From IMG/VR virus record IMGVR_UViG_3300025280_000022: a stretch of 64,000 nt of DNA. One strand, written 5' to 3'. Under the pieces are notes generated by a model. That model worked only from the letters and a program-made list of their open reading frames with translations. It was not told where the DNA came from and ran no database searches. The position numbers and the translations under genes are program-made. Shown one piece after another: positions 1 through 64,000 of this stretch (the stretch's first letter is position 1; every line of letters begins with the position of its first letter). Origin of the DNA: a virus.

Positions 1-474
1 GAAAAGAAAAAGCTCAAGAATTGCGACACCGACCTTTTTCGTGTCCATGACGCTGGCGACCTATTTTCTGGTGCGTATATAAATTGTTGGATAAGAATCT
101 GCGATGCGTTGCCCGATATTCGTTTTTGGTTTCCGACACGTGAGCATGTCCGCGTAGACCAAATGCCTCATTTGCATCAATTAGCTTTATTGCCAAATGT
201 TTGTCTTAAACCTTCCGCTTTACGCTTGGACGAACCCGCTCCGAAGATTAAAGGATTAGATGCTGGCACTGCCGTTTATACATCCGAGGAAAAAGCGGTT
301 GCCGATGGTCATTACATTTGCCCTGCCACAATCCACGCCTATCGTCTTGGCAAAAAAGCATGGCGGAAAGTTGAGAAAAAAGAGAGGGCTAAACTTTCGT
401 CTTGCAAAGGCAATGGATGTAAGCTATGCTTTATTAAAGGTTGCAATAAGGGTATTGCATACATGGCACACTAA
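1..474 (+). CDS. GP88-like phage protein, 5'-truncated by the window edge
   Basis: Frame 1 is open from base 1 (EKKKLKNCDTDLFRVHDAGDLFS...PDIRFWFPTRE). It has FRxHDxGD, WxPTRE and C-terminal CPA...CxxxxCxLC motifs, which I recall from mycobacteriophage gp88-like proteins. Confidence 0.65.
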   Translation, partial: EKKKLKNCDTDLFRVHDAGDLFSGAYINCWIRICDALPDIRFWFPTREHVRVDQMPHLHQLALLPNVCLKPSALRLDEPAPKIKGLDAGTAVYTSEEKAVADGHYICPATIHAYRLGKKAWRKVEKKERAKLSSCKGNGCKLCFIKGCNKGIAYMAH

Positions 475-487
475 ACAAAAGGAAAAA

Positions 488-553
488 ATGATAGAAGTGA
501 CGGGGTTTTTAGTTATTATTTTAATGTATTACGTTTTTCTTTCAGGACAATAA
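488..553 (+). CDS. 21-aa hydrophobic micropeptide (MIEVTGFLVIILMYYVFLSGQ)
   Basis: ATG follows an A-rich stretch and the stop abuts the next ATG. Single TM-like segment. Confidence 0.45.
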   Translation: MIEVTGFLVIILMYYVFLSGQ

Positions 554-554
554 A

Positions 555-752
555 ATGACTATATTAGACACACCAGAAGCAATTGATGGTTTTCGTGTTC
601 GGGTTTTGCTCCGTGCGCTCAAGTTAGAGTGTCTTGGAATGAAAAGGGGAGGACAGTCCGTCTATAGCATCGTCAAGAATGAGTTTGGGTTCAAGGGCAA
701 TAAGCAAAAGGTCTACGCCCAACTGGAGGAATGGATCAACGACAATCCGTGA
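555..752 (+). CDS. small phage hypothetical protein
   Basis: 65-aa ORF whose TGA overlaps the GTG of the next gene. Confidence 0.75.
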   Translation: MTILDTPEAIDGFRVRVLLRALKLECLGMKRGGQSVYSIVKNEFGFKGNKQKVYAQLEEWINDNP

Positions 753-1111
753 GGAGCTTAATAACATTACTTTTTTTGAGCGTCTCACTTTTTGGGGAGT
801 TAAGAAATAGGCACGTTGCCGAGGAATGGAACAGTCGCGCAATAAATATTGAGCGGAGCGTATTTTCCCAACAAAATGCGTGGCACTACTTAAGTTGGTT
901 TGGGGTGTATTATCAAACCGAGGAGTGGTGGATTTATCATTGCGAAAAGGGTTGGCTTTATCCTGAAGGCGATAATAATCTGGGGGCTTGGTTTTACTGG
1001 GAAAAGACAAATACTTGGATTTGGATGCGTGCTGATGTATATCCTCTGGCCTGGAATAGTGGCACACAGGCATGGTTTAATTTTTGTGGTGACCCGCTAG
1101 CCCAGTCATAG
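749..1111 (+). CDS. secreted Trp-rich protein (Opitutales-type WFG...WIYH...GWLY...W.W...YP domain)
   Basis: GTG749 overlaps the upstream stop. Signal-peptide-like MRSLITLLFLSVSLFG is followed by the Trp-rich motif series. Confidence 0.65.
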   Translation: MRSLITLLFLSVSLFGELRNRHVAEEWNSRAINIERSVFSQQNAWHYLSWFGVYYQTEEWWIYHCEKGWLYPEGDNNLGAWFYWEKTNTWIWMRADVYPLAWNSGTQAWFNFCGDPLAQS

Positions 1112-1170
1112 AGCGGGCTGGCGGCTAGGCGCCCAGGCCGCCCCGCGGCAGGCCGCATAAACACTGGGCT
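1099..1170. repeat. paired 21-bp pseudo-palindromic sites (1099 fwd, 1150 rev)
   Basis: agcccagtcatagagcgggct and aggccgcataaacactgggct, 51 bp start-to-start. Confidence 0.9.
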
Positions 1171-1214
1171 CACGGGCGACACTTAAAAAAACTTTATTTT
1201 TTATGATTTAAGGG

Positions 1215-1242
1215 TTGACTTTACCTGTATACCTGTCATACT
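1215..1242 (+). promoter_or_regulatory. sigma70-type early promoter, probably leaderless transcript
   Basis: TTGACT-16-CATACT with extended TG. ATG at 1250. Confidence 0.75.
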
Positions 1243-1249
1243 TAAAGGC

Positions 1250-1393
1250 ATGAATAGTAAAGAAAGAATGAATGAATGGAAAAAGCTTCCTGCGAATACT
1301 ATTGCGTGGGAAACTTTTAAACGTCTTGTCGGTCAATTCGGCAGGGACGAAGGGATCAAGAAAGCGCAAAAGATTATTGCAAAAAAGTCTTGA
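1250..1393 (+). CDS. 47-aa hypothetical protein
   Basis: Hand-translated MNSKERMNEWKKLPANTIAWETFKRLVGQFG..., directly after the promoter. Confidence 0.65.
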   Translation: MNSKERMNEWKKLPANTIAWETFKRLVGQFGRDEGIKKAQKIIAKKS

Positions 1394-1417
1394 CAAAAAC
1401 CACTAATCTGTCAAACT
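1390..1417 (+). promoter_or_regulatory. sigma70-type promoter (leaderless)
   Basis: TTGACA-16-CAAACT with extended TG. ATG at 1424. Confidence 0.65.
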
Positions 1418-1423
1418 AGACCC

Positions 1424-1576
1424 ATGAGTAAAAGATATATAGAACAGAACAAAACCTCCAAGTATGCCACAAAGTATTCTCACACAGGCAAACTGCCGTT
1501 GGTTCAATCATTAACCGATCCAAATGTCATGGTGCGTCCGAAGGTTCGCACCGCCCAAGAAAAGAACAAGAAATGA
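1424..1576 (+). CDS. 50-aa basic hypothetical protein
   Basis: Hand-translated MSKRYIEQNKTSKYATKYSHTG.... ATGA overlap with the next gene. Confidence 0.65.
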   Translation: MSKRYIEQNKTSKYATKYSHTGKLPLVQSLTDPNVMVRPKVRTAQEKNKK

Positions 1577-1872
1577 AAGACAACGACATAGTAGTTTATA
1601 AACTCCTCGATGAGTTTAATCGCTCAAGGGAAGCAATCGTTCAATTTTTGCGTAACAAAGGATTCTCCTGCGAGCAAGCCCACGCAAAGATCATGCGCTA
1701 TCAAAGCGAAACCCAGATTGCCTATCGTGAATTTAAGAACACAGGCTTTACCGATGGCGGTGTCCAGTTTACGATGGAAGACGACCAAAAGGATTTTGGG
1801 AAAGATTATTTTAAACCCGAAGAAAAGATAAAAATTAACTTGGATGATATTGGGGAATTCCCACAATTGTAA
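1573..1872 (+). CDS. hypothetical protein
   Basis: 99-aa ORF coupled to the upstream gene by an ATGA overlap. Confidence 0.75.
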   Translation: MKDNDIVVYKLLDEFNRSREAIVQFLRNKGFSCEQAHAKIMRYQSETQIAYREFKNTGFTDGGVQFTMEDDQKDFGKDYFKPEEKIKINLDDIGEFPQL

Positions 1873-1874
1873 GC

Positions 1875-2123
1875 ATGAATAAACTAGAAAACGCTCTCGC
1901 TTGTCTCGGCATTGATCCCAGCACTTTTGAAGAATGGAAAGCTGATGTCGGGACTGACAAACTTGTTGCGGAAAATGGATTGCTCAAGACTACGGACGAA
2001 GATGTGCGTGATGAACTTGGGCAACTCGATACATCAGTCGAGGATGATCCGATAGACGAAGATGACGAAAACCAAGTAGACATGGATGTGCTGTCTCCAC
2101 ACATGAGAGAGGTATACCAGTAA
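1875..2123 (+). CDS. highly acidic protein, paralog of 10253..10501
   Basis: D/E-rich, with shared motif DPIDEDDExQxDMDxxS. Confidence 0.8.
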   Translation: MNKLENALACLGIDPSTFEEWKADVGTDKLVAENGLLKTTDEDVRDELGQLDTSVEDDPIDEDDENQVDMDVLSPHMREVYQ

Positions 2124-2203
2124 TGTGGGCGTTACCCTTAATCTGTGTAGTTATCTATGCTTACTTAATAGTATTGGTTATTGGATCAAATGCAAACGAT
2201 TGA
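2123..2203 (+). CDS. 26-aa membrane micropeptide
   Basis: TAATG overlap. MWALPLICVVIYAYLIVLVIGSNAND. Confidence 0.5.
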   Translation: MWALPLICVVIYAYLIVLVIGSNAND

Positions 2204-2354
2204 CACTGTAGAAACTAATCCCGAAATACGAGAGATGAATCTGACTTATAGGCAACTTGTTGATCATCTTCTCGACTTGCTCAATCACGGCACGAAGGAC
2301 GAAAAGAATGAGGCTTACGAAAAGCTGATGGCGATTTGTCCCAAGCGGGTTTAA
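2190..2354 (+). CDS. 54-aa hypothetical protein
   Basis: Hand-translated MQTIDTVETNPEIREMNLTYRQLVDHLLDLLNHG..., ending just before a hairpin. Confidence 0.55.
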   Translation: MQTIDTVETNPEIREMNLTYRQLVDHLLDLLNHGTKDEKNEAYEKLMAICPKRV

Positions 2355-2384
2355 ATATCAAATAAGGCTTTTGTCGTGGTTTGC

Positions 2385-2419
2385 GCCTCGTCGGGGTTGG
2401 TGGTTCTCCTCGGCGAGGC
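2385..2419 (+). terminator. hairpin with conserved TTGGTGGTTCT loop (copy 1, no clear U-tract)
   Basis: 12-bp stem gcctcgtcgggg/cctcggcgaggc. Confidence 0.65.
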
Positions 2420-2423
2420 CCTT

Positions 2424-2548
2424 ACCCCGCATGAACACTGGGCTGGAGAGGGGCGGCCTCCCCCGCCCGCCGCCAGCCCGCATGGATACTGGGCTGGTGG
2501 GTGATGCGCGCCCTTATGTATAGAGCCTTATTAACATCTTATGTATAG
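2424..2548 (-). repeat. paired 21-bp sites (2424 and 2475, both rev) followed by CTTATGTATAG boxes
   Basis: accccgcatgaacactgggct and agcccgcatggatactgggct, 51 bp apart. Confidence 0.9.
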
Positions 2549-2596
2549 TGTGCCCAGCACCTGGGCTTTTCCCCCGAAAAAAAGTTAAAAAAACTC

Positions 2597-2624
2597 TTGA
2601 CTTCACAAAAATTTCTGTCATACT
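2597..2624 (+). promoter_or_regulatory. sigma70-type early promoter
   Basis: TTGACT-16-CATACT, extended TG, A-rich UP region. Confidence 0.75.
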
Positions 2625-2662
2625 ATAACTATAATTAAGATTAACCATCAGCCCAAAAAAAC

Positions 2663-2881
2663 ATGACCATCGCCCAACTCGCCCACCAAGATTCCACCGA
2701 ACTCACCGTTGCCCTTTTGGGGTTTGACGCTTGGCTCGCCGACACCGCACCCACTTCCGAGGAGTGGGACAAAATCCTTCACGACATGCAGGCCGAGGAT
2801 GACGCCCACCGTGAAAATGTCTTGCTCAAAGACAATACCGAATTTTCGATGCCTACTGCCAAGGAACTTCGCAGCTGGTAA
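2663..2881 (+). CDS. acidic hypothetical protein
   Basis: 72-aa ORF after the promoter with an A-rich leader. Confidence 0.75.
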   Translation: MTIAQLAHQDSTELTVALLGFDAWLADTAPTSEEWDKILHDMQAEDDAHRENVLLKDNTEFSMPTAKELRSW

Positions 2882-2902
2882 AACCTCAACCCAAGAAAAA
2901 TC

Positions 2903-3175
2903 ATGCTCGACTTGAGTAACGTAGAAAAAATCACCGACCCAGAGGTCATCGCGCAGGACGCGTTCGACGCGGGTTGGGAGGGACGTCTCTCCTGTAACAT
3001 GCCCGCGCAGTATGCGGACGTGGGCAACAACTGGCGCATCTGGGCAGACGAATGGCAGTCTGGTCATCGTGACGCGCAGGACGATGTCGCCTACTATCGG
3101 GCGGACGCGCAGGGGCCAGACGCGACTGGCCAGAGTGACTGGGCGATGGATCAGTTCGTGGACGAGTCGCTTTAG
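2903..3175 (+). CDS. acidic Trp-rich hypothetical protein
   Basis: 90 aa, D/E-rich, AFDAGWEG...WQSG pattern. Confidence 0.75.
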   Translation: MLDLSNVEKITDPEVIAQDAFDAGWEGRLSCNMPAQYADVGNNWRIWADEWQSGHRDAQDDVAYYRADAQGPDATGQSDWAMDQFVDESL

Positions 3176-3245
3176 TTGGCTCTATTACTGGGCTGGCGGG
3201 CGGCGGGCCCTCCCGCCCCGCTCCAGGCCGCTCTATGACTGGGCT
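3174..3245 (-). repeat. paired 21-bp sites (3174 and 3225, rev)
   Basis: agttggctctattactgggct and aggccgctctatgactgggct, 51 bp apart. Confidence 0.88.
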
Positions 3246-3273
3246 GGCGGGCGAAAGTTTTTTAAAAAAACGC

Positions 3274-3301
3274 TTGACATCCTACCCCTATAGTATATTA
3301 T
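3274..3301 (+). promoter_or_regulatory. sigma70-type promoter upstream of the tRNA-like RNA
   Basis: TTGACA-16-TATTAT. Confidence 0.65.
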
Positions 3302-3332
3302 TGAAGGTAGTTAATTGAAAGACTTTTATTGT

Positions 3333-3478
3333 GGGGTCGTAGCTCAGATAGGTGAGAGCACCAGTCTACGCCAAGGGGGTTGATCTCCCCGAAACTCGCC
3401 AAGCATGAGGTACCGCTTGCAAGGTTGGGGGAAGCGATAATAGACTGGAGGTCGAGGGTTCGAGTCCCTCCGATCCCT
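3333..3478 (+). ncRNA. tRNA-like RNA with a 71-nt insertion in the anticodon loop (amino acid identity not assignable)
   Basis: Acceptor GGGGTCG/CGATCCC, D arm GCTC-AGATAGGTGA-GAGC, anticodon stem CCAGT/ACTGG, variable loop AGGTC, T arm GAGGG-TTCGAGT-CCCTC. Loop 3366-3443 is 78 nt. No encoded CCA. Confidence 0.85.
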
Positions 3479-3490
3479 GCTTTTTCTGTA

Positions 3491-3560
3491 GATCGAAAGA
3501 TTGAACAACGAGGCGTCAGCACACGCCTACAACCCTTCGGGGAGAGAGAAAAAGGTTCAC
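3491..3560 (+). ncRNA. candidate small structured RNA downstream of the tRNA-like gene
   Basis: GATC-GAAA-GATT hairpin, then TGAAC/GTTCA closing AGGCGT/ACGCCT and CCC-TTCG-GGG hairpins. Confidence 0.45.
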
Positions 3561-3567
3561 AATTTAG

Positions 3568-3596
3568 TTGACATCTCGCACTTTTTACTGTAAAAT
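3568..3596 (+). promoter_or_regulatory. sigma70-type promoter
   Basis: TTGACA-17-TAAAAT. Confidence 0.75.
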
Positions 3597-3619
3597 TATC
3601 TTAAATCAAAATTAAAACC

Positions 3620-3901
3620 ATGGAATACCATAGCATTAAAGTTATCGACCGTTGGAATCAAGATGAAGACGGCAACCATCTGGAAGTAAGAGTGGGAATG
3701 TCTGCACCATCTGCGCAGGACGCAGTTGACTATATCGCAGACGCTTTCAATGTTCGCCCCGAAGACAAGCGTTACCTAGTTTTGTCCCAAGAGGATGAAA
3801 AGCGTATGTACGCTGAATTTAGCGACTCAATCGAAAGCGCAACCTTTGGAGGGTATGAGTTAGCTGATGGGTTGGCTTTTGCTTACGACATAGACGACTA
3901 A
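3620..3901 (+). CDS. acidic hypothetical protein
   Basis: 93-aa ORF with AAAACCATG start context. Confidence 0.8.
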   Translation: MEYHSIKVIDRWNQDEDGNHLEVRVGMSAPSAQDAVDYIADAFNVRPEDKRYLVLSQEDEKRMYAEFSDSIESATFGGYELADGLAFAYDIDD

Positions 3902-3908
3902 TTGCTCT

Positions 3909-3980
3909 GATTGGCTCTATCATTGGGCTGGCGGGCGGCGCTCTCCTCCGCCCCGCTCCAGCCCGCTCTATGACTGGGCT
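3909..3980 (-). repeat. paired 21-bp sites (3909 and 3960, rev)
   Basis: gattggctctatcattgggct and agcccgctctatgactgggct, 51 bp apart. Confidence 0.88.
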
Positions 3981-4007
3981 GGAGGTCGATAAAAAACGAA
4001 AAAACTC

Positions 4008-4035
4008 TTGACTTTGTTTAATTTTCTGTCATACT
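4008..4035 (+). promoter_or_regulatory. sigma70-type promoter
   Basis: TTGACT-16-CATACT, extended TG. Confidence 0.75.
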
Positions 4036-4070
4036 TTATATAAAGATTAACATTATTAAGATAAAAAACC

Positions 4071-4337
4071 ATGAGTAACCACGACCAAGCATACATTGAA
4101 AAGTTTCAATCCGAAGACACCACCTACAATGGGTGGAAGAATCATGCCACCTGGAATGTCGCCCTTTGGATTGGTAGCGACCAAGGGCTGTATGAATTTG
4201 CCAAGGAGTGTGGCGACTACGACACCTTCAAAGATTCTTTGCGTGATGTCGGCCAACTGGAAACGCCCGACCGAGTTGCCTATAACGATTCGGCTCTCGA
4301 CCTCGAAAGCCTTAACGAATATATCAGCGAATTATAA
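4071..4337 (+). CDS. conserved phage early protein (YNGWxNxxTWNVALWI family)
   Basis: Motif recalled from widespread phage hypothetical proteins. Confidence 0.8.
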   Translation: MSNHDQAYIEKFQSEDTTYNGWKNHATWNVALWIGSDQGLYEFAKECGDYDTFKDSLRDVGQLETPDRVAYNDSALDLESLNEYISEL

Positions 4338-4338
4338 C

Positions 4339-4367
4339 TTGACAAAAACCTCAAATTAGTACATTAT
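4339..4367 (+). promoter_or_regulatory. sigma70-type promoter (leaderless)
   Basis: TTGACA-17-CATTAT. ATG at 4375. Confidence 0.65.
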
Positions 4368-4374
4368 TGTTACC

Positions 4375-4707
4375 ATGAAAACATTCGATGATTTAGCATT
4401 CGCAGTCCATCCCAACGTGGATGGTGGTTTAATGGCTCGCCTTGACCTTGGCGACTATCAAGTTTCCGTTGTGACCATGCGAGGCAAGAAGCCCCAGTAT
4501 GGTGGACTCTATGGTTCCCAAGCCGAAGGCACTTATGAAGTTGCCGTTTTTGCCAACACCGAAGGTGTCGATGGTAAGGATATGGTTCACCTGTCGGAGT
4601 GGGATGACGTTCTCGGCTGGCAATCGCCCGAACAGATTACCGCCATCATGGCGAAAATCCAAGAGGGTAATGGTGCAAGCCTAAATCAACCCCAAGCTGT
4701 TTGGTAA
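4375..4707 (+). CDS. conserved phage hypothetical protein (MKTFxDLxF...YEVAV...DDVxGW family)
   Basis: 110-aa ORF with motifs recalled from phage hypotheticals. Confidence 0.8.
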   Translation: MKTFDDLAFAVHPNVDGGLMARLDLGDYQVSVVTMRGKKPQYGGLYGSQAEGTYEVAVFANTEGVDGKDMVHLSEWDDVLGWQSPEQITAIMAKIQEGNGASLNQPQAVW

Positions 4708-4708
4708 A

Positions 4709-4807
4709 ATGATTGCTTCCTCAATTGCTGTTTTGATTGTTTCGCTTGCTTATCTCGGCATTGGTTTAATAGGCACAGGCATCTCCATCTTAATGCGCAA
4801 CAAATAA
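4709..4807 (+). CDS. 32-aa membrane micropeptide
   Basis: MIASSIAVLIVSLAYLGIGLIGTGISILMRNK, abutting the upstream stop. Confidence 0.55.
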   Translation: MIASSIAVLIVSLAYLGIGLIGTGISILMRNK

Positions 4808-4825
4808 ATTTTTGGTGACATGGTT

Positions 4826-4870
4826 AACCCGTCGAGGTTGGTGGTTCTCCTCGGCGGGTTTTTTGTTTTT
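4826..4870 (+). terminator. intrinsic terminator with TTGGTGGTTCT loop (copy 2)
   Basis: aacccgtcgagg/cctcggcgggtt stem followed by a T-tract. Confidence 0.8.
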
Positions 4871-4871
4871 G

Positions 4872-4928
4872 GGTCAAATATCGTATTGTTGGCCAAATAT
4901 CGTATCGTTGGTCAAATATCGCGTTGGT
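4872..4928 (+). repeat. three tandem 19-bp direct repeats (GGYCAAATATCG...)
   Basis: Units start at 4872, 4891 and 4910. Confidence 0.8.
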
Positions 4929-4956
4929 GGTTCAACTGCATCGGCTCAAGCTAATG

Positions 4957-5150
4957 CTTATGCATAGTGATCTATGTATAGTCTATGCATAACGTTTTAT
5001 GTATAGCGTTTTGAGTCATCGCCCGCTAGCCCAGTGATAGAGCGGGCTGCAGCGGGGCGGGGGGGCCCGCCGCCCGCCAGCCCAGTGTTCATGCGGGTTG
5101 CGGGGTGGTCATTAGAATTTCTCCGCCTCGTATTAGTTTTTCTCATACGT
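4957..5150 (+). repeat. junction module: 4x TATGYATA boxes, paired 21-bp sites (5028 and 5079, fwd), ATTAG boxes
   Basis: agcccagtgatagagcgggct and agcccagtgttcatgcgggtt, 51 bp apart. Confidence 0.9.
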
Positions 5151-5233
5151 GCATAATCGCACAATTTTTCCCTTGCGGTTTTGGGAAATGTCTATATTCT
5201 TATAGGTATAGAATCAAACTAGAAAAGAAAATT

Positions 5234-5428
5234 ATGACAAAAGAAACACTCGCCTTAATCATATCCGACAATTTTGAACAAGCAAAGCGTGGAGATGCCT
5301 TTGCGATTTCTGCCATTATCGGAGCGAATGATGAATTGGAGAAAATCAAGCAACTTGAAAAAGACATTGCTTTTGCCCAGATCGTGAAGGGTGAAATTGA
5401 GTGGGAAAAAAACCTAGAAAGTGCTTGA
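5234..5428 (+). CDS. 64-aa hypothetical protein
   Basis: Probable start MTKETLALII at 5234, downstream of TTGCGG-16-TATTCT (5173-5200). Confidence 0.7.
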   Translation: MTKETLALIISDNFEQAKRGDAFAISAIIGANDELEKIKQLEKDIAFAQIVKGEIEWEKNLESA

Positions 5429-5453
5429 CATTTTCGGCAATCTCATATAAAAT
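5425..5453 (+). promoter_or_regulatory. sigma70-type promoter
   Basis: TTGACA-17-TAAAAT. Confidence 0.75.
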
Positions 5454-5492
5454 TGTAGTATATTAAAATTAAGAACCACAAAAGAAAAAACC

Positions 5493-5684
5493 ATGCACCA
5501 CCTAAAAGTAGATATTGTCGATCCTGACACCAACACAATTCTCAAGTCCAACGTCAACATGACAACTGACGGCAAGCTCTCCGTTTGCGAGATGAATGAC
5601 CTCCTCTTTGCCCAAGGTGGCAATGTTTTTCGGGTTGTCGAAGTTGTTGAACGAGATCCATTTCTCCCTTGGAAATTGTTTTAA
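5493..5684 (+). CDS. hypothetical protein
   Basis: 63 aa with AAAAAACCATG context. Confidence 0.75.
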   Translation: MHHLKVDIVDPDTNTILKSNVNMTTDGKLSVCEMNDLLFAQGGNVFRVVEVVERDPFLPWKLF

Positions 5685-5688
5685 GGGC

Positions 5689-5717
5689 TTGACAATTTAA
5701 CCCTTTCCCCTCATACT
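5689..5717 (+). promoter_or_regulatory. sigma70-type promoter (leaderless)
   Basis: TTGACA-17-CATACT. ATG at 5724. Confidence 0.7.
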
Positions 5718-5723
5718 AGAACC

Positions 5724-5915
5724 ATGAAAAAACTCGAAGTTATAAAACCACTCCGCATGAACCAGTATCTTTTGAATGTGGGCGACCAATTTGAAGTTGC
5801 CAAGGTCATCGAAGATCCTCTCACTAAAGCAAAATTTTGGCGTCCTGCTAATGTCAAAGGCATGGAAGAAATGTATTGGCTTTTCTCCACAAAAATTTTC
5901 AAAGTTATAGAATAA
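5724..5915 (+). CDS. hypothetical protein
   Basis: 63-aa ORF. Confidence 0.75.
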   Translation: MKKLEVIKPLRMNQYLLNVGDQFEVAKVIEDPLTKAKFWRPANVKGMEEMYWLFSTKIFKVIE

Positions 5916-6088
5916 TGGTTATTGTAGAACAGCACCCAAACATCCAAAAATGGACAAATGTATTCCATGCAGGAAAATTAGTTTTCCAACTATCCTGCCG
6001 AGCTAAAGCCTTGCGTCTCGCCCAGCGTCTCGCCAAGGAAAAAAAGACCGCAGTTTTCGATGTCGATCAAAACGAAACAGTCAAATGA
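5915..6088 (+). CDS. 57-aa hypothetical protein
   Basis: TAATG overlap gives start MVIVEQHPNIQKW. Confidence 0.7.
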   Translation: MVIVEQHPNIQKWTNVFHAGKLVFQLSCRAKALRLAQRLAKEKKTAVFDVDQNETVK

Positions 6089-6326
6089 TTATTTTCGGCC
6101 TATCAATTATCGCCCTTTTAGTTTTTGCATATCTAACCCGATAAAAAAATGATTGAAGTAATTTTGTTTGTTGGTCTTTCCCTTGCTTACGCTAACCTTA
6201 CAACCTAAAAAACACATGAAGCACATTGCCGATTTATTTGCCAAACCGCTTTTGCTGTTGTCCCTGACTGCGTTCCTTTACGTCCTGCATATTGTAGTGA
6301 TGGATTGGATTCGTCTCATCGGTTAA
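6085..6326 (+). CDS. three consecutive hydrophobic micropeptides (6085-6144, 6149-6208, 6216-6326)
   Basis: MIIFGLSIIALLVFAYLTR, MIEVILFVGLSLAYANLTT and MKHIADLFAKPLLLLSLTAFLYVLHIVVMDWIRLIG, tightly packed. Confidence 0.5.
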
Positions 6327-6336
6327 ACAGTCGCCG

Positions 6337-6470
6337 CTATACATAAGCCGCTATACATAAGGCCTTATACATAAGGGCGGCGGGGGGCCGCGGCCCGCCA
6401 GCCCAGTGTTCATGCGGGTTGCGGGGCGGTCATTAGAATTTCTCTGCTCGGTATAAGTTTTGCTCATAAG
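6337..6470 (+). repeat. junction module: 3x TATACATAAG, single 21-bp site (6400), ATTAG boxes
   Basis: agcccagtgttcatgcgggtt at 6400-6420. Confidence 0.88.
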
Positions 6471-6501
6471 ATAAAAAAGTGAAAAAACTTTCACAAAAGG
6501 G

Positions 6502-6529
6502 TTGACTTTATCAAAAATTCTGTCATACT
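6502..6529 (+). promoter_or_regulatory. sigma70-type promoter
   Basis: TTGACT-16-CATACT, extended TG. Confidence 0.75.
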
Positions 6530-6571
6530 ATTATTATATTAAGATTAAAAACCACAAAAAGAAAAACCACC

Positions 6572-6787
6572 ATGATTAAAAAAAATGATATTGTTCGCTC
6601 TCCTCAAGGTCTCGTTGGCGTTGTCCTTGACCTAGTCAAAGACCCTGACGGCATCCAGTTTGCGATTTTCCGTTGCGTTGGTTCGCAACGAAAGGTTGCT
6701 TGCCCAGTTGCCAGCTTAAGCCCGCACAAGTGGCTCAATGTTGTCAGCATCCATCAGGACAACAAGAACCTTCTCGCCAAAAGTTAA
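6572..6787 (+). CDS. small beta-rich (SH3/KOW-like?) protein
   Basis: MIKKNDIV..., resembling the next gene. Confidence 0.7.
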   Translation: MIKKNDIVRSPQGLVGVVLDLVKDPDGIQFAIFRCVGSQRKVACPVASLSPHKWLNVVSIHQDNKNLLAKS

Positions 6788-6790
6788 GCC

Positions 6791-6976
6791 ATGATTAAAA
6801 CTAACGATAAAGTCCTCACTAAAAAAAATTCACTTTGCAAGGTGACTTCCATTCGTGGTCGCTTCGCATTGCTCAAGGGCATTGGCTCGGATCAGTCCCC
6901 GCCTGTACGAGTCCTTGCTTGCATCAGCGACCTGCGGACTCTTAAGGGTTTTCACGGCACTCATATTATTATCTAA
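6791..6976 (+). CDS. small beta-rich protein, likely paralog of 6572..6787
   Basis: MIKTNDKV...LACISDL versus MIKKNDIV...VACPVASL. Confidence 0.7.
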   Translation: MIKTNDKVLTKKNSLCKVTSIRGRFALLKGIGSDQSPPVRVLACISDLRTLKGFHGTHIII

Positions 6977-6987
6977 ACAAAAAAATC

Positions 6988-7185
6988 ATGACACGTAAAC
7001 ACTTCGAGCTTATTGCTCAAACACTCAACAAGGCTCACAAGCACGACCACAACAAAAACGTGGTGCAAGGTATTGCCTTTGACCTATCAACCAAGTTTAA
7101 GGATATCAATCCCAACTTTTCACAAACCAAATTCATGCAGGCAGTCATGGCCGATTCAGGACTGTTCTTCACCAACGGAAAATGA
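6988..7185 (+). CDS. conserved phage hypothetical protein (MTRKHFxxIA family)
   Basis: N-terminal motif and NPNF...KF recalled from phage hypotheticals. Confidence 0.8.
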   Translation: MTRKHFELIAQTLNKAHKHDHNKNVVQGIAFDLSTKFKDINPNFSQTKFMQAVMADSGLFFTNGK

Positions 7186-7394
7186 CTGATCTAAAACAAT
7201 TACCTTATTGCCTAAACTTTCTCGCTAGGAACAGCGGGGACGTTTATTATCGAGCGAGTCACCAAAATTTTAAAACTATCGGTGACGCTTTGCGTTTTAT
7301 CTGCGACTTGAAAAAGTCGGACAAGCAAACCCGTGACCGCTATCTTTACAAGCGTACAGGTCGCAGGGGATTTGACTTTATTAACCAATATTAA
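7182..7394 (+). CDS. hypothetical protein
   Basis: 70 aa, ATGA overlap. Confidence 0.7.
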   Translation: MTDLKQLPYCLNFLARNSGDVYYRASHQNFKTIGDALRFICDLKKSDKQTRDRYLYKRTGRRGFDFINQY

Positions 7395-7413
7395 AAACTT
7401 TTGACAGCATGGC

Positions 7414-7452
7414 GTGCGGCGGGGTTGGTGGTTCTCCCCGTCGCACTTTTTC
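7414..7452 (+). terminator. intrinsic terminator with TTGGTGGTTCT loop (copy 3)
   Basis: gtgcggcgggg/ccccgtcgcac stem followed by a T-tract. Confidence 0.8.
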
Positions 7453-7453
7453 G

Positions 7454-7745
7454 TTATACATAAGCCACTATACATAAGGCCTTATACATAAGGGCGGCGG
7501 GGGGCCGCGGCCCGCCAGCCCAGTGTTTATGCGGGTTGCGGGGCGGTCGTTAGGTAAGTTGCAACTTACTAAAACGCATTGTTTGAATTAAATCCGAATT
7601 AAATCGGATTTAATTTTTTCCTCCGAATTTCCTGCAAAAAAAGGAGCTTTAACGGATTTTTTTTGCATTTATTTTCGTGTTTGGCTCTATTAGTGGCCTC
7701 GTGGCGTGTTTTTTTTATCGTATTTTCCCAAAATTAGTTTATAAT
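7454..7745 (+). repeat. junction module: TATACATAAG x3, 21-bp site (7517), palindrome GTAAGTTGCAACTTAC (7554-7569), AATTAAATC repeats, degenerate reverse site (7679), promoter TCGTAT-16-TATAAT
   Basis: Near-identical to the blocks at 8.53-8.88 and 9.65-10.0 kb. Confidence 0.88.
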
Positions 7746-7779
7746 GGTAACATACAAAATTGAGAAAGACCAAACTTTA

Positions 7780-7860
7780 AGCGTAACGGCAAAACCCTAC
7801 CATCGGCCACTAATTAGAGAGTCGCCACAAAAGGGAAATTGAAAAAACAAAACTACGCTA
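7780..7860 (+). ncRNA. candidate structured 5' leader RNA (copy 1)
   Basis: Homologous to 8925-9003 with a compensatory outer stem, GCGTA/TACGC versus ACGCA/TGCGT. Confidence 0.5.
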
Positions 7861-7892
7861 ACTTTAAAAAAACCACTAAATCCAAAAAAATC

Positions 7893-8123
7893 ATGTTCAA
7901 AGCTACTCATTTAGTCCTCACTCCTCACGCAGGAAATTCCGCCTTTGGGGTGGGATTCTCCCCTTCTCCCAAGAAGGCAATCGCCTTGGCGAAAGTCAAC
8001 GCCGACATCAACCTTGATAGGTTCGATGCCGAGCATGGCATTTGCTCCTCCATTGGCGGGGAAGTCACCAACCTTTTCAACGCCTCCAATGGTGTCCACA
8101 TCCACCAAAACCTCGACCTTTAG
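7893..8123 (+). CDS. 76-aa hypothetical protein
   Basis: Probable start MFKATHLVLT after an A-rich leader. Confidence 0.7.
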   Translation: MFKATHLVLTPHAGNSAFGVGFSPSPKKAIALAKVNADINLDRFDAEHGICSSIGGEVTNLFNASNGVHIHQNLDL

Positions 8124-8127
8124 TCCT

Positions 8128-8307
8128 ATGACCAGAGAAGAAAACAAAACTTACCTGCAAACCAGAATTGCCAACCTGAAGGCTGAAGTCGCTGGGCTTG
8201 TTGCAAGAGACGCAAGAGACGGAGAGATCCGAGCTTGCAAGTCGGAGCTTGCCCGCCATGAACAGGCTCTTGTGTGGCTCCACAACAGGATTGCCACAAG
8301 CCTCTAA
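8128..8307 (+). CDS. 59-aa coiled-coil hypothetical protein
   Basis: MTREENKTYLQTRIANLKAEV..., 4 nt after the upstream stop. Confidence 0.7.
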   Translation: MTREENKTYLQTRIANLKAEVAGLVARDARDGEIRACKSELARHEQALVWLHNRIATSL

Positions 8308-8333
8308 TTTAACCACAAACAAAAACCACTACA

Positions 8334-8525
8334 ATGCAATTCATTATAGCAACCACCAAGTCGGGCGTTTATCGCCTGCAAGTCTTCAATCGTGGGTTCC
8401 AGATTGGAACACACAACTCCGTCAGTCGGAAGTATGTTAAGCGTGTCATTCGCAAGTACACCGCTCGCATGGTGTCCTCATCCCATGCGGCACATGGCAA
8501 GCCTGTAAATGTCATTTGGGCATAG
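8334..8525 (+). CDS. basic hypothetical protein
   Basis: 63 aa with an AACCAC-rich leader. Confidence 0.7.
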   Translation: MQFIIATTKSGVYRLQVFNRGFQIGTHNSVSRKYVKRVIRKYTARMVSSSHAAHGKPVNVIWA

Positions 8526-8526
8526 C

Positions 8527-8877
8527 CTTATGTATAACGCTTATGCATAGCTTATGCATAGCGTCTTATGTATAGCGTTTAAGCTCATCGGCCGCTAGCC
8601 CAGTCATAGAGCGGGCTGTAGCGTGGCGGCGGACGCCGCGGCCCGCCAGCCCAGTGTTTATGCGGGTTGCGGGGCGGTCGTTAGGTAAGTTGCAACTTAC
8701 TAAAAACGCATTGCTCGAATTAAATCCGAATTAAATCCGATTTAATTTTTCCCCCCGAATTTTCCGCAATTTAAGGAGCTTTAAACGATTTTTTTTGCAT
8801 TTATTTTCGCATTTGGCTCTATTAGTGGCCTCGTGGCCCGATTTTGTTCTCGTATTTTTCGAAAAATGGTTTATAAT
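8527..8877 (+). repeat. junction module: TATGYATA x4, paired sites (8597, 8648), palindrome 8685-8700, degenerate reverse site 8811, promoter TCGTAT-16-TATAAT
   Basis: 51-bp spacing, read directly. Confidence 0.9.
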
Positions 8878-8924
8878 GGTAACATAGAAAATTAGAAAAG
8901 ACCTCACCAAAAAGACTTTACGAC

Positions 8925-9003
8925 ACGCAACGGCAAAACCCTAAACTCGGCCACTAATTTGAGAGTCGCCACAAAAGGGACATTGAAAAAACAACACTGC
9001 GTT
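8925..9003 (+). ncRNA. candidate structured 5' leader RNA (copy 2)
   Basis: See copy 1 at 7780-7860. Confidence 0.5.
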
Positions 9004-9034
9004 TCACTTTAAAAAATCCTGTAAATCAAAAAAA

Positions 9035-9157
9035 ATGTTCATCCGAAATCCAAACGTCATTTAACGCCCTCCTGATGGTGAGATGGGCGCGCCAAGATTA
9101 TGACAAAGAAAATTCCCATTTAACGCTCGTATGACGGGGAGATGAGCGCCCCAAGAT
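9035..9157 (+). ncRNA. two tandem minigene+pseudoknot units (59-nt period)
   Basis: MFIRNPNVI* (9035-9064) and MTKKIPI* (9100-9123), each followed by CGCYC...GGKG-AGAT-GRGCG-CSCC-AAGAT with covarying stems. Confidence 0.6.
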
Positions 9158-9182
9158 AAAAAATTTAAAACCACAAAAACCC

Positions 9183-9338
9183 ATGCAAACAATTTCTGAT
9201 TTAAAAAACCTTATAAGCTCCGCCAAATGTGGAACCGACTTGACTATTGCCCGAACAATGGTTCAATGGTCGGACGTTCCGCCTCCCATTAAGGCGCTTT
9301 TATTCCAGCAGATTGTAGACAAAAGAAAAACCCTTTAA
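9183..9338 (+). CDS. 51-aa protein, paralog of 11306..11512
   Basis: MQTISDLKNLISSA...IARTMV..SDVP..IK..LF.Q..DK. Confidence 0.75.
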   Translation: MQTISDLKNLISSAKCGTDLTIARTMVQWSDVPPPIKALLFQQIVDKRKTL

Positions 9339-9345
9339 GACCATT

Positions 9346-9492
9346 ATGACAAAAAACGAAAAAATCGCTCGCCTTGAAACTCACCTTGCTTGGTGGACTG
9401 CCAAGCTTAACCGCTCACGCAAGAACTCCTTGATTGCCATGCGTGCGTTGCATGTCAACGCAATCCGCAAGGAACTTGAAGCCCTCAAGTAG
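9346..9492 (+). CDS. 48-aa basic helical protein, paralog of 10514..10660
   Basis: LAWWTAKLNRSRK...NAIRKELEALK. Confidence 0.8.
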   Translation: MTKNEKIARLETHLAWWTAKLNRSRKNSLIAMRALHVNAIRKELEALK

Positions 9493-9498
9493 ACTTTT

Positions 9499-9651
9499 AT
9501 GTACGTCCTACAATCAACAACTAAAGCCAAAGATTGGCAAGCTGAAACCCTGCCGATGCCTTTGGCTGTCGCGGACAAACTGGTGCGCCAGCGTATCGCT
9601 CAGGCTTCAGGCTGTCGCCGTTATCGCCTTGTCAAGGTGCGCGTAGCGTAG
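9499..9651 (+). CDS. 50-aa hypothetical protein
   Basis: Hand-translated MYVLQSTTKAKDWQAETLPMP.... The stop abuts the repeat module. Confidence 0.65.
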   Translation: MYVLQSTTKAKDWQAETLPMPLAVADKLVRQRIAQASGCRRYRLVKVRVA

Positions 9652-9652
9652 C

Positions 9653-10007
9653 CTTATGTATAACGCTTATGCATAGCTTATGCATAGCGTCTTATGCATA
9701 GCGTTTAAGCTCATCGGCCGCTAGCCCAGTCATAGAGCGGGCTGCAGCGGGGCGCGGGAGCCCGCCGCCCGCCAGCCCAGTGTTCATGCGGGTTGCGGGG
9801 CGGTCGTTAGGTAAGTTGCAACTTACATGGGCGATTCATTTATTCCGAATTAAATCCGATTTAATTGCCTATTTAATTTTTCCCCCGAATTTTCCGCAAT
9901 TTAGGGAGCTTTAAGCGATTTTTTTTACGATTATTTTCACGTTTGGCTCTATGACTGGGCTGGCGGGTGAAGATTGTTATTGTATTTTTCACAAATTCGT
10001 TTATAAT
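9653..10007 (+). repeat. junction module: TATGYATA x4, paired sites (9723, 9774), palindrome 9811-9826, reverse site 9941, promoter TTGTAT-16-TATAAT
   Basis: 51-bp spacing, read directly. Confidence 0.9.
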
Positions 10008-10052
10008 GGTACCATACAAAATTAAGAAAGTTAACCACCAAAGATAAAAACC

Positions 10053-10226
10053 ATGTTTAAAGTTATAGAAGTTCGTTTTGATATCCTAACAGGAAACGAG
10101 TCCGAGCATATCCTGCTCAAGACCAACCACAAGCTCCTAGCCGATGAGGCTTGCAAGGATGCAAATGCCTCATTTGAGGGTGACGTTCCTGGGTTCGAGT
10201 CTTTCGCTGTTGTCGTCAAAGTTTAA
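10053..10226 (+). CDS. 57-aa hypothetical protein
   Basis: Hand-translated MFKVIEVRFDILTGNESEHILLKT..., AAAAACCATG context. Confidence 0.7.
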   Translation: MFKVIEVRFDILTGNESEHILLKTNHKLLADEACKDANASFEGDVPGFESFAVVVKV

Positions 10227-10252
10227 ACACAAACAAAAAAGAAAAAACCACC

Positions 10253-10501
10253 ATGAGCAAATCCATCTCACAACTCCCTCTCGCCCTTCAATCCCTCTTT
10301 GCCGAGCTACACGCCGAGCAAGCCGTCGAGCAAGTCTTGGATGCCGTAGACGGCACACAAACCAAAGCAACGTCCGAGGACATCATGGACGAATTTGTCC
10401 GCATCGAAACCGAAGTCGATGCCGATCCCATCGACGAAGACGACGAAGAACAGATCGACATGGACTGCGTGTCCGTCGAGATGCTGGAGATGTTCAGCTA
10501 A
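10253..10501 (+). CDS. highly acidic protein, paralog of 1875..2123
   Basis: DPIDEDDEEQIDMD motif. Confidence 0.8.
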   Translation: MSKSISQLPLALQSLFAELHAEQAVEQVLDAVDGTQTKATSEDIMDEFVRIETEVDADPIDEDDEEQIDMDCVSVEMLEMFS

Positions 10502-10513
10502 ACTTTAACTATT

Positions 10514-10660
10514 ATGTCAAAACAAAAAGAAATCGAAAAGCTCGAAAGAGATCTCGCTTGGTGGACTGCCAAGCTCAACAAGTCACGCAAGGAATCCTTG
10601 CGTTCCATCCGTGCGTTACACGCTAACGCTATCCGCAAGGAGCTTGAAGCTCTCAAGTAG
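10514..10660 (+). CDS. 48-aa basic helical protein, paralog of 9346..9492
   Basis: LAWWTAKLNKSRK...NAIRKELEALK. Confidence 0.8.
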   Translation: MSKQKEIEKLERDLAWWTAKLNKSRKESLRSIRALHANAIRKELEALK

Positions 10661-10661
10661 C

Positions 10662-10903
10662 CTTATGTATAGCGTTATACATAGCTTATGTATAGTGTCT
10701 TATGTATAGCGTTCACAGCCATCGGCCGCTAGCCCAGTCGTAGAGCGGGCTAGAGCCTGACGGCGGGGCCCGCGGCCCGCCAGCCCAGTGTTTATGCGGG
10801 TTGCGGGGTGGTCATTAGAATCTCACTCGCTCGCATTAGTTTTGCTTATACGTATACAACTGCATGATATTTTTCTTGTGATTGCTGAAAATTCTGTCAT
10901 ACT
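10662..10903 (+). repeat. junction module: TATRYATA x4, paired sites (10731, 10782), ATTAG boxes, promoter TTGTGA-16-CATACT
   Basis: 51-bp spacing, read directly. Confidence 0.9.
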
Positions 10904-10923
10904 ATTATATAAAGATTAAGAAA

Positions 10924-11250
10924 ATGGAAGAATCAAAAGCACAAAGAAAAGCCGCCCGAGACGCCCACATAAAAGCGCATCGTGCATGGCTGGCAAGCCC
11001 AGAAACCCACGCCGCTACAAGAAAAGCTCTGGAAGACAACGCCAAGTTGTGCATGGGAGAACCTTCGGGAGCGCAATTTCCACCTTCCCGTGAAACGCAG
11101 ATATTGTTTGCCAAGCGATTCCGCAGGAACTTCTTCTCCGTGGTCGATGAATTCAACGCAGACCAAGCCGCGCTGGACGATGCCGAGCTGGAGAAGCTCG
11201 CGCAGGAAAAGGTTCGCATGCAAGGTTTGCAGCCAAAATTAAAGGCTTGA
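10924..11250 (+). CDS. 108-aa hypothetical protein
   Basis: Probable start MEESKAQ downstream of the promoter. Confidence 0.75.
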   Translation: MEESKAQRKAARDAHIKAHRAWLASPETHAATRKALEDNAKLCMGEPSGAQFPPSRETQILFAKRFRRNFFSVVDEFNADQAALDDAELEKLAQEKVRMQGLQPKLKA

Positions 11251-11275
11251 CACTTTACAGAAAATCCTATAAAAT
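11247..11275 (+). promoter_or_regulatory. sigma70-type promoter
   Basis: TTGACA-17-TAAAAT. Confidence 0.75.
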
Positions 11276-11305
11276 TATATCATAGAAAAAATTAAGGAAA
11301 TCACC

Positions 11306-11512
11306 ATGCATAAAACAATTATCCACTTAAAAAATCTCATTGAAGTTGCCGAGTCCCATGCCGATTTCGAGATTGCTCGAACAGCGGTCAGGGATTCCGA
11401 CATTCCCCGCATTATCAAAGTTGATTTTTTCCGCCAGCTTTCCGACAAGCAAAGCCGTCAGGCGTTCATTGAAGAATGTTTCCATGCGAGGGAAGCGCTG
11501 TTCTCCTCTTAA
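11306..11512 (+). CDS. 68-aa protein, paralog of 9183..9338
   Basis: MHKTIIHLKNLIEVA...IARTAV..SDIP..IK. Confidence 0.75.
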   Translation: MHKTIIHLKNLIEVAESHADFEIARTAVRDSDIPRIIKVDFFRQLSDKQSRQAFIEECFHAREALFSS

Positions 11513-11513
11513 G

Positions 11514-11720
11514 ATGGAAGCTCAACCTTTTGTTCTCACCACATTGCCAGAGCTTGGCAATGAGCCAGTCATTATTTCAAGGAATCATATTTTTTATGAG
11601 GCTAAAAAGTCTGATGTATTTTTAAACACGGCGACAGTCAACGCAAACTTGCACAGGCTCGCAGATGTAACGCTAGCCTTGGGGTGGGGAGAGCATACGG
11701 TCTGGCAGGTACTCCTTTAA
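11514..11720 (+). CDS. 68-aa hypothetical protein
   Basis: ATG 1 nt after the upstream stop. Confidence 0.55.
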   Translation: MEAQPFVLTTLPELGNEPVIISRNHIFYEAKKSDVFLNTATVNANLHRLADVTLALGWGEHTVWQVLL

Positions 11721-11915
11721 TCAGTTCAAGCACTCCCCCCATTTCGAAAAAAAAGCGGAGGGGGGAAACTCAGACAACGCCGCGGGGGCCCTTTTTTCAT
11801 TCGTGGGGGCACCCCCCACCCGTTTGAATAAAAGTATCTGAAGATATATAAACATAATAAAACGCTTAACCAAAAAAAAATCCGAAGGCCTAGGGAATGA
11901 GTGTAATTATATGTG

Positions 11916-12641
11916 ATGGCACGAAGAAAAAGGCGAACATCGCCAGAAGTCCCCCAATCGATTGTAGAATCCGAATTAGAAAATCCATTTTTCTATATAA
12001 AAAATCACAGACTTACTGAAAAACAGAAGTCTTTTGCCGAGATCGCTATTGATCCTAAGACCAAAATTATGCTTATTAATGGCCCTGCGGGAAGCAGTAA
12101 GACTTATATGGCAATTTATGCCGCATTGCGATTATTGGCCCAAGATAAGGAATTAGAGCTATTATATGTTAGAACTATTATAGAAAGCGCCGAAAGAAAT
12201 ATGGGCGCCCTCCCTGGTAATGCGGATGAAAAGTTTAATCCCTATATGTTACCTCTCGAGGATAAACTAGAAGAATTATTGAAACCCTCTGATCATCAAA
12301 GACTATTCCACGAAAAGCGAATAGAAGCAATGCCAATAAATTATTTACGGGGAGCTAATTGGAGAAATAAGCTTGTGGTGGCCGATGAGGCTCAAAATTT
12401 CAGCTTTAAGGAATTAACCACTTTAATAACAAGAATAGGAGAAGGTACGAAAATATTTGTTTGCGGCGATTTCATGCAAAGTGATATTAATGGCAAAACG
12501 GGCTATCGAGCAATGTGCGATAGATTTACCGATCCAGAAAGTAAAAAGCTGGGGATCCATACTTTTCGGTTTGGAATAGAGGATATTAAGCGCAGTAAGA
12601 TTCTAAAATTTATCATAAAACGACTGCAGGAAACGAATTAA
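11916..12641 (+). CDS. phoH: PhoH-family ATPase
   Basis: GPAGSSKT Walker A, GALPG..EK..PY, YLRG, DEAQN, TRIGE, GD..QSD. Confidence 0.92.
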   Translation: MARRKRRTSPEVPQSIVESELENPFFYIKNHRLTEKQKSFAEIAIDPKTKIMLINGPAGSSKTYMAIYAALRLLAQDKELELLYVRTIIESAERNMGALPGNADEKFNPYMLPLEDKLEELLKPSDHQRLFHEKRIEAMPINYLRGANWRNKLVVADEAQNFSFKELTTLITRIGEGTKIFVCGDFMQSDINGKTGYRAMCDRFTDPESKKLGIHTFRFGIEDIKRSKILKFIIKRLQETN

Positions 12642-12658
12642 GTGTAATTACTTGGGAG

Positions 12659-13084
12659 ATGTTTCCCCCACAAGTTATAACCTTTATTGTTACCTTCGTT
12701 CTCAGGGCGCTGATAGATAAATGGATGCAAGCTGGAGAAGATCGTCGCATGGAGCGTGCCATGGAAAGAGATTTCGTTCATATGGAGGTGGACGCACAAA
12801 AGTCTGTGCGCGCCCAAATTCCCAAGCTCTTATTCGGCTGGACTACGGCGGTATTAGCCATCATGGCGTTCACCTGTATTATTGGGGTGCGCATTGTGGG
12901 ACCTTTATTTTTTGATGTCCCTGTTTATTTTGCGTTTACTGAGACGAGCAGAGGTTTTCTATTTCTTATTGAACCCGTTGAGCATATAAAGTATCTGGAA
13001 TTACCAGGAATTACATTTTTGCCTTCGGACAGTCATCTTTTAAGCGCCATCGCGGGAGCCTTTTTTGGGCGAGTAAGAAAGTAA
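12659..13084 (+). CDS. membrane protein, possible holin
   Basis: Several hydrophobic segments and a basic C-terminus (GAFFGRVRK). Confidence 0.5.
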   Translation: MFPPQVITFIVTFVLRALIDKWMQAGEDRRMERAMERDFVHMEVDAQKSVRAQIPKLLFGWTTAVLAIMAFTCIIGVRIVGPLFFDVPVYFAFTETSRGFLFLIEPVEHIKYLELPGITFLPSDSHLLSAIAGAFFGRVRK

Positions 13085-13542
13085 TGAGCGAAATAAGTAT
13101 AATCACGGCGGTTGCAATTTGCATCTGCGGCGCCTTCGTTACAGGATCTGTGGCATTCGTAATCAAATCCCTTATGAATGATATCAAGCAGGCAGAGTTA
13201 ACCGCAGAAAAAGGAATGGAGTTCGTGCGCTCAGAAATTTATGGGATTCGTAAATCGCTTGATTCCTTTAAAAGCGAGGAGAGGCATAAGGACGATGAAT
13301 TAAAAGTAGCTATAGATAATACTCAAAAAGAGCTGAGACAAGAGGCTCGAGCCGATAAGCTTTATGTTGACCATACCAAAAAAGAATTAAAAGAAGAAAT
13401 GCATTATTATTGGGGAAAAGCTGAAAAGGTATTAGAAGCTCGCCGACAAGATGTCTATATGCTTCATAACAAGATAGATACCATTAAAGATAAATTGCTA
13501 AAGAGAATAGAGAAGAAAATAGAGAAACTGGAGAAAAAGTAA
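13084..13542 (+). CDS. membrane-anchored coiled-coil protein
   Basis: N-terminal TM segment with a charged helical remainder. Confidence 0.6.
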   Translation: MSEISIITAVAICICGAFVTGSVAFVIKSLMNDIKQAELTAEKGMEFVRSEIYGIRKSLDSFKSEERHKDDELKVAIDNTQKELRQEARADKLYVDHTKKELKEEMHYYWGKAEKVLEARRQDVYMLHNKIDTIKDKLLKRIEKKIEKLEKK

Positions 13543-14126
13543 TGGAAATTATCTGGGCATCAATAATTAGCGCACTGGCTACGTTAGGAGCCACCTTTCT
13601 CAGCTTGTGGTTACATAATAGGTACGACACCAGAAAAAAAGAAAAAAACATTCTGCATGAACACTCAAAGCGCAATCAAAACGTTTATACCGCCTTGGAG
13701 TATACCATGGAAGAGTTTGGAGCTGATCGCGTTTATGTTTATGAATTTCACAATGGAGACATCTATTATTCGGGCGGTTCTCAACAAAAATTTAGCTGCA
13801 CCTATGAAGAAGTCAAGGAAGGGATAAGTTCGGAGGCCCAAAGGTCCCAAAACTTTCGCGCCTCTAATTTCCACTATTTTATAGATAAGTTAATTAATGA
13901 AAGAGGGTTTTGCGGTGATTCAATGGAAGACATCGAAGACGTAAGCTTTAAGCACTTGCTGCAAGACAGGGGGGTAAAAAGTTTTTATGCAGTTCCAATC
14001 AAGACTCTTAATGGTAAAATAATTGGCTTATTGGGAATAGACTTTGTAAAAGAACAAAAAGAAGAGTGTATAAAGCTATCTCGTCTGAGAGATCAAGCCC
14101 GTATTATTTGTGGGTATTTAATCTAA
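13542..14126 (+). CDS. TM + GAF-domain protein (T4 T-holin-like architecture)
   Basis: N-terminal TM, then GAF motifs ADRVYVYEFHNG and GVKSFYAVPI...G.IIGLLGIDF. Confidence 0.7.
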   Translation: MEIIWASIISALATLGATFLSLWLHNRYDTRKKEKNILHEHSKRNQNVYTALEYTMEEFGADRVYVYEFHNGDIYYSGGSQQKFSCTYEEVKEGISSEAQRSQNFRASNFHYFIDKLINERGFCGDSMEDIEDVSFKHLLQDRGVKSFYAVPIKTLNGKIIGLLGIDFVKEQKEECIKLSRLRDQARIICGYLI

Positions 14127-14162
14127 TATTGAAAAGTATTAAAAAATTTAATAAAATAAGAT

Positions 14163-14513
14163 ATGAAAACTGAATATTGTCCCCATTGCGGGACCAAGCA
14201 TACTTATGCGGCTGCTGCACCTAAATTTTGTTCTAATTGCGGACAACCCATGAATGATACGCGCGCTTCATTATCTTCCGACCCAAGTCCAACGGAAGCT
14301 GAACCAACAGAAAGAATCCCTCTTCTCGATAAACTAGACTATACTATTGATATCTCTACTTCTTCGCATAAATTAGGAGATCTAATTAAAGCAGGCGCTC
14401 CAGATGATAAATTTTCTAGAGCAAGCCCCAAAGATAAGGGGTCCGAGGCTCATCTAAAGGAATCTATTGCAGAATGCCAAAGCATTCGGCGGCCTGAGGA
14501 AATAGGTGAGTAA
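14163..14513 (+). CDS. double zinc-ribbon protein
   Basis: CPHCG...FCSNCG. Upstream TTGAAA-17-TAAAAT. Confidence 0.8.
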   Translation: MKTEYCPHCGTKHTYAAAAPKFCSNCGQPMNDTRASLSSDPSPTEAEPTERIPLLDKLDYTIDISTSSHKLGDLIKAGAPDDKFSRASPKDKGSEAHLKESIAECQSIRRPEEIGE

Positions 14514-15237
14514 AAAATATACTTACCAAGATAAAGCGGATGCCATAGATGTAGAGCTTCGCAAGAGGCGAAGCAAATGGGCGTTGCATTCGTTGGGGTG
14601 GTTGGATTTTGAAGATGTTGAACAAATTATCCGCCTTCATATCTATAAAAAATGGGACCAATGGGATCAAAAGCGTGCTCTTGGTCCATGGGTTAACAAA
14701 GTAATAAGCAATCAGCTTAAAAATATTATGCGAAACAATTATACCAGTTTCGCGAAACCCTGCGTGACCTGTCCCTTTGCCCAGCAACTTTCAGAGGCCG
14801 CAAAAGAGGCCAAGGTGAATAGTTTTGACAACGACCTTTGCGGTTTTACCAAAAGCGGCCTTCAGTGCGCAGAGTGTCCCTTGTACGCTAATTGGGAAAA
14901 AAGAAAGCAAGATGCATACAGGATTAAAGTGCCCTTAGCTATAGAGCATCATGCGCACGAGGTTTTTTCTACACCTGATAAAGGTTCGTTTGATATAGAA
15001 CGAGCACAAGAGAAACTGCACGCGGAAATGAGAAAAGTTTTAAGCGACAGGCAATATAAGACCTATGAGATGCTTTTTATTGAAAATATGAGCGAAGAAG
15101 AAGTGGCGTTGGCCATAGGCTATAAAACCACCGAAAAGGGGCGTAAGGCAGGTTACAAACAAATCAAAAACTTAAAAAAGCAATTTAAAGAAAAAGCGCT
15201 CAGATTAATAGAAACCTCGGACATTATTTTATACTAA
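14506..15237 (+). CDS. phage sigma70-family sigma factor with Cys-rich insert
   Basis: Region 2-like DFEDVEQ...WD...LGPWVNKVISNQLKN. Region 4-like LSDRQ...MSEEEVALAIGY. Confidence 0.75.
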   Translation: MSKKYTYQDKADAIDVELRKRRSKWALHSLGWLDFEDVEQIIRLHIYKKWDQWDQKRALGPWVNKVISNQLKNIMRNNYTSFAKPCVTCPFAQQLSEAAKEAKVNSFDNDLCGFTKSGLQCAECPLYANWEKRKQDAYRIKVPLAIEHHAHEVFSTPDKGSFDIERAQEKLHAEMRKVLSDRQYKTYEMLFIENMSEEEVALAIGYKTTEKGRKAGYKQIKNLKKQFKEKALRLIETSDIILY

Positions 15238-16283
15238 TGGAATTAAACGACGAACAAAAACAATGGTTGCGAGAAAATTATAATACTACGCCAAGTTTAA
15301 TAGAATTAACCCGTCAGTTGTTCATGGACGACTCCTTAGACGGCAGAACCAAGGAGGGTCGCCTCGTGAGAGAGTTTCTTGCCCAAGCGGGAATGAAATA
15401 TAATACCACTCAGCGAGATATCCATGTGGTAGAGCTTACGGAGGAGCAAAAGGGATTTGTGGTGCAATATGCAGAAGATGGAATGACCGCCTTCCAGATT
15501 GCAGGTTTACTTTTTCCAGAAGTTAACATGACACCATTAAGCAAAGAAATGATTGTAGTCAACAATTATTTAAAAGAAAATGCTCCGTCTTTTGTGAAAG
15601 CTGAAGAAAGTTCTGTGGGAGACTGTTATTCTCCACCCACTACCCCTTTATCTGCCATCAGGAAAATTAATAGATATACCTCAGAGGACTTAAAAGTCGA
15701 CAGGCTGAGCTTGCAGCAGAAAAACTGTACAGATGCTTTAATTTCTTTTTTACAGGCACCTCGTTTTTCAAGCGTTATCAATAATTATACTGCTCATGCT
15801 GACCGAGAATTGTTTGAGGCTGAATTTATTCGTGCAACGTGGGACAAACCAGACTTAAGTGCAGATGAGATAAATTTATACATTAATGTTTGTGTGGACT
15901 ATATCAATCTAAAAAATATATCAGCTCATGTAGAAAAACTTAATAGAATGTTTAATGAAGCTGAGGAACAACAAGATATGAGCATAAGGTTGGCGGAACT
16001 ACTTAAAACAAAAAGTGAAGAATACAACCAGTGCGAAAAAAGAATGGAATCACTTATAATGAGATTAAGTGGAGATAGAGCAAAGAGGGTGGCGAATAAA
16101 CAACAAGAAAACGCAAGTTTAATTAATTTAGTCCAATTATTCCAAAATGAGGAAGAGCGCAAAATAATGATAAAAATTGCGGAACTCCAAAAGCGAGCCG
16201 TAAAGGAAGAGGTTGACCGCATGGAAAAGATGCCTGAGTGGAAATCGCGAGTACTCGGCCTTTCAAAAGGAGAGTTGTTATAG
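15237..16283 (+). CDS. hypothetical protein (HTH-like repeats + coiled coil; terminase small subunit candidate)
   Basis: Two ELxxEQK repeats, a C-terminal coiled coil, and position upstream of TerL. Confidence 0.45.
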   Translation: MELNDEQKQWLRENYNTTPSLIELTRQLFMDDSLDGRTKEGRLVREFLAQAGMKYNTTQRDIHVVELTEEQKGFVVQYAEDGMTAFQIAGLLFPEVNMTPLSKEMIVVNNYLKENAPSFVKAEESSVGDCYSPPTTPLSAIRKINRYTSEDLKVDRLSLQQKNCTDALISFLQAPRFSSVINNYTAHADRELFEAEFIRATWDKPDLSADEINLYINVCVDYINLKNISAHVEKLNRMFNEAEEQQDMSIRLAELLKTKSEEYNQCEKRMESLIMRLSGDRAKRVANKQQENASLINLVQLFQNEEERKIMIKIAELQKRAVKEEVDRMEKMPEWKSRVLGLSKGELL

Positions 16284-16323
16284 GCAGTGCTTTAAAAATA
16301 GAAGAACACGAATTATAATTAAT

Positions 16324-16533
16324 ATGCGACATTATAGAGACGACGCCGACATTGATCGAGTTCTCGATCTTGTGAAGACTATGTGGTCAAGGCACAATTT
16401 TTTAAATCTTGCTGAAGTTTTTTATTATGTGTGCCACGCAAAGGAGGTTGACGTTAAGCACTTGAGTGACATACAGCTTACTAATTATATTGAAAATTAC
16501 TTAGAGACCGACAATTCCCTAGACGACCATTAA
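16324..16533 (+). CDS. small hypothetical protein (IDRVLDLVKTMW motif)
   Basis: Start MRHYRDD after TATAAT. Confidence 0.6.
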   Translation: MRHYRDDADIDRVLDLVKTMWSRHNFLNLAEVFYYVCHAKEVDVKHLSDIQLTNYIENYLETDNSLDDH

Positions 16534-16535
16534 AA

Positions 16536-16871
16536 ATGTACGAATATAAGATTAAGGAAGTAATTAAAATAGTAGACGGCGACACCGTGGATGTGCTTAT
16601 TGATTTAGGCTTCCATACCTCTGTAAAAAAGCGCATACGGCTTTATGGTATTAATACTCCTGAAACGCGCACCCGCGATAAGGAAGAAAAGAAAAGGGGG
16701 TTTGCGGCGAAAGATCGTCTTATTGAAATGTGTGAGGGGGCACCCCTAATTCTAAAAAGTCACGGGCTCGGTAAATACGGTAGGGTATTGGGAGAAATAA
16801 TTGCAGATGATTTAAATTTAAATCGCATGCTTGTGGCAGAAGGTCACGCGGTAGAATATTATGGAAAGTAA
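16536..16871 (+). CDS. thermonuclease (SNase) family protein
   Basis: VDGDT, IRLYGINTPE, KYGRVL, N..LV.EG.A. Confidence 0.92.
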   Translation: MYEYKIKEVIKIVDGDTVDVLIDLGFHTSVKKRIRLYGINTPETRTRDKEEKKRGFAAKDRLIEMCEGAPLILKSHGLGKYGRVLGEIIADDLNLNRMLVAEGHAVEYYGK

Positions 16872-17799
16872 TGCGTATAATTGTAAAATATGCGAAAAAC
16901 CCTTTGTCAAAGAGCGTAGCCTTCATGGGCACTTAAAGGCGCACAAAGTCACACAGGCAGAGTATTACTGCAGATATTACCCTCGTTATAATAAGCTGAC
17001 TGGAGACCCATTACCTTTTAAGAATAAATTTGACTATTTTCATAAAGACTTCTCTACCTATCAGCAATTGCTCAAATGGTGCAAACAGGCGCCAGAGGAA
17101 GAGGTGGCTCCCTATATTCTAAAACAACTTCAACACAGAATAAAGGAAAAATCCCTTTCCTTCGCTCCGTGTCACCTTGAATTAAAGCAAAAAAAGTTAC
17201 CCCCCATTGATATCTATAAAAAACTATTTGGTAGCTATAGTGCGGCTTGCGAAGAGGTAGGAGTAAAACCGCTCTATGGTAAAGCAGTCAAAAAACAATT
17301 TTTTGTGGAAGACGAAAAATTCGACGCCTTGAATATTTTAATTGACACGCGAGAGCAAAAACCCTTAAGTTTTCCGCGATCCGAATCCCTGAAACTAGAC
17401 TTTGGAGATTATACGGTGGGCGGCGACGATTACAATTATACCTACGTTGACCGTAAAAGCGAAACGGATTTTAAATCTACCTTTGGAATGGGCTTTAAAA
17501 GATTTTGCGCTGAAATGGAGAGGGTCAAACAGTTTGAAAGTTATCTTTATATCGTGACTGAAAGTGATTTAGCTGCTATTGGAAGAAATAACAACTTTAG
17601 CCCTCACCGCTCTAATCTTGAATTTATTTATCATAATATGAGAAAACTACTTAGGCAATATGCTGGGCATTGTCAATTTATATTTACAGGAAGCAGGGCC
17701 ACGTCAGAGAAGGTTATTCCTAAATTACTTTATTTTGGAAAGGACTTGTGGGAATCTGATGTGCAATATTACTTGGACAAAAATGCAACTACTTCTTAA
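16861..17799 (+). CDS. C2H2 zinc finger + ERCC4-type nuclease
   Basis: CKIC...HLKAH at the N-terminus. IDTREQKP...GDY...VDRKS..DF ERCC4 motifs. Confidence 0.8.
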   Translation: MESNAYNCKICEKPFVKERSLHGHLKAHKVTQAEYYCRYYPRYNKLTGDPLPFKNKFDYFHKDFSTYQQLLKWCKQAPEEEVAPYILKQLQHRIKEKSLSFAPCHLELKQKKLPPIDIYKKLFGSYSAACEEVGVKPLYGKAVKKQFFVEDEKFDALNILIDTREQKPLSFPRSESLKLDFGDYTVGGDDYNYTYVDRKSETDFKSTFGMGFKRFCAEMERVKQFESYLYIVTESDLAAIGRNNNFSPHRSNLEFIYHNMRKLLRQYAGHCQFIFTGSRATSEKVIPKLLYFGKDLWESDVQYYLDKNATTS

Positions 17800-18013
17800 A
17801 AGAAAAAAATTTGGAGGGGTTTTTACATGTCTTCCTGGATTTGTTAATATTAATTTAGACGGAAGAGTAATTGTGGACGAGGGCGATAAAGAGCGCGTGC
17901 AAGACATGGGGTTTTATGATGTTTGGATAGTTCCTGATCAAAAATGGATGGACTTAACATATGCATATAATGAAGGGTTTTTGGACTCTGATCAACTAAG
18001 GAAGTGGCCATGA
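17783..18013 (+). CDS. 76-aa hypothetical protein
   Basis: Start MQLLLKRKK. ATGA overlap with terminase. Confidence 0.55.
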   Translation: MQLLLKRKKFGGVFTCLPGFVNINLDGRVIVDEGDKERVQDMGFYDVWIVPDQKWMDLTYAYNEGFLDSDQLRKWP

Positions 18014-19893
18014 GTTGGAATCAAGGAAAGGAACGGCCTCGGCAGACAGAATGGGACAATATTAATGATCTTATATTATCCAAGAAGGGATTCCTGGAAG
18101 AGGAAGAGGCTAAGATTTTGCTCTATCAATTTCTTAAGCAAAATACTACATTCGCAGTAGATTTAATGGCAGGAGTAAAGCTTTTTCCTTTTCAGCATAT
18201 GGCCATTAAGGCTATGATGGAATGTGATTATTTTTTGGGTATTTGGTCTCGGGGAATGTCTAAAACTTTCTCTGCGGCTATTTTTGCTTTTTTAGACGCT
18301 ATTATGAATCAGGGGGTAGAGATTGGAATATTGTCCAAGTCCTTTCGGCAGGCCAAGATGATTTTTAGAAAAATTGAAGATATAGTGGCTAAGCCTGAGG
18401 CTGCCTTTTTAGCTCAATGTATTACCAAAAAATCAAAGCAAAATGACCAATGGACGATTGAACTTGGTCGAAGTCGAATTCATGCACTGCCCCTGGGGGA
18501 CGGCGAGAAGCTGCGCGGTTTTAGATTTCAACGGATCATCATTGACGAAATGCTTTTGATGCCCGAAAGAATTTATAATGAAGTTATTGTTCCCTTTTTG
18601 TCGGTTGTGGAAAATCCTACTGACCGAGAAGATCTTTATAATGCCGAAAGCGTACTGATCGAAAAGGGGGAAATGAAGGAAGAAGATCGTTATGAATGGC
18701 CAAATAATAAATTAATCATGCTTTCATCGGCTTCTTACAAATTTGAATATTTATATAAATTGTATGAGACGTTTGAAAACCTTATTACGGGAACACTACC
18801 CGAAGACAAACTGTCCCGAGCCAAAAGAGCTGTAATGCAATTTTCCTATGATTGTGCCCCAGGGCAGTTATATGATAAAAATTTGGTCAATCAGGCTAAG
18901 GCCTCCATGAGCCAAAGCCAATTCGAGCGTGAATTTGGAGCTGTATTTACCGATGACAGTTCAGGATACTTTAAAATTTCCAGGATGGCTAAATGCAGTA
19001 TTGTGGATGGCGCAGGCCCTTCGATTGAGCTTGCAGGAAACCCTGCGGACAAATACCTCTTGTCCTTTGACCCCTCTTGGGCGGAAAGTGAAAGTAGTGA
19101 TGATTTTGCAATACAAGTTTTTAAATTAAATGATGAATCACAAACTGGTACTTTAGTTCATAGTTATGCTTTATCTGGCTCTAGACTAAAAGATCATATA
19201 TTTTATTTTTATTATTTATTGAGTCATTTTAATATAGTTGCTATTTGCGGTGACTATAATGGAGGAGTGCAATTTCTAAACGCAGCCAACGAAAGCGAAT
19301 TATTCAAGAAAAACAAATTAAACATCAAGTGTTTAACCGCCAATCTTGATAATGTGGAAAAATATCAAGAAGGACTGAAGGATGCCAAGCTGGAATATGA
19401 TTTGGGAAACAAGACGATTTGTCATCTTCAGAAACCTACGAGTTCATGGATACGGCGCGCGAATGAACATTTGCAGGCCTGCTTTGATCATAAAAAAATA
19501 TGGTTTGGCGCTCGGGCGACCAACGACAATTATCACTCCCAAAAAAATAAAAAAATCCCTATTGGCAAAATTAAATTCCTACGTAATAGTGATGTTCTTT
19601 TTGAAAAGCAAAATAATGCCGCCAAAATGATTGACTTTGTAGAGCACCAATACGATATGATTAACTTGACTAAGTCGGAGTGCGCCCTTATTCAGATCAC
19701 CACTTCGCCTCACGGAACCCAAACTTTTGACTTGCCGCAAAACCTTAAAAGACAGACGGGTCCCGATAAGGCACGAAAGGACTCGTATTCCGCATTGGTA
19801 TTGGGGACGTGGATGATTAAATTATATTATGATATGAAAAACGCAAAAGATGTAGAGCTCTATCAAGACTTTACTCCTACTTTTATAGCATAA
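18010..19893 (+). CDS. terminase large subunit
   Basis: LFPFQ, SRGMSKT Walker A, LRGFR..IIIDE Walker B, FEREF, RNaseH-like LSFDPS...DDF, KDSYSA. Confidence 0.88.
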   Translation: MSWNQGKERPRQTEWDNINDLILSKKGFLEEEEAKILLYQFLKQNTTFAVDLMAGVKLFPFQHMAIKAMMECDYFLGIWSRGMSKTFSAAIFAFLDAIMNQGVEIGILSKSFRQAKMIFRKIEDIVAKPEAAFLAQCITKKSKQNDQWTIELGRSRIHALPLGDGEKLRGFRFQRIIIDEMLLMPERIYNEVIVPFLSVVENPTDREDLYNAESVLIEKGEMKEEDRYEWPNNKLIMLSSASYKFEYLYKLYETFENLITGTLPEDKLSRAKRAVMQFSYDCAPGQLYDKNLVNQAKASMSQSQFEREFGAVFTDDSSGYFKISRMAKCSIVDGAGPSIELAGNPADKYLLSFDPSWAESESSDDFAIQVFKLNDESQTGTLVHSYALSGSRLKDHIFYFYYLLSHFNIVAICGDYNGGVQFLNAANESELFKKNKLNIKCLTANLDNVEKYQEGLKDAKLEYDLGNKTICHLQKPTSSWIRRANEHLQACFDHKKIWFGARATNDNYHSQKNKKIPIGKIKFLRNSDVLFEKQNNAAKMIDFVEHQYDMINLTKSECALIQITTSPHGTQTFDLPQNLKRQTGPDKARKDSYSALVLGTWMIKLYYDMKNAKDVELYQDFTPTFIA

Positions 19894-20558
19894 TGGCTCT
19901 TTTCGCAAAAGACTCAAAGGGCTATCATAAACAAAGTTGGCATAACCATTATGCGGGCCAATCTATAATTCTCTGCGGGACGGGCCCCTCTCTGCATGAC
20001 ATGGATGCGGATAAATTAAAGGGGTCTCAATTACCTCTATTTGGCTTAAATAACGCTTTTGAGGTGGTAGATTTAGATTTTTGGATGGCATTTGATGAGC
20101 CAGGGCAATTTGATAAAAAGCTTTGGAGTCGGGACTGTATAAAGTTTTACCCGTGGGATTATAGAAATAAATATATAGTACGCAAGGCCTCTAATGTCTT
20201 TTTTTATAAGGCTTACGGCCTCTCAAGGGAAAATCACGAAGGGGGTGAGGAATTTCGTGAAGACTTGGAGCTGGGGGGCCCTTATATAAACTTTATTTTT
20301 GAAGGCTATACCTTTTCGATGGCTTTGCATATGATTTATTGGCTTGGTTTTAGTAAAGTATTTCTGGCGGGATGCGATTTTGGGGGGGAAAGTCAACTTT
20401 CTGAACTTTCTAGTAACTACAATGAAGCTGATCAGCAATGTGTTTTACAGAAAGGCCTCGAGTGCCTGGAGGAAATAAAGAGCCGTGGGGCCTTAGAGCT
20501 TGTTTCCTGCACTGCTGATTCTCCCATTAACGAGTTTTTGTCATACCAGCCGCTTTAG
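19893..20558 (+). CDS. Maf/DUF115-like (GT29-related) putative glycosyltransferase
   Basis: CGTGPSL, GLNN, ALHMIYWLGFSKVFLAGCDF. Confidence 0.7.
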   Translation: MALFAKDSKGYHKQSWHNHYAGQSIILCGTGPSLHDMDADKLKGSQLPLFGLNNAFEVVDLDFWMAFDEPGQFDKKLWSRDCIKFYPWDYRNKYIVRKASNVFFYKAYGLSRENHEGGEEFREDLELGGPYINFIFEGYTFSMALHMIYWLGFSKVFLAGCDFGGESQLSELSSNYNEADQQCVLQKGLECLEEIKSRGALELVSCTADSPINEFLSYQPL

Positions 20559-20630
20559 AATGTCTCGCTTTTGAAAGTTTAAAGTTAACTTTTGTAGAGT
20601 TTCGGAAGTTTGGGTGTATTATCTAAACAA

Positions 20631-22676
20631 ATGGCTAAAAGAAAATATCGCAAAAGATCCGATTACTGGAATAAATTTAAGAAAAAGACCGAACAACCTC
20701 TGGACGAACTTTTAAAGCAGGGCGCCGATTGGTTGCCTGACTTGGTGGGGGATGCTTTTTACTCTCATAGCAGTAGAGCTTCCTATTCTAGAACGGGGAG
20801 CACTACTAATCCTGTGGCAAACACCACGTCGCGCATAAACAGGGTGGGGGTTTACCCCAAATTCAACTCTTTCGCTAATATTCGAGATGGGATGCTTCCC
20901 TATGACTATACTACAGAAGGAGTCAATGTTCAGGAGGCCGTGCTGCTCTGCCAAAAGGCTTATGCAAATATTGCTATTTTTCGCAATGCCATTGATATTA
21001 TGTCCGAATTTGCTAATTCGGATCTCTATCTAGAAGGGGGGACCAAAAAATCACGAGATTTTATTTCCAAATGGTTCCAGAAAATTTCTATCTGGAAGAT
21101 CACTGATCAATTTTTTAGGGAATATTATAAATCAGGCAATGTTTTTATTTATAGAATAGATGGAGATTTTAGCAATGAGGACTTTAATAAGCTGAGCTTG
21201 GTTTACGGCAGCGGTTTAAAGCCAGGGAAAATTCCTTTGATGTATACCTTTTTAAATCCTTTTGATATTGTCACCTATAGAACCACAGCTTTTCGAGATC
21301 AAGCATATCGAAAAGTTTTATCCGAATATGAATTGGAACGATTAAGGAATCCTAAAAATGAAGAAGACGAGCAGATTTTCAAAGCGTTGCCTGATGAAAC
21401 ACAAAAGGCAATCCTAAAGGGAGGGTGGGCCGAGCGTGGAATTTCAATGCCTTTAGAGGTTGCCAATCTTAGCTATTCTTTTTATAAAAAACAAGACTAC
21501 GAGCCTTTTGCTGTTCCTTTTGGCTTTCCTGTTTTGGCGGACATTAATTGGAAGATGGAGTTAAAGAAAATAGATCAAGCCATCGCCAATACCATTGAAA
21601 ACGTAATTCTTTTAATAACTATGGGTAACACCCCCGATAAGGGAGGTATTAATCCCCGCAATATGGAGGCCATGCAGAAACTTTTTAGAAATGAAAGTAT
21701 TGGGAGAGTATTGGTTAGCGATTATACCACTAAAGCAGAGTTTGTTATTCCTGATCTCAATAAAGTGCTGGGTCCTGATAAATATAAAGTGGTTAATGAC
21801 GATATTAAAGAAGGGTTGCAAAATGTTATCGTGGGACAAGAACGATACGCGAGCACCATGGTTAAGGCGGAAATATTTTTGGAAAGACTCAAGGAGGCTC
21901 GTAGCGCATTTTTAAATGACTTTTTACAGGGTCAAATTAAAATGGTTTGTCAGGGATTAGGCTTTCGCAAATACCCCATAGTTAAATTTGCAGAAATAGA
22001 TCTAAAAGATGAGCTACAGTTCCATCGGGTCACAACTCGCTTAATTGAGCTAGGCATCCTGACTGCGGAAGAAGGCATGCGAGCAATTAAAACGGGGATT
22101 TACCCTGAGACTACTAACATGGTGGACTCGCAGGAAAGATTTTTGGAAGAGCGAAAGAAGGGTTATTATAATCCCTTGGTAGGCGGTGTTCCTGTGATTG
22201 ACCCCATCTCGTTACTAGAGGATCCCCCAGGGGAAATAGAAGAAGATGGGGACGATATTCGCGATGCAGACGAAATGAAAAATGTGGAGGAAATAAAACC
22301 TGGGGGCCCTCCCAAGCAGCCTGGTCGACCCCCCACCTCTTCTAATCCTGAAAAAAAATATAGCAGGGCTAACCTTGGCAAGTCGGTGGGCGCCATGGAG
22401 GAATTGCGCAAAGCTGCAGCTACGGCCCTTCGAAAACACGAAAAAAAGAAACGGTTAAGCAAGGAAGAAAACGCTCTTGTTGATCAACTATGTGAAGCGG
22501 TGATTTGCGGTTGTGAAAGTGATCAGTGGAAGGAAAGCGTGGAAGCATGCATCAAGGATTTCGAGAAGATAGGAGGACTGGTTCCGTTGCCTGGGATTTT
22601 AGAAATCGCAGCGGAGCATAATCTAGATACTTATGCGGCAGCGTTTTTGTATCATGGCGATAAAATTTCACAATAA
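20631..22676 (+). CDS. portal protein
   Basis: Follows TerL. RNAIDIMSEF, EYYKSGNVFIY, YEPFAVPFG and GRP motifs, and portal-like size. Confidence 0.8.
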   Translation: MAKRKYRKRSDYWNKFKKKTEQPLDELLKQGADWLPDLVGDAFYSHSSRASYSRTGSTTNPVANTTSRINRVGVYPKFNSFANIRDGMLPYDYTTEGVNVQEAVLLCQKAYANIAIFRNAIDIMSEFANSDLYLEGGTKKSRDFISKWFQKISIWKITDQFFREYYKSGNVFIYRIDGDFSNEDFNKLSLVYGSGLKPGKIPLMYTFLNPFDIVTYRTTAFRDQAYRKVLSEYELERLRNPKNEEDEQIFKALPDETQKAILKGGWAERGISMPLEVANLSYSFYKKQDYEPFAVPFGFPVLADINWKMELKKIDQAIANTIENVILLITMGNTPDKGGINPRNMEAMQKLFRNESIGRVLVSDYTTKAEFVIPDLNKVLGPDKYKVVNDDIKEGLQNVIVGQERYASTMVKAEIFLERLKEARSAFLNDFLQGQIKMVCQGLGFRKYPIVKFAEIDLKDELQFHRVTTRLIELGILTAEEGMRAIKTGIYPETTNMVDSQERFLEERKKGYYNPLVGGVPVIDPISLLEDPPGEIEEDGDDIRDADEMKNVEEIKPGGPPKQPGRPPTSSNPEKKYSRANLGKSVGAMEELRKAAATALRKHEKKKRLSKEENALVDQLCEAVICGCESDQWKESVEACIKDFEKIGGLVPLPGILEIAAEHNLDTYAAAFLYHGDKISQ

Positions 22677-22723
22677 GCCAAGATCTTGTGTATTTGAAGG
22701 TATAGGACAGTACTTTTAATACA

Positions 22724-24025
22724 ATGAAAAATTTAGAACGTCGCATTCGTTATACTCCAAAGGGCATTGAGGTGAAGCTTATTACCGTCGATGCAAAAAA
22801 ACTAACTAGCGAAGAAAGGAATAATCTTCCTGATTCCGATTTCGCCTACATTGAGCCAGGGGGCAAAAAGGTGGACGGTAAAACCGAGCCACGCTCTTTA
22901 AGGAAGTTCCCTATTCAAGATGCAGCTCATGTGCGTAGCGCTTTATCATATTTAAGCAACTCCGACCTTTCTCCCGAAGCAAAGAAGTCAGCGCTTAAGA
23001 AAATCAAAATCGCCGCCAAGAAGTTTGGCGTTACCGTAAGCGATTCTGACGCCAAAACCAAAAAGGAATGGGATAAGATTGACAAGAAAGAACTAAAGCG
23101 CGATACTAAAAAAGAAAAAGAGGAACACGAAAAGGACGCCGTCGAAGATGATGAGTCCAAGATTAAAAAATTAAAAAAGGGGAAGCCTTCGGAAAAGAAG
23201 GAGGCGGAAATCCGTGATCTCAAAAAGGACGAAAAGTTTGACAAAAAGAGTAAGCGTAAATATGCGAAAGCTAGAAGTGGATCTGGCTACCTTGGGAGCG
23301 ACAAAGAAAAGCAAGAAAGTCTCGAGCGCCAAGAGCGGCACCAAGACAAAAGCGAGCTCGATAACGAAACTCTTAAAGAGCGGCTTAAGCATCATGAGGA
23401 TGCAGTAAAAAATCTTAAAAAGGAAATCGCACAATTAGAAAAAGATAAGAAAGAAGACGCGGAAGATGTAAAGCGTGAATCCCAGGCCGCAAGCGATAAA
23501 CAAAAAGCGGCTCGAGAAAAGTTCATGGAAATGATACGCAAAAAGAAAAAGAACGGCGACGACAAAGACGACAAAGACGACGACAAAGATGACGACAAAG
23601 ACGACAAGAAAGCGAAAAAAGATAAAAAGGGCGACAAGAAAAAAGAAAAATCTAAGGGTCGAGTTGTTAAGGATGGAAAATACGAAGGAAAAGTTCCATA
23701 TCAAGGCCGCGAGCCCAATCCCGCTGTTCAATATCTCCCCAAGGGAGATAAGCCCGTCGAGTTAGATAAGGCTAAGGATGAAGACGGGAAGTACGTTCCT
23801 TATGAGGGTCCTGAGCCCAACCAGCAGGTTCAATATGATCCTGTTCCCCAAGAAGAGCACTTTCAGCACCAATCTTTTATGAATGAATGCATAGCGAATA
23901 CGGCTATGCATGCAGACACAGAGGGGCTCGATGAAAATCGAGCTTACATGTCTTGCGCTATTGCTTATGATAAAAAGTATCAAACTTCTTATGCTCCATG
24001 CGGCCCTCTAGGCTGCATCTATTAA
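22724..24025 (+). CDS. highly charged head-associated protein with DUF6582-like N-domain
   Basis: ERNNLPDSDFA...RKFPIQDAAHVRSAL followed by K/E/D-rich low complexity. Confidence 0.65.
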   Translation: MKNLERRIRYTPKGIEVKLITVDAKKLTSEERNNLPDSDFAYIEPGGKKVDGKTEPRSLRKFPIQDAAHVRSALSYLSNSDLSPEAKKSALKKIKIAAKKFGVTVSDSDAKTKKEWDKIDKKELKRDTKKEKEEHEKDAVEDDESKIKKLKKGKPSEKKEAEIRDLKKDEKFDKKSKRKYAKARSGSGYLGSDKEKQESLERQERHQDKSELDNETLKERLKHHEDAVKNLKKEIAQLEKDKKEDAEDVKRESQAASDKQKAAREKFMEMIRKKKKNGDDKDDKDDDKDDDKDDKKAKKDKKGDKKKEKSKGRVVKDGKYEGKVPYQGREPNPAVQYLPKGDKPVELDKAKDEDGKYVPYEGPEPNQQVQYDPVPQEEHFQHQSFMNECIANTAMHADTEGLDENRAYMSCAIAYDKKYQTSYAPCGPLGCIY

Positions 24026-24026
24026 G

Positions 24027-25601
24027 ATGCGGTTTGAGCACAAAACTCGATTCTGTAGCAAAATATTAGCCTCCGAAAGGGCGGCTAATTTTGAGCAATT
24101 AGGCATTAGTCAGGCATCGGTGGACGCATTGGAGCCGCTTATTCCTACTTCTATCGATTTAAAAAAAAATATTGATTTAATTGGCGTGGCTTTCAATGCT
24201 GCTGTTGTTAATAAGTTTAATCGAAATGGCGACGGCATCGATACGGATACGGCGTTGGGAGTAAAGGATTTCTTTGTTAATAAGCCTACTAATATAGAAC
24301 ATAAGAAGCAGGCCGTGGTTGGGCATATTGTTTCGAGCGCTTTTAGCGCGTTTGGGTCTAATGAATTATTGACCGACAAAGAGGCCGAGTCTTTGCGGCG
24401 CCCTTTTAATATTGCTTTGGCGGCTGTGGTATATAAAACTGTTAATCCTGGTTTTGCTCAACTCTTGGAAAATGACGAGGAAGAAGACGATGAAGTTATA
24501 TCCGCTAGCTGGGAGTTGGGATTTAATGATTACTATTTAGCTTTAGGGAGCGACAATCTTGACGAGGCAGAAATAATTACTGACCCTGGCCAGATTAAAG
24601 AATTTTCTAAATATCTTAAAGCATATGATGGAAACGGCAAGACTAAGGACGGCGTTTCGGTTAATAGGCTAATAGTGGGGGAAATTTTTCCGTTGGGAAT
24701 TGCGTTTACCACCAATCCTGCCGCCGATGTAGAGGGTGTTTACGTAGAAGATCCTGAAGCTGATCTTGTTGAGGCCACAGTGGACACAAAAAAAGAAGAA
24801 ATAGAAGAAGATTGTATCCCTCCGTTAAATAAATTTAATAATAAAATTTCACATTGTGAAGAAATAAATGTAAATCCAACAAACGAATCTATACTTATGG
24901 ACAGAGATATCATTAAACAATTCGAAGATATTCTTTCTGAGAAATTGGACAAAAAGCAGTTTTCTGAAGAAGCACTAGCTAATGTTGCTCAGATTATCCA
25001 CGAAGCCATCTTGAAGAAAGATCAAGAATATAAGGCGGAACGGGATGAGCGTGAGGAAGCAGAAGCCGAAGCCGCTTCAGAAAGCCAGCGTCTCCAGGCT
25101 GACCTGGAGGAGCTCAAAGAGCAACTGAACGCAAGCCAAGCACAACTTGGCGAGCTTCAGGAGGAAAAAGCCGTGGCTGAGGCAAAGGAGCGTTTTAATC
25201 TTAGAATGTCAGCTGTCGATGAGGAATTCGAACTCAGCGATGGTGACCGCGAGATTATCGCAACTGAACTTCAGAGCTTGGCGGACCCTCAGGAAGCTTT
25301 TGCTTCTTATCAAGATAAGCTGCGCATCATGTGGGTGCACAAGGCGAAATCTTATATTGAAGCAAGCGAAAAGCAGATAACAGAAAGAATAGAAAAGGAA
25401 GTGGCGCAACGCCTAGAGGAGCTTAGTCAAGTCGACGCATCAGAAGAAACCCCTGAGGTGGAAGATGTTTTAGACAATGTCGAGGCTCCTGACGAAAGCG
25501 TGGTCACCAATAATAACGCAGAAGGCGCTCAAACAGAGCCTTCTTTAAGAGACAAGTTTCAAGAGGCTTTTTCTCGCGAAAATTTAACAATCAAATTATA
25601 A
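24027..25601 (+). CDS. prohead protease + scaffold fusion
   Basis: NRNGD, PTNIEH, SASWELGF, TTNPAA. Acidic coiled-coil C-terminal half. Position before the capsid genes. Confidence 0.75.
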   Translation: MRFEHKTRFCSKILASERAANFEQLGISQASVDALEPLIPTSIDLKKNIDLIGVAFNAAVVNKFNRNGDGIDTDTALGVKDFFVNKPTNIEHKKQAVVGHIVSSAFSAFGSNELLTDKEAESLRRPFNIALAAVVYKTVNPGFAQLLENDEEEDDEVISASWELGFNDYYLALGSDNLDEAEIITDPGQIKEFSKYLKAYDGNGKTKDGVSVNRLIVGEIFPLGIAFTTNPAADVEGVYVEDPEADLVEATVDTKKEEIEEDCIPPLNKFNNKISHCEEINVNPTNESILMDRDIIKQFEDILSEKLDKKQFSEEALANVAQIIHEAILKKDQEYKAERDEREEAEAEAASESQRLQADLEELKEQLNASQAQLGELQEEKAVAEAKERFNLRMSAVDEEFELSDGDREIIATELQSLADPQEAFASYQDKLRIMWVHKAKSYIEASEKQITERIEKEVAQRLEELSQVDASEETPEVEDVLDNVEAPDESVVTNNNAEGAQTEPSLRDKFQEAFSRENLTIKL

Positions 25602-25608
25602 TTATATA

Positions 25609-26238
25609 ATGGCACTTAGAATTCTACCATTCAGACAATATAACGAGAATGACGTAGTTAACCTATACCGTTCCGACGTTACTAATACTCAGACGACTGA
25701 TACTAGTGATGCGGATGCGGGCGTTATCGTCAAGGTTTCTTCTGCTGATTTAAATGTGGGACCAATTGCCTATGAAGATAGCACTTATCTTGGCAAGACG
25801 GACTACGCATTTGTTGGCAAGGATCAACTGCCTGTCGTGCAAAATGTTTTCACGGCGGCTTCCTCTGGCGAGGCTATTTTAGGAATCACGTTAGCTCAAA
25901 CAGCCCAACAGGATGAAAATGGCGAAAAGCTAATTTATTATCCTCAAAAACAGCTTGAATTACAAGCTGTACATTCGGGCCAAGCCGTTCCAGTCCTTAC
26001 CAAGGGCGTTGTTACTATAGCATCTACGGCTTACGGAGGCACCTTAACACCTGGTCAATTTTTGACCGCCGCACAAGCGGCGAGCAAAGGCAAGGTGACA
26101 GGTCATGATACTTCGCAAGGAGGCGCCAACATTGGCATCGTTCTGGCGACGGGATCTCGTACTGCTGGAATTTCTGCTGACCAGTTCGCTGGCGCTGCAG
26201 GAAGCACAGCAGCTTACGCAATCATTCAGCTACGCTAA
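25609..26238 (+). CDS. capsid decoration/cement protein
   Basis: Between scaffold and MCP, with a GQAVPVLTKG motif. Confidence 0.6.
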   Translation: MALRILPFRQYNENDVVNLYRSDVTNTQTTDTSDADAGVIVKVSSADLNVGPIAYEDSTYLGKTDYAFVGKDQLPVVQNVFTAASSGEAILGITLAQTAQQDENGEKLIYYPQKQLELQAVHSGQAVPVLTKGVVTIASTAYGGTLTPGQFLTAAQAASKGKVTGHDTSQGGANIGIVLATGSRTAGISADQFAGAAGSTAAYAIIQLR

Positions 26239-26252
26239 AGGAAATACTGAAA

Positions 26253-27368
26253 ATGAAAATTACCTTAAAAAGAACAGACGAACAAATTGAGCTTATTAAA
26301 GCTATGGCGTCCAAAAATAGGGACGTCGCTTACGAAGCTCAGGCGGCTTTAGCTGAGTTTATGGGACCCGTGGTGGCCGAGGTTATTAACCAAGCCCCCG
26401 TTGTGAGCAACCTGTTTACATCATTTACTTTTGATGAAGACAGCAACCCAAGTTTACCGCTTGACCTTTACTACGACATTACGGCGGAAGATTATATCCA
26501 GGTTTATAGTACTACTATTCCTGGTGGTCTCCCAACCAATCATGTCCTACCAACCGCTAGTGAACTAAAGTTCACGACCTATCGTTTAGATAGTGCCGTT
26601 TCTTTTGATCGCCGTTATGCCGCCCAGTCTCGACTGGACGTAGTTGGCAAAACAATGACGCGTGTGGCTCAAGAAGTCCTAATGAAGCAGCAGACTACGT
26701 CTGCCAGTCTTTTGCTGGGCTCTCTTAGGGCAGCTACTACAGGAGGTACTGCCCATGTGAATGCATCCATTGTCACAGATACCTTCCTGTTGGCCGACCT
26801 CAACAAAATGATGACTACCGCCAAGCGGGTTAATGCCGCATGGACCAAGGGTACCCCAGTGGGGGGCGAGGGTAATGTGGGCATTACTGATATCTTAGTT
26901 TCACCTGAAATTGTGGAACAGATTCGGGCGATGTCTTATAATCCCGTTAATACCAAGACCTCAGCAGGAACACAGCCTCCTGCAACAGGGGGAGATGGAT
27001 GGATTGCTGCACCTGATGCCGTTCGTGAACGGATGTGGGGAAATGCTGGACTTCCTACTTTCTATGGTATTAATATCCATGAAATCAACGAATTGGGAAC
27101 TGGCCAGAAATTCACCGCGGTTTATGACGCCGCAGCTGGTTCAAATCCTGGCGCAGGAGCAGGCGAAGACCTAGTGGTTGGCTTGAATCTCTCCAAGGAC
27201 TCCCTGCTTAGGGCAGTCGCCTTGGACTCTGAGTCAGGCTCTGAGTTCGCGTTAATGGCTGACGATCAATATTCAATTCGACAACAGAAGATTGGCTTCT
27301 ATGGCTCGGTTGAAGAGGGTCGGATGGTTATTGATGTGCGCGCTCTATTCGGCGTGGTAATCACTTAA
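26253..27368 (+). CDS. major capsid protein
   Basis: 371 aa, synteny, DILVSPE and C-terminal IGFYG..EEG motifs, followed by a terminator. Confidence 0.78.
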   Translation: MKITLKRTDEQIELIKAMASKNRDVAYEAQAALAEFMGPVVAEVINQAPVVSNLFTSFTFDEDSNPSLPLDLYYDITAEDYIQVYSTTIPGGLPTNHVLPTASELKFTTYRLDSAVSFDRRYAAQSRLDVVGKTMTRVAQEVLMKQQTTSASLLLGSLRAATTGGTAHVNASIVTDTFLLADLNKMMTTAKRVNAAWTKGTPVGGEGNVGITDILVSPEIVEQIRAMSYNPVNTKTSAGTQPPATGGDGWIAAPDAVRERMWGNAGLPTFYGINIHEINELGTGQKFTAVYDAAAGSNPGAGAGEDLVVGLNLSKDSLLRAVALDSESGSEFALMADDQYSIRQQKIGFYGSVEEGRMVIDVRALFGVVIT

Positions 27369-27395
27369 GCTACATAGTTTAAACCCACTCTTACG

Positions 27396-27424
27396 AAAGG
27401 GGGCTCTTTGGGGGCCCCCTTTTG
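27396..27424 (+). terminator. intrinsic terminator
   Basis: aaagggggctc...gggcccccttt followed by T-rich sequence. Confidence 0.75.
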
Positions 27425-27484
27425 TTGTTCACGAAAAGTAGATTTTTGTGTAATCTTTTCTATAATAATAGCGAAAGACAAATT

Positions 27485-27871
27485 ATGGCACGCAAACGCA
27501 AAAATACTAAAAATACAAAAAAACTAGATAATTTAAAGATGGTGGACGGCAAGTCTGAAGCTGTTGAAAAAATTAAAGAACTTCACGAAATACTTGGGGT
27601 TCCAACGGTTAATCCTTTTGGCACAAATTCAATTGAGGAATTTGAGGAAAAGATGGATGAAATGAACCTCAGCGATCTTCAGGCTTTGGCCGTAAGGGTT
27701 GGGTTGTTTCCTGGGGGTTCTAGGCTTAATCTTAAAAACAAGCTTACTAAAGAATTTTATTCTACTCCTGGGGCGGGAGCAGGCGTTGATGTGGGATTTT
27801 CCCAACCTATTGCGGACCCCAATTCTCCACAAGGAAAAAAATTACTTAAGTTAATGCGCGAAGGGCTGTAG
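27485..27871 (+). CDS. hypothetical protein
   Basis: Start MARKRK after GTGTAA. MNLSDLQALA helix motif. Confidence 0.7.
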   Translation: MARKRKNTKNTKKLDNLKMVDGKSEAVEKIKELHEILGVPTVNPFGTNSIEEFEEKMDEMNLSDLQALAVRVGLFPGGSRLNLKNKLTKEFYSTPGAGAGVDVGFSQPIADPNSPQGKKLLKLMREGL

Positions 27872-27875
27872 TTTA

Positions 27876-28403
27876 ATGAATCAAATTGGCAATTTAGCTG
27901 CCAGTATATATGATACAGAATTCGGCTACGCTTCTACCGAGCTAGAGCGAGAGGTAGAAGTTGTAGCAATTTCAGGGTGGTTGATCGCAAATGAGGGCCT
28001 ATTAAATACTTTAATATATACTCAGTTTAGCGGCACGGATCCAGGTATGAGGCTGGAAGAGCAGAACATCTTCAAGCAGTTGTATCTATCGCGCTATTAT
28101 CGCAAGGCTAGTCGAGACGTCTTGCGCAATATTACTACGGACGGTTTGGACTGGACACGCCTATCAGAGGGCGATACCACCATTATGAGAAATAATAAAA
28201 ACGAAACCGCGAAAACCTATCTGAGTCTCGCCAAGGAAGCTGATGAGACCATGACCAATCTTGTTTATTCTTATAATCTTTATGGGGCTAAACCCTACCA
28301 AGTGGCTGGTGCCGACGGGGGGTATGCTACGGGCAGCGGGATGTGGCCGCCTAATTATATGTACCCCTATTCCTGGCAGGGTTATCCTTACGCTAGATAC
28401 TAA
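27876..28403 (+). CDS. putative head-tail adaptor
   Basis: Synteny only. Confidence 0.5.
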   Translation: MNQIGNLAASIYDTEFGYASTELEREVEVVAISGWLIANEGLLNTLIYTQFSGTDPGMRLEEQNIFKQLYLSRYYRKASRDVLRNITTDGLDWTRLSEGDTTIMRNNKNETAKTYLSLAKEADETMTNLVYSYNLYGAKPYQVAGADGGYATGSGMWPPNYMYPYSWQGYPYARY

Positions 28404-28849
28404 TGGCAAGTTATTTATCCAGCGCTCAAAAATCTGTTATCGCGGGTGTCTTTGATAATATGCATGACACTTTCGCGAGGGACATCACTATTTATCAAGT
28501 CAAAAATAAAATATTTGTTTCCACCAATAACACCTATAATGCCTTATATAAAAGAATAAAAGATTCGGCTTACGAAAGAAAAGAGGTTACCTCGACCACG
28601 GCAAAAGCGCGTATTCTCTATGTTGACAAACAACTGGAAAGAGACTTGGCGGGCCTGGCCGCTCAAATTAATGTGCCTCTGTCCGAAGGTATGGTACGGG
28701 TAAAAATAGATGCCTCTACCTATGCTTTATTTAAAAAGGCGTCGGAAATAGAAATTGATGGAGACCCTTTTAATATCGTAGGAGACGCGGCGGGGATTGG
28801 TCAATTTAATATTACTTATTATACGGTTTATTTGCAGAGGGCAGACTAA
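28403..28849 (+). CDS. putative head closure protein
   Basis: Synteny, beta-rich, C-terminal YTVYLQR. Confidence 0.5.
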   Translation: MASYLSSAQKSVIAGVFDNMHDTFARDITIYQVKNKIFVSTNNTYNALYKRIKDSAYERKEVTSTTAKARILYVDKQLERDLAGLAAQINVPLSEGMVRVKIDASTYALFKKASEIEIDGDPFNIVGDAAGIGQFNITYYTVYLQRAD

Positions 28850-29454
28850 TGGCAGGAGGATTCCGCATAAATCGGCGTGGACTGAGGAGGGAGCTTCATA
28901 AAAAGGGCGGACCATTTATTCGCAAAAAACTTCAGGTTGCTGCTAATAGGGTTGCGGCGCAAGCCAAAGAGCACCTTTTGAGTCTTTTTAATTCTCATTC
29001 TATTACGCAGGAAATTGAGGAAGGCCCTTCGGCCACCAATAAGAGTGGCACCTTGGGAGGCGTAGGTAATTTATTTACCTATATTGGATTTGAAGAAGGG
29101 TCGCAGCCCATAGCTATCATTCGTCGCTATCTTCAAGACGCCATACAGGTAAAGGCAGTAAAGAGGGGGGCGAAAGATTTGCATTTTATTATTGAATTTA
29201 AAATTCCCTCAAAAGAGCAAATTGAGCGAATGTCTCCTGTTCCCTGGGCGCCTGGGCGCAGTTGGGTAAGGGCAATGGAGCTAGGCCTATCTGGACTCGG
29301 CAAATATTTATTTAAGGCAAGCCCCGCTAGTCGTTCAGGGGGAGCCATTCAAGTAAAAGGGCAAGTGTCTACCTCACGTTTTGCTAACCAAAGCTATATG
29401 TCCACGATGCTAGATCAAGTGAGGGACTATATCAAAAGGGAGTTAGTGCGATGA
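28849..29454 (+). CDS. putative neck/tail completion protein
   Basis: Synteny, basic protein. Confidence 0.45.
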   Translation: MAGGFRINRRGLRRELHKKGGPFIRKKLQVAANRVAAQAKEHLLSLFNSHSITQEIEEGPSATNKSGTLGGVGNLFTYIGFEEGSQPIAIIRRYLQDAIQVKAVKRGAKDLHFIIEFKIPSKEQIERMSPVPWAPGRSWVRAMELGLSGLGKYLFKASPASRSGGAIQVKGQVSTSRFANQSYMSTMLDQVRDYIKRELVR

Positions 29455-30320
29455 AGGTTCAATGGGATCATCTTGTTTTATCGAGTTTTTATTTATGGTT
29501 CGATGACCAGGTAGTAACTCAGGCCGAAGCGGTAACCACGGGAATTTCTCAAACCTTTTCTTATTCTACCTTGGGTACAGACGTCCCTTCTAATTTAGTG
29601 GCATATTACGCCCCTGATCGCCAGCTGGTCGCTAATGGAACGGGGGTCCCTAGCGGGGTTTATGTTAATGGCTCCCTGGTAAATCAAGGCACTAATAATT
29701 TGATGATAGATTTTGATCAAGGGCGAGTCCTAATGGACTCTTCGGAGGGCGCCAGTCTTACGGTTAGTGGTAATTTTGATCGAAAAAATGTAAATGTTTA
29801 TATCACCAATCAGAGCGAAGAAGAGATCATATTAAATACCGATTTTATTTTGGCTAGCGATGGAGATACGTGGCTGCAAAACGCTGGCCAACTGGGGCAG
29901 AATAATTATACGGTACCCGCAGCTTTTATAAGCTATAATAGTTCTACTAACAAGCCCTATGCATTTGGGGGGCTGGATGATACTGCTTCAGTAATTAGAG
30001 TGGTTTTTATCGCAGAAGACAATTATACGCTGGATGGAATGCTGTCTTCCTTTAGGGATACGGCGCGAACCTGCGTCCACATGTTTAGTTATGACGATTT
30101 TCCCTTCGGGGAGTATTTTCATATTAAATCCCCTCCTTATTCTTATTCGGCTCTTGTTGCCTCGACACCCAATAATAAAAAGGCTTTTATAGAAAATGTT
30201 ACTACGTCCAAGCTTTATGACAGGTCGAGCCTAAGAATACACAAGGATCTTTTAATAGGTTTTGCAGACTTTGAGTTAAGCAGTATAAGGTATCCGCGAA
30301 TATCTCCCACGGCAGTTTAA
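29451..30320 (+). CDS. putative tail terminator protein
   Basis: Immediately before the tail tube gene. PAAFI...FGG motif. Confidence 0.45.
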   Translation: MKVQWDHLVLSSFYLWFDDQVVTQAEAVTTGISQTFSYSTLGTDVPSNLVAYYAPDRQLVANGTGVPSGVYVNGSLVNQGTNNLMIDFDQGRVLMDSSEGASLTVSGNFDRKNVNVYITNQSEEEIILNTDFILASDGDTWLQNAGQLGQNNYTVPAAFISYNSSTNKPYAFGGLDDTASVIRVVFIAEDNYTLDGMLSSFRDTARTCVHMFSYDDFPFGEYFHIKSPPYSYSALVASTPNNKKAFIENVTTSKLYDRSSLRIHKDLLIGFADFELSSIRYPRISPTAV

Positions 30321-30387
30321 AAAAATTTCTCTTTCACGAGGAAAGGCGTGTATCTAGTAATAGCACGAACTTTTAAATATATATATT

Positions 30388-31602
30388 ATGGCAAGAAATA
30401 GAGTAATTTACCAATCAGAAGCGCTATTCGTCAGCAATACGGGGCTCCGAAACTTCCAGCAGATACTTCGAACCCAAGACGTATCGCATACTATTGACGT
30501 CCCACGTACCGACATTAATGAATTCGGTAAGTTGGCAGCATTATCGCGCGAAGTAGTAGAGCCACCTACCGTTAGTACGGACTTTACTTACTATCTAACC
30601 AATGGCATTAATGAAAGTGGTCTCGGCTTTAGTGTTCGAGGACTAACGAACGAAAACAGCACCAATTGCGTGTCTGGACTTATTGGGGAAGACCCCGATA
30701 TTATTAAGAAAAATTATTTTATCGTCACTTCTGAGGAAGGCGTCGATGCAACTAATAATACGGGAACTTTCGATACGAGGGGGACCCGTCCAATGTCCGT
30801 CATTGGAATTGGAAATGCATTTATTACCGATTATACGCTTAATGCTGCCGTGGGGGATGTTCCCAATGCCAGCGTAAGCGTAGAGGGATCGAATATTAAC
30901 TTTGGTACAGGTGGTGCAGGCTATATATTAGACGGTTTAGTACCTCCAGCTGATTGGTATGGTTCCACAACGGGCTTCGATCAACTTGCGGGCTCTATTA
31001 CGGGCGGACATCCATCGGATCCCGCTGGTATTATTAGTAATCCTGCAATTAATGAAGTTGATGGCTCTATGCTAACGGGCGTCGGAGTCCTCGTGCCAGG
31101 TAGCTCTACGGGCGAATTGTCGATTACGGCATTGCGACCTGGAGATATAACGATGACCTTTGATAACGCCAGTAGCCTGATGGGGGGAGCCAATCTAAGC
31201 GACCTTCATGTTCAAAATTTTTCCGTTAGCTTGCCTGTTGGCAGAACTGCTCTTAACCAAATAGGAAATCGTTATCCATACTTTAGGGCGGTAGATTTTC
31301 CTGTAACCGCTAATTGTAGCGTTAGCGCTATTCTTTCTGAGCAGGCGACGGGCAACCTTAATACGCTGCTCTGTAGTAACGAGACGCATCAAATCACTAT
31401 TAAATTGCATAAGCCTTGTGAGCTCGGTGTTGCGGGAGGCGAGGCCTTTAGGATTACCATGAAAAATGCTGATGTTGATAATCAAACCCTTAATTCTACC
31501 ATTGGCGACAATAAGACGGTAGACTTCACGTTCTCTACTCAAATTGGCGGTCCTAATGACCTAACTGCAGGCGTCTTTATGAGCGGAAATAAAGACGCTT
31601 AA
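30388..31602 (+). CDS. major tail tube protein
   Basis: MARNRVIYQSEAL, RTDINEFG, beta-rich, own promoter and terminator. Confidence 0.7.
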   Translation: MARNRVIYQSEALFVSNTGLRNFQQILRTQDVSHTIDVPRTDINEFGKLAALSREVVEPPTVSTDFTYYLTNGINESGLGFSVRGLTNENSTNCVSGLIGEDPDIIKKNYFIVTSEEGVDATNNTGTFDTRGTRPMSVIGIGNAFITDYTLNAAVGDVPNASVSVEGSNINFGTGGAGYILDGLVPPADWYGSTTGFDQLAGSITGGHPSDPAGIISNPAINEVDGSMLTGVGVLVPGSSTGELSITALRPGDITMTFDNASSLMGGANLSDLHVQNFSVSLPVGRTALNQIGNRYPYFRAVDFPVTANCSVSAILSEQATGNLNTLLCSNETHQITIKLHKPCELGVAGGEAFRITMKNADVDNQTLNSTIGDNKTVDFTFSTQIGGPNDLTAGVFMSGNKDA

Positions 31603-31620
31603 TTAAGTTTTAAACTTCTC

Positions 31621-31654
31621 AAAAAGGCCCCTCTTTTGAAAGAGGGGCTTTTTT
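31621..31654 (+). terminator. intrinsic (bidirectional) terminator
   Basis: aaaaaggcccctctt-ttga-aagaggggctttttt. Confidence 0.85.
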
Positions 31655-31672
31655 GTGTAATAATAACCAGGA

Positions 31673-32560
31673 ATGGATCGTAACACATATTTTGATCAAA
31701 AGGTTTTCATTGCACGTTCGGGAGAAGCTTTGAATAAGGTGGATGGCGTGCAGGGGTTTGACGCGAATTGGTCGGTGCCCAGTACACCAGTAGCTATTAA
31801 TGGCTATGGTTTTATGGAAGACGCTATTGAGGGTACGCTCGAGGGCTCTGTTACTATAGATAAAATTGTTACTTCGCAGCAAAATATTTTTTCTCCTTTA
31901 TTTGATGCGACTTTATCTGGAACTTTGGCTTATGGGTCTAGTGGCCTTTTTGATAGGAATTTTATTTTCAGCAATGCTTATATTTCATCTTATACTTCTG
32001 CGTGCACGGTAAATGAGGTGGCTACTGAAAATGTAAGTATTAACTGCTATGGAGGTATTATGGGGAGCGGCAATACGGGCCTGTGTGCCTCCGAGGGAGA
32101 CACAGTTTTTGTGGCGCAAGCAGGAAATATATCTCTGTCTATTTCTAATCCTAACGATGCCGCGGATAGAATAGACCTCACTGACGCGATTCAGTCTTAT
32201 AATATTGAGGCTACTATTAATAGGCGAGTTATTGAAGCGGGCATTGGAAGCAACTTTATTCAGCCCATATCTAACTTTTTAATAGAGTATCCCATTCCCC
32301 TAAAAACATCAGTAGATTTATTGGTGACTCAATATGAATCCCCTCTGCTAATGGATTTAGTTTGTGGCCCAGAAGAGAAAAATATTTCCATTATTCTTCG
32401 GGATTGTTCGCAGGCGGTTGATATTAGAAGTTTTAACATTGGAAAAAGTAAATTAGCGTCGTACTCTACCTCCTCTGCTATAGGGGACAATCTCAGTGTT
32501 AGTTTGGAGTTTATAAAACAGATAACAGGCATCGCAGACCTTACCACTATTATTCAATAA
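31673..32560 (+). CDS. tail tube-like protein
   Basis: Beta-rich. YISSYT...VNEV and YPIP...SIGDN echo the tube protein. Confidence 0.55.
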   Translation: MDRNTYFDQKVFIARSGEALNKVDGVQGFDANWSVPSTPVAINGYGFMEDAIEGTLEGSVTIDKIVTSQQNIFSPLFDATLSGTLAYGSSGLFDRNFIFSNAYISSYTSACTVNEVATENVSINCYGGIMGSGNTGLCASEGDTVFVAQAGNISLSISNPNDAADRIDLTDAIQSYNIEATINRRVIEAGIGSNFIQPISNFLIEYPIPLKTSVDLLVTQYESPLLMDLVCGPEEKNISIILRDCSQAVDIRSFNIGKSKLASYSTSSAIGDNLSVSLEFIKQITGIADLTTIIQ

Positions 32561-33367
32561 ATGGCTATCTCCTATCAGAACTGCCCCGTTACCATTAATG
32601 GCGTAAATCTTTTTGCTACTAATGTGAGCTGGAATCAAAGCCAAAGCCTCCAGGGTTTGCGCGTTCTAGGGGGCGCCGTAACATCTGCCGTCACTCAGGC
32701 GCCCGAAGGGGAGTTCACGGCAGATTTTTATATAGGTTCCACGGGTATTGCCGTCAAATTTGGATCAGCGTTGGCAAAAACGGGAAGCGAATTTTTCGAC
32801 TGCACTATTGGCGATCTGACGTTTTCCAAATGTTTACTAAATAGCTTTAATATATCTGCCCAAACTAATGCTCTTATAAATGGTTCCCTGGGGGTCGGCT
32901 GTTATGGGAATATAGTAGGGAATATATCGGGGACAAAGGCTACAGGAAAAATAACAGGGGCGCACGCTGCTCAATCGGTTCTGCAGGCCCAAGCCACGGA
33001 GGAGGGAATAGGAATTGGTTTTTCGTCAAATCCTTATTCCTTTACCTATGATTTAAGCAAGGAATACAGCATTAACAGAGTTGTGGGTACGGGCGATCTA
33101 GCTCAAGGTAATGTAAAATTTGTCTCCGCCACAGAAAGGGCTACCCTTGAAGGAGACAGGTTGCCTAGTGGCATTGCCAAGGATCCTGCGGGGAGCTCAG
33201 CGTTCGCTTGCCTTACGGGTTATGAAGTAGCTCTAGAGTTAAAAAGCAGTTGTGGAGCCTCTTTCGGTTCAGTTGGATTAAGCAAGGGCAATGCTGTGAG
33301 TAGAAATCTCCAGGTTGCCAATAATGATACAGTACGAGGTTCGGTTACTATTGAAAGGAACTATTAA
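32561..33367 (+). CDS. minor tail protein (paralog of next gene)
   Basis: MAISY..., SFTYDLSKEY. Confidence 0.55.
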   Translation: MAISYQNCPVTINGVNLFATNVSWNQSQSLQGLRVLGGAVTSAVTQAPEGEFTADFYIGSTGIAVKFGSALAKTGSEFFDCTIGDLTFSKCLLNSFNISAQTNALINGSLGVGCYGNIVGNISGTKATGKITGAHAAQSVLQAQATEEGIGIGFSSNPYSFTYDLSKEYSINRVVGTGDLAQGNVKFVSATERATLEGDRLPSGIAKDPAGSSAFACLTGYEVALELKSSCGASFGSVGLSKGNAVSRNLQVANNDTVRGSVTIERNY

Positions 33368-34080
33368 TGGCTATTTCTTATAAAGACGTTAATACAACAG
33401 TAGCGGGGGTAACCTATATGGCCAATTCTTTAACCATAGACAATTCTCTTGCCTATTCTCCTTACAACCAATTCGGCAAAAGGGGGATATGGCGTGCGGA
33501 TGGCCCCGTAGGAGGCTCTTTATCTTTATCGGCCTTTGTGCTGGGAGAAAGTGATTTTGAAACCTTCATAACAAACAAAAATGAAACGGTTCCCTATGAA
33601 GCAGCGGGGACGAGCGGCTATTTAACTTCTTTAAGTATTCAAGGTTCCCCAGATGGCCCTATAACCTTAGATTTGCAATTTGATAGTCTTTCGGGCTTTG
33701 CTTTGTCTACCACCGTTCCTGCCACGGGGAATTTCTCGCCTGCCTTGGGGGTATTGAGTAGGGTTTCAGGTATGGCTTCAGATTCAAGTAACTACAGTTT
33801 TTCTTATAGTTTGACTAAAAATTATGGTCGTCTTTTTTTTCGAGGAAGCGGCGAGGTTTTTTATCTTCAAGGAGGAGAAGAGCGCGTTACCGTCGAAAGC
33901 GATGCTACAACGACGCTGGCATCACCATGTCCTACTACGACAGGCTTAATGCTGGAACTGCGAGGTTGTACGGGCGATGCGGGAAAAATTTCTGTGAGTG
34001 GAAATATAGTAGACTATAATTCTGCGGCATCTGAAGGGAGCATTGTGCGCAATACGTTTACTGTTGTAAATACTTTTTGA
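33367..34080 (+). CDS. minor tail protein (paralog of previous gene)
   Basis: MAISY..., SFSYSLTKNY. Confidence 0.55.
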   Translation: MAISYKDVNTTVAGVTYMANSLTIDNSLAYSPYNQFGKRGIWRADGPVGGSLSLSAFVLGESDFETFITNKNETVPYEAAGTSGYLTSLSIQGSPDGPITLDLQFDSLSGFALSTTVPATGNFSPALGVLSRVSGMASDSSNYSFSYSLTKNYGRLFFRGSGEVFYLQGGEERVTVESDATTTLASPCPTTTGLMLELRGCTGDAGKISVSGNIVDYNSAASEGSIVRNTFTVVNTF

Positions 34081-34110
34081 GTTTTTTATTTTAAAAGATA
34101 TAATATATGT

Positions 34111-34401
34111 GTGGAAGTCAAGGACATTTTGGATTTTCAGGTAAACAGGAGTATAACCATGTTATATAAACAGTTTCTGGTGATGGTTGAAGATCTGCAC
34201 GAAGAACACTTGAGATATTTAAATAAAATGCAAGGAGGAGAAAACAATGATATGGTAAAGTATAATTATTTTGACCAATCTAAAATGGATTATCTCAGAA
34301 AAAAAATCCTTGATTCTGGCAATAGCTGTAAACGCGAAATTCTTACTGTTGTTGATCACTTTAGTTCCCTAGATGAAAGAAAAAATGAAAAAGTTATATA
34401 G
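34111..34401 (+). CDS. hypothetical protein
   Basis: 96 aa, after TTGAGT-16-TATAAT. Confidence 0.65.
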   Translation: MEVKDILDFQVNRSITMLYKQFLVMVEDLHEEHLRYLNKMQGGENNDMVKYNYFDQSKMDYLRKKILDSGNSCKREILTVVDHFSSLDERKNEKVI

Positions 34402-35269
34402 TTTTAAAATATCCCTCAAAGAGGAAGTTATTAAAGAGGTAGAAAAAAAGATTCGCCGCAAAAATAAAGAGACGGGGAAGATGGAGTCTATTTCAAAAAC
34501 TGTGGAAAAAACAGTTACCGAAACTATCCCTGTAGAGGTTTTTATTAAACACCCTTCTCGGGACCTATTGGAAGACGGGGATATGTTTTATAGCGTGTGG
34601 CTTAACAAATATATTAAAATGGGACTTTTGACGAGGTCGATGCTTACTAAACAATATCTTGACGCAGGGGGACAGTTTACCGAGGAGAATAAAGAGGAAT
34701 ATGCCACATTGATGCTCGAGGCTTTTAATAAACAATCGGCAATCGAAAGCCTGACTGCGCTAGGCAAAAGCATTAATGAGGAACAGCAAATTCGACTTAA
34801 TAAATATGTGCAAGAGCTAGCGGTGATCAGAAGGTCTTTAACTGATTTTGAGCTTTTACAGGGATCAATTTTCGAGCATACAGCAGATAATAAAGCGAGA
34901 AACAAAGCGGTATTGTGGTATGTGCTTGCCCTCGCCTGGGTTCAGGCGGACGGAGAAGAGCCCGCGCCTTTGTTTGCGGGGATAGATTTTGATTCTCGTT
35001 ATAATGATTACGTGCTTAAGGAAGAGGGCGAGGACCCTATTTTTCAACAAGCTATTAGCCAAATAACTTCGATTGTTACTCTGTGGTATATGAGCGGCGC
35101 TAACGATTCTGAAGCGTTAAAACAATTATTGCAGGAAATTGAGCAGCAAGAGGAAGGCTCTGCAGCAGCGGCAGAAGAAGAGGAGGAGGAGAAACCTCGA
35201 AAAGTCGCGGCCACCCCCAAGAAAACTCGAGGCCCCAAAAAAAAGGCCGTAGCCAGCAATGAAACATGA
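34373..35269 (+). CDS. putative tail assembly chaperone
   Basis: Helical protein between tube and tape measure. Confidence 0.55.
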   Translation: MKEKMKKLYSFKISLKEEVIKEVEKKIRRKNKETGKMESISKTVEKTVTETIPVEVFIKHPSRDLLEDGDMFYSVWLNKYIKMGLLTRSMLTKQYLDAGGQFTEENKEEYATLMLEAFNKQSAIESLTALGKSINEEQQIRLNKYVQELAVIRRSLTDFELLQGSIFEHTADNKARNKAVLWYVLALAWVQADGEEPAPLFAGIDFDSRYNDYVLKEEGEDPIFQQAISQITSIVTLWYMSGANDSEALKQLLQEIEQQEEGSAAAAEEEEEEKPRKVAATPKKTRGPKKKAVASNET

Positions 35270-36251
35270 GGATCTCGATCGCACATTAAATAGGGTTTTC
35301 CTGGAAGTCTGCCAAGGGTTTTCACAGACAGCTATTAACGGGCGCGATATTTATATTAAGCATTTTAGTATAAAAGATCAGGTTGGGATAGACGTTTTTT
35401 ATAAAAGAATTTACGATAAGGCTCAAAAAGAGGGGCTTCCTACAGAAAAGGATCGTTTAGAATTTTTAAATAAAGAGGGAACGTGGACCTCAGAGAGCGA
35501 AGGAGAGATTGCTCAAAAGGAAAATTACATTGCGGGCTTAGAGCGTAGCCTTGCTAAATTGGTAGTGGAAAGCCAACAGAAGCAGATCAAGAACGCCTTA
35601 AAAGATGCTCGTAAAAATTTAGAGGAACATTTAGAAGAGCGCGAGGGGTTATTAGAGGGTACATGTGAGAAATACGCCTCAAGCAAGCTGAATAATTTTA
35701 TTTTATATAAATCGTTATGTGCGGACCCATTGCTTGAGGTTCCTGTATTTTCGCGTGAAGAATTCGGGGAGCTTAGTTCCATGGATCTCGTTAGTTGGCT
35801 AATGGCTTATAGCGACGCGACAAAAGATTTAACCGTAGAGATGCTGAAAAAACTGGCTATTTCGGGCACCTTTGCTAATTACTTTAATCTTTGCGCAGAC
35901 TCTCCACCCTCTTTTTTTGGAGGAAACGTTCATGATTGGACATTCTTTCAGGTTAATTTAATAAATTATGGTAAAATTTTTAAATCCATTTTTGAGAATA
36001 TTAAAAATATTCCTGAATCTATTAAAGATGACCCCGACGCCCTTATAGAGTATTCCTCTCAAGAAGCAAAACGACAGGAACACCAGGAGCGGGGAGAAAA
36101 TAAAGACGCTTATTCTGTAATGGGAGCCTCCAAAAAGGATATGGCCAAAATGGGGTTAGAGCAAAAGGGAGGAGTGGATTTACATGAGTTTGCGTCTAAA
36201 CGAGGAGATTCTTTGGGGATAGAAGACTTTATTGATATGCAAGAACAATAA
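35259..36251 (+). CDS. putative tail assembly chaperone 2
   Basis: Directly upstream of the tape measure gene. Confidence 0.5.
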   Translation: MKHEDLDRTLNRVFLEVCQGFSQTAINGRDIYIKHFSIKDQVGIDVFYKRIYDKAQKEGLPTEKDRLEFLNKEGTWTSESEGEIAQKENYIAGLERSLAKLVVESQQKQIKNALKDARKNLEEHLEEREGLLEGTCEKYASSKLNNFILYKSLCADPLLEVPVFSREEFGELSSMDLVSWLMAYSDATKDLTVEMLKKLAISGTFANYFNLCADSPPSFFGGNVHDWTFFQVNLINYGKIFKSIFENIKNIPESIKDDPDALIEYSSQEAKRQEHQERGENKDAYSVMGASKKDMAKMGLEQKGGVDLHEFASKRGDSLGIEDFIDMQEQ

Positions 36252-36272
36252 TACGTGTAATACCCTATAGGT

Positions 36273-39200
36273 ATGGCTGGGGAAAATATTACATTAAATG
36301 TAGGGTCTAGAGGGCTAGAAGCGGATATTATACGAGAGGTAAACTCCGCTCAGAGAACTTTAAATCGTAGGCCGTTAAGGTTGCAGTTGGACGCCAAGGG
36401 CTTTAGGCAACCTCTGGGGCGCATTACAGGAGACATGAACGAGTTTCAGAAGTCTCTGGATGCATCAGTGGCCAGAACCTTTGCATTTGGGGCTGCGGTA
36501 GGTGTGGTAGCCAAGGTTGCCGACGCCTTTAAGGCTTTAACCTCGGCCACCATTGAAGTTCAAGCGGAGCTCGCTAATATTAATGTGCTATTGGGCTTGA
36601 GCTCCTCCGCGTTAAGCTCGTTTTCCTCTGATCTTTTTAAGGTAGCCCAAAATACCGCTCAAGCATTTAAAACAGTGGCGGTGGCCGCTACGGAGTTTTC
36701 TCGTCAAGGCTTAAGCGCCGAAGAAACCTTAAAGAGGGTTAATGACGCCATGATTTTAACGCGGTTGTCGGGCTTAGGGGCCGAGCAAGCAGTGGCTTCC
36801 TTGACTGCAGCTATCAATGGTTTTAGAAGAGAAGCTATAACCTCTACAGAAGTGGTCAATAGGCTGGCTAATGTGGACGCTCAATTTGCGGTAAGTTCTA
36901 AAGATTTAGCTGATGCTTTAGCAAGAGCGGGATCAACGGCACAAGGGGCCAAGGTGCAATTTAATGAACTATTAGCAGCAGTTACTTCTGTACAGCAACA
37001 AACGGCGCGTGGAGGCGCTGTGATTGGCAATGCTTTTAAAAGTATTTTTACGCGTATTCAGCGGAGCGGAGTTCAGGACGCTCTTGAAGAAATTGGGGTA
37101 TCAACGCGAACCTTGGATGGAAGTTTTCGTTCGGGAATTGCCGTTATTAAGGATTATGCTAGGGTATATGATAGTTTGACTGATGCACAAAAGGCTTATA
37201 CCTCGGAACAAATTGCGGGCGTTTTTCAAATTAATAATTTAAGGGCATTAGTAAATGACTTAAATAGTAGTTTTAGTATTTATGATAGAGCCTTGAGAGT
37301 AGCTAATGGCAGCACCAACGAGGCCACGCAGCGCAATAAAGAACTCAATCAAACACTTAGCGCGTTGTTGGCTCAAACCACGGCCGCGTTGCAGGGTTTT
37401 GGTGCGGCGTTAGGCAACCTGGGTGCGACTGAGGTGATAGGGCGGGTTCTCAGAGGAGTAAAGGCTTTATCAGAGTTTATAAGTAAAGTTCTTGATCCTG
37501 AAGAGGGCAATAAATTCGCACAGGGCTTTGTTAAGGGAATAGGAAGTTTTATTGCGGGGCCAGGATTGATTATAATTGGGGGGGCATTTTTAAAGTTATT
37601 TACCTTTATCTCCAAGCAGGCGGGGGCCGCTGTAAAACAAATATTTGCCATAAACACGGAAACCCAAAGGCAGCAGCAACTTCAACAGGCTATATTGGCC
37701 ATCGTAACCTCAGAAGAAGGGGTTTATCGGCAAATTCTGGCAAACGCAGGAAATCAAGCGGCACAAGAGAAAATCATCTTGGATACGCTAAGGAAGCAAA
37801 CTGCACAGCGAGCCCAACAACAAAAGTTTTTAGTGCAAATGGCTTCCAGCTCTGCTTTTGCGGGGCTAGGCGTATCAGGCGGTATAATTGCTCCCCGCGG
37901 AGGAAGGGCAGGGAGCAAGGCTCGAGCACAAGGGCTTGCGGGAGGTTATGTTCCTAATTTTGCTACCGCCATGGCGAATACCGACGAGGTTTTGGTCAGA
38001 AACTTTGCGGCTACTCAAGAAGCTAAAGCTATTCGTAAGGGTGTCGGCGGGGCAAGCCCAGGAGCGCGCGTGGCACAAATAGGTTTTAATCCCGCCCGTG
38101 ATGCCATTCTTAATCCCGACATGGTCGCTCAGCTAGGGCTTCCTGCAGGAGCACAAAGAATAAATGCTGCAGGGGGATTTATCCCAAATTTTGCAAAAAA
38201 AGAAAAAAGGGGGCTTACCCAGACAATTTCAATTGGCGCAGCAGGAAGTAAATTTGCGATTGTTTCGCCCGCGCGAGGAGGGGGCCCACCTGTCGCGTTA
38301 CCTTCTTTGGTTAAGGGAACAAGTCTTCCCAAGGGAATGGTGGGCGCAGGCTCCAAGCTAGACTTTGCTTTTGGAGGGGGTCAGTCGATTCCAATAATAG
38401 GGCCCTTGGGCCGCGATGGCGGCGCTAATGATAGTTCAGCTTTAAGTACCGCCATGGATGGCAACAAGAATATCCTGCAGGATTTTATTCTTAAAGTGAC
38501 AGAAGGATTTTTTGGCGTAAAAAATGTGAAGGGAGTTAGAAGGCCTGATTTTGCCAACACTAAAGCGGATGCATTGGCCGATAAATCCGTCATGAGCGAA
38601 CTGATGGCCACGAGCAAGGGCCCAATATTTGAGGCGGTTTTGAGAATAATCCAGGGTGATTTGACTAAAATAGGAGGGATGGTACCTAATGCGGCTATTG
38701 ACATTAACCCCGCATCTCAGGCCCAGCCAAATATTAGAAACTTTTTTGATGCCCCTGAAATTAATAAATTTGAGGCCAAAACGGGAAAAACGGGGGGAAG
38801 CGTTCCCATTGCTAAAAAATATATTAGGGATATTCTCACAAATGTTCCTTCTTCATCCGTAGATCCTCAGGCAGCGCTGGCCGCGCAAAAAGCAACGAGA
38901 CAGTTTGGAAAAGGGACGGTGGGACAAGCTATCGCGGCTCAACAACTAGCCACACAGAAAAAATGGGGGGCTGGAGCTGCAGCGGCTGGTGAGATGCCAG
39001 CGAAACAGATTGTGCAGCAGGGTGAAAAGACATTTGCACTCATAGCGAAGAAAGGAGGCTTCACGGCCAAGTTGCTTGGACGGAAGCGGAGGTCTGATGC
39101 ACCACGCTTCCAAAGGTATACAGATGCAGCTTTTAACAGAAACGACCCTTACAAGACCCTTAAGCTGGATGATTATAAGGGTTATGGGGGATTGGCCCAA

Positions 39201-42200
39201 GGTTTCCTTCCTAATTTTGCCGCTAGCCCGATTACGCGGGCTATGAAAACTGAAAGAGCCATGGGGGGTAGGCCCGTACTTGATTTTGATCCTGAGGTGG
39301 GATATTTTGTAAGAGACGGGAAAACACAAGCTAATTTCGCAGCTGTTAAAGGGGCGCATCCCGAGGGTATAGCAGGAGCAATTCTAAATTCGCAAAGGGC
39401 ACAAGGTGTGGCAGCTTTAGGCTTTATTCCTAATTTTCAGGAGCTTGCGTGGACGAGACGAGAGGAAACGTCAGCAAGGCGTAGGAATGAGAAAATGAAT
39501 CGCACTTCAGGTGGCGGCATGGCGGGGGGCGGCATGGGCATGATGATGGGGAGTATGGCTCTATATCAAGGTGCTGCTATGGCTCCCCAGGGAAGTACAC
39601 TGGCAGGCGGTTTAATGGGAGCAGGGATGGGAATGATGCTAGGGGGACCTTGGATGTTAGTAGGGGCCGCAATTGGAGCCCTAGCGACACAGATGGATCC
39701 CTTGGGCAAAAGCGCGGAAAAAGCGGCGAAAGAGTTGGCGGTTCTTACGAGCAAACAAAAACTTGTTTCTGATGGGCTTAAGCAATATATAAATTTACAG
39801 GGACAATTGTCTGATGCTATTAAAGAGGGTAATCTGACCGCTTCTAATAAGGTTACCCAGCAATTAAGGACAGCTTTGGCAGATTTGTCAACCACAGGCT
39901 TCCCTGACTTGAGGGAAAAAATTATTGGGGCGGCTGGAGATCTGGGTAAGCTTACCTCCATACTTGCACAGGTAGAAAGCACGCAATTGCGAACAAGTCT
40001 AGCCCAACGCGCCACAACAAGCGTTGACGCTATGGCAAGCGCGCAGCAGGGAAGGTGGTTCGGTTTGGCGGGTAAAGACCCCGAAAAGGCGACGGCAGCC
40101 GCACAGGACACAGCAAGAAGCTTGAGCAAATTATTGGAAACGGCTCCTGTGGAAGCAGTGGCTCGTATTCACGAGACTTTGAAAAGAGGGGGGATAGAAG
40201 AATTTTTGAAAACTGCTGTGGACGAGGGCCTTATTGGCCATGCGCAGCAAATAAAACTAGCGTACGCCTTTAAGGGCAAGGACATGGAGGAGGTGGCAGG
40301 CATGTTGACCCAGGCCGTAGGGGCGCAGTTGCAGGCCAGTGAGTGGTCGGATCTTCAGCGGCAATTTAATGAGCTAAATACGGCTGTAATGATACCCTTT
40401 AAGGCGTTGGGCGATGAAATAGTTAAGCAGGTTGAATTGCTTGAAAGCAGATTTAAAACAGCGAGCGAGGGTTTGAAAAACGTGGGAACCGCGCGCATTA
40501 AGGCTATGGAACAGCTGGGGATAATTGATGAAGCCAGGGCCATAGAGCTGCGCGGAAATATGCAACTCCGACTTCTTACGGCCAAAGCCGACAAGATGCC
40601 CGTTTTAAAAGATAAATTTACTGATGAACCCGCCGCTTTAGGAAAGGCTTTCCAAGCGGGAGGGGGTATTCCGATTGATGAGGCGGATCGCCTAAAGGTA
40701 GAACAAGAGTTGACAGAACAAACTCGTGCGGTTCAGGCTTCCGTGGCAATCGAAAAGGAAATATTGCGCATACAAAAAGCGGCCGCCTCCTATCTCGCCA
40801 TAAGCGCACAGGTCTTAACCGAGGACCAGGTAGAGGGAATCAAAAACTTTAAGGCTTTTATAGAAAGAGGGGAGCGACCAGGAGCAGGGCGCGAAAGTGC
40901 AGAAAGCGCAGCCGCAGCTTTGGCCGCAATAAAAAATGTAGAAACCCTTACGGGGGCAGATTTCGGACGCGAGAAGCGTCAAGCCCGCACTGAAGTTGCC
41001 GCCTTTAATATGAGGCAGCTTTTTGAGGGGATGGGGGTAGCTGTGGAGCCTGCCAAGGGCGTCGACGAGTTTATTAAAAATGCAGAATCTGCCCTCAAAA
41101 ATATGGATGTCTCGACTGCGGAAGGGATGCGAAACCAACGAATTCTCCAAAAAATATTGCACGGCCTCAAAGAGCAACAAAAGATTAATAATATGACCGA
41201 AGCGGAGTTTCTAAAGAAACAAGTCGCAGATGCTAAAGGTTTGGCGGATACTCTCGGAATAAAAGCTGGAGAGGGCGGTGTTACGGATGAATTTGCTCTC
41301 TTGCTTGGTGGTTTGGATAAAGGGGAAAAGGCTCAAGTCTTGCTGCTTAAGGGCATCGAGAAACAAAGCGGCGAAATGGTGGGCTTGTTGAATGACGTAA
41401 AGGTAGCCATAGAGCAGGCCGAGAATAAACGCGCGGCCCTGGAAGCGATGAAAGCAAGACTGCAAGCAAAGGCTCAAGGGCAAGTTCAGGCTCCCATGGG
41501 CGCCGACACGGTGAGTATAAACGCTCAGACGGTTACCGTGTCAGGAGGTGGAGCGCGTACACCCACCGCAGGAGGAGGTTTCGTGCCAACTTTTTCGCCC
41601 TTGGGGGATAAGGTCCGCAATGCAATGGAAACCGAAAAACGTATGGGCGGAACGCCTATGGTGGGTTATCATCCTTCAGTGGGTGTCCATGTGAGGGATC
41701 GATTTACGCAAAGAAACTTTTCGCAAGTTAGAAGGGATCATCCTGAGGGCTTAAGGAATGCAGTGGCTAATTCAGCATCGCTTCAGGGGGCCATGGGAAT
41801 GGCGGGAGTCCCTAATTTTGCGCAACCGACTGGTGCGGCCTCGTTCGGCAGCTTCCTCCAAAGGGGGGACAACGCCTTTGTGAAATTACCTCACCAGGGT
41901 AGCACACCCTGGAATAACATCTTGTCAGATAAGCGCGTCACTTATGATCAGGCCAAGGAAATTTTTGGAGAAAAAATTGCCGATAAACTTAAAGTTGATC
42001 GAAGTGGCCACTGGAAAAAGGGAGGTAAGGTATTAAAGAAGCCCCCGTTGTGGCCTTGGGAAAAGATGAAAGTGGGGAGGCTTATTCGCGGTGGAGCGCT
42101 AGTTCATGGTAGAACAGGTTTTGGCACGCAGTTGAGGGGAATCAAAGGGGGCAGAACCACAAGGCTAGCGGGCAGCGCGCTCAAGGGGGCCAAGGACAGG

Positions 42201-44798
42201 CTGAAGGGGGCCGTGAAGAAGGTACCGTGGGCGAAGACCCTGAAGATGATGGGGTGGCCCCTTATGACCCTCCTGGAGGGTTGGGGATTATTCTCGGGCG
42301 GAGGCCTGGGAAAGCATGTCGGCATGCCAGAAGGAGCCAAGGGGGTTGTGGGGCGCGGGTTCACGGAGCAGGATCGCGTAATGGAAATGGCGGCAGTTTT
42401 GGGCATAAGAAATCAGGGCTATGATGGACCAATTTGGGAGTCCCCTCATCCCAAAGCGCGGAACTCGACGGCAACCCAGATTCCAGACGAACTTAAGGCC
42501 TCAAAAAATCCTTGGTCTTCCCAGCAGCTTAAAAGGAAAATAAATGCGGGCGTAGGTGTTCATACGGCAGAGAGAATAGGAGGATTTGGAGGCTCCATAA
42601 TCGGTGGCGTTATAGGGGGCGCCTTAGGGGGTCTTTTTGGCCCCACTCCTGCCGCATGGCTGGTACCTATCATGGCGGCGTTAGGGGCATGGGGAGGCAG
42701 CTATGTTGGAGGCTACCTGGCAAATAAAATAATTGGGCCCCAGGCCAAGAAGCATCCTGACAAAATACCAGACTGGCTCGTAGGCATGGGCGGCATGGTC
42801 CGCGGTAATTCTCCATGGATTTCGAAGTTTATACGGGACAAAATAAAAACTTTTGAGACAAACGAAAGAACTAGGTTGATGAGCTATTGGGAGGAGGACC
42901 AAACAGCCGCTCTTGGGGTCCCTGAGCCTAAAGTCGATGATCCGAAAAAGGGACCAGTGATACCACAACCTGGCATGGTACCTCCCCAGTTCCAAAGTCT
43001 TGAGAAGGCAAAAGAAGAAATCGACAATGTCTTGCAGGGTTGGGCAAATGCTCGCGATCCCGCTTTTGTGCAATTGCTTATGCAGGGAGGAAGAGGATTT
43101 GCGGATCCGAACGAAGATTTCTTCCGTAAGCGCGCTGAAGCACCCTTTCAATATGGCAGAATTCAATTGCCTTGGTTTAGGAAGCTGGGGTTAAGAAACA
43201 TGTATCCTAGTTTGGGCGTGAATGGTCGAAAGGCGTTTAAGAGCGGGCCCTTAAGGGGGGCGCATACCAAGAAATATCATAAGCTTTTTGCCGAAGGTCT
43301 GGAATCCGTAAATGACTTAGCAGGAAAAAAAGACTTCGGAAAATTAAATCTTCTGCTGGGCGACAATAAGAGTATCACGAGGTATATAAAGGAGTTTAGT
43401 GGGTTGACTGGTGCGCAAGAGAAGCCTAGGCAATTCCTGGGACTCTACAAGGAAGCTATAAAGGCGGAGAATCTCAATCGGAAGACGGAGGATTTCCCAG
43501 CCGTATCATTGGAGAAATTGACTGCTGGCACCGAATTCACACAAAAGTCCGATGAGGCGCTGAACGAGGCACTAAGAGCTCTTCAGGGGCAAGGAATACT
43601 TGGAAGAGGAGCAAGCGCGAAAGAGTTGCAGATCATGAAAAATTTTGATCCAGCTTTAGTTACGCCCCTAGCCATAGAGAGAACAAGAGCAGCAGGCAGG
43701 GCAACTGGAGGGGCAGCTGTCATGGCCTTTCAGGAAGCGCAGACCCCAGCGGGCAAGATGAAAGCGATGATGAAGGGAGCAGTGGGCGGCAGAAAAGGCA
43801 CTGCAGAGAAGCTGCGCAATGCAGTTTACAGAGCTTACCTAGGGGGGGATAACAAGGGCTTAAATGCCGTCGGATTCAGCAAAGCTATTAGGTCTTATCG
43901 CGATGGCGCAACTTGGCCTGGAGATTATAATTTGCTTGCAAACCTGCAGGGCGGGAAATTTGGAGATATTTATAAGACCCAGCCCGCGAATGTTCAGGAG
44001 ATGATAGAGGGCAGGCTTAAAAGAATCTTTCAGGAGAAAGGCGACGGGCGCACAGTACCTATTGCGGCTTGGGACCTTGGGGGCATGGTGGACCTAATAA
44101 GATCCAAGGCGGTAGATAAAGCCAGATTGACTGAGGCCAAAAAGCTGCTTACTAGGAGCGTTGTGGGAAAAGACGTGGAAATAAACGAACAGATGATGAA
44201 AGCGACCTTGGGATTTGGGGGCGGCTTTGTACCAAACTTTAATAAGTTTGGCGAAGTGGCTTCGTCGGTGGCGGCGGGTTATGCGAAGCCTGTAGGAATT
44301 GGGGACGTTAAATCAATTAATATACCTGGGGTGGGACGCTCTTATTATAATAATCAGGAAAAGGTGCTGCACGGAGCAGGGATGAGGCAGCCTTTTATTG
44401 TCCCTCCCTATAATTCCCGCGTGGCGCCTCAATATAAAAATAAAGTAGAGGATCGCTTTGGTTTTAACCCTTATAAAGCAGCCTCTCACTCCCAGGGCTT
44501 TATTCCTAATTTTAAGGAAAATGCGGTGGGCGACAATAAAGCGTTAAATGTTAAAGACTTTGACCTGGCGCTCAAGGAATTTGATCGAATTGTTGGAGCC
44601 TTTAAGGCCGTCTTTCTTACTCCAACCGCTATACCACTAGATGTGGGTGGAGAAATTCGGGTCAGGGTCAATGTTCCTGGGCTACAGTCGCGTATAGCTG
44701 CGGCGGTGGGAGGAGTAATTAAATCTCACAATGAGTGGCTTCTGGATACAGTGGCCGCGCGAACGCAAAACGAAACCGCCGCAATCCTTAATAGTTAA
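36273..44798 (+). CDS. tail tape measure protein (TP901-type core)
   Basis: 2841 aa, Ala/Gly-rich. EFSRQG, VDAQFAVSSKDLADAL.RAG and IGNAFKSIFTRI core motifs. Confidence 0.9.
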   Translation: MAGENITLNVGSRGLEADIIREVNSAQRTLNRRPLRLQLDAKGFRQPLGRITGDMNEFQKSLDASVARTFAFGAAVGVVAKVADAFKALTSATIEVQAELANINVLLGLSSSALSSFSSDLFKVAQNTAQAFKTVAVAATEFSRQGLSAEETLKRVNDAMILTRLSGLGAEQAVASLTAAINGFRREAITSTEVVNRLANVDAQFAVSSKDLADALARAGSTAQGAKVQFNELLAAVTSVQQQTARGGAVIGNAFKSIFTRIQRSGVQDALEEIGVSTRTLDGSFRSGIAVIKDYARVYDSLTDAQKAYTSEQIAGVFQINNLRALVNDLNSSFSIYDRALRVANGSTNEATQRNKELNQTLSALLAQTTAALQGFGAALGNLGATEVIGRVLRGVKALSEFISKVLDPEEGNKFAQGFVKGIGSFIAGPGLIIIGGAFLKLFTFISKQAGAAVKQIFAINTETQRQQQLQQAILAIVTSEEGVYRQILANAGNQAAQEKIILDTLRKQTAQRAQQQKFLVQMASSSAFAGLGVSGGIIAPRGGRAGSKARAQGLAGGYVPNFATAMANTDEVLVRNFAATQEAKAIRKGVGGASPGARVAQIGFNPARDAILNPDMVAQLGLPAGAQRINAAGGFIPNFAKKEKRGLTQTISIGAAGSKFAIVSPARGGGPPVALPSLVKGTSLPKGMVGAGSKLDFAFGGGQSIPIIGPLGRDGGANDSSALSTAMDGNKNILQDFILKVTEGFFGVKNVKGVRRPDFANTKADALADKSVMSELMATSKGPIFEAVLRIIQGDLTKIGGMVPNAAIDINPASQAQPNIRNFFDAPEINKFEAKTGKTGGSVPIAKKYIRDILTNVPSSSVDPQAALAAQKATRQFGKGTVGQAIAAQQLATQKKWGAGAAAAGEMPAKQIVQQGEKTFALIAKKGGFTAKLLGRKRRSDAPRFQRYTDAAFNRNDPYKTLKLDDYKGYGGLAQGFLPNFAASPITRAMKTERAMGGRPVLDFDPEVGYFVRDGKTQANFAAVKGAHPEGIAGAILNSQRAQGVAALGFIPNFQELAWTRREETSARRRNEKMNRTSGGGMAGGGMGMMMGSMALYQGAAMAPQGSTLAGGLMGAGMGMMLGGPWMLVGAAIGALATQMDPLGKSAEKAAKELAVLTSKQKLVSDGLKQYINLQGQLSDAIKEGNLTASNKVTQQLRTALADLSTTGFPDLREKIIGAAGDLGKLTSILAQVESTQLRTSLAQRATTSVDAMASAQQGRWFGLAGKDPEKATAAAQDTARSLSKLLETAPVEAVARIHETLKRGGIEEFLKTAVDEGLIGHAQQIKLAYAFKGKDMEEVAGMLTQAVGAQLQASEWSDLQRQFNELNTAVMIPFKALGDEIVKQVELLESRFKTASEGLKNVGTARIKAMEQLGIIDEARAIELRGNMQLRLLTAKADKMPVLKDKFTDEPAALGKAFQAGGGIPIDEADRLKVEQELTEQTRAVQASVAIEKEILRIQKAAASYLAISAQVLTEDQVEGIKNFKAFIERGERPGAGRESAESAAAALAAIKNVETLTGADFGREKRQARTEVAAFNMRQLFEGMGVAVEPAKGVDEFIKNAESALKNMDVSTAEGMRNQRILQKILHGLKEQQKINNMTEAEFLKKQVADAKGLADTLGIKAGEGGVTDEFALLLGGLDKGEKAQVLLLKGIEKQSGEMVGLLNDVKVAIEQAENKRAALEAMKARLQAKAQGQVQAPMGADTVSINAQTVTVSGGGARTPTAGGGFVPTFSPLGDKVRNAMETEKRMGGTPMVGYHPSVGVHVRDRFTQRNFSQVRRDHPEGLRNAVANSASLQGAMGMAGVPNFAQPTGAASFGSFLQRGDNAFVKLPHQGSTPWNNILSDKRVTYDQAKEIFGEKIADKLKVDRSGHWKKGGKVLKKPPLWPWEKMKVGRLIRGGALVHGRTGFGTQLRGIKGGRTTRLAGSALKGAKDRLKGAVKKVPWAKTLKMMGWPLMTLLEGWGLFSGGGLGKHVGMPEGAKGVVGRGFTEQDRVMEMAAVLGIRNQGYDGPIWESPHPKARNSTATQIPDELKASKNPWSSQQLKRKINAGVGVHTAERIGGFGGSIIGGVIGGALGGLFGPTPAAWLVPIMAALGAWGGSYVGGYLANKIIGPQAKKHPDKIPDWLVGMGGMVRGNSPWISKFIRDKIKTFETNERTRLMSYWEEDQTAALGVPEPKVDDPKKGPVIPQPGMVPPQFQSLEKAKEEIDNVLQGWANARDPAFVQLLMQGGRGFADPNEDFFRKRAEAPFQYGRIQLPWFRKLGLRNMYPSLGVNGRKAFKSGPLRGAHTKKYHKLFAEGLESVNDLAGKKDFGKLNLLLGDNKSITRYIKEFSGLTGAQEKPRQFLGLYKEAIKAENLNRKTEDFPAVSLEKLTAGTEFTQKSDEALNEALRALQGQGILGRGASAKELQIMKNFDPALVTPLAIERTRAAGRATGGAAVMAFQEAQTPAGKMKAMMKGAVGGRKGTAEKLRNAVYRAYLGGDNKGLNAVGFSKAIRSYRDGATWPGDYNLLANLQGGKFGDIYKTQPANVQEMIEGRLKRIFQEKGDGRTVPIAAWDLGGMVDLIRSKAVDKARLTEAKKLLTRSVVGKDVEINEQMMKATLGFGGGFVPNFNKFGEVASSVAAGYAKPVGIGDVKSINIPGVGRSYYNNQEKVLHGAGMRQPFIVPPYNSRVAPQYKNKVEDRFGFNPYKAASHSQGFIPNFKENAVGDNKALNVKDFDLALKEFDRIVGAFKAVFLTPTAIPLDVGGEIRVRVNVPGLQSRIAAAVGGVIKSHNEWLLDTVAARTQNETAAILNS

Positions 44799-46603
44799 TG
44801 ATTATTAATAGCGTATTGTCGGTGGAAACCTCTTTCACCCCCAATTTTTTTGGAGGAGATGTAACGCGTTTTAATACCGTACAACGAGCAACGGTTAGAG
44901 GCGCCGTGGTGGACGTTTCTAACGTGGCGGGAGTGTCGACAACTGTAGCGTCTTATTTAACAGACTTAATGGGCACAGGTGGCTATGAGGAAGTTTTTGT
45001 GGGGAGTGAAAGACTGGGGCTCTTTAGGTTGGTAGATTTTTCTTTTCCTGCGGGAGATTTAGTAAATTATAGCGAAGCAACGCTTGTATTCGAAGGTCAA
45101 TCGGTAGGAGATGTTTCGCCCATCAGCGATGATCCTTATTATGACTGTTTTGTAAATTCTGCTGTTTTTGCATACGCTTCCGAGATAGGGGAATCATGGA
45201 GTTATTCGAGGAGTAATAATAGTTTTTCAATCAATCACACCTTAACCTTAACCCTCCTCGCTCAGGTTAATCAAGCTCAAGGGATGGTAGTTTCCCCTCT
45301 TAGTAGACTTCGTGATTTGAGTGGCAACCCTGCTCTGAGCGCGGGAGTGGCTAACCCTGCGCAGTTAAGTGTGGGGACCGTAGCTCAGGCTAGCGCGCGA
45401 ACTTTTGCGCATAAAATCTTTCGGTGCACGGATATAGCAGGGGTTCCTTGGTTTACAATGGGTTTAGATGGAGGGCCAGGCGGAAGCACTATCAGTGATT
45501 TTCCCGACCCAGGCAGTACCTGGAAAAAAATATTTTCACAAACAGAAGATAAAATGCAAAATACGGTAAGCTATACTGAGACTTTTGAGTCCAGTAATCC
45601 TAATGCAGATGACGGTGTTGCGTATCAAAGATCTTCAACTTTTGCTCGTGACACTAATAATGTTGTGTCTGTTAGGGAAGAGGGGGAGGTTGAGGATCTT
45701 GGTAGCATAGGTTCTCCCAGCTGGCTCCTAGGGGAAGGCGCTGATACGGTTGTGGACGACCTTTTAAAGCCTGAGGGCGATGCAGTGACGCGTCTTCAAG
45801 CGTTTTTTACGGACTTAAAGTCGGATGTAGACGAGCCTCTCGCTGTCGAAAATGGATATCCCAAGGTGGTTTTTACGTCTAAGAGTATTAACAATCTAAC
45901 TTCTAGTGTTAGTTATTCCCTTGTTCTCAGTAATGATCCTACATTAACGGGAGGGACAGGTTTCACTTACTCAAGCACGCTTTCCACTAATAAGGAAGGG
46001 TGTTGGATAGCTAAGAATTACACCATGAATTATAAGGGGAATGGGCCTACGTATCAAAGTGGCATCTATGTAGCGTGGAAGCAGGCCGTTTCGGGTGCAA
46101 GCGGCCACTGGCGCCGTAGGCCCACCTTGGCTGGGTTTAGCCCTAGACCTATTAGCTCTTCCAGGAGCGATCAAAAAGGACAGGGCACCGTAACGCTAGG
46201 TTACAATTATTCCCAGGATCCGATTTATGCTAGAAATGATGAGGGATTTAAGGTATATAGCGAAAATGTGTCACGCAACCCTTCTTATGATTCAAAAATT
46301 TATTTTCCTGCTTTAAATCTTTATACTGCAGACGATAATAAAAAGGATATTATTGCTCAAGATGGAGCCACCATTAATGAGCTATTAAATGTTGATTTAT
46401 CGATAATGGGGGATGGATTTACTTATAGTGTGGTTGGAGGCACAGCTGAGGATCCGAAGGATACTTTTTGGCCAGCTGTGCTCGGAGAAGCTAAAACCGC
46501 TTTAAATACTTATAGCTGTAGTTTTTGGAGAAATCTAGAGTATTCGTATACGGTAGAACCTGGTCAAAATATAAACATAAGAGCGGAGGCTGTAGTAACT
46601 TAA
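44798..46603 (+). CDS. tail tip/baseplate protein
   Basis: Follows TMP, beta-rich. Confidence 0.55.
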   Translation: MIINSVLSVETSFTPNFFGGDVTRFNTVQRATVRGAVVDVSNVAGVSTTVASYLTDLMGTGGYEEVFVGSERLGLFRLVDFSFPAGDLVNYSEATLVFEGQSVGDVSPISDDPYYDCFVNSAVFAYASEIGESWSYSRSNNSFSINHTLTLTLLAQVNQAQGMVVSPLSRLRDLSGNPALSAGVANPAQLSVGTVAQASARTFAHKIFRCTDIAGVPWFTMGLDGGPGGSTISDFPDPGSTWKKIFSQTEDKMQNTVSYTETFESSNPNADDGVAYQRSSTFARDTNNVVSVREEGEVEDLGSIGSPSWLLGEGADTVVDDLLKPEGDAVTRLQAFFTDLKSDVDEPLAVENGYPKVVFTSKSINNLTSSVSYSLVLSNDPTLTGGTGFTYSSTLSTNKEGCWIAKNYTMNYKGNGPTYQSGIYVAWKQAVSGASGHWRRRPTLAGFSPRPISSSRSDQKGQGTVTLGYNYSQDPIYARNDEGFKVYSENVSRNPSYDSKIYFPALNLYTADDNKKDIIAQDGATINELLNVDLSIMGDGFTYSVVGGTAEDPKDTFWPAVLGEAKTALNTYSCSFWRNLEYSYTVEPGQNINIRAEAVVT

Positions 46604-46604
46604 A

Positions 46605-48182
46605 ATGGCAGACGGGAATTTAGTTAGTTATGATGGCGTCTTTTTTCCAGAAGGAGATCCCATTGTTTCCATTAGTCGTAGTTTTATTGAACAAGGCGGA
46701 GCTGCGTCGGTAGCAGTAGATACTATAAGCCTAGAGGGAACCCTGAGCAAATGCGAAGATCCTCTCACCCCCACTTCTCGAGTGAGCGATATGTTTACGG
46801 GAGATTTTAAGATATTAGCCGTTGGCGGAATAAAAAATTATCCTTGTGCCAAATTGACCTCCATGAATTTTGGGGGTAATGATGAATTTTCTTATATTCC
46901 CTATACTATTGAACTTGAGGCTTATGCTGATCCTGGAGACTTTGTTACTGCACACGGTGTGGTCGATGCTTCAAATGTATGGAGCTATAACGAGGGATCT
47001 AATGGAATCACGGACGTAACTCATAGTGTTTCTGCGAGAGGGATAAGAAATTGTACAGATCCTTTTGGAAAGGCTAGGAGTTTTTGCGAAAACTTGGTTG
47101 GTCAAGACGGTATCGGGGACACTAATCCTCTTGCCGCCGACGACAAGGGGGCTTCGAGCCCCTTTTTTACTAACTTTAAAAATGCGAATGGTATTTTATA
47201 CAGTACCACGAGCTCTTTTAATCGAGTGAACGCCACTTATTCTATTGAGGAGAAGTATAGAGTGGGAAGCCCAGTGGAATATACTACGGTTGTAAGTGAG
47301 GAGCTCGGCAAAACAAGCACCGCGGTTAACGGAAGCGTTTTTGCAGCAGGAGACATAACGGGGGCTATGGATCATTATAAAGAGCTACGAAAGGCATACC
47401 CAAAGCTTGAGAATGAAAACATTACCCAAGACGATTTATGGGGAGGCATCAATTTTTCTTTTAACGTAGGTAGTGACGTTGAAGAAACGGTGGCTCTAGA
47501 CATAACTGTAGATGTAAACGATGAGGCTCAGGGTAATTTGGTCACTGTAAGGGTTACTGTTGCTGCCGCCCCTAATAGTCCTGATGTTACTTATGAGGGC
47601 TTAAAGGCGCGCGTTGAGGGGGTCGATTTTTTTAATGAAGCCAATCAGGCTTATAGCCGCTTTATTGGGGAGGGGGGCCAAATCGGCGAAGGTGATCCGC
47701 GAAAGTTCGACATAGAGAAAAATCCATTAAATAAGGTCCTCCTTTCTTCGGAGACGAGGGAGAGCCCCGAAGAGAAAAGCTTTTCCTTAGCTGAGACTTA
47801 TAATAATCGTAAAAATAAATACTGCTTTGGAAAGGGGTCTAATATGGCATTTACCGCTAGCCCCGCGCTGCCAAAGATAGCCGAAGTACAAACCATCAGC
47901 GACTTTGTGTTTAATAATTTAGGGTACCACAGTATGGGTACTTTTAGTCTTACGGCACAGGCAGACGCCTGTAGCTCCTATTCTGTGGGGTCGGTTTTCG
48001 ACGATTATATCGAGGTAAACCCCCTTAATACGCAAGCCACCATGACCAATGACATGACGCAGGAAGACGGAGATGGGGCCACTTCTTTAACTCGGCAAAC
48101 AGTTTTTGATTCTAAGGTTAAGGCTGTAGCGATAGATGGAACACTTAGCACAATTGAAACCTTATTACTAAAAGAGGAGTAG
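46605..48182 (+). CDS. tail tip/baseplate protein
   Basis: Synteny. WSY...THSVSARG resembles the previous gene. Confidence 0.55.
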   Translation: MADGNLVSYDGVFFPEGDPIVSISRSFIEQGGAASVAVDTISLEGTLSKCEDPLTPTSRVSDMFTGDFKILAVGGIKNYPCAKLTSMNFGGNDEFSYIPYTIELEAYADPGDFVTAHGVVDASNVWSYNEGSNGITDVTHSVSARGIRNCTDPFGKARSFCENLVGQDGIGDTNPLAADDKGASSPFFTNFKNANGILYSTTSSFNRVNATYSIEEKYRVGSPVEYTTVVSEELGKTSTAVNGSVFAAGDITGAMDHYKELRKAYPKLENENITQDDLWGGINFSFNVGSDVEETVALDITVDVNDEAQGNLVTVRVTVAAAPNSPDVTYEGLKARVEGVDFFNEANQAYSRFIGEGGQIGEGDPRKFDIEKNPLNKVLLSSETRESPEEKSFSLAETYNNRKNKYCFGKGSNMAFTASPALPKIAEVQTISDFVFNNLGYHSMGTFSLTAQADACSSYSVGSVFDDYIEVNPLNTQATMTNDMTQEDGDGATSLTRQTVFDSKVKAVAIDGTLSTIETLLLKEE

Positions 48183-48183
48183 A

Positions 48184-50304
48184 ATGAGCTATAGTACAGG
48201 ATTTTATTTTACTCTGCAAGATAGGGAGATTCCTAATCAGTTTGCTTTTTATTATAATTTTAATAGGTATACGGGGACGAGACCTCCTGAGACTCCGCCT
48301 GAGTGGTTGCCTGAGCCTGTAAATGCTCTTTGGATCTTGGGGGATCAATCTATCAATACAGGGGTTTATTCTCCTGGCTTTTCGGGTAGGGTGCATAATT
48401 ACGAAGGTCTTGGCCGTCCTTTAAACCAGTTTGTATCAGGAGATGATATTGGAGTTTCAGGAGGGACGGGAAATTTTTCCGCTGGTTACATAGAGGTTGC
48501 CGATACTGAAAATTTTAATCCCACAACCCTGAACATGATCGTGACCCAAGAAAAAAGAGCCAACGATCCCGCAACGCTTTTTTCTAATATAGACGAGGCT
48601 AATAGTAGCGGGTATTGCTTGGGGGTTGATGGCGCCAACCATTTATATTTTAAATATTATAATGATGGGACTCCTTCTATCTTTACTTACTCTAATATTG
48701 TGGCGCACGAAGCTAATATTTATAGATTTTCTATTAATTCCAGCAGAGTTTCTTTCAGCGCGTTTGATATAAAAGAGAAAAGGTTTGTGGGGCAGCAATC
48801 TTTTACAATACAAAATGCCTATAATTTGCAAAGCAATCAAAAGATGCTTGTTGGGAGCGGCGAATATCCTTATAGCGGATATATGAGTAGTATATTTTTA
48901 TATACAGGGAGATTGGCGGATTACGATTATAACGCTTTAGCGGATGCATTGTATCAAGACTATAGACTTACTTCAGCTATTAGCGGTCAACATAGTGGGT
49001 CCATAACAGGCTTTAGCGGGGTATCTTTTCAAGATACGGGGGTTCTCTATAATGAAAATTTATTATCGGGTTATATTTCTCTTACAGGATATTTAAGATC
49101 TATTACGGGGGTAACTAATTTAACGGGAAGCGTATTAACAGGGGAAACGATTTATGTTACGGCAACAGGCGTGGCCTCGGGAACCCCTTTTAGGGGTGAC
49201 TCAGGATATTATGGGTCAGGTTTGGGAGTAAGTCCTCCTGCTCATTTTTATTATGCTTCAGGGGTTACTGCGGCAAGCGCAACAGGTATAACGGGTTTTG
49301 ATTATTTAAGTGGAAGCCTGTTGGTGACGGGACAGCAATTTCCTGTTTATACGGGGCATAATGTAACGGGCGTTACTGCTACGGGAGAATACCTTACAGG
49401 CATCACGGGCGCACCAACATATTATTTAGCCACAGGTTCTTCTCAGGAGCTTAGTGGTTCTGTGCCTGAGGGCTACTACCCTTCTAAAATGATTTTTTTG
49501 GGGCAACGCTCTACGGGGGACCTTGTGGAGGTTGTGACTTATACAGGTCTAAATTCTTATATTTTTAATAATGTTATTTTTTCTAATCAATCTGCGGGGC
49601 CCGATGAAATAAATAATACGGGGGTTCTGTCTTCAGGAAGCGGTCTCCTTGTTATTAATGGACAACTGCAAGTAGAAGGACCTTTGTCGTTCGTAAGCGT
49701 GAGCGGCTTGCGTTCTGTGTCTATTAGCGGTGACTATGCGCTAACGGGAAATAGTGCGTGGCAATCCATTGCTCTTGAGACGGGTTCAGGAATCAGTTTT
49801 GGGGCGGCCGATAGAGAGCTGGCAACCACACGTTTTTTAACTAATACTTTGTCGTTGGCGAACATTCCTTTTAATGCGATAAGTGATGTCAACCAAATAG
49901 GCGCCAAAGGCAAGCTAATTATTACCGACACGAGTCAATATGCTGGAGGCCCTTTCTCTCAAATCGACATCATAGGGACAGATAAATATTTTAATGGAAT
50001 TAAAATATATTCGGGAATAGATTGGATAGACAAAGCAGGAGGCTTTCAGCCCACAGGGACTATTACAGGGGCAACGGGTGTATATTATTATACGACTCCT
50101 AATCCAGGAGCTCTTTATTCTACGGGGCGTGCTTATGATTTTTCAGGCCAAAAAATAAATACTCAAAGTAATATAGTTTATATAAATGGGGTGCGACAGG
50201 ATCCGAGCCTTTATTATTATGGAGCAAGTATTGATTTGGTAAGGTCGGGGGTAGAGACCCAAATTCAAAATTCAGCCCTAGAAGTTTTTAATAATTTGAG
50301 CTAA
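48184..50304 (+). CDS. virion protein with LamG/ConA-like domain and TG/SG-rich region
   Basis: GYCLGVDGANHLYF...YSGYMSSIFLY, plus dense TG/SG dipeptides. Confidence 0.6.
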   Translation: MSYSTGFYFTLQDREIPNQFAFYYNFNRYTGTRPPETPPEWLPEPVNALWILGDQSINTGVYSPGFSGRVHNYEGLGRPLNQFVSGDDIGVSGGTGNFSAGYIEVADTENFNPTTLNMIVTQEKRANDPATLFSNIDEANSSGYCLGVDGANHLYFKYYNDGTPSIFTYSNIVAHEANIYRFSINSSRVSFSAFDIKEKRFVGQQSFTIQNAYNLQSNQKMLVGSGEYPYSGYMSSIFLYTGRLADYDYNALADALYQDYRLTSAISGQHSGSITGFSGVSFQDTGVLYNENLLSGYISLTGYLRSITGVTNLTGSVLTGETIYVTATGVASGTPFRGDSGYYGSGLGVSPPAHFYYASGVTAASATGITGFDYLSGSLLVTGQQFPVYTGHNVTGVTATGEYLTGITGAPTYYLATGSSQELSGSVPEGYYPSKMIFLGQRSTGDLVEVVTYTGLNSYIFNNVIFSNQSAGPDEINNTGVLSSGSGLLVINGQLQVEGPLSFVSVSGLRSVSISGDYALTGNSAWQSIALETGSGISFGAADRELATTRFLTNTLSLANIPFNAISDVNQIGAKGKLIITDTSQYAGGPFSQIDIIGTDKYFNGIKIYSGIDWIDKAGGFQPTGTITGATGVYYYTTPNPGALYSTGRAYDFSGQKINTQSNIVYINGVRQDPSLYYYGASIDLVRSGVETQIQNSALEVFNNLS

Positions 50305-50312
50305 TATATAAG

Positions 50313-53300
50313 ATGTCTTTATCAGTTACGAAAAGCGCCGTAAAATTAGATGGAAAATCTAAGGCTTATGGCGGCTATATTACTAGTGCGGATATAAATG
50401 TCAACATTATTGGCGCCTCTACAGCGAGCGTTACTGTTGTTAGTGAGGACGGTAAGTATGACGAGGTGGAGATGTATGCCAGCTTTGCGGGAGGGCCTCC
50501 GAAAGAATTGGCGTTCACTTATACCCAGGAGGGTGAAGACGGAGAGGATGAGGACGTAAAGGCCTTAACTCTGGACTTTTGGCCGATCGGTTCGGAAATC
50601 CAACAAGGAGCGGGGGGCACTGTTTTAACTGTAAGCTTATTGGAGGCGGTGCCTTCTTGGATAGCAAAAGTTCCCGTTTTTCTTAGAGGAGTACATACCG
50701 ACGCAAGCGGTTCCGAACGAGCTTATACTAACACCCATAGCGCTTGGATTGTGGTGGGAGAGGAGTATATGAGCTCCCCCTCACAAAATGGAGCCCTAAT
50801 TAAACTAAGCGGTTTAACCAGCGCACAAAAGTCCGCACTCGAAAAGAAGTCTTTATTGAGTCGTTTAAAAAATAGTATACAAAAAACATCACTTTATACG
50901 GGTTATGAGTTATATCAAGAAATTCTCGCCCTAAGAATTCCTCATACCTTGGCTTTTGCCCATATGGTTTCTACTGTGGGGTACTATTATAATACAGGGG
51001 GGTCCTTAAGAGACGTATTAAACGTAATATCCCAAAAATTGGGCTGTTTATTTTTTTGGAACCCTTGGGCTCCTGATGGCCAGGAAGAATTTGCTGATTT
51101 TACTATGGGGGGTTTGGGAAATTATGGGTTAGATGTGTTTGAGGGGGAGGCAGATATTTGGCGGGGCATGCAGACGGCTCAGGGAGAGGCAAATTTAATA
51201 TCAAAAACCCTTAGTACTACTCTAGAGGGGACCTATACTAAAAGCGCAACCAAGAAGCTGGAGGTGGCTCCTGATCATCCATCCAACATGTGCAGGGGAC
51301 AGGGGACCGCGATTAGGTTAAATACTGCTCAGGAACTAAAACTAAAGGACTGCGCGAATAGGGATGTGGACGACTTAAATTATCCACGGCGTGATACGGA
51401 TCCTGGCAAGGGGGATTTCCCCAAGGAACCCGATCCCGAGCAAATGGAAAAGATTGCGCATTTGTGCAGATTGTTGGACGCCGTGCGATTTGGAGAAGAT
51501 TTTTTTAGGATTTATGTTTATTTAAAAATGATTGCTCAACAATTTGCGGATCGAAAGGATAATGTCGGCTATGCTAGTGCCTATGCGTGGGCCGAGGGGC
51601 AGGAGCCTAAATTAAGTCGCAATCTGGCGGTCGAAGCACTTTTCCCCTGTGTAATTGCGGCGAGCCCCAATCGAGTTGAGGATGGAACAACCCAGGACTA
51701 CGAGGATGTCCAGGTAAAACAGGAAGTTGAGAAGCCTTGGAGTTATTCACCCGCAATTGCTGAGCTACAAACACTGCTTATAAATGAAGGTATTGGCGTG
51801 GGGATGGCCGCGGAGCAGAACTTGGTTCCTTTCATGATTGCTTATATAAAGAATGATCCCGATGCGGCTGAGACAGGTGAAAAAAATGGAGTAGCCTTGT
51901 TAAAGGATTTTGGGAGTAGCGAGGTTTGGAAAAGTCTTTTGGCGTATGCTAAAGACATACAGACTAATGTATGGTGGTTGCAAGGAGATCTGGATGTGGT
52001 GGGGTGTGACCCTGAGACAGGGGGCGGAAAAAAAACAGGGACAGAGACAAATTATTTTACGGGATCATGGAACGAAGGTTGTGAGGTTAATTTTAGGTCG
52101 TCTGTAACAAAATTAAATCCGTGGATCGAGCTCACGGCCGATGATATTTTATATAAATTATTGCAGCTAAAGGTGGGCCCCGATAAGATGGTGGAGTTTT
52201 TTAAGTTAAATATAAAATTGACTGCTGGAATGGCCATCGCTGTTCTTTCGGGGGAGGCAGCGGCACAGGCGGAGAAGTTAGGCTCTAACAAGGATTGGAT
52301 AGATTTTGTAAAAAACCTAGAGTGCACAGAGAAGCTTAAGACTATTTCACAGGCCCAGAGAGATAAAGATAAGGATTGGGCGTGCAAAACTGATGCGCTA
52401 GAAATGCTTCCAGATGGGGAGCTATTGATTTCTACAGAAGGTGGCCGCACCCTAAAGGCGGCCGCAGGACTGGCTTTCCAAGAGGATTGGACAGAAAAAT
52501 ATAAGAAAGTTTATTTTTCTTCCATCAATAAGCAGGAAGCTCGCTGGGTAAAGCGCGCAAAAAGAGATGGGTTTGATGTAGTTACCCTCCCTTACTTAAC
52601 AAACCAGGGCAATGAGCTACCCCTCGCGGGTTTTGAATTTCCGTTTATAGATGACGCGGGAAAACTACAGTCGAACTTTACGGCGTATTTAGCTGATGAA
52701 ATTGATCAGATATTAGACGAGCTTCCTGATAAGACGACTCCGTGGAGCCTTGCTTTCAGGGGTGGCGCCAAACAGGATCCTCATTTTACCTTTTCATGCC
52801 CTGGAGATAGAAAAAAGTTTTTTGCTGCTTGGATATATGGGGCAGAAAATGACGTTTTAAGTAATACTATAGAAGGGGACAGTACGCTGACACTAGCTGA
52901 TGTCTTGCTTGCAGAGGATACTTTTGATAATGATTTAATTATAGGTGAAAAAAGAGCGCCTAATGCCAGGCTTGAGGTAGTGGGCTGTGATGGAGCTAAA
53001 GCCAAAGGTGAAACCCCTAATGCTGACCTGTGGATTCAAAAAATACCATCAAGGCGCACTGATGTGAGTCGCCTGGGGATTGAAAAAGAGCAAGATAAAG
53101 ATCCCGCTAACACTTTGCAATATGCGTGTGGTCTAGCTAATAAAGAAGGCATAATACAGCAGAATATGAATATGCTCCTGAACGATTCCGCGCTGTCCGA
53201 TTTTAACCAGAATGAAGGGGGAACTTTTGTCTACAATGGCGTTCCCACGAAGTTGCCTACTATTTGGGAGGGTTTAGAAAATATAGGGGCCACTATAGAC

Positions 53301-53621
53301 TCCCAGGGCGGATTAACGCTTACTCTAAGCGTGGGGCAAAGGAAAATTCGGGGGGCCCGCGACAAAATTAATAAATTAATAACCTTCAGGGACTTTTTGG
53401 CGACGCAGGGTTATGACAGTACCAGCGAATTCTTTGGGCCTAAATTTAAAAGTTCCGTGGAGTCAAAGCCCGCCCCATTTTCTTTTGGGTTAAAGAAGCC
53501 TAACCAGGCCGCGCCTCCTGGACAGCCTCAAGCGCCAGCGCCACCCGCTCCAGGACCATCGCCACAAATGGGTAGTTTCGATTTTCCTGATGTAGGTCCC
53601 ATAGACATAGGGACAGACTGA
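50313..53621 (+). CDS. putative tail hub/central fibre protein
   Basis: 1102 aa. GSLRDVLNVI...GCLFFWNP hub-like motif and a Pro-rich tail. Confidence 0.5.
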   Translation: MSLSVTKSAVKLDGKSKAYGGYITSADINVNIIGASTASVTVVSEDGKYDEVEMYASFAGGPPKELAFTYTQEGEDGEDEDVKALTLDFWPIGSEIQQGAGGTVLTVSLLEAVPSWIAKVPVFLRGVHTDASGSERAYTNTHSAWIVVGEEYMSSPSQNGALIKLSGLTSAQKSALEKKSLLSRLKNSIQKTSLYTGYELYQEILALRIPHTLAFAHMVSTVGYYYNTGGSLRDVLNVISQKLGCLFFWNPWAPDGQEEFADFTMGGLGNYGLDVFEGEADIWRGMQTAQGEANLISKTLSTTLEGTYTKSATKKLEVAPDHPSNMCRGQGTAIRLNTAQELKLKDCANRDVDDLNYPRRDTDPGKGDFPKEPDPEQMEKIAHLCRLLDAVRFGEDFFRIYVYLKMIAQQFADRKDNVGYASAYAWAEGQEPKLSRNLAVEALFPCVIAASPNRVEDGTTQDYEDVQVKQEVEKPWSYSPAIAELQTLLINEGIGVGMAAEQNLVPFMIAYIKNDPDAAETGEKNGVALLKDFGSSEVWKSLLAYAKDIQTNVWWLQGDLDVVGCDPETGGGKKTGTETNYFTGSWNEGCEVNFRSSVTKLNPWIELTADDILYKLLQLKVGPDKMVEFFKLNIKLTAGMAIAVLSGEAAAQAEKLGSNKDWIDFVKNLECTEKLKTISQAQRDKDKDWACKTDALEMLPDGELLISTEGGRTLKAAAGLAFQEDWTEKYKKVYFSSINKQEARWVKRAKRDGFDVVTLPYLTNQGNELPLAGFEFPFIDDAGKLQSNFTAYLADEIDQILDELPDKTTPWSLAFRGGAKQDPHFTFSCPGDRKKFFAAWIYGAENDVLSNTIEGDSTLTLADVLLAEDTFDNDLIIGEKRAPNARLEVVGCDGAKAKGETPNADLWIQKIPSRRTDVSRLGIEKEQDKDPANTLQYACGLANKEGIIQQNMNMLLNDSALSDFNQNEGGTFVYNGVPTKLPTIWEGLENIGATIDSQGGLTLTLSVGQRKIRGARDKINKLITFRDFLATQGYDSTSEFFGPKFKSSVESKPAPFSFGLKKPNQAAPPGQPQAPAPPAPGPSPQMGSFDFPDVGPIDIGTD

Positions 53622-53628
53622 TCGTTTG

Positions 53629-54075
53629 TTAGATTACCTGGGATAAAACCCTGGCGCGAAACAGGGAGCCCGAAGGGTGATTCCCCCCTTGGAGGGGAGT
53701 GCTGTCAAAAAATATACAATTAATAGCCCCTGTGACCCGCGAGGCATTGTTGTTGGCTAATATATACTTTTCATCAGGCCTTCCATTGCGCACATTCAGG
53801 CGATAATCCTCTGCGCTGGTATTAATAAAGTAGCTGTGATGACCTGTAAATATGTTTCCACTCAAATTAAGAACTAGGCCGTTATAAAGTCCCATGAAAA
53901 AGTTAGAGTCCTGATCTGAAAATTTACCACTTGATCCTGAAAATGTTATTTTTCTGACGAGCCCTGGGTCCCCCGTATACCCTAGGCCAAAATACAAAAG
54001 GTCTCCTGAGGGATAATTTAAAGAGGCCTTATAGCTGAGGTTGCCTGTTTGAGAGGAAAAAGTATCTATTTGCAT
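53629..54075 (-). CDS. putative virion protein
   Basis: SG/TG-rich, coupled to the upstream minus-strand gene. Confidence 0.55.
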   Translation of the reverse strand: MQIDTFSSQTGNLSYKASLNYPSGDLLYFGLGYTGDPGLVRKITFSGSSGKFSDQDSNFFMGLYNGLVLNLSGNIFTGHHSYFINTSAEDYRLNVRNGRPDEKYILANNNASRVTGAINCIFFDSTPLQGGNHPSGSLFRARVLSQVI

Positions 54076-55646
54076 TAGGTTGTCCCCGTGGGCGGTTTAA
54101 CAAGAAGGCGTGAATTGTCCAAAAATCCCGAGAGCCCGCTCATTCCGTCAAAGGTTACTCCCATGTTTTCATAAATGCAGTCCCTTGAAGGGGGAAAGGG
54201 TGAAGATTGGCAACTGCCACTGATATTCAATAAATCTTGCCCCGTCGCGCCCAATTGTGGGTTTATAAATTTGGTGATTATTTTTACCTCTCCGCTACCT
54301 GACCCAACTAATTCATTAAAAAGTCCGCTATTGGGCGGATCGGGAGTAAAAAGAACGGTGCCGCTAATACTATACTGCTTAGATTCCCCTGATTCCCCTG
54401 TTCCGCTAACGCAAAGCGTCACGGGAGTTTTGGTGAATTTTTCGTATTCTTTTACAAAACTAAAATAAATATTCTCATATGCATTAAGCATGCTGCTCAA
54501 CCTTCTTTCCACAAAACCTAAGGCACCGTCGCCCATTACTAGCGGGGGATTGGAGTCGCCCCCTCCTAGGTTGCCTCCCCAGCCATTTGCTCCTGCATGC
54601 ATACCCACTCCTTCGTGGTATTGGGTCTGAGTGGTTGTCATTGTATTACCACTATAGTCCCACCAACCTCCTGCGTGGTCCCAGGCGGGGAGATCAGGGG
54701 TCTCCCCGTCATCATCTGTATTGAGTAATTTCAGCCAGTTGAGGGCTTTGGCATCGGCCGCTGTACTGGCATCATCCTCATATACATATTCTTTGCCCAA
54801 ATTAGTAGGGTTTGCCATTAGAACATGGGCGCTAAAAAGAGAGCCTCTGCCATCGCTACGTCCGAGAGTTCCCACCTTTGTGTCGAAATTTTGAGGAGCA
54901 TTCCACATATTATTTTCTAGACCCTCGCCCGTCACAAATCCTGGGCTACCAGGAATGGTGGTCCCAGTTCCACCACCAAGGATCGCCTGACCAGTAAAAG
55001 AACTTTCCGTGGCATAAAAATAAATTTTTTGAAATTTTACAGGAATACCTCTGCCAGGAGTGGGAAAAATGGCAGGATCAAAAGTGTCTCCGACTTCCGC
55101 TAATCCCCCCAGGTTTGACATATCCGCCCCGCAGCTCTCATAGAGATCCACGGTGTCCATATCAAGCAACAGCGTTCCGTCGGAATAAACTTTTTGGGCA
55201 TCGTCAGCTTGTCGAGCTTCGAAACAGTACGGAATATCTGGTGCGTTGCTCGGGGCGTTCTGGAGGATTCCCTCTCGACCCTTGCTTGCATTATTGTGTA
55301 GTTTTAAAGGTTGAACAAAAATAGAAGCTCTTTTTAAGAAATGTTTTCCAACGGGGATTTGCGCCGCGTTTTGAGGGGGAGGCCAATTGACCCCTCCTAG
55401 AGTTTCATTGTAGACGGCGAGGGATTCATCTAGGCCGCGATTTTTTCTGAAAGTTTTATCCTCCTTAGTTGGGAAGGAAATAGGCCCGTCGTCATCTACT
55501 CGAATACGCCCTGGATTTTCGTCCGTTGGGTAACCTAAAAGAAGATACGGCGTTAAGTTGGCACAACCTACATCCCCAATCCCCTGTGAAGTAGCCGAAC
55601 CGTCATCTGAAATATGAACCGCGTCTCTCGATTGCCTGAGTGCCAT
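54075..55646 (-). CDS. putative virion protein
   Basis: 523 aa, Gly-rich, preceded by GTGTAA on the minus strand. Confidence 0.6.
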   Translation of the reverse strand: MALRQSRDAVHISDDGSATSQGIGDVGCANLTPYLLLGYPTDENPGRIRVDDDGPISFPTKEDKTFRKNRGLDESLAVYNETLGGVNWPPPQNAAQIPVGKHFLKRASIFVQPLKLHNNASKGREGILQNAPSNAPDIPYCFEARQADDAQKVYSDGTLLLDMDTVDLYESCGADMSNLGGLAEVGDTFDPAIFPTPGRGIPVKFQKIYFYATESSFTGQAILGGGTGTTIPGSPGFVTGEGLENNMWNAPQNFDTKVGTLGRSDGRGSLFSAHVLMANPTNLGKEYVYEDDASTAADAKALNWLKLLNTDDDGETPDLPAWDHAGGWWDYSGNTMTTTQTQYHEGVGMHAGANGWGGNLGGGDSNPPLVMGDGALGFVERRLSSMLNAYENIYFSFVKEYEKFTKTPVTLCVSGTGESGESKQYSISGTVLFTPDPPNSGLFNELVGSGSGEVKIITKFINPQLGATGQDLLNISGSCQSSPFPPSRDCIYENMGVTFDGMSGLSGFLDNSRLLVKPPTGTT

Positions 55647-55660
55647 AGGTTAAATTACAC

Positions 55661-56425
55661 CTATTCCGCAGCACTTTTAGCTAATTTTAGCAATATTCGG
55701 GCCTCTTTAGGCGGGATATCCTCAAAGCCCACCCATTCCTTGACCGATTCATTTCTATAGAGTTTTTGTTGCCAGAGTTCGCGCAAGAAGTCCTTTAATC
55801 CATTAAAGTCTTCAAATTTTTGTTCCAGTATGCCGTGGGGAGTTATTACGTTACTATTCGCTTGCGCCGTAATAGGAGCGCTTCCCGATTTGTCAATTTC
55901 ATCATCCCCGACGATGTGGACATTTAAAAAATTGCGCACACAGCGTACAAAGGCGCGATTACACGCAATTGTTTCGAGAAATTTTGTAGCAAAGTTGCTG
56001 GTGTTGTCTAGGGTGGCATTAGCCATGTCTTGAAAAGAAACCGCCTCCCCGTTGGTTTCGTAATTGGGGCAAAATTCAATTTTGCACGTTACTGTAACGT
56101 GATTAGAGTCGCAGCGGTTAATTGTATACGATACATCACGAAAACCGCGTAGGCGCGCCAGTTCTTTAATTCCGCTTAGTTTAATTAAGAGTTGGTAGTC
56201 CTTAAGCCCATTACTTGAGGAAGGGGCATCTTTGCCGCGCGCCTCAAACCAAGATTTATTAGGGAAGAGGTGTTCTTCGCCAATCATGGCACGCCAATCC
56301 ACGGAACCATCGTCATTAAAAATATAGTCTACGTTCTCTAGGAGTCCGTTTTCGTCGCGCTTAAATAAGGCGGGTCCGTCAGGTGGGGTCAGTGTGGCCT
56401 TCGGGGGCCTTCCTCTTTTAGCCAT
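55661..56425 (-). CDS. possible Rad52/Sak-like ssDNA annealing protein
   Basis: IKLSGIKELA...ETIACNRAFVRCVRNFL pattern. Confidence 0.45.
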   Translation of the reverse strand: MAKRGRPPKATLTPPDGPALFKRDENGLLENVDYIFNDDGSVDWRAMIGEEHLFPNKSWFEARGKDAPSSSNGLKDYQLLIKLSGIKELARLRGFRDVSYTINRCDSNHVTVTCKIEFCPNYETNGEAVSFQDMANATLDNTSNFATKFLETIACNRAFVRCVRNFLNVHIVGDDEIDKSGSAPITAQANSNVITPHGILEQKFEDFNGLKDFLRELWQQKLYRNESVKEWVGFEDIPPKEARILLKLAKSAAE

Positions 56426-57587
56426 TTTTTTTATAAATTTTGTAAAATCTTAGGTCTTCCCAGAATAAAGGCGAGTCACAAATTAAAGAAGGATCTCGTG
56501 TTGATTGTGCCTGCAGGGCTGAAGGGATGGACTGAAAGACTTGATTGTTGGATAATATTTGCTTACAACTTTTAAAGTGAAGCTCATTATAGTCTATATT
56601 GCCTTTTATGTCAAGTGATTTTTCTGTTGTTTTTACTACTTGCTCAATAGGAAAGTCTAGAAATTTAAGCCTTAATTCGTCTAGTCTTTCTTCGTTTTCT
56701 TCGTAAGTGTATAACATTAAGTTTTTACCTAGCCCCCTTAATCCCTTTAGGGTATCTAATGCGGTATTCGGAGAAACTTCGTATGAAAGCCCCTGGATAA
56801 ATGGCCTAAGTTGAGTGAGAAAATTTAAATTTATTATTGGGGGTAATTTTATAGCTAATTGGCGATCCTGGCCGCACCAAGAACCAATAGCCTGTTCGTT
56901 AAATGATATGTCGCCCCTAATATTAACCAGGGAATTGGGGTGAGTCTCGGGCGCAGCGATAAAATTAGGGATAACCTCTAGCCCCATTTTATTATATTCA
57001 GACCCTATATATATGGTTTGGGTATTAATGGAGGAAATAGGGAACCCGAGGTTTTTTAAAATTTTCTTACTAATTTTTTCGGGAAAAATCTTGGAGACTG
57101 AAATTTCTTGAGTAGGGGTTCCTAGTGAGGGGCGCGGCGAACTTGAGTGAAGTATGTGGTCAATAGTGGAATCCTCCCACATTGGAGCGCATAGAGGGGC
57201 CTCTTTTTCTTCGTATAATAAAACCTGTTTGGTGCCGAGGCAATTAGCGATATTAGCGGTAAATGATTGACTACTGACGTGAAGCAACGAATATTTTAGT
57301 AAATAATTAAGGTGGCCTAGTTGAGTTCTCTTATTTAAATAATAACAGCCGTTAAGGGCTTCGTCTTTAGCGTCTCCCAGCTGTACAAGATGAATATTGT
57401 TATCGTGCAAGATGGGTAATATTTCGTTAATAACATCTTGAAAAAAGGGGTAGGCTCGATGGTTAAATTCTGCCCCAAGATCTAGGGTGATATAGTTAGA
57501 GAACGGCAACGGAAAAAAAACATATTCCAGCGGAGGCTTTTTGATAAAAGCATTACAGGCTAGAGCGTATTTTTCTAGGCAGTGCAT
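56418..57587 (-). CDS. GT9-like glycosyltransferase
   Basis: YITL...RAYP.F..V...HLVQLG...SLLHVS..SF.A.IA pattern. Confidence 0.6.
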   Translation of the reverse strand: MHCLEKYALACNAFIKKPPLEYVFFPLPFSNYITLDLGAEFNHRAYPFFQDVINEILPILHDNNIHLVQLGDAKDEALNGCYYLNKRTQLGHLNYLLKYSLLHVSSQSFTANIANCLGTKQVLLYEEKEAPLCAPMWEDSTIDHILHSSSPRPSLGTPTQEISVSKIFPEKISKKILKNLGFPISSINTQTIYIGSEYNKMGLEVIPNFIAAPETHPNSLVNIRGDISFNEQAIGSWCGQDRQLAIKLPPIINLNFLTQLRPFIQGLSYEVSPNTALDTLKGLRGLGKNLMLYTYEENEERLDELRLKFLDFPIEQVVKTTEKSLDIKGNIDYNELHFKSCKQILSNNQVFQSIPSALQAQSTRDPSLICDSPLFWEDLRFYKIYKKNG

Positions 57588-59494
57588 AAAGCCAGGGAAA
57601 AGTTAGGGGACATTTGGCCATTGTGGTGGGAATTAATATTTAAATTTGTTGCCAGGGGATCCGCATTATAAACGATTTGGAAATGCCCTTCATTATCCCC
57701 AAACCCCTCAAGCTCTAAAGAGTTGCCAAGCGATGGGTCAAACGGAATAAATTTGTGGATAAAAGGATTGCCATCTAGAAGGCTAAACAGGTCTGGACGA
57801 GTTGAGAAATAAATATTGTAATCGGGAAAATCACGTTTAATGCTGGCCAGCATGCTTAGGGCATATAAAACCGTGGTGCCGCTTGAGGGGGAAACAACTA
57901 AAATCCGAGAACCTTTGTCTTCTGGGTCTAAAAACTTTTTAATATCGAAAGAATTTAATGTATTATTATGGTCGTGAGCGGTCTTAATAAAAAAATTATA
58001 AACGGCCTCCTTGTTTTTCTCTTGTTTAAGGTTTTGCATCCACTGCTGGTATCCTTGGTAGTTCTGGTCTACTGCTCTATTTAGTATATTTTGATATAAA
58101 TCTTTAATAAATTCTCCATCGTCCTCAGTATTGGGCATAGGATATTGAGGGTTTTTTGGCTGGATGCTTAAATCAATCGAATCATCCAAAAAGGGCGCAG
58201 CCTTTATGATTTCCTCTACCTGTTTTCCAATCACGTCTTTGGAAAAATTATCTAAGACGAATTGGCGCGCTTTGCGCCCTAGTGACCTTCTTTTGGTTTC
58301 TTTCATCTTAAATACCTTGGTGAGCTGTTTGTCGATGCTCCGCGCGTAGGTGCTGGCCTTGATAAATTGGGTGCCTGGCTCGCGGTACTCGGCCCATTCG
58401 AGGGGAAATCCTCCGCTGGCCGAAGTGCAACAATCTTCTCCACAGGAATAGTTGGTTACTAAAGTTATTAGTTCGGTAAGTTTAGCTTCTTGAACGGGAA
58501 TCTCTTGGCCCCCGCTTGTGAATGGATGGCAATACACATCCATTAGGTTATAAATTTCGTTTAATTGGGATTCGTTCACCCCTGCGCCGACATTTGTGGT
58601 GTTTTGACTTTCTTTGGCCCCACAAAATTTACAATCTTGCTGATGGCCGCTAAATGGCTTAATTTCATACTCTCCACATTGAGAGCAGTAATAGGTGGTG
58701 AGCACGAGCGCGGGATCAATTCCTTTTTCATGTAGCAAGCGAGGAATGTCCCACCCTTCGCCCCAGTGTGTGTGCAATAAGAGGCGCGCGTTAGATTCGG
58801 GGGTTTTTTGCAAAAACATCTTAAAGCCGTCCAGAATATTAGGAACACTTTTGCGTAGTTGATTGCGAAAAACAAAACCTATTATAAAGGACTGAGGGGG
58901 GAGATTATTACGAGCGCGGAGAGTTTTTCGGGCGTCAGTAGATAGCCGAAAAAAGTCTTCGGAGTGAACTGCTCCACGAAGGGTTTTGACGTGATTAATT
59001 CCTAGTTTGTGCATTTCGCGTTCTGCAAAAGAAGCCCAGACGTAATAGTTTTTTATTAAACTAGCGGGATTTACTGCGGCGGGCAAAAGTGGAAGGCTGT
59101 CTAGAGTGGTCCAAATCATACATGTAGTTTTATTCCACCAATCTTTTTCATAAAATCCTTCGAACGCCCAAATGTCTTCCATCCCTATATATAAATCGGG
59201 GCGTTCTTCTTTGATTATTCTATCTATCATTTCGTGACCATAACCTGCACCACGAGCGCGATTAGGGTCTTGATTAATCTGTTCTATCACCTGGTCATTA
59301 TCGGGAAGCGTGCCTACAGCCTTCCAGGGCAGCGTTTTGAGAGAAGGGTCGCTGTATTTTTTTCCATTGGCTGCCTCTACTACTTCGCAGCAATCATTCT
59401 CTACTAAATAAGACAAAACATTCTTGGCGTTTTTGCCAAACCCCGTAAAGGCTCGAGAGGTATTGGAATGTAAAAGAACTTTTTTCTTTCTCAT
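57575..59494 (-). CDS. GT4 (GT-B) glycosyltransferase with Zn-ribbon insert and C-terminal GT9-like segment
   Basis: TGFG, RNQLRK, LNEIYNLMDV...SGGQEIPVQEA, CSQC...CKFC, LDGNPFIHKFIPF. Confidence 0.8.
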   Translation of the reverse strand: MRKKKVLLHSNTSRAFTGFGKNAKNVLSYLVENDCCEVVEAANGKKYSDPSLKTLPWKAVGTLPDNDQVIEQINQDPNRARGAGYGHEMIDRIIKEERPDLYIGMEDIWAFEGFYEKDWWNKTTCMIWTTLDSLPLLPAAVNPASLIKNYYVWASFAEREMHKLGINHVKTLRGAVHSEDFFRLSTDARKTLRARNNLPPQSFIIGFVFRNQLRKSVPNILDGFKMFLQKTPESNARLLLHTHWGEGWDIPRLLHEKGIDPALVLTTYYCSQCGEYEIKPFSGHQQDCKFCGAKESQNTTNVGAGVNESQLNEIYNLMDVYCHPFTSGGQEIPVQEAKLTELITLVTNYSCGEDCCTSASGGFPLEWAEYREPGTQFIKASTYARSIDKQLTKVFKMKETKRRSLGRKARQFVLDNFSKDVIGKQVEEIIKAAPFLDDSIDLSIQPKNPQYPMPNTEDDGEFIKDLYQNILNRAVDQNYQGYQQWMQNLKQEKNKEAVYNFFIKTAHDHNNTLNSFDIKKFLDPEDKGSRILVVSPSSGTTVLYALSMLASIKRDFPDYNIYFSTRPDLFSLLDGNPFIHKFIPFDPSLGNSLELEGFGDNEGHFQIVYNADPLATNLNINSHHNGQMSPNFSLALCTA

Positions 59495-60057
59495 TAAATA
59501 AACTCGTTAGGGGTCTTGTTGGCCGCTTCTTTTATAGCATTAAGCTGTTTTTCTACCCTGAGCCCATAGGTTGTGGTTAGAATAAGCTTAAATAAAACTT
59601 TTAAGCACTGGCACTCCCCTGGCTCGAGGGCAATTTTAAAAGAGTTGCTGCCGTTTTTTGTTAGGGTAAGTCCAAAAGCGGGAATGGTGGTCTTTTTCTG
59701 TTCGTATTTATTCGTTTGGCTATTGAAGCTGCTTACGGTTGTAGGTTTGTCCCACGGAAGGAATTTGATAGAAGTTTTATCTTCACCGTAAGAATGAAAG
59801 GTGGAATATTCTCTACGGTCTTCCATGGCGGAAATTAAGGAGCCGATTTCAAATTCATTGAATTTTAAAATAATATTTTTTTCGGGATCCTTGCTGTTTT
59901 GCTGAAAGTAACCCTTTTTCTTTTCAGGGTCCCAGCTATGTTGCTTGACGGACTTAATATAAAGAACTTGTTCTTGGCTTTTATGATCAATGCCAGCTTG
60001 AAATGTAAAAGCAGAACCTGTGTTTTTAGAATTAGGTTTATATAGTAAAACACTCAT
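59494..60057 (-). CDS. hypothetical protein (possible PC4/Whirly-like ssDNA-binding fold)
   Basis: 187 aa with two beta-beta-beta-alpha-like repeats. The fold call is weak. Confidence 0.5.
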   Translation of the reverse strand: MSVLLYKPNSKNTGSAFTFQAGIDHKSQEQVLYIKSVKQHSWDPEKKKGYFQQNSKDPEKNIILKFNEFEIGSLISAMEDRREYSTFHSYGEDKTSIKFLPWDKPTTVSSFNSQTNKYEQKKTTIPAFGLTLTKNGSNSFKIALEPGECQCLKVLFKLILTTTYGLRVEKQLNAIKEAANKTPNEFI

Positions 60058-60107
60058 TATACACTATAATAATAAGAAAAGGAGCATTTTAAAGTGTAAA
60101 AGAAAGC

Positions 60108-61538
60108 ATGGCTTTAATACAATTTAGGCAGGTTGATGGTCTGCAGGAGGCAGTTAACACAGTTAGCGGAAGCGCCCTCGCGGTAGTTCCCGAATTAAAT
60201 CGAGTTTTAAGTGGGGTAGCATACTTTTCGAATAACAAATACTTTAATGGCAATGTAAACATTACAGGAACTCTTTCGAGCCTTCCTACGGGAGGTATCA
60301 ATGCTCTTAATCTTTCGGGTAATTCTTTAGTGGGGAGGAGTTATACTTTATCCTTCGGGGAGGAGGCGGATTTGAGCATTTCTTCTCCCAACACAGGGAG
60401 ATTGCGCTTAAATGCAGCGGCGGGGGCAGGATCGGGGATTTTAGAATTTAACGCGGCAGAACCAATAAGCTGTACCACTCCTGGCCTAGATGCCAGCAAT
60501 CAAGATTTTCCTTTGATCGTGGGGCAGTCAACGGGCGCCTTAGCGGTAAAAACGGCAGCTGGGCTTCCTGTATTGAATTTTTACACGGCTGGGGGGTTGG
60601 ATCATGTGGGCATCGCTAATACAGCACCCGAGTCTCAATTGGATATTAGCGGACTCGCTAGTATAAGGGGTCAACTAGGATTTAATTCTTTGCTGCATCC
60701 TAATGTAATTGACAATGTCGTAATCACTCCCGCGGCGGACGCCACTAATAATTTAGCTAAATTACGTTTATTTCCCACGCAGGCAAGCGTAATAAGTTCG
60801 GCCATGAATTCGGGGATATTTTTACAGGCGCAAGGAAGTGGGGACGCTATGACTGGCACTCTCGGAACCACTTCGAGCTCAGCGGGGGGCATTGAGCTCG
60901 ATTTAGCCGTGGGATTGACTACGGTGGCCTCTTTTAAGCCAGACTATAGCATCGATCTGGGGGGAAGTGGAGCCTATGGGCAAACAGCCACAATTAGGGT
61001 ACAGGGCGATATAATGCCGAGCGGCACGGGTTCGGCGCTAGGCTCTTCGGGAAGTCCCTGGAGGAAGATTTATAGTGATTCGGCTGTGGGCGCCGACTCA
61101 GAGGAGATCACAATTCTACCTACTGATTTTGTAGTGACTTCTTTTAATGCCACGAGCCTTAGTTATGGCAACGTAGTGATTTACGATACCACTGGAACCC
61201 CTACCGCTTTGCAGGTCCCTGATACAGCTAATAATACTTTAGTATGCTTTAAGACGATACCTAAAGGATATAAGGGCACCTCCTTTGGTATATCAGGCCT
61301 TGGGGCCGACCCCGCTTCATTGCCGAGTGTTAACTACCAGACGGGTAAGATTTATAATATGAATGTAGGAGGTAGTCCTGTGGGGGGTATTGCTGGAGAC
61401 ATTAATCAAGCTGTTAATATCACCGCGGGATATCAATTACAGGGAGGGGAGTGGGACGCAACAATGGCTCTCGAGCTTGCTCTTGATAGTTCGGGGGATA
61501 GAATTTACGGCGGTTATATTGGAATAGAGCGTATCTAA
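60108..61538 (+). CDS. tail fibre-like virion protein
   Basis: MALIQFRQV start. VGIANTAPESQLDISG and GDIMP...LGSSGSPWRKIY fibre motifs. Confidence 0.65.
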   Translation: MALIQFRQVDGLQEAVNTVSGSALAVVPELNRVLSGVAYFSNNKYFNGNVNITGTLSSLPTGGINALNLSGNSLVGRSYTLSFGEEADLSISSPNTGRLRLNAAAGAGSGILEFNAAEPISCTTPGLDASNQDFPLIVGQSTGALAVKTAAGLPVLNFYTAGGLDHVGIANTAPESQLDISGLASIRGQLGFNSLLHPNVIDNVVITPAADATNNLAKLRLFPTQASVISSAMNSGIFLQAQGSGDAMTGTLGTTSSSAGGIELDLAVGLTTVASFKPDYSIDLGGSGAYGQTATIRVQGDIMPSGTGSALGSSGSPWRKIYSDSAVGADSEEITILPTDFVVTSFNATSLSYGNVVIYDTTGTPTALQVPDTANNTLVCFKTIPKGYKGTSFGISGLGADPASLPSVNYQTGKIYNMNVGGSPVGGIAGDINQAVNITAGYQLQGGEWDATMALELALDSSGDRIYGGYIGIERI

Positions 61539-61921
61539 AATTCCACATCAATGCCTTTGATTTTCTTATGCCCCCTTTTGTCTTGAGGGTGACGCAGACC
61601 CCGACGACTCTTTGAGAAATCATCAAAGTATTTATTCTGAACGGGGTCGTAGCCGAGTTTTTCTTTTCGCTGACGGCCAAGATCTCTGCTTGCATCTAGT
61701 AGGTCCCCGTAGCTTCCCTTTTTCTGCGCAGTTTTATTTATAAAGTCATTTTTATCAAAGGGATCAATTTCTCCTATAGTAACAGCACTAAGCTGCGTAG
61801 TTGTAAAAATACGATTCCACTCAACTCCGTCATCGTCAACGTATTCATGGATGTCCTCCATGCCTTGGAATATATATTTATATTCTTCTGACTGAGGGTG
61901 CTGATAAAGGTATTCGGGCAT
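61535..61921 (-). CDS. FmdB-like small protein lacking the Cys ligands
   Basis: MPEYLYQHP...Q.M.D.H...W.RIF pattern. Confidence 0.6.
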   Translation of the reverse strand: MPEYLYQHPQSEEYKYIFQGMEDIHEYVDDDGVEWNRIFTTTQLSAVTIGEIDPFDKNDFINKTAQKKGSYGDLLDASRDLGRQRKEKLGYDPVQNKYFDDFSKSRRGLRHPQDKRGHKKIKGIDVEF

Positions 61922-61947
61922 TCTTTTATAATATACACCTCATCAGA

Positions 61948-62292
61948 TTATTCTATAAGTATCTCCTGGGGCTTAGCTGCCGCTACCTTGGGTAGCGATA
62001 CATAAAGAATGCCATTTTTTAGTTTTGCGCCAATTTTTTTAAGATTTACATCTTTAGGTAGGGCAATCGTTTTTGTTCTTTTTTTATTTTTTTCGTCTTC
62101 GGCTGATATTGTAAGATGATTATTTTTAGTAGAGACTTTAATTTGAGAACGGTCAAAGCCTGGGAGTTCCACGCTGAAAACATAGTCATTATCAACCTCC
62201 TCGAGCTCTATCGTTGTGTGATAGGAAGACCAGAGGTTGTCTAGAATATCTTCGAAGGGATTAATACTAAGGAATCGGTTGTATACGGTCAT
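61948..62292 (-). CDS. Hsp20/alpha-crystallin small heat-shock protein
   Basis: ELPGF...IKVS...LTISAE, I.AKLKNGILYVSLPK. Confidence 0.92.
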   Translation of the reverse strand: MTVYNRFLSINPFEDILDNLWSSYHTTIELEEVDNDYVFSVELPGFDRSQIKVSTKNNHLTISAEDEKNKKRTKTIALPKDVNLKKIGAKLKNGILYVSLPKVAAAKPQEILIE

Positions 62293-62334
62293 TATAGATC
62301 TTTCTGTTGATTGTTAATAGTTAATCTTTGTTAA

Positions 62335-62351
62335 AGCAGAAAGCGTGCCAA
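62335..62351 (-). promoter_or_regulatory. sigma54 (-24/-12) promoter for hsp20
   Basis: Minus strand TTGGCACGCTTTCTGCT gives GG-N10-GC. Confidence 0.75.
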
Positions 62352-62356
62352 TACCA

Positions 62357-62381
62357 AAAACCCCGATTTTCTCGGGGTTTT
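62357..62381 (-). terminator. terminator-like hairpin
   Basis: aaaaccccga-ttttc-tcggggtttt. Confidence 0.6.
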
Positions 62382-62522
62382 GGGTTTTTAGGTGAGACTT
62401 TATGTCTCGACCTAAGACTTAATGACTTAACATTAAAGAACCTTGGCTATTACTGGCTTAACTGCTTGAATTCCTGCTTAAAGGAATGAGATTCTGAACT
62501 CCAGCTAATTAGCTCGAAACTG

Positions 62523-63611
62523 CTATAGTGTGTCACATAGGGCCAAGAGGCTATCCACGGTCTTGGCGTAAGTAAAATCCTTTTGAAGCTTAATTCCTTC
62601 GGTGTTGGTTTTTTTACAGAGCCCCTCGGCTTCTTTCATTTTTGCGATAAGGGAGTTTTCATCAAAACAGTAAATGGTTCCCTGGTTGAAGGGAGCTCCC
62701 TCCTGGAAGAAGGTTCCATCATAACAATTTTCTTTACCGCTTGGTTCTACCAAGAGAGAATTTTTATCGGTAGCCCAATCTTGGTGGGAAGTAGCATTTA
62801 AAACGATGCTCCACTTTCCTAGAGCCGTTGCATTAAAGGCGGGTAAATTCCACCCTTCGGCGCCGCTCATTCCGCTTAAATCGATATCTATGGCATTAAT
62901 AAAGTCATTTACTTCGGAGTTAGTAGGGAGATGGGGGAGAAAATTAACATTCCCATAGCGTTTTCCTTCTGTGAGATTATGGAGGATGCCCTCCATTTGT
63001 TGCGGTTGAAAAAAAGGATTTGTAACACAGCATGTGAGCTGATAGTCGAAATTATTACCATATTCTTTAATCCACGTTTGAATTATCTTGGCGGTGTGTT
63101 TGCGCTTTTCGAATTTACCCATTAAGCCAAAATGAATCTTGTTCTTCATATATTCTTTGCCTGTGGGCCCTAAATCAGGGTCAAAGCCAATAGGTATGAA
63201 ATGTGTGTTAGTGGCTCCCCTATTAATAAAGCTATCACGAGCATAAGAACTACTGAAAGCTATACGATCCTGAAGCGATACGAGGTTTTGTTCGATGGGT
63301 GTGGGTTGGTCTAGTTCATAAAAGGTATATAAAATTTTTCGAGGGCTAAAACGAGCTTCGGAACCGTTGATGTGCCACATCTGTAATGTGACTGCATCGT
63401 TTGACACATTATGAAGACGATCATTTATAGAATCCTCCAACCATTTGTGAAAGTCAGGATCTAATTTATCAAAAGCCTGAAGATCTACATTGTTTCCAAT
63501 AGGGAAGAAAGAACATTCTACCCCCTTCTTGTAAAATTCTCGGGCCATATTTAAAGAAACATTACCGAAGCTCAAACTGTTAAGTGGAGCGTTAAATATT
63601 ATTTTTTTCAT
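62523..63611 (-). CDS. GT4 (GT-B) glycosyltransferase
   Basis: GKFEKRK, SGAEGWNLPAFNATALGK. Confidence 0.85.
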   Translation of the reverse strand: MKKIIFNAPLNSLSFGNVSLNMAREFYKKGVECSFFPIGNNVDLQAFDKLDPDFHKWLEDSINDRLHNVSNDAVTLQMWHINGSEARFSPRKILYTFYELDQPTPIEQNLVSLQDRIAFSSSYARDSFINRGATNTHFIPIGFDPDLGPTGKEYMKNKIHFGLMGKFEKRKHTAKIIQTWIKEYGNNFDYQLTCCVTNPFFQPQQMEGILHNLTEGKRYGNVNFLPHLPTNSEVNDFINAIDIDLSGMSGAEGWNLPAFNATALGKWSIVLNATSHQDWATDKNSLLVEPSGKENCYDGTFFQEGAPFNQGTIYCFDENSLIAKMKEAEGLCKKTNTEGIKLQKDFTYAKTVDSLLALCDTL

Positions 63612-63997
63612 TAAAAGGGGATGTCTGCCAATTCCTTCTCTTCTTCTGGCGTAAGCTCGCAGGAGGAGTCTCCTTTATTATCTTCTTGAGATTCCGCTTT
63701 TCCACTTAAAAATTTAACTACCGCCCCCGAGCATGAAGTTTTGTTTTTTTGTTGTCCATCGCGCCCAGTCCATGTGGAGGTACGCAAGCTTCCCTCGACA
63801 AAAACTTTGGCCCCTTTTTTGAGGAATTGGGCGCAGGTATCTGCTAACTTCTCCCACACCGCAACCTCAATAAAAAAGGCGGCGTTTTTCCCATTATTGA
63901 TTGCGATAGAGAAAGTGCAGAGGCTTTTGTCGCCCGTTACTGTGCGATGAACTGGATCGTGGGTAAGGTTGCCAATACCCATAAATTTATTAAGCAT
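63611..63997 (-). CDS. ssb: single-stranded DNA-binding protein
   Basis: NK..GIGNLT.DP, LKKGAKVFVEGSL..TW, C-terminal DIPF. Confidence 0.93.
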   Translation of the reverse strand: MLNKFMGIGNLTHDPVHRTVTGDKSLCTFSIAINNGKNAAFFIEVAVWEKLADTCAQFLKKGAKVFVEGSLRTSTWTGRDGQQKNKTSCSGAVVKFLSGKAESQEDNKGDSSCELTPEEEKELADIPF

Positions 63998-64000
63998 TTC

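What the first reader, a model, noticed from the sequence alone, without database searches (positions are those of the whole stretch)
1099..10802. Gene-cassette array delimited by paired 21-bp sites at an invariant 51-bp spacing, in either orientation
Seen: the pseudo-palindrome AGCCCAG-N7-GCGGGYT (arms extend to about 11 bp) occurs as 8 pairs starting at 1099/1150, 2424/2475, 3174/3225, 3909/3960, 5028/5079, 8597/8648, 9723/9774 and 10731/10782. Every pair is exactly 51 bp apart, although the 30-bp GC-rich linker differs and orientation varies (fwd/rev, rev/rev x3, fwd/fwd x4). Singles lie at 6400, 7517 and 9941, with degenerate copies at 7679 and 8811. Cores fall mainly into two classes, T(C/G/A)RTAGA and TGTTYAT. 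Each block sits between the last stop of one mini-operon and the promoter of the next, and I saw none after 10.9 kb. Known: tyrosine-recombinase core sites have inverted arms around a 6-8 bp asymmetric spacer, and T4-type phages shuffle early genes via repeated promoter cassettes. Inference: this is either a site-specific cassette-shuffling system for early/anti-defence genes, or tandem operators about 5 helical turns apart that are bound on one DNA face by a phage or host protein. No recombinase is visible in this window.
Basis: partly seen in the sequence, partly recalled or inferred. Interest (0 to 1): 0.9.

Follow-up and report, generated by a model that had tools for sequence, protein, structure and literature searches.

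The report
Repeated hairpin-promoter boundary cassettes in phage
The paired 21-bp sites are real, but they look like repeated hairpin-plus-promoter boundary cassettes between small early phage genes rather than a dedicated cassette-recombination system; unexpectedly, the same 21-bp motif also occurs beside protein-binding repeats in plasmids, integrative elements and phages of many bacterial phyla, and that is unexplained.

Summary
OBSERVATION: confirmed. There are 16 matches in the window against 0.57 expected by chance. Eight pairs lie exactly 51 bp apart, and a ninth pair lies upstream of the window.

WHAT IT IS: each pair is part of a 94-274 nt intergenic repeat. Its order is stop codon, sometimes a terminator, TATGYATAGCG repeats, site A, a 30-nt GC hairpin, site B, an AT-rich tract, then a TTGACT/CATACT promoter. 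The unit has a polarity and occurs in both orientations.

RELATIVES: related phages keep the gene order and carry a hairpin plus promoter at the same junctions, mostly without the 21-mers. Where they do have pairs, the spacing is 34, 51 or 66-69 bp, so the spacing is not invariant. Cassette gain and replacement map to the blocks. No recombinase was found in the 93-kb record. The best reading is cassettes like the PeSL (promoter-early stem-loop) elements of T4-type phages, in a large long-tailed phage that is not T4-like.

SURPRISE: the exact B 21-mer occurs in 30 other viral contigs and 91 bacterial contigs across phyla. It usually caps a hairpin next to element-specific repeats. Contexts include integration-site ends, plasmid replication origins, and the regions upstream of primase-helicase genes. 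No Rfam family or paper matches it, and its molecular partner is unknown.

The scan also noted this same stretch once more from another window; nothing like it was noted on other DNA.

The parts
1099..1170 (.). Block 1: site A forward (1099-1119), 30-nt GC linker, site B reversed (1150-1170). The TAG stop of ORF 731-1111 lies inside site A. The promoter -35 is at 1215.
   Evidence: folds as a long imperfect hairpin, -52.5 kcal/mol, z -2.9
2424..2495 (-). Block 2: the composite unit inverted. Site B (2424-2444) and a variant site with core TATCCAT (2475-2495). It is preceded by a terminator-like hairpin at 2386-2420 and followed by two TATGTATAG repeats and the promoter at 2597.
3174..3245 (-). 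Block 3: the composite unit inverted. A degenerate site (3174-3194) and site A (3225-3245). It ends 28 nt before the -35 at 3274, which drives the tRNA-like gene.
   Evidence: repeat family D5
3909..3980 (-). Block 4: the composite unit inverted. A degenerate site (3909-3929) and site A (3960-3980). It ends 27 nt before the -35 at 4008. It is 83% identical to block 3, and together the two flank the tRNA cassette.
4951..5131 (+). Block 5: four TATGYATAG repeats, site A (5028-5048), the GC hairpin and site B (5079-5099). The terminator at 4828-4872 lies upstream.
   Evidence: repeat family D1
6335..6436 (+). Single-site block: three TATACATAAG repeats, half of a GC hairpin and site B (6400-6420). 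The promoter is at 6502.
   Evidence: extended hairpin, -28.1 kcal/mol; repeat family D3
7452..7699 (.). Single-site block: repeats, site B forward (7517-7537), palindrome-rich spacer, then a degenerate reversed site (7679-7699) about 15 nt before a TATAAT-type promoter. The terminator at 7408-7450 lies upstream.
   Evidence: repeat families D2, D3
8520..8831 (.). Block 6: four repeats, site A (8597-8617), the GC hairpin, site B (8648-8668), a 160-nt spacer and a degenerate reversed site (8811-8831).
   Evidence: repeat families D1, D2
9646..9961 (.). Block 7: four repeats, site A (9723-9743), the GC hairpin, site B (9774-9794), a spacer and a reversed site (9941-9961) 26 nt before the promoter at 9988.
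10654..10834 (+). Block 8: four repeats, site A (10731-10751), the GC hairpin and site B (10782-10802). This is the last copy in the record.
3274..3901 (+). Cassette (promoter, tRNA-like gene, 93-aa ORF) that lies between blocks 3 and 4 here. In relative G006 a single block joins the two flanking genes instead.

Best explanation
WHAT THE ARRAY IS: it is a set of repeated composite regulatory boundary cassettes in the early region of a large long-tailed phage. Each intergenic block joins GC-rich stem-loops to an AT-rich tract and a strong sigma70-type promoter. The stem-loops are the two 21-nt sites plus the 30-nt linker hairpin. Each small gene group therefore carries its own stop and start signals.

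INFERRED FUNCTION: the stem-loops probably act as transcription attenuators or insulators, and possibly as RNA 3'-end or processing structures.

INFERRED EVOLUTIONARY ROLE: the blocks are 94-274 nt long and 60-96% identical. They are likely substrates for homologous recombination, which would insert, delete and replace cassettes and keep the blocks alike within one genome. This is how the PeSL (promoter-early stem-loop) cassettes of T4-type phages are thought to work.

THE 51-bp SPACING: it is the length of one copied unit, fixed by the intervening hairpin. It is not a conserved helical phase.

WHERE THE 21-MER COMES FROM: the phage did not invent it. It belongs to a cross-phylum motif of mobile elements that sits beside element-specific repeats. 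Its molecular partner is unknown.
For: SHOWN, block anatomy: the order stop codon, repeats, A, hairpin, B, AT-rich tract, TTGACT-N16-CATACT promoter is read directly from the sequence and from the promoter scan.

SHOWN, long repeats: the blocks are long repeats.

SHOWN, one unit in two orientations: when all units are oriented alike they align without gaps, and the consensus fold is three hairpins. Single units fold better than shuffled sequence in 6 of 8 cases.

SHOWN, relatives: five related contigs keep the order of eight genes. Their junctions carry a different GC hairpin (TTGGCACGG..CCGTGCCAA) plus the same AT tract and promoter, with only 1-2 full 21-mers per 30-40 kb.

SHOWN, cassette changes at blocks: the tRNA cassette lies between near-identical blocks 3 and 4 here, where G006 has one block. 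One gene (record 9415-9633) sits at a different block in relatives. Paralogous genes recur after repeated blocks.

FROM THE LITERATURE: PeSLs are a stem-loop plus an AT-rich tract plus a sigma70 promoter of about 100 bp. Their stem-loop terminates transcription in a reporter assay. Insertions and deletions between relatives are bounded by PeSLs, and recombination between them makes mini-circles (PMC2839356, PMC4122927).

CONSISTENT, motif context elsewhere: elsewhere the motif favours junctions between convergent genes (31) over divergent ones (8). It has T-runs downstream in 42% of cases against 20% upstream.
Against: NO U-TRACT: the A and B hairpins here lack a U-tract, and the terminator scan does not call them. 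Separate canonical terminators exist at 2386-2420, 4828-4872 and 7408-7450.

TERMINATION UNTESTED: termination by these hairpins has not been tested.

CONSERVATION UNEXPLAINED: a plain terminator does not explain why 21 nt are kept letter for letter across phyla. It also does not explain why parts of the motif are kept where no hairpin can form. In relatives AGCCCAGTGATAGAGCC is kept without the 3' arm, and in plasmids CCAGTGTTTATGCGGGTT is kept without the 5' arm.

LINKER LENGTH: linkers diverge to about 61% identity yet have no insertions or deletions. That hints at a length or structure constraint beyond simple copying.

RECOMBINATION TYPE: homologous and site-specific recombination cannot be told apart from the comparisons made here.
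Confidence: 0.5

Rival explanations
1. The 21-bp sites are operators for a sequence-specific DNA-binding protein. This could be a phage early or middle regulator, or a conserved host factor. Bound pairs would regulate the adjacent early promoters, or build a nucleoprotein complex together with whatever protein binds the neighbouring TATGYATAG repeats.
For: - The site has pseudo-dyad 7-7-7 symmetry.
- Reversed sites end 14-44 nt upstream of -35 elements.
- Parts of the motif are conserved where hairpin potential is lost.
- In 75% of 146 unrelated instances, repeated 9-mers lie within 110 nt, against 27% of controls (p = 2e-27).
- The motif occupies the place of a bending-protein site in several contexts. 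It lies between core and arm-type repeats at integration sites, inside a TrfA-type plasmid origin, and upstream of a plasmid rep promoter.
- The outer stems show no strand bias.
Against: - No protein family is shared between this phage and the unrelated motif-bearing loci.
- The distance to -35 is not fixed.
- Pair spacing varies in relatives.
- Stems covary while the loop stays constant in Clostridia, for example AAGCC..GGCTT. That favours a folded single strand.
- No known cross-phylum factor has this site; this rests on my own knowledge and was not tested.
Confidence: 0.2
2. The composite unit is a small non-autonomous mobile element, like a MITE (miniature inverted-repeat element) or REPIN (paired REP sequences). 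It would have multiplied in this phage lineage and been moved by an enzyme supplied in trans.
For: - The unit has a polarity and occurs in both orientations.
- There are about 20 copies here against 1-2 in relatives that share gene order.
- Paired palindromic sites at a fixed distance recall REPINs; this comparison rests on my own knowledge.
- The motif is scattered in 15% of sampled Clostridia genomes at 1-3 copies each.
Against: - No empty site versus filled site with a target duplication was seen. Relatives have another hairpin at the same place, so this looks like replacement rather than insertion.
- No HUH, IS110 or TnpB gene is in the record.
- Outside this phage family only the 21-mer is shared, not an element with conserved ends.
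- No other unrelated phage contig searched has more than one copy.
Confidence: 0.1
3. The sites are core sites of a site-specific recombinase. It would excise, insert or invert early-gene cassettes, as in an integron.
For: - The site has 7-bp imperfect inverted arms around a 7-bp asymmetric spacer.
- Cassette content varies at the blocks.
- In other elements the motif lies at integration-site ends next to tyrosine integrases.
Against: - No integrase or resolvase is in the 93 kb.
- At integration sites the identity segment is the 3' end of guaA, lysS or a tRNA gene, not the 21-mer. The 21-mer is present at one end only.
- Relatives lack the sites at most shared junctions.
- Sites occur in mixed orientations, yet all genes face one way.
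- No integron R/L boxes (GTTRRRY) are present.
Confidence: 0.07
4. The motif is a replication element, such as a priming or initiation signal used by a conserved host enzyme. The phage array would be a cluster of such signals.
For: - The motif lies in plasmid replication regions. One is a TrfA-type origin with iterons and a DnaA box. Another is next to the rep promoter of a Rep_1 rolling-circle plasmid. It also lies amid repeats in 2.9-kb plasmids.
- It lies directly upstream of DUF5906/DUF3987 helicase-primase genes in eight or more phage and chromosomal loci.
- The invariant CAGT is the complement of ACTG, the start context of the primer at the phage G4 origin.
Against: - About 20 origins within 15 kb of early genes is implausible.
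- The motif is absent from the known single-strand origins of pUB110 and pTA1060.
- The G4 likeness is only 4 nt.
- Many copies lie at gene ends with no replication gene nearby.
Confidence: 0.05

Closest known systems
PeSL (promoter-early stem-loop) cassettes of T4-type phages (Arbiol et al. 2010, PMC2839356; Comeau et al. 2014, PMC4122927)
   Same: - A GC-rich stem-loop, an AT-rich tract and a strong sigma70 promoter lie between small orphan genes.
- The unit is about 100 bp or more and repeated many times in one region.
- Gene insertions, deletions and replacements between relatives are bounded by the repeats.
   Different: - The host phage is not T4-like. It has a 2841-aa tape measure protein.
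- The stem-loop part is tripartite, with two 21-nt sites around a hairpin, and is often preceded by 3-4 short repeats.
- The unit occurs in both orientations.
- The 21-mer is shared with unrelated mobile elements.
- Terminator activity and mini-circles were not tested here.
Integron attC sites and gene cassettes
   Same: Imperfect inverted repeats with paired inner and outer boxes delimit small cassettes. The site is able to fold as a single strand.
   Different: - No IntI-type integrase, attI site or common promoter is present.
- No RYYYAAC/GTTRRRY boxes are present.
- Cassettes here carry their own promoters.
- Sites occur in both orientations.
REP/REPIN elements with RAYT transposases
   Same: Short GC-rich palindromes in intergenic regions, often downstream of genes, paired at a fixed distance and found in either orientation.
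   Different: - No RAYT or HUH gene was found.
- REPs are species-specific and present in hundreds of copies. This motif is cross-phylum and has a low copy number except in this phage.
- Pairs here are mostly direct, not inverted.
Accessory bending-protein sites (IHF type) in attP, iteron origins and transposon ends
   Same: A conserved short site placed between element-specific repeated binding sites, as in lambda H' between the core and the P' arm sites. This comparison rests on my own knowledge.
   Different: The sequence has no likeness to the IHF consensus. The motif occurs in phyla without IHF. No binding protein is known.
RNase III processing hairpins between phage T7 early genes
   Same: Conserved hairpins punctuate an early polycistronic region; this comparison rests on my own knowledge.
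   Different: Here each cassette has its own promoter. The hairpins occur in both orientations. No cleavage data exist.

Membership tests
PeSL-type regulatory cassettes | Sigma70-like early promoter with an AT-rich upstream tract, adjacent to a GC-rich stem-loop, in intergenic regions of small orphan genes | tested here: met
   Sequence and promoter scan. Folds.
PeSL-type regulatory cassettes | Repeated with sequence conservation over about 100 bp within one genome region | tested here: met
   Repeat families of 94-274 nt at 60-96% identity.
PeSL-type regulatory cassettes | Insertions, deletions and replacements between related phages bounded by the cassettes | tested here: met
   The tRNA cassette lies between blocks 3 and 4 here, against a single block in G006. 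Gene 9415-9633 is relocated in relatives.
PeSL-type regulatory cassettes | Stem-loop terminates transcription; recombination between cassettes gives mini-circles | not testable with these tools
The hairpins lack U-tracts.
PeSL-type regulatory cassettes | Host phage is a T4-type myovirus | tested here: not met
   The phage has a tape measure protein of 2841 aa, so it is long-tailed. Only the N-terminal domain of the large terminase is T4-type.
Integron / attC | IntI-family tyrosine recombinase next to the array | tested here: not met
   PF00589 gives no match in the 93-kb record, which is about 51% complete.
Integron / attC | R''/L''-L'/R' boxes with RYYYAAC and GTTRRRY | tested here: not met
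   The boxes are not present in the site sequences.
Site-specific recombination core site | Cognate recombinase present, and the same site at both ends of the mobile segment | tested here: not met
   No integrase or resolvase was found. In integrated elements the exact 21-mer occurs once per contig.
REP/REPIN-RAYT | Associated HUH (Y1) transposase and a high-copy, species-specific palindrome | tested here: inconclusive
   A Y1-transposase profile was not run. The neighbour-protein comparison showed no shared family. Copy number elsewhere is 1-3 per genome.
Intrinsic terminator | GC-rich hairpin followed directly by a U-tract | tested here: inconclusive
   Not met for the phage's A and B hairpins. 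Among unrelated instances, 42% have a T-run of 4 or more within 25 nt downstream, against 20% upstream. Of 151 instances, 101 form an extended hairpin.
Described RNA families (Rfam 15) | Covariance-model match | tested here: not met
   Only the tRNA at 3333-3478 matches. Nothing matches at the blocks even at E up to 10.
tRNA-like element | Cloverleaf recognised by tRNA models | tested here: not met
   Site A resembles the tRNA D-arm (TAGCYCAGT.GGTAGAGC). However, ARAGORN at lowered thresholds and the Rfam tRNA model do not call the blocks.

The most novel reading that the evidence does not exclude
The 21-nt motif (consensus AGCCC-AGT-NN-T-NNN-GC-GGGTT) is an undescribed cis-element shared by mobile elements across phyla. 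A conserved host machine would read it, as a folded strand or as a duplex, wherever an element assembles a repeat-bound complex. Such places include integration sites, plasmid origins and helicase-primase origins. This phage would have multiplied the motif about 20-fold in its first-expressed region, either to recruit that factor or to soak it up.
Probability: 0.25. Interest if true: 0.85.

Novelty: new variant of a known kind. Interest (0 to 1): 0.6.

Why it matters
FOR THIS PHAGE: it would extend PeSL-type modular shuffling, described only for T4-type phages, to an unrelated large long-tailed phage. It gives a concrete mechanism for turnover of early genes, many of which are likely host-takeover or anti-defence genes.

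MORE BROADLY: a 21-nt sequence kept letter for letter in phages, plasmids and integrative elements calls for an explanation. Their hosts include Clostridia, Bacteroidota, Proteobacteria, Nitrospirota and others, and the motif almost always lies beside element-specific repeats. If a common host factor reads it, that would reveal a shared dependency of many mobile elements. It would also give a simple sequence marker for their replication or recombination regions.

Tried and rejected
- Rfam at gathering and at E up to 10: no family at the blocks.
- Full-text search for six variants of the sequence: no paper.
- Search for papers on guaA integration-site hairpins: nothing relevant.
- Megablast of the region against GenBank phages: no match.
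- Short-query BLAST against phages, E. coli genomes and plasmids. It gave no E. coli match and a few unannotated phage matches. It also found the plasmid origin contexts used above.
- Integration-site core idea: rejected. The identity segment is the target gene's 3' end, and the 21-mer is at one end only.
- Shared binding protein: blastp of the phage proteome against ORFs near the motif found only the phage's own relatives.
- RNA-specific strand bias in the outer stems: none found.
- Known single-strand origins of pUB110 and pTA1060: motif absent.
- G4 primase origin: only ACTG is shared.
- tRNA-likeness: not called by ARAGORN or Rfam.
- Loop A to loop B pairing, checked by hand: 6 bp are possible with TGTTTAT cores, but this breaks with TGTTCAT and shows no covariation.
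- Fixed distance from site to -35: it varies from 14 to 101 nt.
- RK2 oriV record: not in the collection.

Full report
OBSERVATION. The pattern AGCCCAG-N7-GCGGGYT with up to 2 mismatches occurs 16 times in the window, against 0.57 expected from dinucleotide-preserving shuffles. Two first members, at 3174 and 3909, are degenerate. The window is positions 6753-70752 of a 93,387-bp IMG/VR record estimated to be 51% complete. In that record the array continues upstream. Another pair 51 bp apart lies at 3669/3720, and a decayed pair lies at 2275. No copy with 3 or fewer mismatches lies after window position 10802. There are two main site types. Type A is AGCCCAGT(C/G)(A/G)TAGAGCGGGCT. Type B is AGCCCAGTGTTYATGCGGGTT.

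ANATOMY. The sites are parts of long intergenic repeats: 181 nt in 4 copies, 201 nt in 3, 102 nt in 5, 94 nt in 4 and 274 nt in 2, at 60-96% identity. The full order of a block is as follows:
- the stop codon of the last gene of a small operon;
- in three blocks, a canonical terminator whose loop is GGTTGGTGGTTCTCC;
- 3-4 copies of TATGYATAGCG;
- CATCGGCCGCT, site A, a 30-nt GC hairpin, site B, then GCGGGGYGGTC;
- a spacer;
- in the long blocks, a reversed degenerate site;
- an AT-rich tract;
- a TTGACT-N16-(TG)TCATACT promoter.

When pairs 2-4 are reverse-complemented they align without gaps to pairs 5-8 and to two relatives. The array is therefore one polar unit used in both orientations, and the consensus fold is three hairpins. 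Six of eight units fold better than shuffled sequence, with z between -2.1 and -2.9. Two inverted units do not.

THE PHAGE. Its large terminase has a T4-type N-terminal domain. It also encodes PhoH and a GP88-like protein and a 2841-aa tape measure protein. It is therefore a large long-tailed phage, not a T4-type myovirus. No integrase, resolvase, IS110-type or TnpB-type gene is in the 93 kb.

RELATIVES. Exact type-A sites occur only in related viral contigs of about 40% G+C. Five of these contigs (G006-G010) hold only 1-2 full sites per 30-40 kb. They keep the order of eight genes of the left half of the array. At the same junctions they carry a different GC hairpin, TTGGCACGG..CCGTGCCAA, followed by the same AT-rich tract and TTGACT/CATACT promoter. 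The constant feature of the lineage is therefore a stem-loop plus a promoter, and the 21-mers are one version of the stem-loop part. Where pairs exist, the start-to-start spacing varies:
- 34 bp in L045;
- 51 bp in this phage and its closest relatives L144 and L147;
- 66-69 bp in L260, L262, L263 and L264;
- four single B sites in L126.

CASSETTE CHANGES. The promoter, tRNA-like gene and 93-aa ORF cassette (3274-3901) lies between blocks 3 and 4, which are 83% identical to each other. G006 joins the two flanking genes with a single block. The gene at record 9415-9633 follows block 2 here but sits several cassettes away in relatives, and G006 has an unrelated small ORF in its place. Paralogous genes follow repeated blocks. 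This is the pattern described for PeSLs (promoter-early stem-loops) in T4-type phages. There, a terminator stem-loop, an AT tract and a sigma70 promoter of about 100 bp flank orphan genes and recombine with each other, even giving mini-circles (PMC2839356, PMC4122927). I therefore read the array as PeSL-like boundary cassettes. Termination by these particular hairpins is inferred, not shown, because they lack U-tracts. The type of recombination is also inferred.

AN UNEXPECTED RESULT. The exact B 21-mer occurs in 30 viral contigs and in 91 stretches of the one-genome-per-species collection. My own rough estimate of the chance expectation is below one in both cases. G+C of these sequences ranges from 30% to 69%, and the flanks are unrelated. 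The hosts named in the record titles are mostly Clostridia. They also include Prevotella, Flavobacterium, Polaromonas, Hydrogenophaga, Janthinobacterium, a Caulobacterales genome, a Nitrospiraceae genome, Megasphaera, Syntrophomonas and two Actinobacteria genomes.

A looser search shows a family with the consensus AGCCC-AGT-NN-T-NNN-GC-GGG(T/C/A)T. Its cores are AT-rich in low-GC contigs (TGTTTAT, TATTYAT) and GC-rich in high-GC contigs (TGCTGGC, TGGTGAC, TACTGGC). Within Clostridia the loop AGTRTTYATGC stays constant while the stem changes in a compensating way: AAGCC..GGCTT or GGTTT, AACCC, ACCCC, AACTT. Other measurements:
- Of 151 non-redundant instances, 101 form an extended hairpin with the motif at the tip.
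- Flank pairing exceeds a control made by mixing flanks between instances.
- The outer stems show no strand bias.
- In an even sample of 300 genomes of the class, 15% hold the 15-nt core, at 1-3 copies each, with about 7 control hits in all. This fits an accessory, element-borne distribution.

CONTEXTS OF THE MOTIF ELSEWHERE.
(a) Integration-site ends. The order is: 3' end of guaA (29 loci), of lysS, or a truncated tRNA 3' end; then 10-25 nt; the hairpin; element-specific repeats; an HTH gene; and a tyrosine integrase with an arm-binding domain. Two loci show only the last 12 nt or so of guaA before the hairpin, so the hairpin belongs to the element. The exact 21-mer occurs once per contig, so it is not the crossover core.
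(b) Directly upstream of DUF5906 or DUF3987 helicase-primase genes, with repeats on both sides.
(c) Plasmid replication regions. One lies inside a TrfA-type origin, between trfA and its iterons and a DnaA box. Another lies 34 nt upstream of the -35 of a Rep_1 rep promoter, flanked by CCGTTTTATC repeats. Others lie amid GAGACA repeats in 2.9-kb enterobacterial plasmids.
(d) Downstream of PDDEXK_2 'transposase' genes, inside a unit of about 140 bp with flanking CTTAAAAGATGCC repeats.
(e) Ordinary chromosomal intergenic regions.

Overall, 75% of 146 instances have repeated 9-mers within 110 nt, against 27% of random control positions (p = 2e-27). Junctions between convergent genes (31) outnumber divergent ones (8). 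T-runs follow the motif in 42% of cases, against 20% preceding it. In the plasmids, and in the half sites of the phage's relatives, part of the motif is conserved where the complementary arm is missing. A hairpin is therefore usual but not obligatory.

WHAT THE MOTIF IS REMAINS OPEN. No Rfam family matches it. No paper holds the sequence. No protein family is shared between the phage and the unrelated loci. It is absent from the single-strand origins of pUB110 and pTA1060. It shares only ACTG with the G4 primer start. Site A resembles the tRNA D-arm, but tRNA models do not call the blocks. Its usual place, between element-specific repeats or at module borders, fits two readings: an insulating hairpin, or an architectural or host-factor site. 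I cannot decide between them.

VERDICT. A dedicated recombination system and conserved helical phasing are not supported. The best explanation is PeSL-like boundary cassettes that recombine by homology, at confidence 0.5. The rivals are a protein operator (0.2), a small mobile element (0.1), site-specific recombination (0.07) and a replication signal (0.05). The cross-phylum 21-mer is the part that deserves follow-up.

Noticed in passing
window 3333-3478 (+): A tRNA gene matches the Rfam tRNA model at 52 bits. It has its own promoter (3274) and lies between blocks 3 and 4.
   Followed up: partly
window 2386-2420, 4828-4872, 7408-7450 (+): Three canonical terminator hairpins share the same loop, GGTTGGTGGTTCTCC. 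A related one occurs in relative G006 (L260 about 9590-9640). This is a second repeated hairpin family in the same region.
   Followed up: no
window 4958-5012, 6335-6385, 7452-7500, 8528-8580, 9654-9706, 10662-10712: There are 3-4 tandem copies of TATGYATAGCG or TATACATAAG, with a palindromic core TATGCATA, about 14 bp apart, just upstream of the forward units. Relatives have TGCATACAA repeats at the same place. They look like binding sites of a dimeric protein.
   Followed up: no
window 7590-7620, 8720-8750, 9845-9875: The perfect palindrome ATTAAATC-C-GATTTAAT is repeated in the 160-nt spacer between the forward B site and the reversed site of the long blocks.
   Followed up: no
   Followed up: yes
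window 9346-9492 and 10514-10660: Two paralogous 48-aa ORFs, both containing ..LAWWTAKLN.SRK.S....RALH.NAIRKELEALK, each end a cassette just before a block. The DNA repeat is 164 nt at 77% identity.
   Followed up: partly
window 36273-44798 (+): A 2841-aa tape measure protein implies an unusually long tail.
   Followed up: no
L246 (Pseudomonas phage vB_PF_Y1-MI, OR500437.1) 1940-2260: A near-copy of the motif (AGCCCAGTGTTTATAAGGGGTT) lies 45 nt from a canonical parS-like palindrome (TGTTCCACGTGAAACA). A second such palindrome lies 300 nt on. All are in a large non-coding region.
   Followed up: no
L242 (G003 contig 2) 1777 and 8166: Two direct copies of a motif unit of about 140 bp, with CTTAAAAGATGCC flanking repeats, bracket 6.4 kb. 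That stretch holds a PDDEXK_2 'transposase', an AAA kinase-like gene and a DUF5694 gene. It may be a small mobile unit.
   Followed up: partly
L200, L206, L212: In three Lachnospiraceae loci the motif hairpin lies 20-30 nt after a CIRCE-like element (TTAGCACTG-N9-GAGTGCTAA).
   Followed up: no

What the first reader, a model, noticed from the sequence alone, without database searches (positions are those of the whole stretch)
3333..3478. tRNA body whose anticodon loop is replaced by a 78-nt structured domain
Seen: the acceptor, D, anticodon-stem, variable and T arms are canonical and fully paired, but 78 nt lie between CCAGT and ACTGG. The stem extends (CCAGTCTA/TAGACTGG, then CGC/GCG past an ATAA bulge). 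It encloses possible hairpins GGGGG-ttgatc-TCCCC and CAAGC-atgaggtacc-GCTTG. The gene has its own promoter and is its own cassette, bounded upstream by a repeat pair. Known: group I introns are far longer, a canonical 37/38 bulge-helix-bulge does not form here, and tmRNA has no D stem. Inference: this may be a tRNA-scaffolded functional RNA (a decoy for anticodon nucleases, synthetases or RelA, or a stabilised sRNA), or a tRNA with a non-canonical protein-spliced intron.
Basis: partly seen in the sequence, partly recalled or inferred. Interest (0 to 1): 0.85.

Follow-up and report, generated by a model that had tools for sequence, protein, structure and literature searches.

The report
tRNA-shaped phage RNA with self-pairing loops
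An uncultured marine phage encodes a tRNA-shaped RNA that cannot read codons: a folded branch replaces its anticodon loop, the branch's loops look built to pair with copies of themselves, and the RNA is fused to a highly conserved folded tail, as in a large, apparently undescribed family found on about 150 marine phage contigs.

Summary
Window 3333-3478 scores 52 bits as a tRNA in Rfam, with every arm intact and 78 nt between the two anticodon-stem strands. It is neither a pseudogene nor a one-off. 152 of 160 matches to the tail motif on phage and marine metagenome contigs show the same unit: promoter and leader, then a tRNA-like RNA of 98-165 nt (108 distinct versions) with a structured insert for an anticodon loop, then a near-invariant four-helix tail of about 80 nt. 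No CCA is encoded. A short leader/tail helix (P0) closes the whole unit.

The insert's hairpin loops carry palindromes that change yet stay palindromic: GGUACC, UCUAGA or GUGCAC in one loop, GAUC or AAUU in the other. The published literature uses this signature to infer symmetric kissing loops in OLE and GOLLD RNAs.

Best reading: a non-decoding tRNA-scaffolded phage RNA that probably self-associates. Its biological role is unknown. The intron reading is not supported: no anticodon-loop remnant, no U33, no CCA and no spliced joint. Nothing matches in Rfam 15 or the searched papers. This scan noted analogous anticodon-less tRNA-like phage RNAs on other DNA before.

The parts
3274..3301 (+). 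Sigma-70-type promoter (TTGACA, 16-nt spacer, TATTAT). The start site is predicted near 3306-3309.
   Evidence: 11 of 12 consensus matches. Promoter-like sequences sit at the same place in relatives.
3310..3332 (+). Leader. It is conserved with E-type relatives (…UUAAUUGAAAGACUUUUAUUGU), and its last 5 nt form the 5' strand of P0.
3328..3333 (+). P0 5' strand (AUUGUG, including G1 of the tRNA-like domain). It pairs with 3558-3563.
   Evidence: leader UUGU goes with CACAA (49 to 1) and leader UUAU with CAUAA (5 to 1), in at least 3 different tRNA-like types.
3333..3478 (+). tRNA-like domain of 146 nt: acceptor, D, variable and T arms are kept; the discriminator is U3478; no CCA is encoded.
   Evidence: Family covariation: acceptor 99.7%, D 99.5% and T 95.8% paired.
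3361..3371 (+). 5' strand of the extended 'anticodon' stem (8 bp) plus helix S2 (CGC).
   Evidence: the pairs are CCAGUCUA/UAGACUGG here and CCGAUC/GGUCGG, CCAGUUC/GAACUGG, CCGAUUC/GAAUUGG, CCUGCAU/AUGCAGG in relatives. S2 is CGC/GCG, CGU/ACG, GCACC/GGUGC or CCUU/AGGG.
3375..3390 (+). Hairpin H1, with loop palindrome GAUC at 3382-3385.
   Evidence: stems GGGG/CCCC, GGAG/CUCC, GAGG/CCUC, GUCGG/CCGAC. The loop core is GAUC in four sequences and AAUU (within UAAUUA) in L173.
3391..3399 (+). Conserved joining strand GAAACUCGC. Together with UUGGGGG at 3427-3433 it is specific to the window's subtype.
   Evidence: largely invariant columns across the five D-type sequences.
3400..3419 (+). Hairpin H2 (CAAGC/GCUUG), with the 6-nt loop palindrome GGUACC at 3409-3414.
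   Evidence: stems CAAGC/GCUUG, CAGCC/GGCUG, CCAG/CUGG, CUUGCU/AGCAGG. Loop palindromes are GGUACC, UCUAGA (three sequences) and GUGCAC.
3434..3448 (+). 3' strands of S2 and of the extended stem, with the AUAA bulge between them.
3479..3557 (+). Conserved tail, a four-helix junction. P1 is 3480-3487/3547-3554. P3 is 3492-3501, capped by a GAAA loop. J3/4 (UUGAACAACGA) is 3502-3511. P4 is 3512-3527. P5 is 3533-3542.
   Evidence: 98.9% of cells paired, and 7 pairs with changes on both sides against 2.0±0.8 in shuffles (0 of 500 shuffles reach it).
3558..3563 (+). P0 3' strand (CACAAU). The promoter of the next cassette starts at 3568.

Best explanation
This is a non-decoding, tRNA-shaped domain built into a phage non-coding RNA of about 235 nt (roughly 3328-3563). 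The RNA is transcribed from its own strong promoter in the early-gene cassette region of an uncultured marine phage. Shown: the tRNA frame is kept (acceptor, D and T arms, U8, the D-loop GG, the GTTCRA T-loop). The anticodon loop is replaced by a branched insert with two hairpins. The 3' end runs, without CCA, into a near-invariant four-helix tail. A short leader/tail helix closes the unit, so that acceptor stem, P1 and P0 meet at a three-way junction. Inferred: the two hairpin loops of the insert carry self-complementary sequences that are kept self-complementary as they change. The simplest reading is symmetric kissing-loop contacts between copies of the RNA. With two such loops per molecule this allows dimers, closed oligomers or chains, as shown for the phage-associated GOLLD, ROOL and manA RNAs and for OLE. 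Speculative: the assembly would display several tRNA elbows and the conserved tail junction, acting as a stable multivalent tRNA mimic that binds or titrates a tRNA-handling host or phage factor. Whether RNase P or RNase Z later separates the tRNA-like part from the tail is open. The confidence of 0.55 is for the statement as a whole; for the shown part alone (a conserved, non-decoding tRNA-scaffolded RNA family) I would put it near 0.9, for self-association near 0.5, and for the mimic or scaffold role near 0.2.
For: Family: a 16-nt tail motif finds 30 true loci in IMG/VR. Of 160 pattern hits in the held loci, 152 have a T-loop exactly 30-31 nt upstream of GTAGAT, 5 are chance coding matches and 3 lie at contig ends. 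There are 108 distinct tRNA-likes of 98-165 nt. Structure: on 53 core-type sequences 92.3% of cells pair, against 73.0±0.6% in shuffles. The covariation score is 0.528 against 0.189 in shuffles, 0 of 500 shuffles reach it, and slid controls give at most 0.13. The window's own subtype (5 sequences) shows compensatory changes in the extended stem, S2, H1 and H2. Tail helices are covered, and P0. Self-complementary loops: the palindrome pairs taken alone are 95.9% complementary against 82.2±1.1% in shuffles, with 36 cells changed on both sides against 7.1±2.1 (0 of 500). On a tree built without those columns, the flanking pair of loop A changed at least 13 times (AU, UA, CG, GC, GU, UG), the loop A core changed twice (CUAG to CAUG), and the loop B core changed at least 6 times (GAUC, AGCU, CAUG). 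Six-nt palindromes in inserts number 75 against 43±6 expected, while the tRNA body shows no excess. Adjacent nucleotides cannot pair within one chain. The same argument, with the same GGCC/GAUC/AGCU switches, was used to support the symmetric kissing loops seen by cryo-EM in OLE and GOLLD (PMC12286853). The cyanophage manA RNA forms a 60-mer cage through kissing loops (bioRxiv 10.64898/2026.07.01.735769), and manA occurs on contigs that also carry this family (L119, L120). Not a decoding tRNA: no CCA, whereas the phage's tRNA-Leu has one, and the U33-equivalent is not conserved. RNA-library contigs from two studies span the junction between tRNA-like domain and tail (weak, because DNA carry-over is not excluded).
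Against: No experiment shows the RNA, its ends or any oligomer. All read evidence comes from assembled contigs in RNA libraries that also cover the promoter, so it may be DNA. Two lineages carry a non-palindromic loop B (UCGCU; L106, L170), and a few loop A hexamers have mismatched flanks. In some subtypes the palindrome occurs twice and simply forms an ordinary hairpin stem (L094, L099). Four-nt palindromes are not enriched over dinucleotide-preserving shuffles. Hairpin B together with its loop is nearly one long DNA palindrome, so a DNA-level reading is not formally excluded. The tail was collected with patterns that fix its central strand, so its invariance is partly by ascertainment. No conserved protein partner lies nearby and the host is unknown, so the decoy or scaffold role is conjecture.
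Confidence: 0.55

Rival explanations
1. The tRNA-like domain is mainly a processing signal. RNase P and RNase Z cut at its ends to release the ultra-conserved tail (3479-3557), which is the real effector, for example a ribozyme, an aptamer or a protein-binding RNA. This would resemble tRNA-miRNA units of gammaherpesvirus 68 or mascRNA/MALAT1.
For: The tail is far more conserved than the tRNA-like part. It starts one nucleotide after the discriminator at a fixed distance. Its unpaired joining strands are invariant, as in catalytic or ligand-binding cores. The CCA-less 3' end is the substrate type for RNase Z (established knowledge). tRNA-like units occur in tandem (L106, L162).
Against: The insert, which a mere cutting signal does not need, is kept by covariation and carries conserved loop motifs. 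P0 and P1 tie leader, tRNA-like domain and tail into one three-way junction. RNA-library contigs bridge the junction (weak). No known self-cleaving ribozyme or riboswitch family matches the tail, even at E up to 10.
Confidence: 0.2
2. It is a real tRNA gene interrupted by a small non-canonical intron. The intron is removed (self-spliced or protein-spliced) to give a decoding tRNA.
For: The cloverleaf frame is intact and the insert sits in the anticodon loop. ARAGORN with introns allowed can force an 'intron'.
Against: The anticodons ARAGORN assigns differ arbitrarily between close relatives. The position equivalent to U33 is U in only 26 of 53 sequences, and no 7-nt loop remnant is conserved. 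No bulge-helix-bulge can form, because the stem is continuous for 8 bp with a bulge on one side only. No group I intron family matches, and the insert is 26-90 nt. There is no CCA, and the 3' end is locked into P1 and P0. No joints appear in four RNA libraries, and the insert is contiguous in two contigs.
Confidence: 0.04
3. It is a monomeric tRNA decoy. The insert loops do not pair with each other; instead they are recognition elements for a protein (an anticodon nuclease, a modification enzyme or a release factor) or pair with another RNA. The loops contain UGA, UAG or UAA next to a U-turn-like U.
For: Loop B is a 7-nt loop resembling an anticodon loop (N-U-GAUC-A). Its variants U-GAUC-A, U-AGCU-A and U-AAUU-A all read as stop codons. 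The tRNA bodies and inserts diverge quickly, as expected in an arms race.
Against: A protein site or a trans RNA target gives no reason for the loops to remain self-complementary through at least 13 and at least 6 independent changes. The stop-codon pattern follows automatically from a U followed by a purine-purine-pyrimidine-pyrimidine palindrome, and the CAUG variant lacks it.
Confidence: 0.15
4. It is a decayed tRNA gene disrupted by an insertion or mobile cassette, or the palindromes are DNA-level protein-binding or recombination sites, and there is no functional RNA.
For: Hairpin B with its loop is almost a perfect DNA palindrome.
Against: It has its own consensus promoter. There are 108 distinct versions with compensatory changes and G-U pairs in every helix, which only RNA-level selection explains. 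The stem sequences vary freely, unlike an operator. No relative carries an uninterrupted tRNA at this place.
Confidence: 0.03

Closest known systems
Canonical phage-encoded tRNA genes (Rfam RF00005)
   Same: Acceptor, D, variable and T arms and the elbow nucleotides are kept; the gene scores 52 bits; it has its own promoter.
   Different: It has no 7-nt anticodon loop, no anticodon and no conserved U33. It encodes no CCA, whereas the same phage's tRNA-Leu does. It is fused at its 3' end to a conserved structured tail and closed by a leader/tail helix.
GOLLD, ROOL, OLE and manA RNAs (natural RNA-only homo-oligomers; PMC12286853; bioRxiv 10.64898/2026.07.01.735769)
   Same: GOLLD, ROOL and manA are phage-associated and function-unknown, and GOLLD and ROOL lie near tRNA genes. 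Hairpin loops hold palindromes that switch between palindromes (GAUC, AGCU and others), which those authors use as evidence for symmetric kissing loops. manA occurs on contigs that also carry this family.
   Different: There is no sequence or Rfam relationship. This RNA is much smaller than GOLLD or ROOL. The tRNA fold is part of the RNA itself rather than a neighbouring gene. Oligomerisation is not shown here.
Engineered 'tRNA scaffold' for recombinant RNA (Ponchon and Dardel; from my own knowledge, related paper PMC3753655 listed)
   Same: A foreign structured RNA replaces the anticodon stem-loop of a tRNA, whose frame provides folding, processing and nuclease resistance. That is the architecture seen here.
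   Different: That scaffold is man-made, is matured with CCA and has no tail. This one is natural, diversified and fused to a conserved 3' domain.
tRNA-like modules in non-coding RNAs: bacterial YrlA (Y RNA-like), tmRNA, mascRNA/MALAT1, MHV68 tRNA-miRNA units (from my own knowledge)
   Same: These are tRNA mimics used for protein binding or as RNase P/Z processing signals rather than for decoding.
   Different: In YrlA the RNA ends form the Ro-binding stem and the 'acceptor' is closed. tmRNA lacks a D stem and carries a tag reading frame, and ARAGORN and Rfam find none here. mascRNA and the MHV68 units have ordinary short anticodon arms.
Earlier notes of this scan on anticodon-less tRNA-like phage RNAs (e1-3428425, e1-3485240, e1-5361922)
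   Same: These are phage RNAs that keep a tRNA frame, replace the anticodon arm with variable inserts and, in one case, are fused to a conserved tail that matches no Rfam family.
   Different: They lie on other DNA. Those are described as tRNA-Leu-type (class II) frames. A look-up with this tail sequence found no look-alike outside this genome. Their claims were not checked here.

Membership tests
Canonical decoding tRNA (RF00005) | Cloverleaf with acceptor, D and T arms and the elbow nucleotides | tested here: met
   52.3 bits over model positions 1-71. Across the family the acceptor is 99.7%, the D stem 99.5% and the T stem 95.8% paired, with compensatory changes.
Canonical decoding tRNA (RF00005) | 7-nt anticodon loop with U33, an anticodon and a purine at position 37 | tested here: not met
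   78 nt lie between the stem strands. The U33-equivalent is U in 26 of 53 sequences. ARAGORN's forced anticodons are inconsistent among relatives.
Canonical decoding tRNA (RF00005) | A 3' CCA end (encoded or added) and aminoacylation | not testable with these tools
   No CCA is encoded: U3478 is followed by GCU, which opens helix P1. The phage's tRNA-Leu does encode CCA. Maturation and charging need experiments.
Intron-containing tRNA (group I intron, or archaeal-type bulge-helix-bulge intron) | A group I catalytic core, or a bulge-helix-bulge motif at the exon-intron junctions, leaving an intact anticodon loop after removal | tested here: not met
   No intron family matches at E up to 10. 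The inserts are 26-90 nt. The stem is continuous for 8 bp with a bulge on one side only. No loop remnant is conserved. There are no joints in the RNA libraries.
tmRNA | A tRNA-like domain without a D stem, plus a tag-peptide reading frame and pseudoknots | tested here: not met
   ARAGORN finds no tmRNA. Rfam gives tRNA, not tmRNA. A D stem is present.
Symmetric kissing-loop homo-oligomeric RNAs (OLE, GOLLD, ROOL, manA type) | Hairpin-loop palindromes that covary while staying palindromic | tested here: met
   95.9% complementary against 82.2% in shuffles, with 36 against 7.1 cells changed on both sides. At least 13, 2 and 6 independent changes on the tree. In the window's subtype: GGUACC/UCUAGA/GUGCAC and GAUC/AAUU.
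Symmetric kissing-loop homo-oligomeric RNAs (OLE, GOLLD, ROOL, manA type) | Membership of one of those RNA families by sequence and structure | tested here: not met
   No Rfam family other than tRNA matches the window or 3200-3600. manA hits lie elsewhere, on related contigs.
Symmetric kissing-loop homo-oligomeric RNAs (OLE, GOLLD, ROOL, manA type) | Demonstrated oligomer (native gel, SEC, cryo-EM) | not testable with these tools
   This needs in-vitro transcription and biophysics.

The most novel reading that the evidence does not exclude
This is a natural 'tRNA scaffold'. A widespread family of marine-phage RNAs would use a tRNA frame to present two orthogonal, self-complementary kissing loops and so assemble into symmetric multimers (dimers, rings, cages or filaments). 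The multimers would be studded with tRNA elbows and a conserved four-helix junction. That would be a new class of RNA quaternary assembly, acting during early infection as a multivalent trap or platform for tRNA-handling machinery or tRNA-targeting defence.
Probability: 0.3. Interest if true: 0.9.

Novelty: new variant of a known kind. Interest (0 to 1): 0.74.

Why it matters
tRNA mimics and self-assembling phage RNAs are each known, but not combined in one molecule. Here they come as a compact (about 235 nt), abundant and highly diversified family with a clear, testable prediction. Loop palindromes should drive homo-oligomerisation, and compensatory mutants should restore it. The RNA is small enough for in-vitro transcription and cryo-EM. 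It would extend the recent finding that phage-associated RNAs (GOLLD, ROOL, manA) form RNA-only assemblies of unknown purpose, and it ties such assemblies directly to the tRNA fold, hinting at what they might interact with. The near-invariant tail junction is a separate candidate for a new ribozyme, aptamer or protein-binding motif. In practice, gene callers miss these genes (ARAGORN in default mode) or mislabel them as intron-bearing tRNAs or suppressor tRNAs.

Tried and rejected
1. Near-identical relatives were sought with stem-anchored gapped patterns. Only chance coding matches came back.
2. GenBank phage records have no DNA match to 3200-3620 or to window 1-20000. The large terminase is at most 28% identical to any cultured phage.
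3. Two subtype-specific scans gave only L103 and L111 plus chance hits.
4. ARAGORN with introns over the terminase loci found nothing, because those flanks are too short. The Rfam tRNA search over 27 whole related records gave the first relatives.
5. Neighbouring conserved proteins (GP88, DUF932, DUF7249) include no RNA ligase, endonuclease or nucleotidyltransferase.
6. The ORF at 3380-3571 (63 aa) and its look-alikes are artefacts of nucleotide conservation. Helix lengths differ by 2 and 4 nt between relatives, which would shift any reading frame.
7. Host: the three true hits in species genomes are MAG contigs assigned to unrelated phyla, probably mis-binned phage DNA.
8. Reads: the best holders are DNA runs. 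RNA runs hold small shares, and the laid contigs show no joints but also cover the promoter, so transcription is not proven.
9. Four-nt palindromes are not enriched over dinucleotide-preserving shuffles.
10. The tail strand UUGAAC is complementary to the T-loop GUUCRA, but a match of this kind is expected by chance about one time in three and cannot be tested by covariation. I dropped it.
11. A resemblance of GUAGAU to the end of Cas12a repeats was considered. The repeat hairpin is absent, so I dropped it.
12. Paper searches by keywords and by the tail's sequence found no description.

Full report
**Where it lies.** The window is part of a 93-kb IMG/VR virus record, estimated about half complete. 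It carries a T4-type large terminase at window 18004-19893. No cultured phage is a close relative: there is no DNA match in 50,697 GenBank phage records, and the terminase is at most 28% identical to any of them. The DNA is held by about 14 marine metagenome runs.

**The observation.** Rfam's tRNA model matches 3333-3478 at 52.3 bits over its full length, with one 76-nt insertion in the anticodon loop.
- ARAGORN in default mode finds nothing. With introns allowed it returns 'tRNA-Ile(aat), intron 71'.
- That label is arbitrary. The same program gives close relatives Phe, Cys, Pro, Val, Leu, Arg, 'Stop' and 'Pyl'.
- A promoter with 11 of 12 consensus matches lies at 3274-3301, and the next one at 3568-3596.
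- The fold energy of the single sequence is unremarkable (z = -1.07). Relatives therefore had to decide.

**Relatives.** Terminase-based loci gave related records. An Rfam tRNA search over 27 of them found 112-115-nt 'tRNAs'. Their flanks, though not their bodies, match the window: the same leader, and the same sequence of about 95 nt after the 3' end.
- A 16-nt motif from that tail found 30 true loci in IMG/VR.
- Of 160 pattern hits in the held DNA, 152 have a tRNA T-loop exactly 30-31 nt upstream of GTAGAT. Five are chance coding matches and three are cut by contig ends.
- The units contain 108 distinct tRNA-like sequences of 98-165 nt, in at least eight insert architectures.
- The window's architecture is shared by L111, L192 (the same as L103), L184 (the same as L278) and L173.
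- The phage's real tRNA-Leu(UAA), just upstream of the window, encodes CCA and has no such tail.

**Structure of the tRNA-like part.** On 53 sequences of the commonest architecture (alignment A2) I named a structure and counted pairs.
- 92.3% of cells pair, against 73.0±0.6% in shuffles.
- The covariation score is 0.528 against 0.189. No shuffle out of 500 reaches it, and slid controls give at most 0.13.
- Acceptor, D and T stems are 96-100% paired, with compensatory changes in 13 of 16 pairs.
- The anticodon stem opens into a three-way junction. Hairpin A has 5 bp and a 14-nt loop. Hairpin B has 4 bp and a 7-nt loop. Both stems covary at every pair.

| Helix | Window | Relatives |
|---|---|---|
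| Extended stem | CCAGUCUA/UAGACUGG | CCGAUC/GGUCGG, CCAGUUC/GAACUGG, CCGAUUC/GAAUUGG, CCUGCAU/AUGCAGG |
| S2 | CGC/GCG | CGU/ACG, GCACC/GGUGC, CCUU/AGGG |
| H1 | GGGG/CCCC | GGAG/CUCC, GAGG/CCUC, GUCGG/CCGAC |
| H2 | CAAGC/GCUUG | CAGCC/GGCUG, CCAG/CUGG, CUUGCU/AGCAGG |

**No anticodon.** The position that would be U33 is U in 26 of 53 sequences, and no 7-nt loop remnant is conserved. The 8-bp continuous stem leaves no bulge-helix-bulge. No group I or other intron family matches.

**The tail and the closing helix.** The sequence after the discriminator U is a four-helix junction.
- P1 is a pyrimidine strand immediately 3' of the tRNA-like domain, paired with a purine strand about 65 nt later.
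- P3 is capped mostly by GNRA loops. P4 has 5 bp. P5 varies from 2-3 bp with a tetraloop to a hairpin of about 45 nt.
- On 40 sequences, 98.9% of cells pair. Seven pairs show changes on both sides, against 2.0±0.8 in shuffles (0 of 500).
- The joining strands (GUAGAU, UUGAACAACGA, UACAA, AGAG) are invariant. This is partly by ascertainment, because my patterns fixed GUAGAU and AUUGAACAACGAGG.
- Five to fifteen nucleotides after P1 comes CACAA, which complements the last four leader bases plus G1 (UUGU|G).
- Where the leader reads UUAU, the tail reads CAUAA (5 to 1, against 49 to 1 the other way), in at least three different tRNA-like types. GUUGU goes with ACAAC. In the C-type, the pairing extends to C2, which is mismatched in the acceptor stem.
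- Acceptor stem, P1 and this P0 therefore form a three-way junction that ties leader, tRNA-like domain and tail together. In the window these are 3328-3333 with 3558-3563, and 3480-3487 with 3547-3554.

**Self-complementary loops.** The hairpin loops of the inserts hold palindromes.
- In the common architecture, loop A carries N-CUAG-N' and loop B carries U-GAUC-A.
- Taken alone, these six 'pairs' are 95.9% complementary against 82.2±1.1% in shuffles. There are 36 cells changed on both sides against 7.1±2.1, and no shuffle out of 500 reaches that.
- The observed forms of loop A are ACUAGU, UCUAGA, CCUAGG, GCUAGC, the wobble forms GCUAGU and UCUAGG, and ACAUGU. Those of loop B are GAUC, AGCU, CAUG and, in another subtype, UAAUUA.
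- On a maximum-likelihood tree built without those columns, the flank pair of loop A changed at least 13 times, its core twice, and the loop B core at least 6 times.
- In the window's subtype, H2 carries GGUACC (window), UCUAGA (three sequences) or GUGCAC. H1 carries GAUC, or AAUU within UAAUUA.
- Six-nt palindromes in inserts number 75 against 43±6 in dinucleotide-preserving shuffles, and the tRNA body shows no excess.
- The central two nucleotides of a palindrome are neighbours and cannot pair within one chain.
- Kretsch et al. used this argument and these tetranucleotide switches (GGCC, GAUC, AGCU) to support the symmetric kissing loops they saw by cryo-EM in OLE and GOLLD. They note that ROOL and GOLLD are phage RNAs near tRNA islands (PMC12286853).
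- A 2026 preprint shows that the cyanophage manA RNA forms a 60-mer cage through kissing loops (10.64898/2026.07.01.735769). manA is present on two contigs that also carry this family.

**Caveats on the loops.**
- Two lineages have a non-palindromic loop B.
- A few loop A flanks mismatch.
- In some subtypes two copies of the palindrome simply pair as a stem.
- Four-nt palindromes are not enriched.

**Expression.** Two contigs from RNA libraries (marine sediment and hydrothermal vent) cover the leader, the tRNA-like domain and the insert, unspliced, at 90-95% identity. Three contigs from two marine RNA studies bridge the junction between tRNA-like domain and tail in relatives. No joints were seen. 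These are assembled contigs that also cover the promoter, so DNA carry-over cannot be excluded. They are a weak hint against splicing and against complete 3' processing, nothing more.

**Context.** Genes conserved around the element across loci encode GP88, DUF932, DUF7249 and small unknown proteins. None is an RNA ligase, nuclease or nucleotidyltransferase. The ORFs that overlap the element are artefacts of nucleotide conservation. The host is unknown.

**Reading.**
- Shown: a conserved, covarying RNA of about 235 nt that contains a tRNA fold without an anticodon, an insert with two hairpins, a four-helix tail and a closing helix. It is widespread in marine phage DNA, absent from Rfam 15, and not found in the papers searched.
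- Inferred, at roughly even odds: self-association through two symmetric kissing loops.
- Speculative: a multivalent tRNA mimic or scaffold. The alternative is a precursor that RNase P and RNase Z cut into a stable tRNA-like RNA and a separate tail RNA.
- Not supported: a spliced, decoding tRNA, or a pseudogene.

Earlier notes of this scan describe analogous anticodon-less tRNA-like phage RNAs on other DNA. I did not check them, and they are not evidence here.

Noticed in passing
L106:5423-5486 (- strand); also L167 from 1237 (+) and L187 (- strand): A 64-73-nt 'mini-tmRNA' lies directly downstream of the tail in at least 10 loci (3 distinct sequences). It has only the tRNA-like domain of tmRNA (acceptor stem GGGGGUG, GGAUUCGA, T arm, encoded ACCA) and no tag reading frame. 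Rfam tmRNA scores it at 59 bits with 316 model positions deleted. It could be a phage decoy for SmpB or alanyl-tRNA synthetase.
   Followed up: partly
L106:5513-5843 (- strand); L162 downstream of its first unit: tRNA-like units occur in tandem, with different insert types and different loop palindromes in the two copies (GUUAAC against UCUAGA and UAAUUA in L106). The second copy in L106 has only the first 15 nt or so of the tail.
   Followed up: partly
L119:464-673 and L120:8411-8620: manA RNA motifs (76 and 88 bits) lie on contigs of about 105 and 180 kb that also carry the tRNA-like and tail unit. manA was recently reported to form a 60-mer RNA cage.
   Followed up: no
window 3172-3195 and 3223-3246: A direct repeat of GCUCUAUNACUGGGCUGGCGGGCG lies 51 bp apart around a GC-rich linker, just upstream of the promoter. 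They look like terminator or promoter cassette borders in an early region that shuffles genes.
   Followed up: no
Downstream of the tail in L108, L110, L113, L119, L127, L194 and L207 (for example L113, about 100-200 nt after the tRNA-like 3' end): A further conserved, apparently structured, ORF-free sequence follows the tail in many loci (…UUUUGAGAGUGCAGUACCAAGCCUUAUAGGCAC…). Other loci have different conserved continuations (…UUUGCUAGCGGAAGUA…, …ACGAGGUGAAAGGAUGGUAGGUAUCCUCCC…). None matched Rfam at gathering score.
   Followed up: no
window 36273-44798: A 2841-aa ORF lies among the structural genes. I did not analyse it.
   Followed up: no
genome C1:6249-6335 (about 420 nt upstream of the window start): An ordinary tRNA-Leu(UAA) with encoded CCA, followed by a GC-rich hairpin and the next promoter. 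Relatives keep an 83-nt tRNA 1.4 kb upstream of their tRNA-like gene (L097, L101).
   Followed up: partly

What the first reader, a model, noticed from the sequence alone, without database searches (positions are those of the whole stretch)
9035..9157. Tandem minigene + covarying pseudoknot units
Seen: two units with a 59-nt period. Each is a tiny ORF ending ATT-TAA (MFIRNPNVI*, MTKKIPI*) followed immediately by stem 1 (CGCCC/GGGCG versus CGCTC/GAGCG) and a crossing stem 2 (GGTG/CGCC versus GGGG/CCCC). Both stems show compensatory changes, while TGAY, AGAT and AAGAT are invariant. Known: type III antitoxins are tandem pseudoknot repeats and a phage mimic (pseudo-ToxI) exists; lambda bar minigenes trap peptidyl-tRNA. 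Inference: this could be an antitoxin-mimic RNA, a translation-termination/stalling element or a tandem aptamer. The two stems could also be alternative folds, since there is no linker between their 3' strands.
Basis: partly seen in the sequence, partly recalled or inferred. Interest (0 to 1): 0.75.

Follow-up and report, generated by a model that had tools for sequence, protein, structure and literature searches.

The report
Translated minigene plus RNA-switch leader units
The two short repeats in front of an early operon of an uncultured marine phage are copies of an uncatalogued leader element: a translated 7-10-codon mini-gene whose stop codon abuts a small two-helix RNA fold. The element recurs 17 times in eight related phage contigs, and it probably lets ribosomes tune early gene expression.

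Summary
The two 41-nt repeats (9058-9098 and 9117-9157) each follow a tiny ORF whose TAA abuts a 5-bp stem.

A covariance model built from them finds 17 units in eight marine phage contigs, in arrays of one to three. Where the upstream sequence is readable, each array sits just after an early promoter and before the first real early gene.

- **Stem 1:** paired in every unit where the position is aligned, and all five pairs show double compensatory changes.
- **Stem 2:** a G-run in the loop pairs with a C-run just after stem 1. It has a 3-bp core and two independent compensated changes.
- **Minigene:** it is under peptide-level selection. Third codon positions vary synonymously around a Lys-Ile/Thr-Pro-Asn-stop core.

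There is no Rfam match, and no copy in 185,579 species genomes under the one class I pattern scanned.

The antitoxin-mimic reading is not supported. Units within one array differ, no host copy turned up, and no toxin gene was found.

My best reading is a translated leader switch. A ribosome ending the minigene must melt stem 1, which toggles stem 1 against stem 2. The working analogy is the repY-repZ leader-peptide and pseudoknot coupling of IncI/IncB plasmids. The mechanism is inferred, not shown.

Earlier notes of this scan describe other minigene-plus-knot RNAs in other phages, but not this element.

The parts
8872..8877 (+). Predicted -10 hexamer (TATAAT) of the early promoter in the repeated promoter module 8520-9034. 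It would start the transcript that carries the units.
   Evidence: Read directly from the sequence. The module is repeated at 7493-7891 and 9646-10030. The simple promoter scan did not score it because no good -35 lies at 16-18 nt, so this is inferred.
9035..9064 (+). Minigene 1, nine codons plus TAA (M-F-I-R-N-P-N-V-I-stop).
   Evidence: Its ATG sits where the ATG (7893) of a real 76-aa gene sits in the paralogous module. The homologous minigene in L170 (M-Y-Q-R-N-P-S-V-N-stop) keeps Arg through a CGA/AGA change.
9065..9093 (+). RNA fold of unit 1. Stem 1 is 9065-9069 with 9085-9089. Stem 2 is 9077-9080 with 9090-9093. Loop segments are 9070-9076 and 9081-9084.
   Evidence: The stem 1 hairpin is -8.7 kcal/mol and the stem 2 hairpin alone is -4.5 kcal/mol.
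9094..9099 (+). Conserved tail of unit 1 (A-A-G-A-U-U), which runs directly into the start codon of minigene 2.
   Evidence: The tail is kept in all 17 units. The distance to the next ATG is 1 nt.
9100..9123 (+). Minigene 2, seven codons plus TAA (M-T-K-K-I-P-I-stop). A natural variant at 9119 (T to A) makes the last residue Asn, as in most family members.
9124..9152 (+). RNA fold of unit 2. Stem 1 is 9124-9128 with 9144-9148. Stem 2 is 9136-9139 with 9149-9152.
   Evidence: Stem 1 is -6.0 and stem 2 alone is -6.3 kcal/mol, so the two are nearly equally stable.
9153..9182 (+). Tail of unit 2 plus an A/C-rich, unstructured leader with no Shine-Dalgarno sequence, up to the first real gene.
9183..9651 (+). 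Downstream early genes: 51 aa (9183-9338), 48 aa of the LAWW family (9346-9492) and 50 aa (9499-9651).
   Evidence: In natural variants the units are joined directly to the 48-aa gene (joint 9162 to 9334), or are absent together with the 51-aa gene (joint 9015 to 9340).

Best explanation
The units are a cis-acting, translated leader module of early phage mRNAs. Each unit has three parts:
- a short ORF of 7-10 codons, most often ending Lys-Ile/Thr-Pro-Asn-stop;
- a 5-bp hairpin (stem 1) that starts at the first base after the stop codon;
- a second short helix (stem 2) between a G-run in the hairpin loop and a C-run directly 3' of the hairpin, followed by a conserved A-A-N-G-A-U tail.

Only 0-1 nt separates the 3' strands of the two stems. 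A classic coaxial H-type pseudoknot is therefore sterically unlikely, and the two helices most likely alternate.

A ribosome that finishes the minigene has the 5' strand of stem 1 inside its mRNA channel and must melt stem 1. This frees the 3' half of the unit to adopt the stem 2 form, or in the four array-terminal units to be opened completely. When the ribosome leaves, stem 1 re-forms.

In this way ribosome traffic on the minigene sets the RNA conformation just upstream of the next start codon, which is either the next minigene (from overlapping the tail to 7 nt after the unit) or the first real gene (12-43 nt after it). Early gene output would then be coupled to how fast the host ribosome initiates, elongates through the proline codon and terminates.

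Shown: the element exists, both helices covary, the peptide is under selection, and the position relative to genes is fixed (just after promoters predicted from sequence). Inferred: that the ORF is translated in vivo, that the two helices alternate, and the direction of the effect on downstream expression.
For: 1. **Family.** Model R2 finds 17 units in eight contigs at 31-67 bits, while the best unrelated hit in 1.08 Mb of related phage DNA scores 16 bits. Ten of the 17, including one unit of L150 and the six in L166, L170, L172 and L173 that first came to light in this search, were not in the training set.
2. **Stem 1.** Paired in every cell with letters on both sides (one gap in L172's second unit), and all five pairs show changes on both sides. 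0 of 500 shuffles reach the observed covariation, and slid controls drop to 36-60% paired. RNAalifold predicts the same helix on its own.
3. **Stem 2.** The 3-bp core is kept. The only change in each of two columns is compensated within the same unit: U.G in unit 1 of the window and C-G in L170.
4. **Peptide selection.** In 12 distinct units the last three sense codons vary mainly at third positions (column entropy 0.92-1.38, against 0-0.41 at first positions and 0-0.81 at second positions), and synonymously. Arg is kept as CGA or AGA. The two minigenes of L136 encode the same heptapeptide with three synonymous differences.
5. **Stop codon placement.** TAA abuts stem 1 in 13 of 17 units. In the four array-terminal units a sense codon replaces it, and a stop (TGA three times, TAG once) follows 9 nt later inside the loop.
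6. **Position.** Where the upstream sequence is readable, arrays sit just after sigma-70-like early promoters and before the first gene. The ATG of minigene 1 occupies the start site of a real gene in the paralogous module.
7. **Energies.** Stem 1 is -5.5 to -8.7 kcal/mol. Stem 2 alone is +0.3 to -6.3 kcal/mol, so stem 2 would form mainly when stem 1 is held open.
8. **No Shine-Dalgarno use.** These phage genes lack Shine-Dalgarno sequences, so initiation should be sensitive to nearby structure.
9. **Working precedent.** In IncI1 and IncB/O plasmids, translation of a leader peptide and formation of a pseudoknot are both needed for repZ translation (PMC8053102, citing Asano and Mizobuchi 1998 and Praszkier and Pittard 2002).
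Against: - There are no expression, ribosome-profiling or structure-probing data.
- The real gene behind each array has its own unstructured start region 12-43 nt past the last unit. The fold therefore cannot simply mask that start site, and related phages express the same genes from leaders without any unit. The effect on the main gene is unclear.
- In the four array-terminal units the terminating ribosome would also cover the G-run, so the idea that stem 2 forms while the ribosome terminates cannot hold for them.
- Stem 2 covariation rests on two single sequences.
- The alignment used for the pair counts was fitted to a model that contains stem 1.
- A side-by-side arrangement in which both helices form at once is not excluded.
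- The host is unknown.
Confidence: 0.45

Rival explanations
1. The units are an mRNA 5' stabiliser or insulator. Compact folds near the 5' end, kept occupied by ribosomes on the minigenes, would protect early transcripts from 5'-end-dependent decay (RNase E, RNase J, RppH), or would mark processing sites at the conserved tail. They would not switch translation.
For: In at least five arrays (L136, L149, L150, L166, L172) the units lie within about 0-30 nt of the predicted transcript start, and the first minigene is nearly leaderless in L149, L166 and L172. The tail is the most conserved single-stranded part. Small knots that stop exonucleases and ribosomes exist in RNA viruses (PMC6546385, PMC10520033).
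Against: In the window the first unit lies about 150 nt from the predicted start. The fold lacks the linker needed for the ring-like topology of known nuclease-resistant RNAs (PMC11702639). This reading does not explain why the peptide sequence itself is conserved.
Confidence: 0.2
2. The units are tandem small aptamers, that is, a riboswitch. The two-helix fold would bind a metabolite or ion, and binding would change how the ribosome terminates or restarts.
For: Conserved unpaired nucleotides flank covarying helices. The size (27-33 nt) and helix order recall the smallest pseudoknot aptamers. Tandem arrangement is known for riboswitches. The element lies in a 5' leader.
Against: No Rfam family matches even at E up to 10. 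The loops vary from 9 to 15 nt, and their sequence is only loosely kept. The downstream genes are unrelated small proteins of unknown function, so no ligand logic is apparent.
Confidence: 0.1
3. The element is a trans-acting weapon or decoy. Abundant early RNA would trap host ribosomes, release factor or a tRNA (like toxic minigenes), or would mimic an RNA antitoxin or target of a host defence nuclease.
For: The element is expressed from early promoters in one to three copies. The short ORFs end in a proline-containing motif, which may terminate slowly.
Against: Units within one array differ in stem 1, unlike antitoxin arrays. The one class I pattern scanned found no copy in 185,579 species genomes. 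No ToxN-family gene is in the record (weak test). The element always occupies a cis position directly upstream of a gene, and many close relatives lack it.
Confidence: 0.1
4. The units have no function. They would be leftovers of gene starts and ends, produced by recombination in a mosaic early region and duplicated once.
For: The early region is a mosaic of repeated modules. The starts of both minigenes resemble starts of real neighbouring genes.
Against: Seventeen units in eight contigs keep both helices through compensatory change. They also keep the reading frame, the stop and the peptide through synonymous change.
Confidence: 0.03
5. The units are a recoding signal: -1 frameshifting, bypassing or readthrough at the minigene stop, stimulated by the downstream fold.
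For: In seven units (eight including L166's third unit, where only the Pro codon matches) the Pro-Asn codon pair forms a heptamer of the slippery X-XXY-YYZ type 3 nt before stem 1. Small knots can drive frameshifting (PMC10321173).
Against: The heptamer is lost in units that use the other synonymous codons. The spacer is only 3 nt. No conserved extended ORF exists in any frame, and the two window units are in different frames.
Confidence: 0.02

Closest known systems
Leader-peptide plus pseudoknot translational coupling of IncI1 (ColIb-P9 repY-repZ) and IncB/O (pMU720 repB-repA) plasmids
   Same: A short leader ORF must be translated. A G-rich hairpin loop pairs with a C-rich run close to the next start site. 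Ribosome passage and termination decide which RNA conformation exists (PMC8053102 for the statement; the details come from my own knowledge of Asano and Mizobuchi 1998 and Praszkier and Pittard 2002, which were not held here).
   Different: In the plasmids the loop and its partner are about 100 nt apart, the leader stop overlaps the rep start, an inhibitory hairpin masks the rep ribosome-binding site, and an antisense RNA competes for the loop. Here everything fits in about 30 nt, the units come in arrays of one to three, the main gene start is not masked, and no antisense RNA is known. This is an analogy of mechanism, not homology.
Leader-peptide translational attenuators (ermC, cat-86, cmlA) and stop-codon arrest peptides (TnaC type)
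   Same: A short conserved peptide in a 5' leader lies next to alternative RNA pairings, and ribosome position remodels the RNA.
   Different: Those hairpins sequester the downstream ribosome-binding site or expose a Rho site, and the stall needs a drug or metabolite. Here no masked start site or terminator is visible, and no inducer is known.
Lambda bar minigenes
   Same: Tiny ORFs in early phage transcripts.
   Different: Bar ORFs are two sense codons with a strong Shine-Dalgarno sequence and no conserved downstream fold. Here the ORFs have 7-10 codons, a selected peptide, no Shine-Dalgarno sequence and a covarying fold.
Type III antitoxin RNAs (ToxI, CptI, TenpI) and phage pseudo-ToxI
   Same: Tandem short pseudoknot-capable repeats, and a known example of phage mimicry.
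   Different: Antitoxin arrays are near-identical head-to-tail repeats without ORFs, next to an endoribonuclease gene. Here units of one array differ, they contain translated ORFs, and no toxin gene or host copy was found.
Coremin motif (xrRNA-C) of RNA viruses, and the 27-nt knot placed after stop codons that earlier notes of this scan report in many phages
   Same: A small hairpin whose loop pairs with downstream bases, sometimes placed just after a stop codon. Such knots can stall ribosomes (PMC10520033, PMC10321173).
   Different: Coremin has a 3-bp stem, a 4- or 6-nt loop of fixed consensus, a conserved spacer of about 10 nt and a second hairpin. Here the stem is 5 bp, the loop is 9-15 nt, there is no spacer and no second hairpin. 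A look-up by sequence found no look-alike in the scan's notes.
preQ1-I riboswitch (the smallest pseudoknot aptamer)
   Same: A 5-bp first helix, a 3-4-bp second helix, about 30 nt in all, located in a 5' leader, sometimes in tandem.
   Different: preQ1-I has an A-rich third loop of 6-7 nt between the helices. Here that loop is 0-1 nt. There is no Rfam match.

Membership tests
Type III antitoxin RNA (ToxI-like) or phage mimic of one | Near-identical head-to-tail repeats with no unrelated spacer | tested here: not met
   The window units are 80% identical over 41 nt, with a non-homologous 18-nt spacer. Units of one array in L136, L150, L166, L172 and L173 carry different stem 1 sequences; the two L170 units share theirs.
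Type III antitoxin RNA (ToxI-like) or phage mimic of one | Adjacent ToxN/AbiQ-type endoribonuclease gene, or for a mimic a matching repeat in a host genome | tested here: inconclusive
   No PF13958 match in the 93-kb record, but the control genomes did not ring either. The downstream genes encode only 48-51 aa. A pattern scan of 185,579 species genomes gave only two chance hits without stems.
Lambda bar-type toxic minigene | ORF of about two sense codons behind a strong Shine-Dalgarno sequence | tested here: not met
   The ORFs have 7-10 codons, and no Shine-Dalgarno sequence lies upstream of them or of the phage genes in general.
Coremin / xrRNA-C | 3-bp first hairpin with a loop of 4 or 6 nt matching the YGAD or YGNNAD consensus | tested here: not met
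   The stem is 5 bp and the loops are 9-15 nt without that consensus. Definition taken from PMC6546385 and PMC10520033.
Coremin / xrRNA-C | Conserved spacer of about 10 nt followed by a second hairpin | tested here: not met
   The C-run follows stem 1 after 0-1 nt. What follows is a start codon or an unstructured A-rich leader.
Classic H-type pseudoknot that stimulates -1 frameshifting | Slippery heptamer 5-9 nt upstream, and a third loop long enough to cross stem 1 | tested here: not met
   A heptamer is present only with one synonymous codon choice and lies 3 nt from stem 1. The third loop is 0-1 nt, and there is no extended ORF.
Any Rfam 15 family, including preQ1-I, glutamine-II and pistol | Covariance-model score at or near the family threshold | tested here: not met
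   Nothing reached the gathering score in this region, and only chance-level hits appeared at E up to 10.
Leader-peptide plus pseudoknot coupling (IncI1/IncB rep type), as a way of working | Translated leader ORF under selection | tested here: met
   Third-position synonymous variation, stops retained, and start sites in the usual context of early genes. Translation itself was not observed.
Leader-peptide plus pseudoknot coupling (IncI1/IncB rep type), as a way of working | Hairpin-loop to downstream pairing supported by covariation | tested here: met
   Stem 2 has a 3-bp core in 16 of 17 units, and two compensated changes.
Leader-peptide plus pseudoknot coupling (IncI1/IncB rep type), as a way of working | Leader stop overlaps or abuts the regulated start, whose ribosome-binding site is masked; antisense RNA control | tested here: not met
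   The next ATG lies roughly 31-35 nt after the stop for internal units, and 42-75 nt for the real gene. The real gene start region is unstructured. Antisense RNA was not tested.

The most novel reading that the evidence does not exclude
The conserved peptide ending Lys-Ile/Thr-Pro-Asn-stop is a new, very short termination- or elongation-arrest peptide. Together with the abutting two-state RNA, it would form a phage-encoded sensor of the host's translation state (for example release factor, EF-P or tRNA supply), used in arrays of one to three to time or gate early gene expression in hosts that do not use Shine-Dalgarno pairing.
Probability: 0.2. Interest if true: 0.8.

Novelty: new variant of a known kind. 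Interest (0 to 1): 0.62.

Why it matters
Regulation of phage early genes is known almost only from a few model phages. The very abundant uncultured marine phages are a blank in this respect.

This finding gives a compact, sharply defined and easily synthesised element of about 55-65 nt per unit. Three layers of comparative evidence support it: two covarying helices and a selected heptapeptide.

If it works as proposed, it would be a miniature, modular version of leader-peptide-controlled RNA switching. It would also be a new short peptide that acts on the ribosome near termination, in a system that initiates without Shine-Dalgarno pairing. Such parts are useful for studying termination, reinitiation and ribosome helicase action, and as small synthetic control elements.

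Tried and rejected
**Searches that found nothing**
- Rfam at gathering score and at E up to 10: nothing relevant.
- blastn of 8400-10200 against 50,697 phage records: no match.
- Terminase against the same records: identity of 28% or less, so there is no cultured relative and no host clue.
- Three pattern scans of IMG/VR: zero hits or chance hits only.
- Model R2 over 48 whole related viral records: no new unit.
- Genome scan of 185,579 species: two chance hits.
- Sequencing runs: no RNA holder listed. Contigs of four marine DNA runs gave variants and joints only, and nothing on expression.
- ToxN family search of the record: no match, and the control was silent.

**Steps that could not be run**
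That class was therefore sought only with the model in loci already held.
- The primary papers on ColIb-P9 and pMU720 were not held.

**Readings considered and dropped**
- A micro-ORF starting at the ATG inside the loop: not conserved outside class I units.
- The G-run as a Shine-Dalgarno site: the phage does not use them, and the spacing is wrong.
- A mimic of the tRNA 3' end in the C-run: broken by the compensated change in L170.
- Translational bypassing from the last sense codon to a matching codon in the tail: frames and codons are inconsistent between units.
- A third helix between the minigene and the tail: fails in the Thr variants and in class I units.
- A DNA-level operator: a G.U pair and the strict orientation with the genes argue for RNA.

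Full report
**Setting**

The window is part of a 93-kb IMG/VR virus record that CheckV rates about half complete. It carries a large terminase (18004-19893), a 2841-aa tape-measure protein (36273-44798) and PhoH. No cultured relative exists. Public runs that hold the stretch are marine or seawater metagenomes.

Positions 1100-12000 are an early region of small ORFs. It is punctuated by a repeated module of 380-500 nt, with copies at 7493-7891, 8520-9036 and 9646-10030 and partial copies elsewhere. The module ends in a -10-like hexamer at 8872-8877.

The finding lies about 150 nt downstream of that hexamer and directly upstream of three small genes. The phage's genes have no Shine-Dalgarno sequences.

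**The observation**

There are two tiny ORFs, 9035-9064 and 9100-9123, each ending with an isoleucine codon and TAA. Each is followed at once by a 5-bp stem and a crossing 4-bp stem.

The two 41-nt copies are 80% identical and 59 nt apart. They are the only matches to the unit pattern in the window and in the whole record, where none is expected by chance.

The region does not fold more stably than shuffled sequence (z = 0.21), and no Rfam family matches. With only two copies, the case rested on two compensated differences.

**Relatives**

- A relaxed pattern scan of JGI metagenome contigs returned an identical copy (L143).
- The same scan returned a different contig, L136, with two tandem units after a clear promoter. 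One of these units has a completely different stem 1.
- A model built from three units (R1) recovered that divergent unit at the expected place.
- Searching for the 48-aa downstream protein family in IMG/VR gave L149 (one unit) and L150 (three units).
- The family is recognisable by a Leu-Ala-Trp-Trp motif and has at least 188 clusters in marine data.
- A second model (R2) was built from seven units. With contigs fetched through members of that protein family, it found further units in L166, L170, L172 and L173.
- In all, 17 units in eight contigs score 31-67 bits. The best unrelated hit in 1.08 Mb of related phage DNA scores 16 bits.
- Forty-eight whole records of terminase relatives hold no further unit.
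- One class I unit pattern was scanned against 185,579 species genomes and found no copy.
- Several close relatives express the same downstream genes from plain leaders without units.

The element is therefore real but confined to a narrow phage group and patchy within it. Natural variants of this very phage have the units joined directly to the 48-aa gene, or lack them altogether.

**Structure**

On the 17-unit alignment:
- Stem 1 is paired in every cell with letters on both sides; the only exception is one gap in L172's second unit.
- Stem 1 occurs in five sequence versions: CGCCC/GGGCG, CGCTC/GAGCG, GAGCC/GGCTC, GCACC/GGTGC and GGGCT/AGCCC.
- All five pairs of stem 1 show changes on both sides.
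- No shuffle of 500 reaches the observed covariation. Sliding the partners by 1-3 columns drops pairing to 36-60%.
- RNAalifold predicts the same helix unaided.

Stem 2 has a 3-bp core of G-C pairs between a G-run in the loop and the C-run that starts 0-1 nt after stem 1. A fourth pair is not kept. In two of its columns the single deviating sequence carries a compensating change in the partner column. These are U.G in unit 1 of the window and C-G in the second unit of L170. By my rough estimate this has a chance of about one in a thousand.

Loop lengths run from 9 to 15 nt. The tail A-A-(C/U or nothing)-G-A-U is kept in all units.

With no linker between the 3' strands, a coaxial H-type knot cannot form. 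The helices either alternate or pack side by side. Taken alone, stem 1 is worth -5.5 to -8.7 kcal/mol and stem 2 is worth +0.3 to -6.3 kcal/mol.

**The minigene**

The ORFs encode, among others:
- M-K-M-K-I-P-N
- M-I-M-K-I-P-N
- M-K-T-K-T-P-N
- M-T-K-K-I-P-I (a natural variant ends in N)
- M-R-M-R-K-V-Q-S-P-T
- M-R-M-R-K-A-L-N
- M-F-I-R-N-P-N-V-I, with its L170 counterpart M-Y-Q-R-N-P-S-V-N

Evidence for selection at the peptide level:
- In the 12 distinct units of the commonest type, the last three sense codons vary mainly at third positions, and synonymously.
- The two L136 minigenes give the same heptapeptide through three synonymous differences.
- The Arg of the window's first minigene is CGA here and AGA in L170.

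TAA abuts stem 1 in 13 units. In the four units that end an array, a Gln codon replaces it. The frame then runs through the 5' strand of stem 1 and stops 9 nt later, at TGA in three units and TAG in one.

Start codons sit in the usual context of the early genes. The ATG of minigene 1 occupies the position of a real gene's ATG in the paralogous module. In L149, L166 and L172 the first minigene starts almost at the predicted transcript start.

This is the signature of a translated ORF whose peptide matters.

**Mechanism**

A ribosome with the stop codon in its A site holds roughly the next ten bases in its channel (established knowledge of ribosome footprints). Stem 1 must therefore be open whenever a ribosome ends the minigene.

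I take the element to be a ribosome-operated leader switch. The conformation just upstream of the next start codon depends on ribosome traffic over the minigene, and the proline-containing peptide end may slow that traffic.

The nearest working precedent is the IncI1 and IncB/O plasmid rep leader. There, leader-peptide translation and a loop-to-downstream pseudoknot are both required for translation of the rep gene (PMC8053102).

Weak points:
- The real gene's own start region is unstructured and lies 12-43 nt past the last unit.
- The array-terminal units would have both helices opened by the ribosome.
- Nothing is known about expression.

I give this reading 0.45. The rivals are 5' stabiliser or insulator (0.2), tandem aptamer (0.1), trans-acting decoy or trap including the antitoxin mimic (0.1), recombination debris (0.03) and recoding signal (0.02).

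**Comparison with known systems**

The element fails the defining features of each of these:
- Type III antitoxin arrays: the repeats are not near-identical, and no toxin or host copy was found.
- Lambda bar minigenes: ORF length and lack of a Shine-Dalgarno sequence.
- The coremin motif: stem size, loop consensus, spacer and second hairpin (PMC6546385, PMC10520033, PMC10321173).
- Frameshift knots.
- Every Rfam family.

It shares its logic, but not its layout, with leader-peptide attenuators and the plasmid rep leaders.

Earlier notes of this scan describe other minigene-plus-knot RNAs and a 27-nt knot after stop codons in other phages. A look-up by sequence found no look-alike of this element outside its own genome.

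**Verdict**

This is a real, conserved and uncatalogued cis element, a new variant of the leader-peptide-plus-RNA-switch kind. The comparative evidence for its anatomy is strong, while the mechanism is only inferred.

Noticed in passing
window 3333-3478 (+): Rfam tRNA model matches end to end at 52 bits over 146 nt, about twice the length of a tRNA, while ARAGORN calls nothing. This suggests a tRNA-shaped RNA with a large insertion. Another first-stage note describes it (e1-5732707).
   Followed up: no
window 7493-7891, 8520-9036, 9646-10030; partial copies near 1094, 2426, 3187, 3921, 4957, 6375, 10658: A repeated early-region module of 380-500 nt. It contains arrays of a 10-nt near-palindrome, a GC-rich segment present in both orientations, a 16-nt perfect palindrome, an AT-rich repeat and a -10-like hexamer. 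It looks like a promoter/terminator cassette boundary.
   Followed up: partly
window 9346-9492 and 10514-10660; L136 1976-2167 (-): A family of small basic helical proteins (48-63 aa, with a Leu-Ala-Trp-Trp motif) has at least 188 clusters at 90% identity in marine metagenomes. It has no Pfam or PHROG match, and often has several copies per phage early region.
   Followed up: partly
window, upstream of 34 long ORFs: Almost no Shine-Dalgarno motifs at the right distance. Start codons are preceded by A/T-rich or A/C-rich stretches, which suggests a host that initiates without Shine-Dalgarno pairing. The early promoters nevertheless look sigma-70-like rather than Bacteroidota-like.
   Followed up: partly
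window 9015/9340 and 9162/9334 (joints in marine runs): Natural variants of this phage lack the units together with the 51-aa gene, or lack only the 51-aa gene. The early region is therefore reshuffled at cassette boundaries within populations.
   Followed up: no
L149 about 205-245; L166 about 3268-3301; L172 about 4253-4292: The first minigene overlaps or directly follows the predicted -10 hexamer, so its mRNA would be leaderless or nearly so.
   Followed up: no
window 8925-9003 and 7780-7860: The 150-nt leaders behind the two paralogous promoters are homologous up to the start codon, and another first-stage note says they have compensated stems. I saw the homology but did not test the structure.
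   Followed up: no
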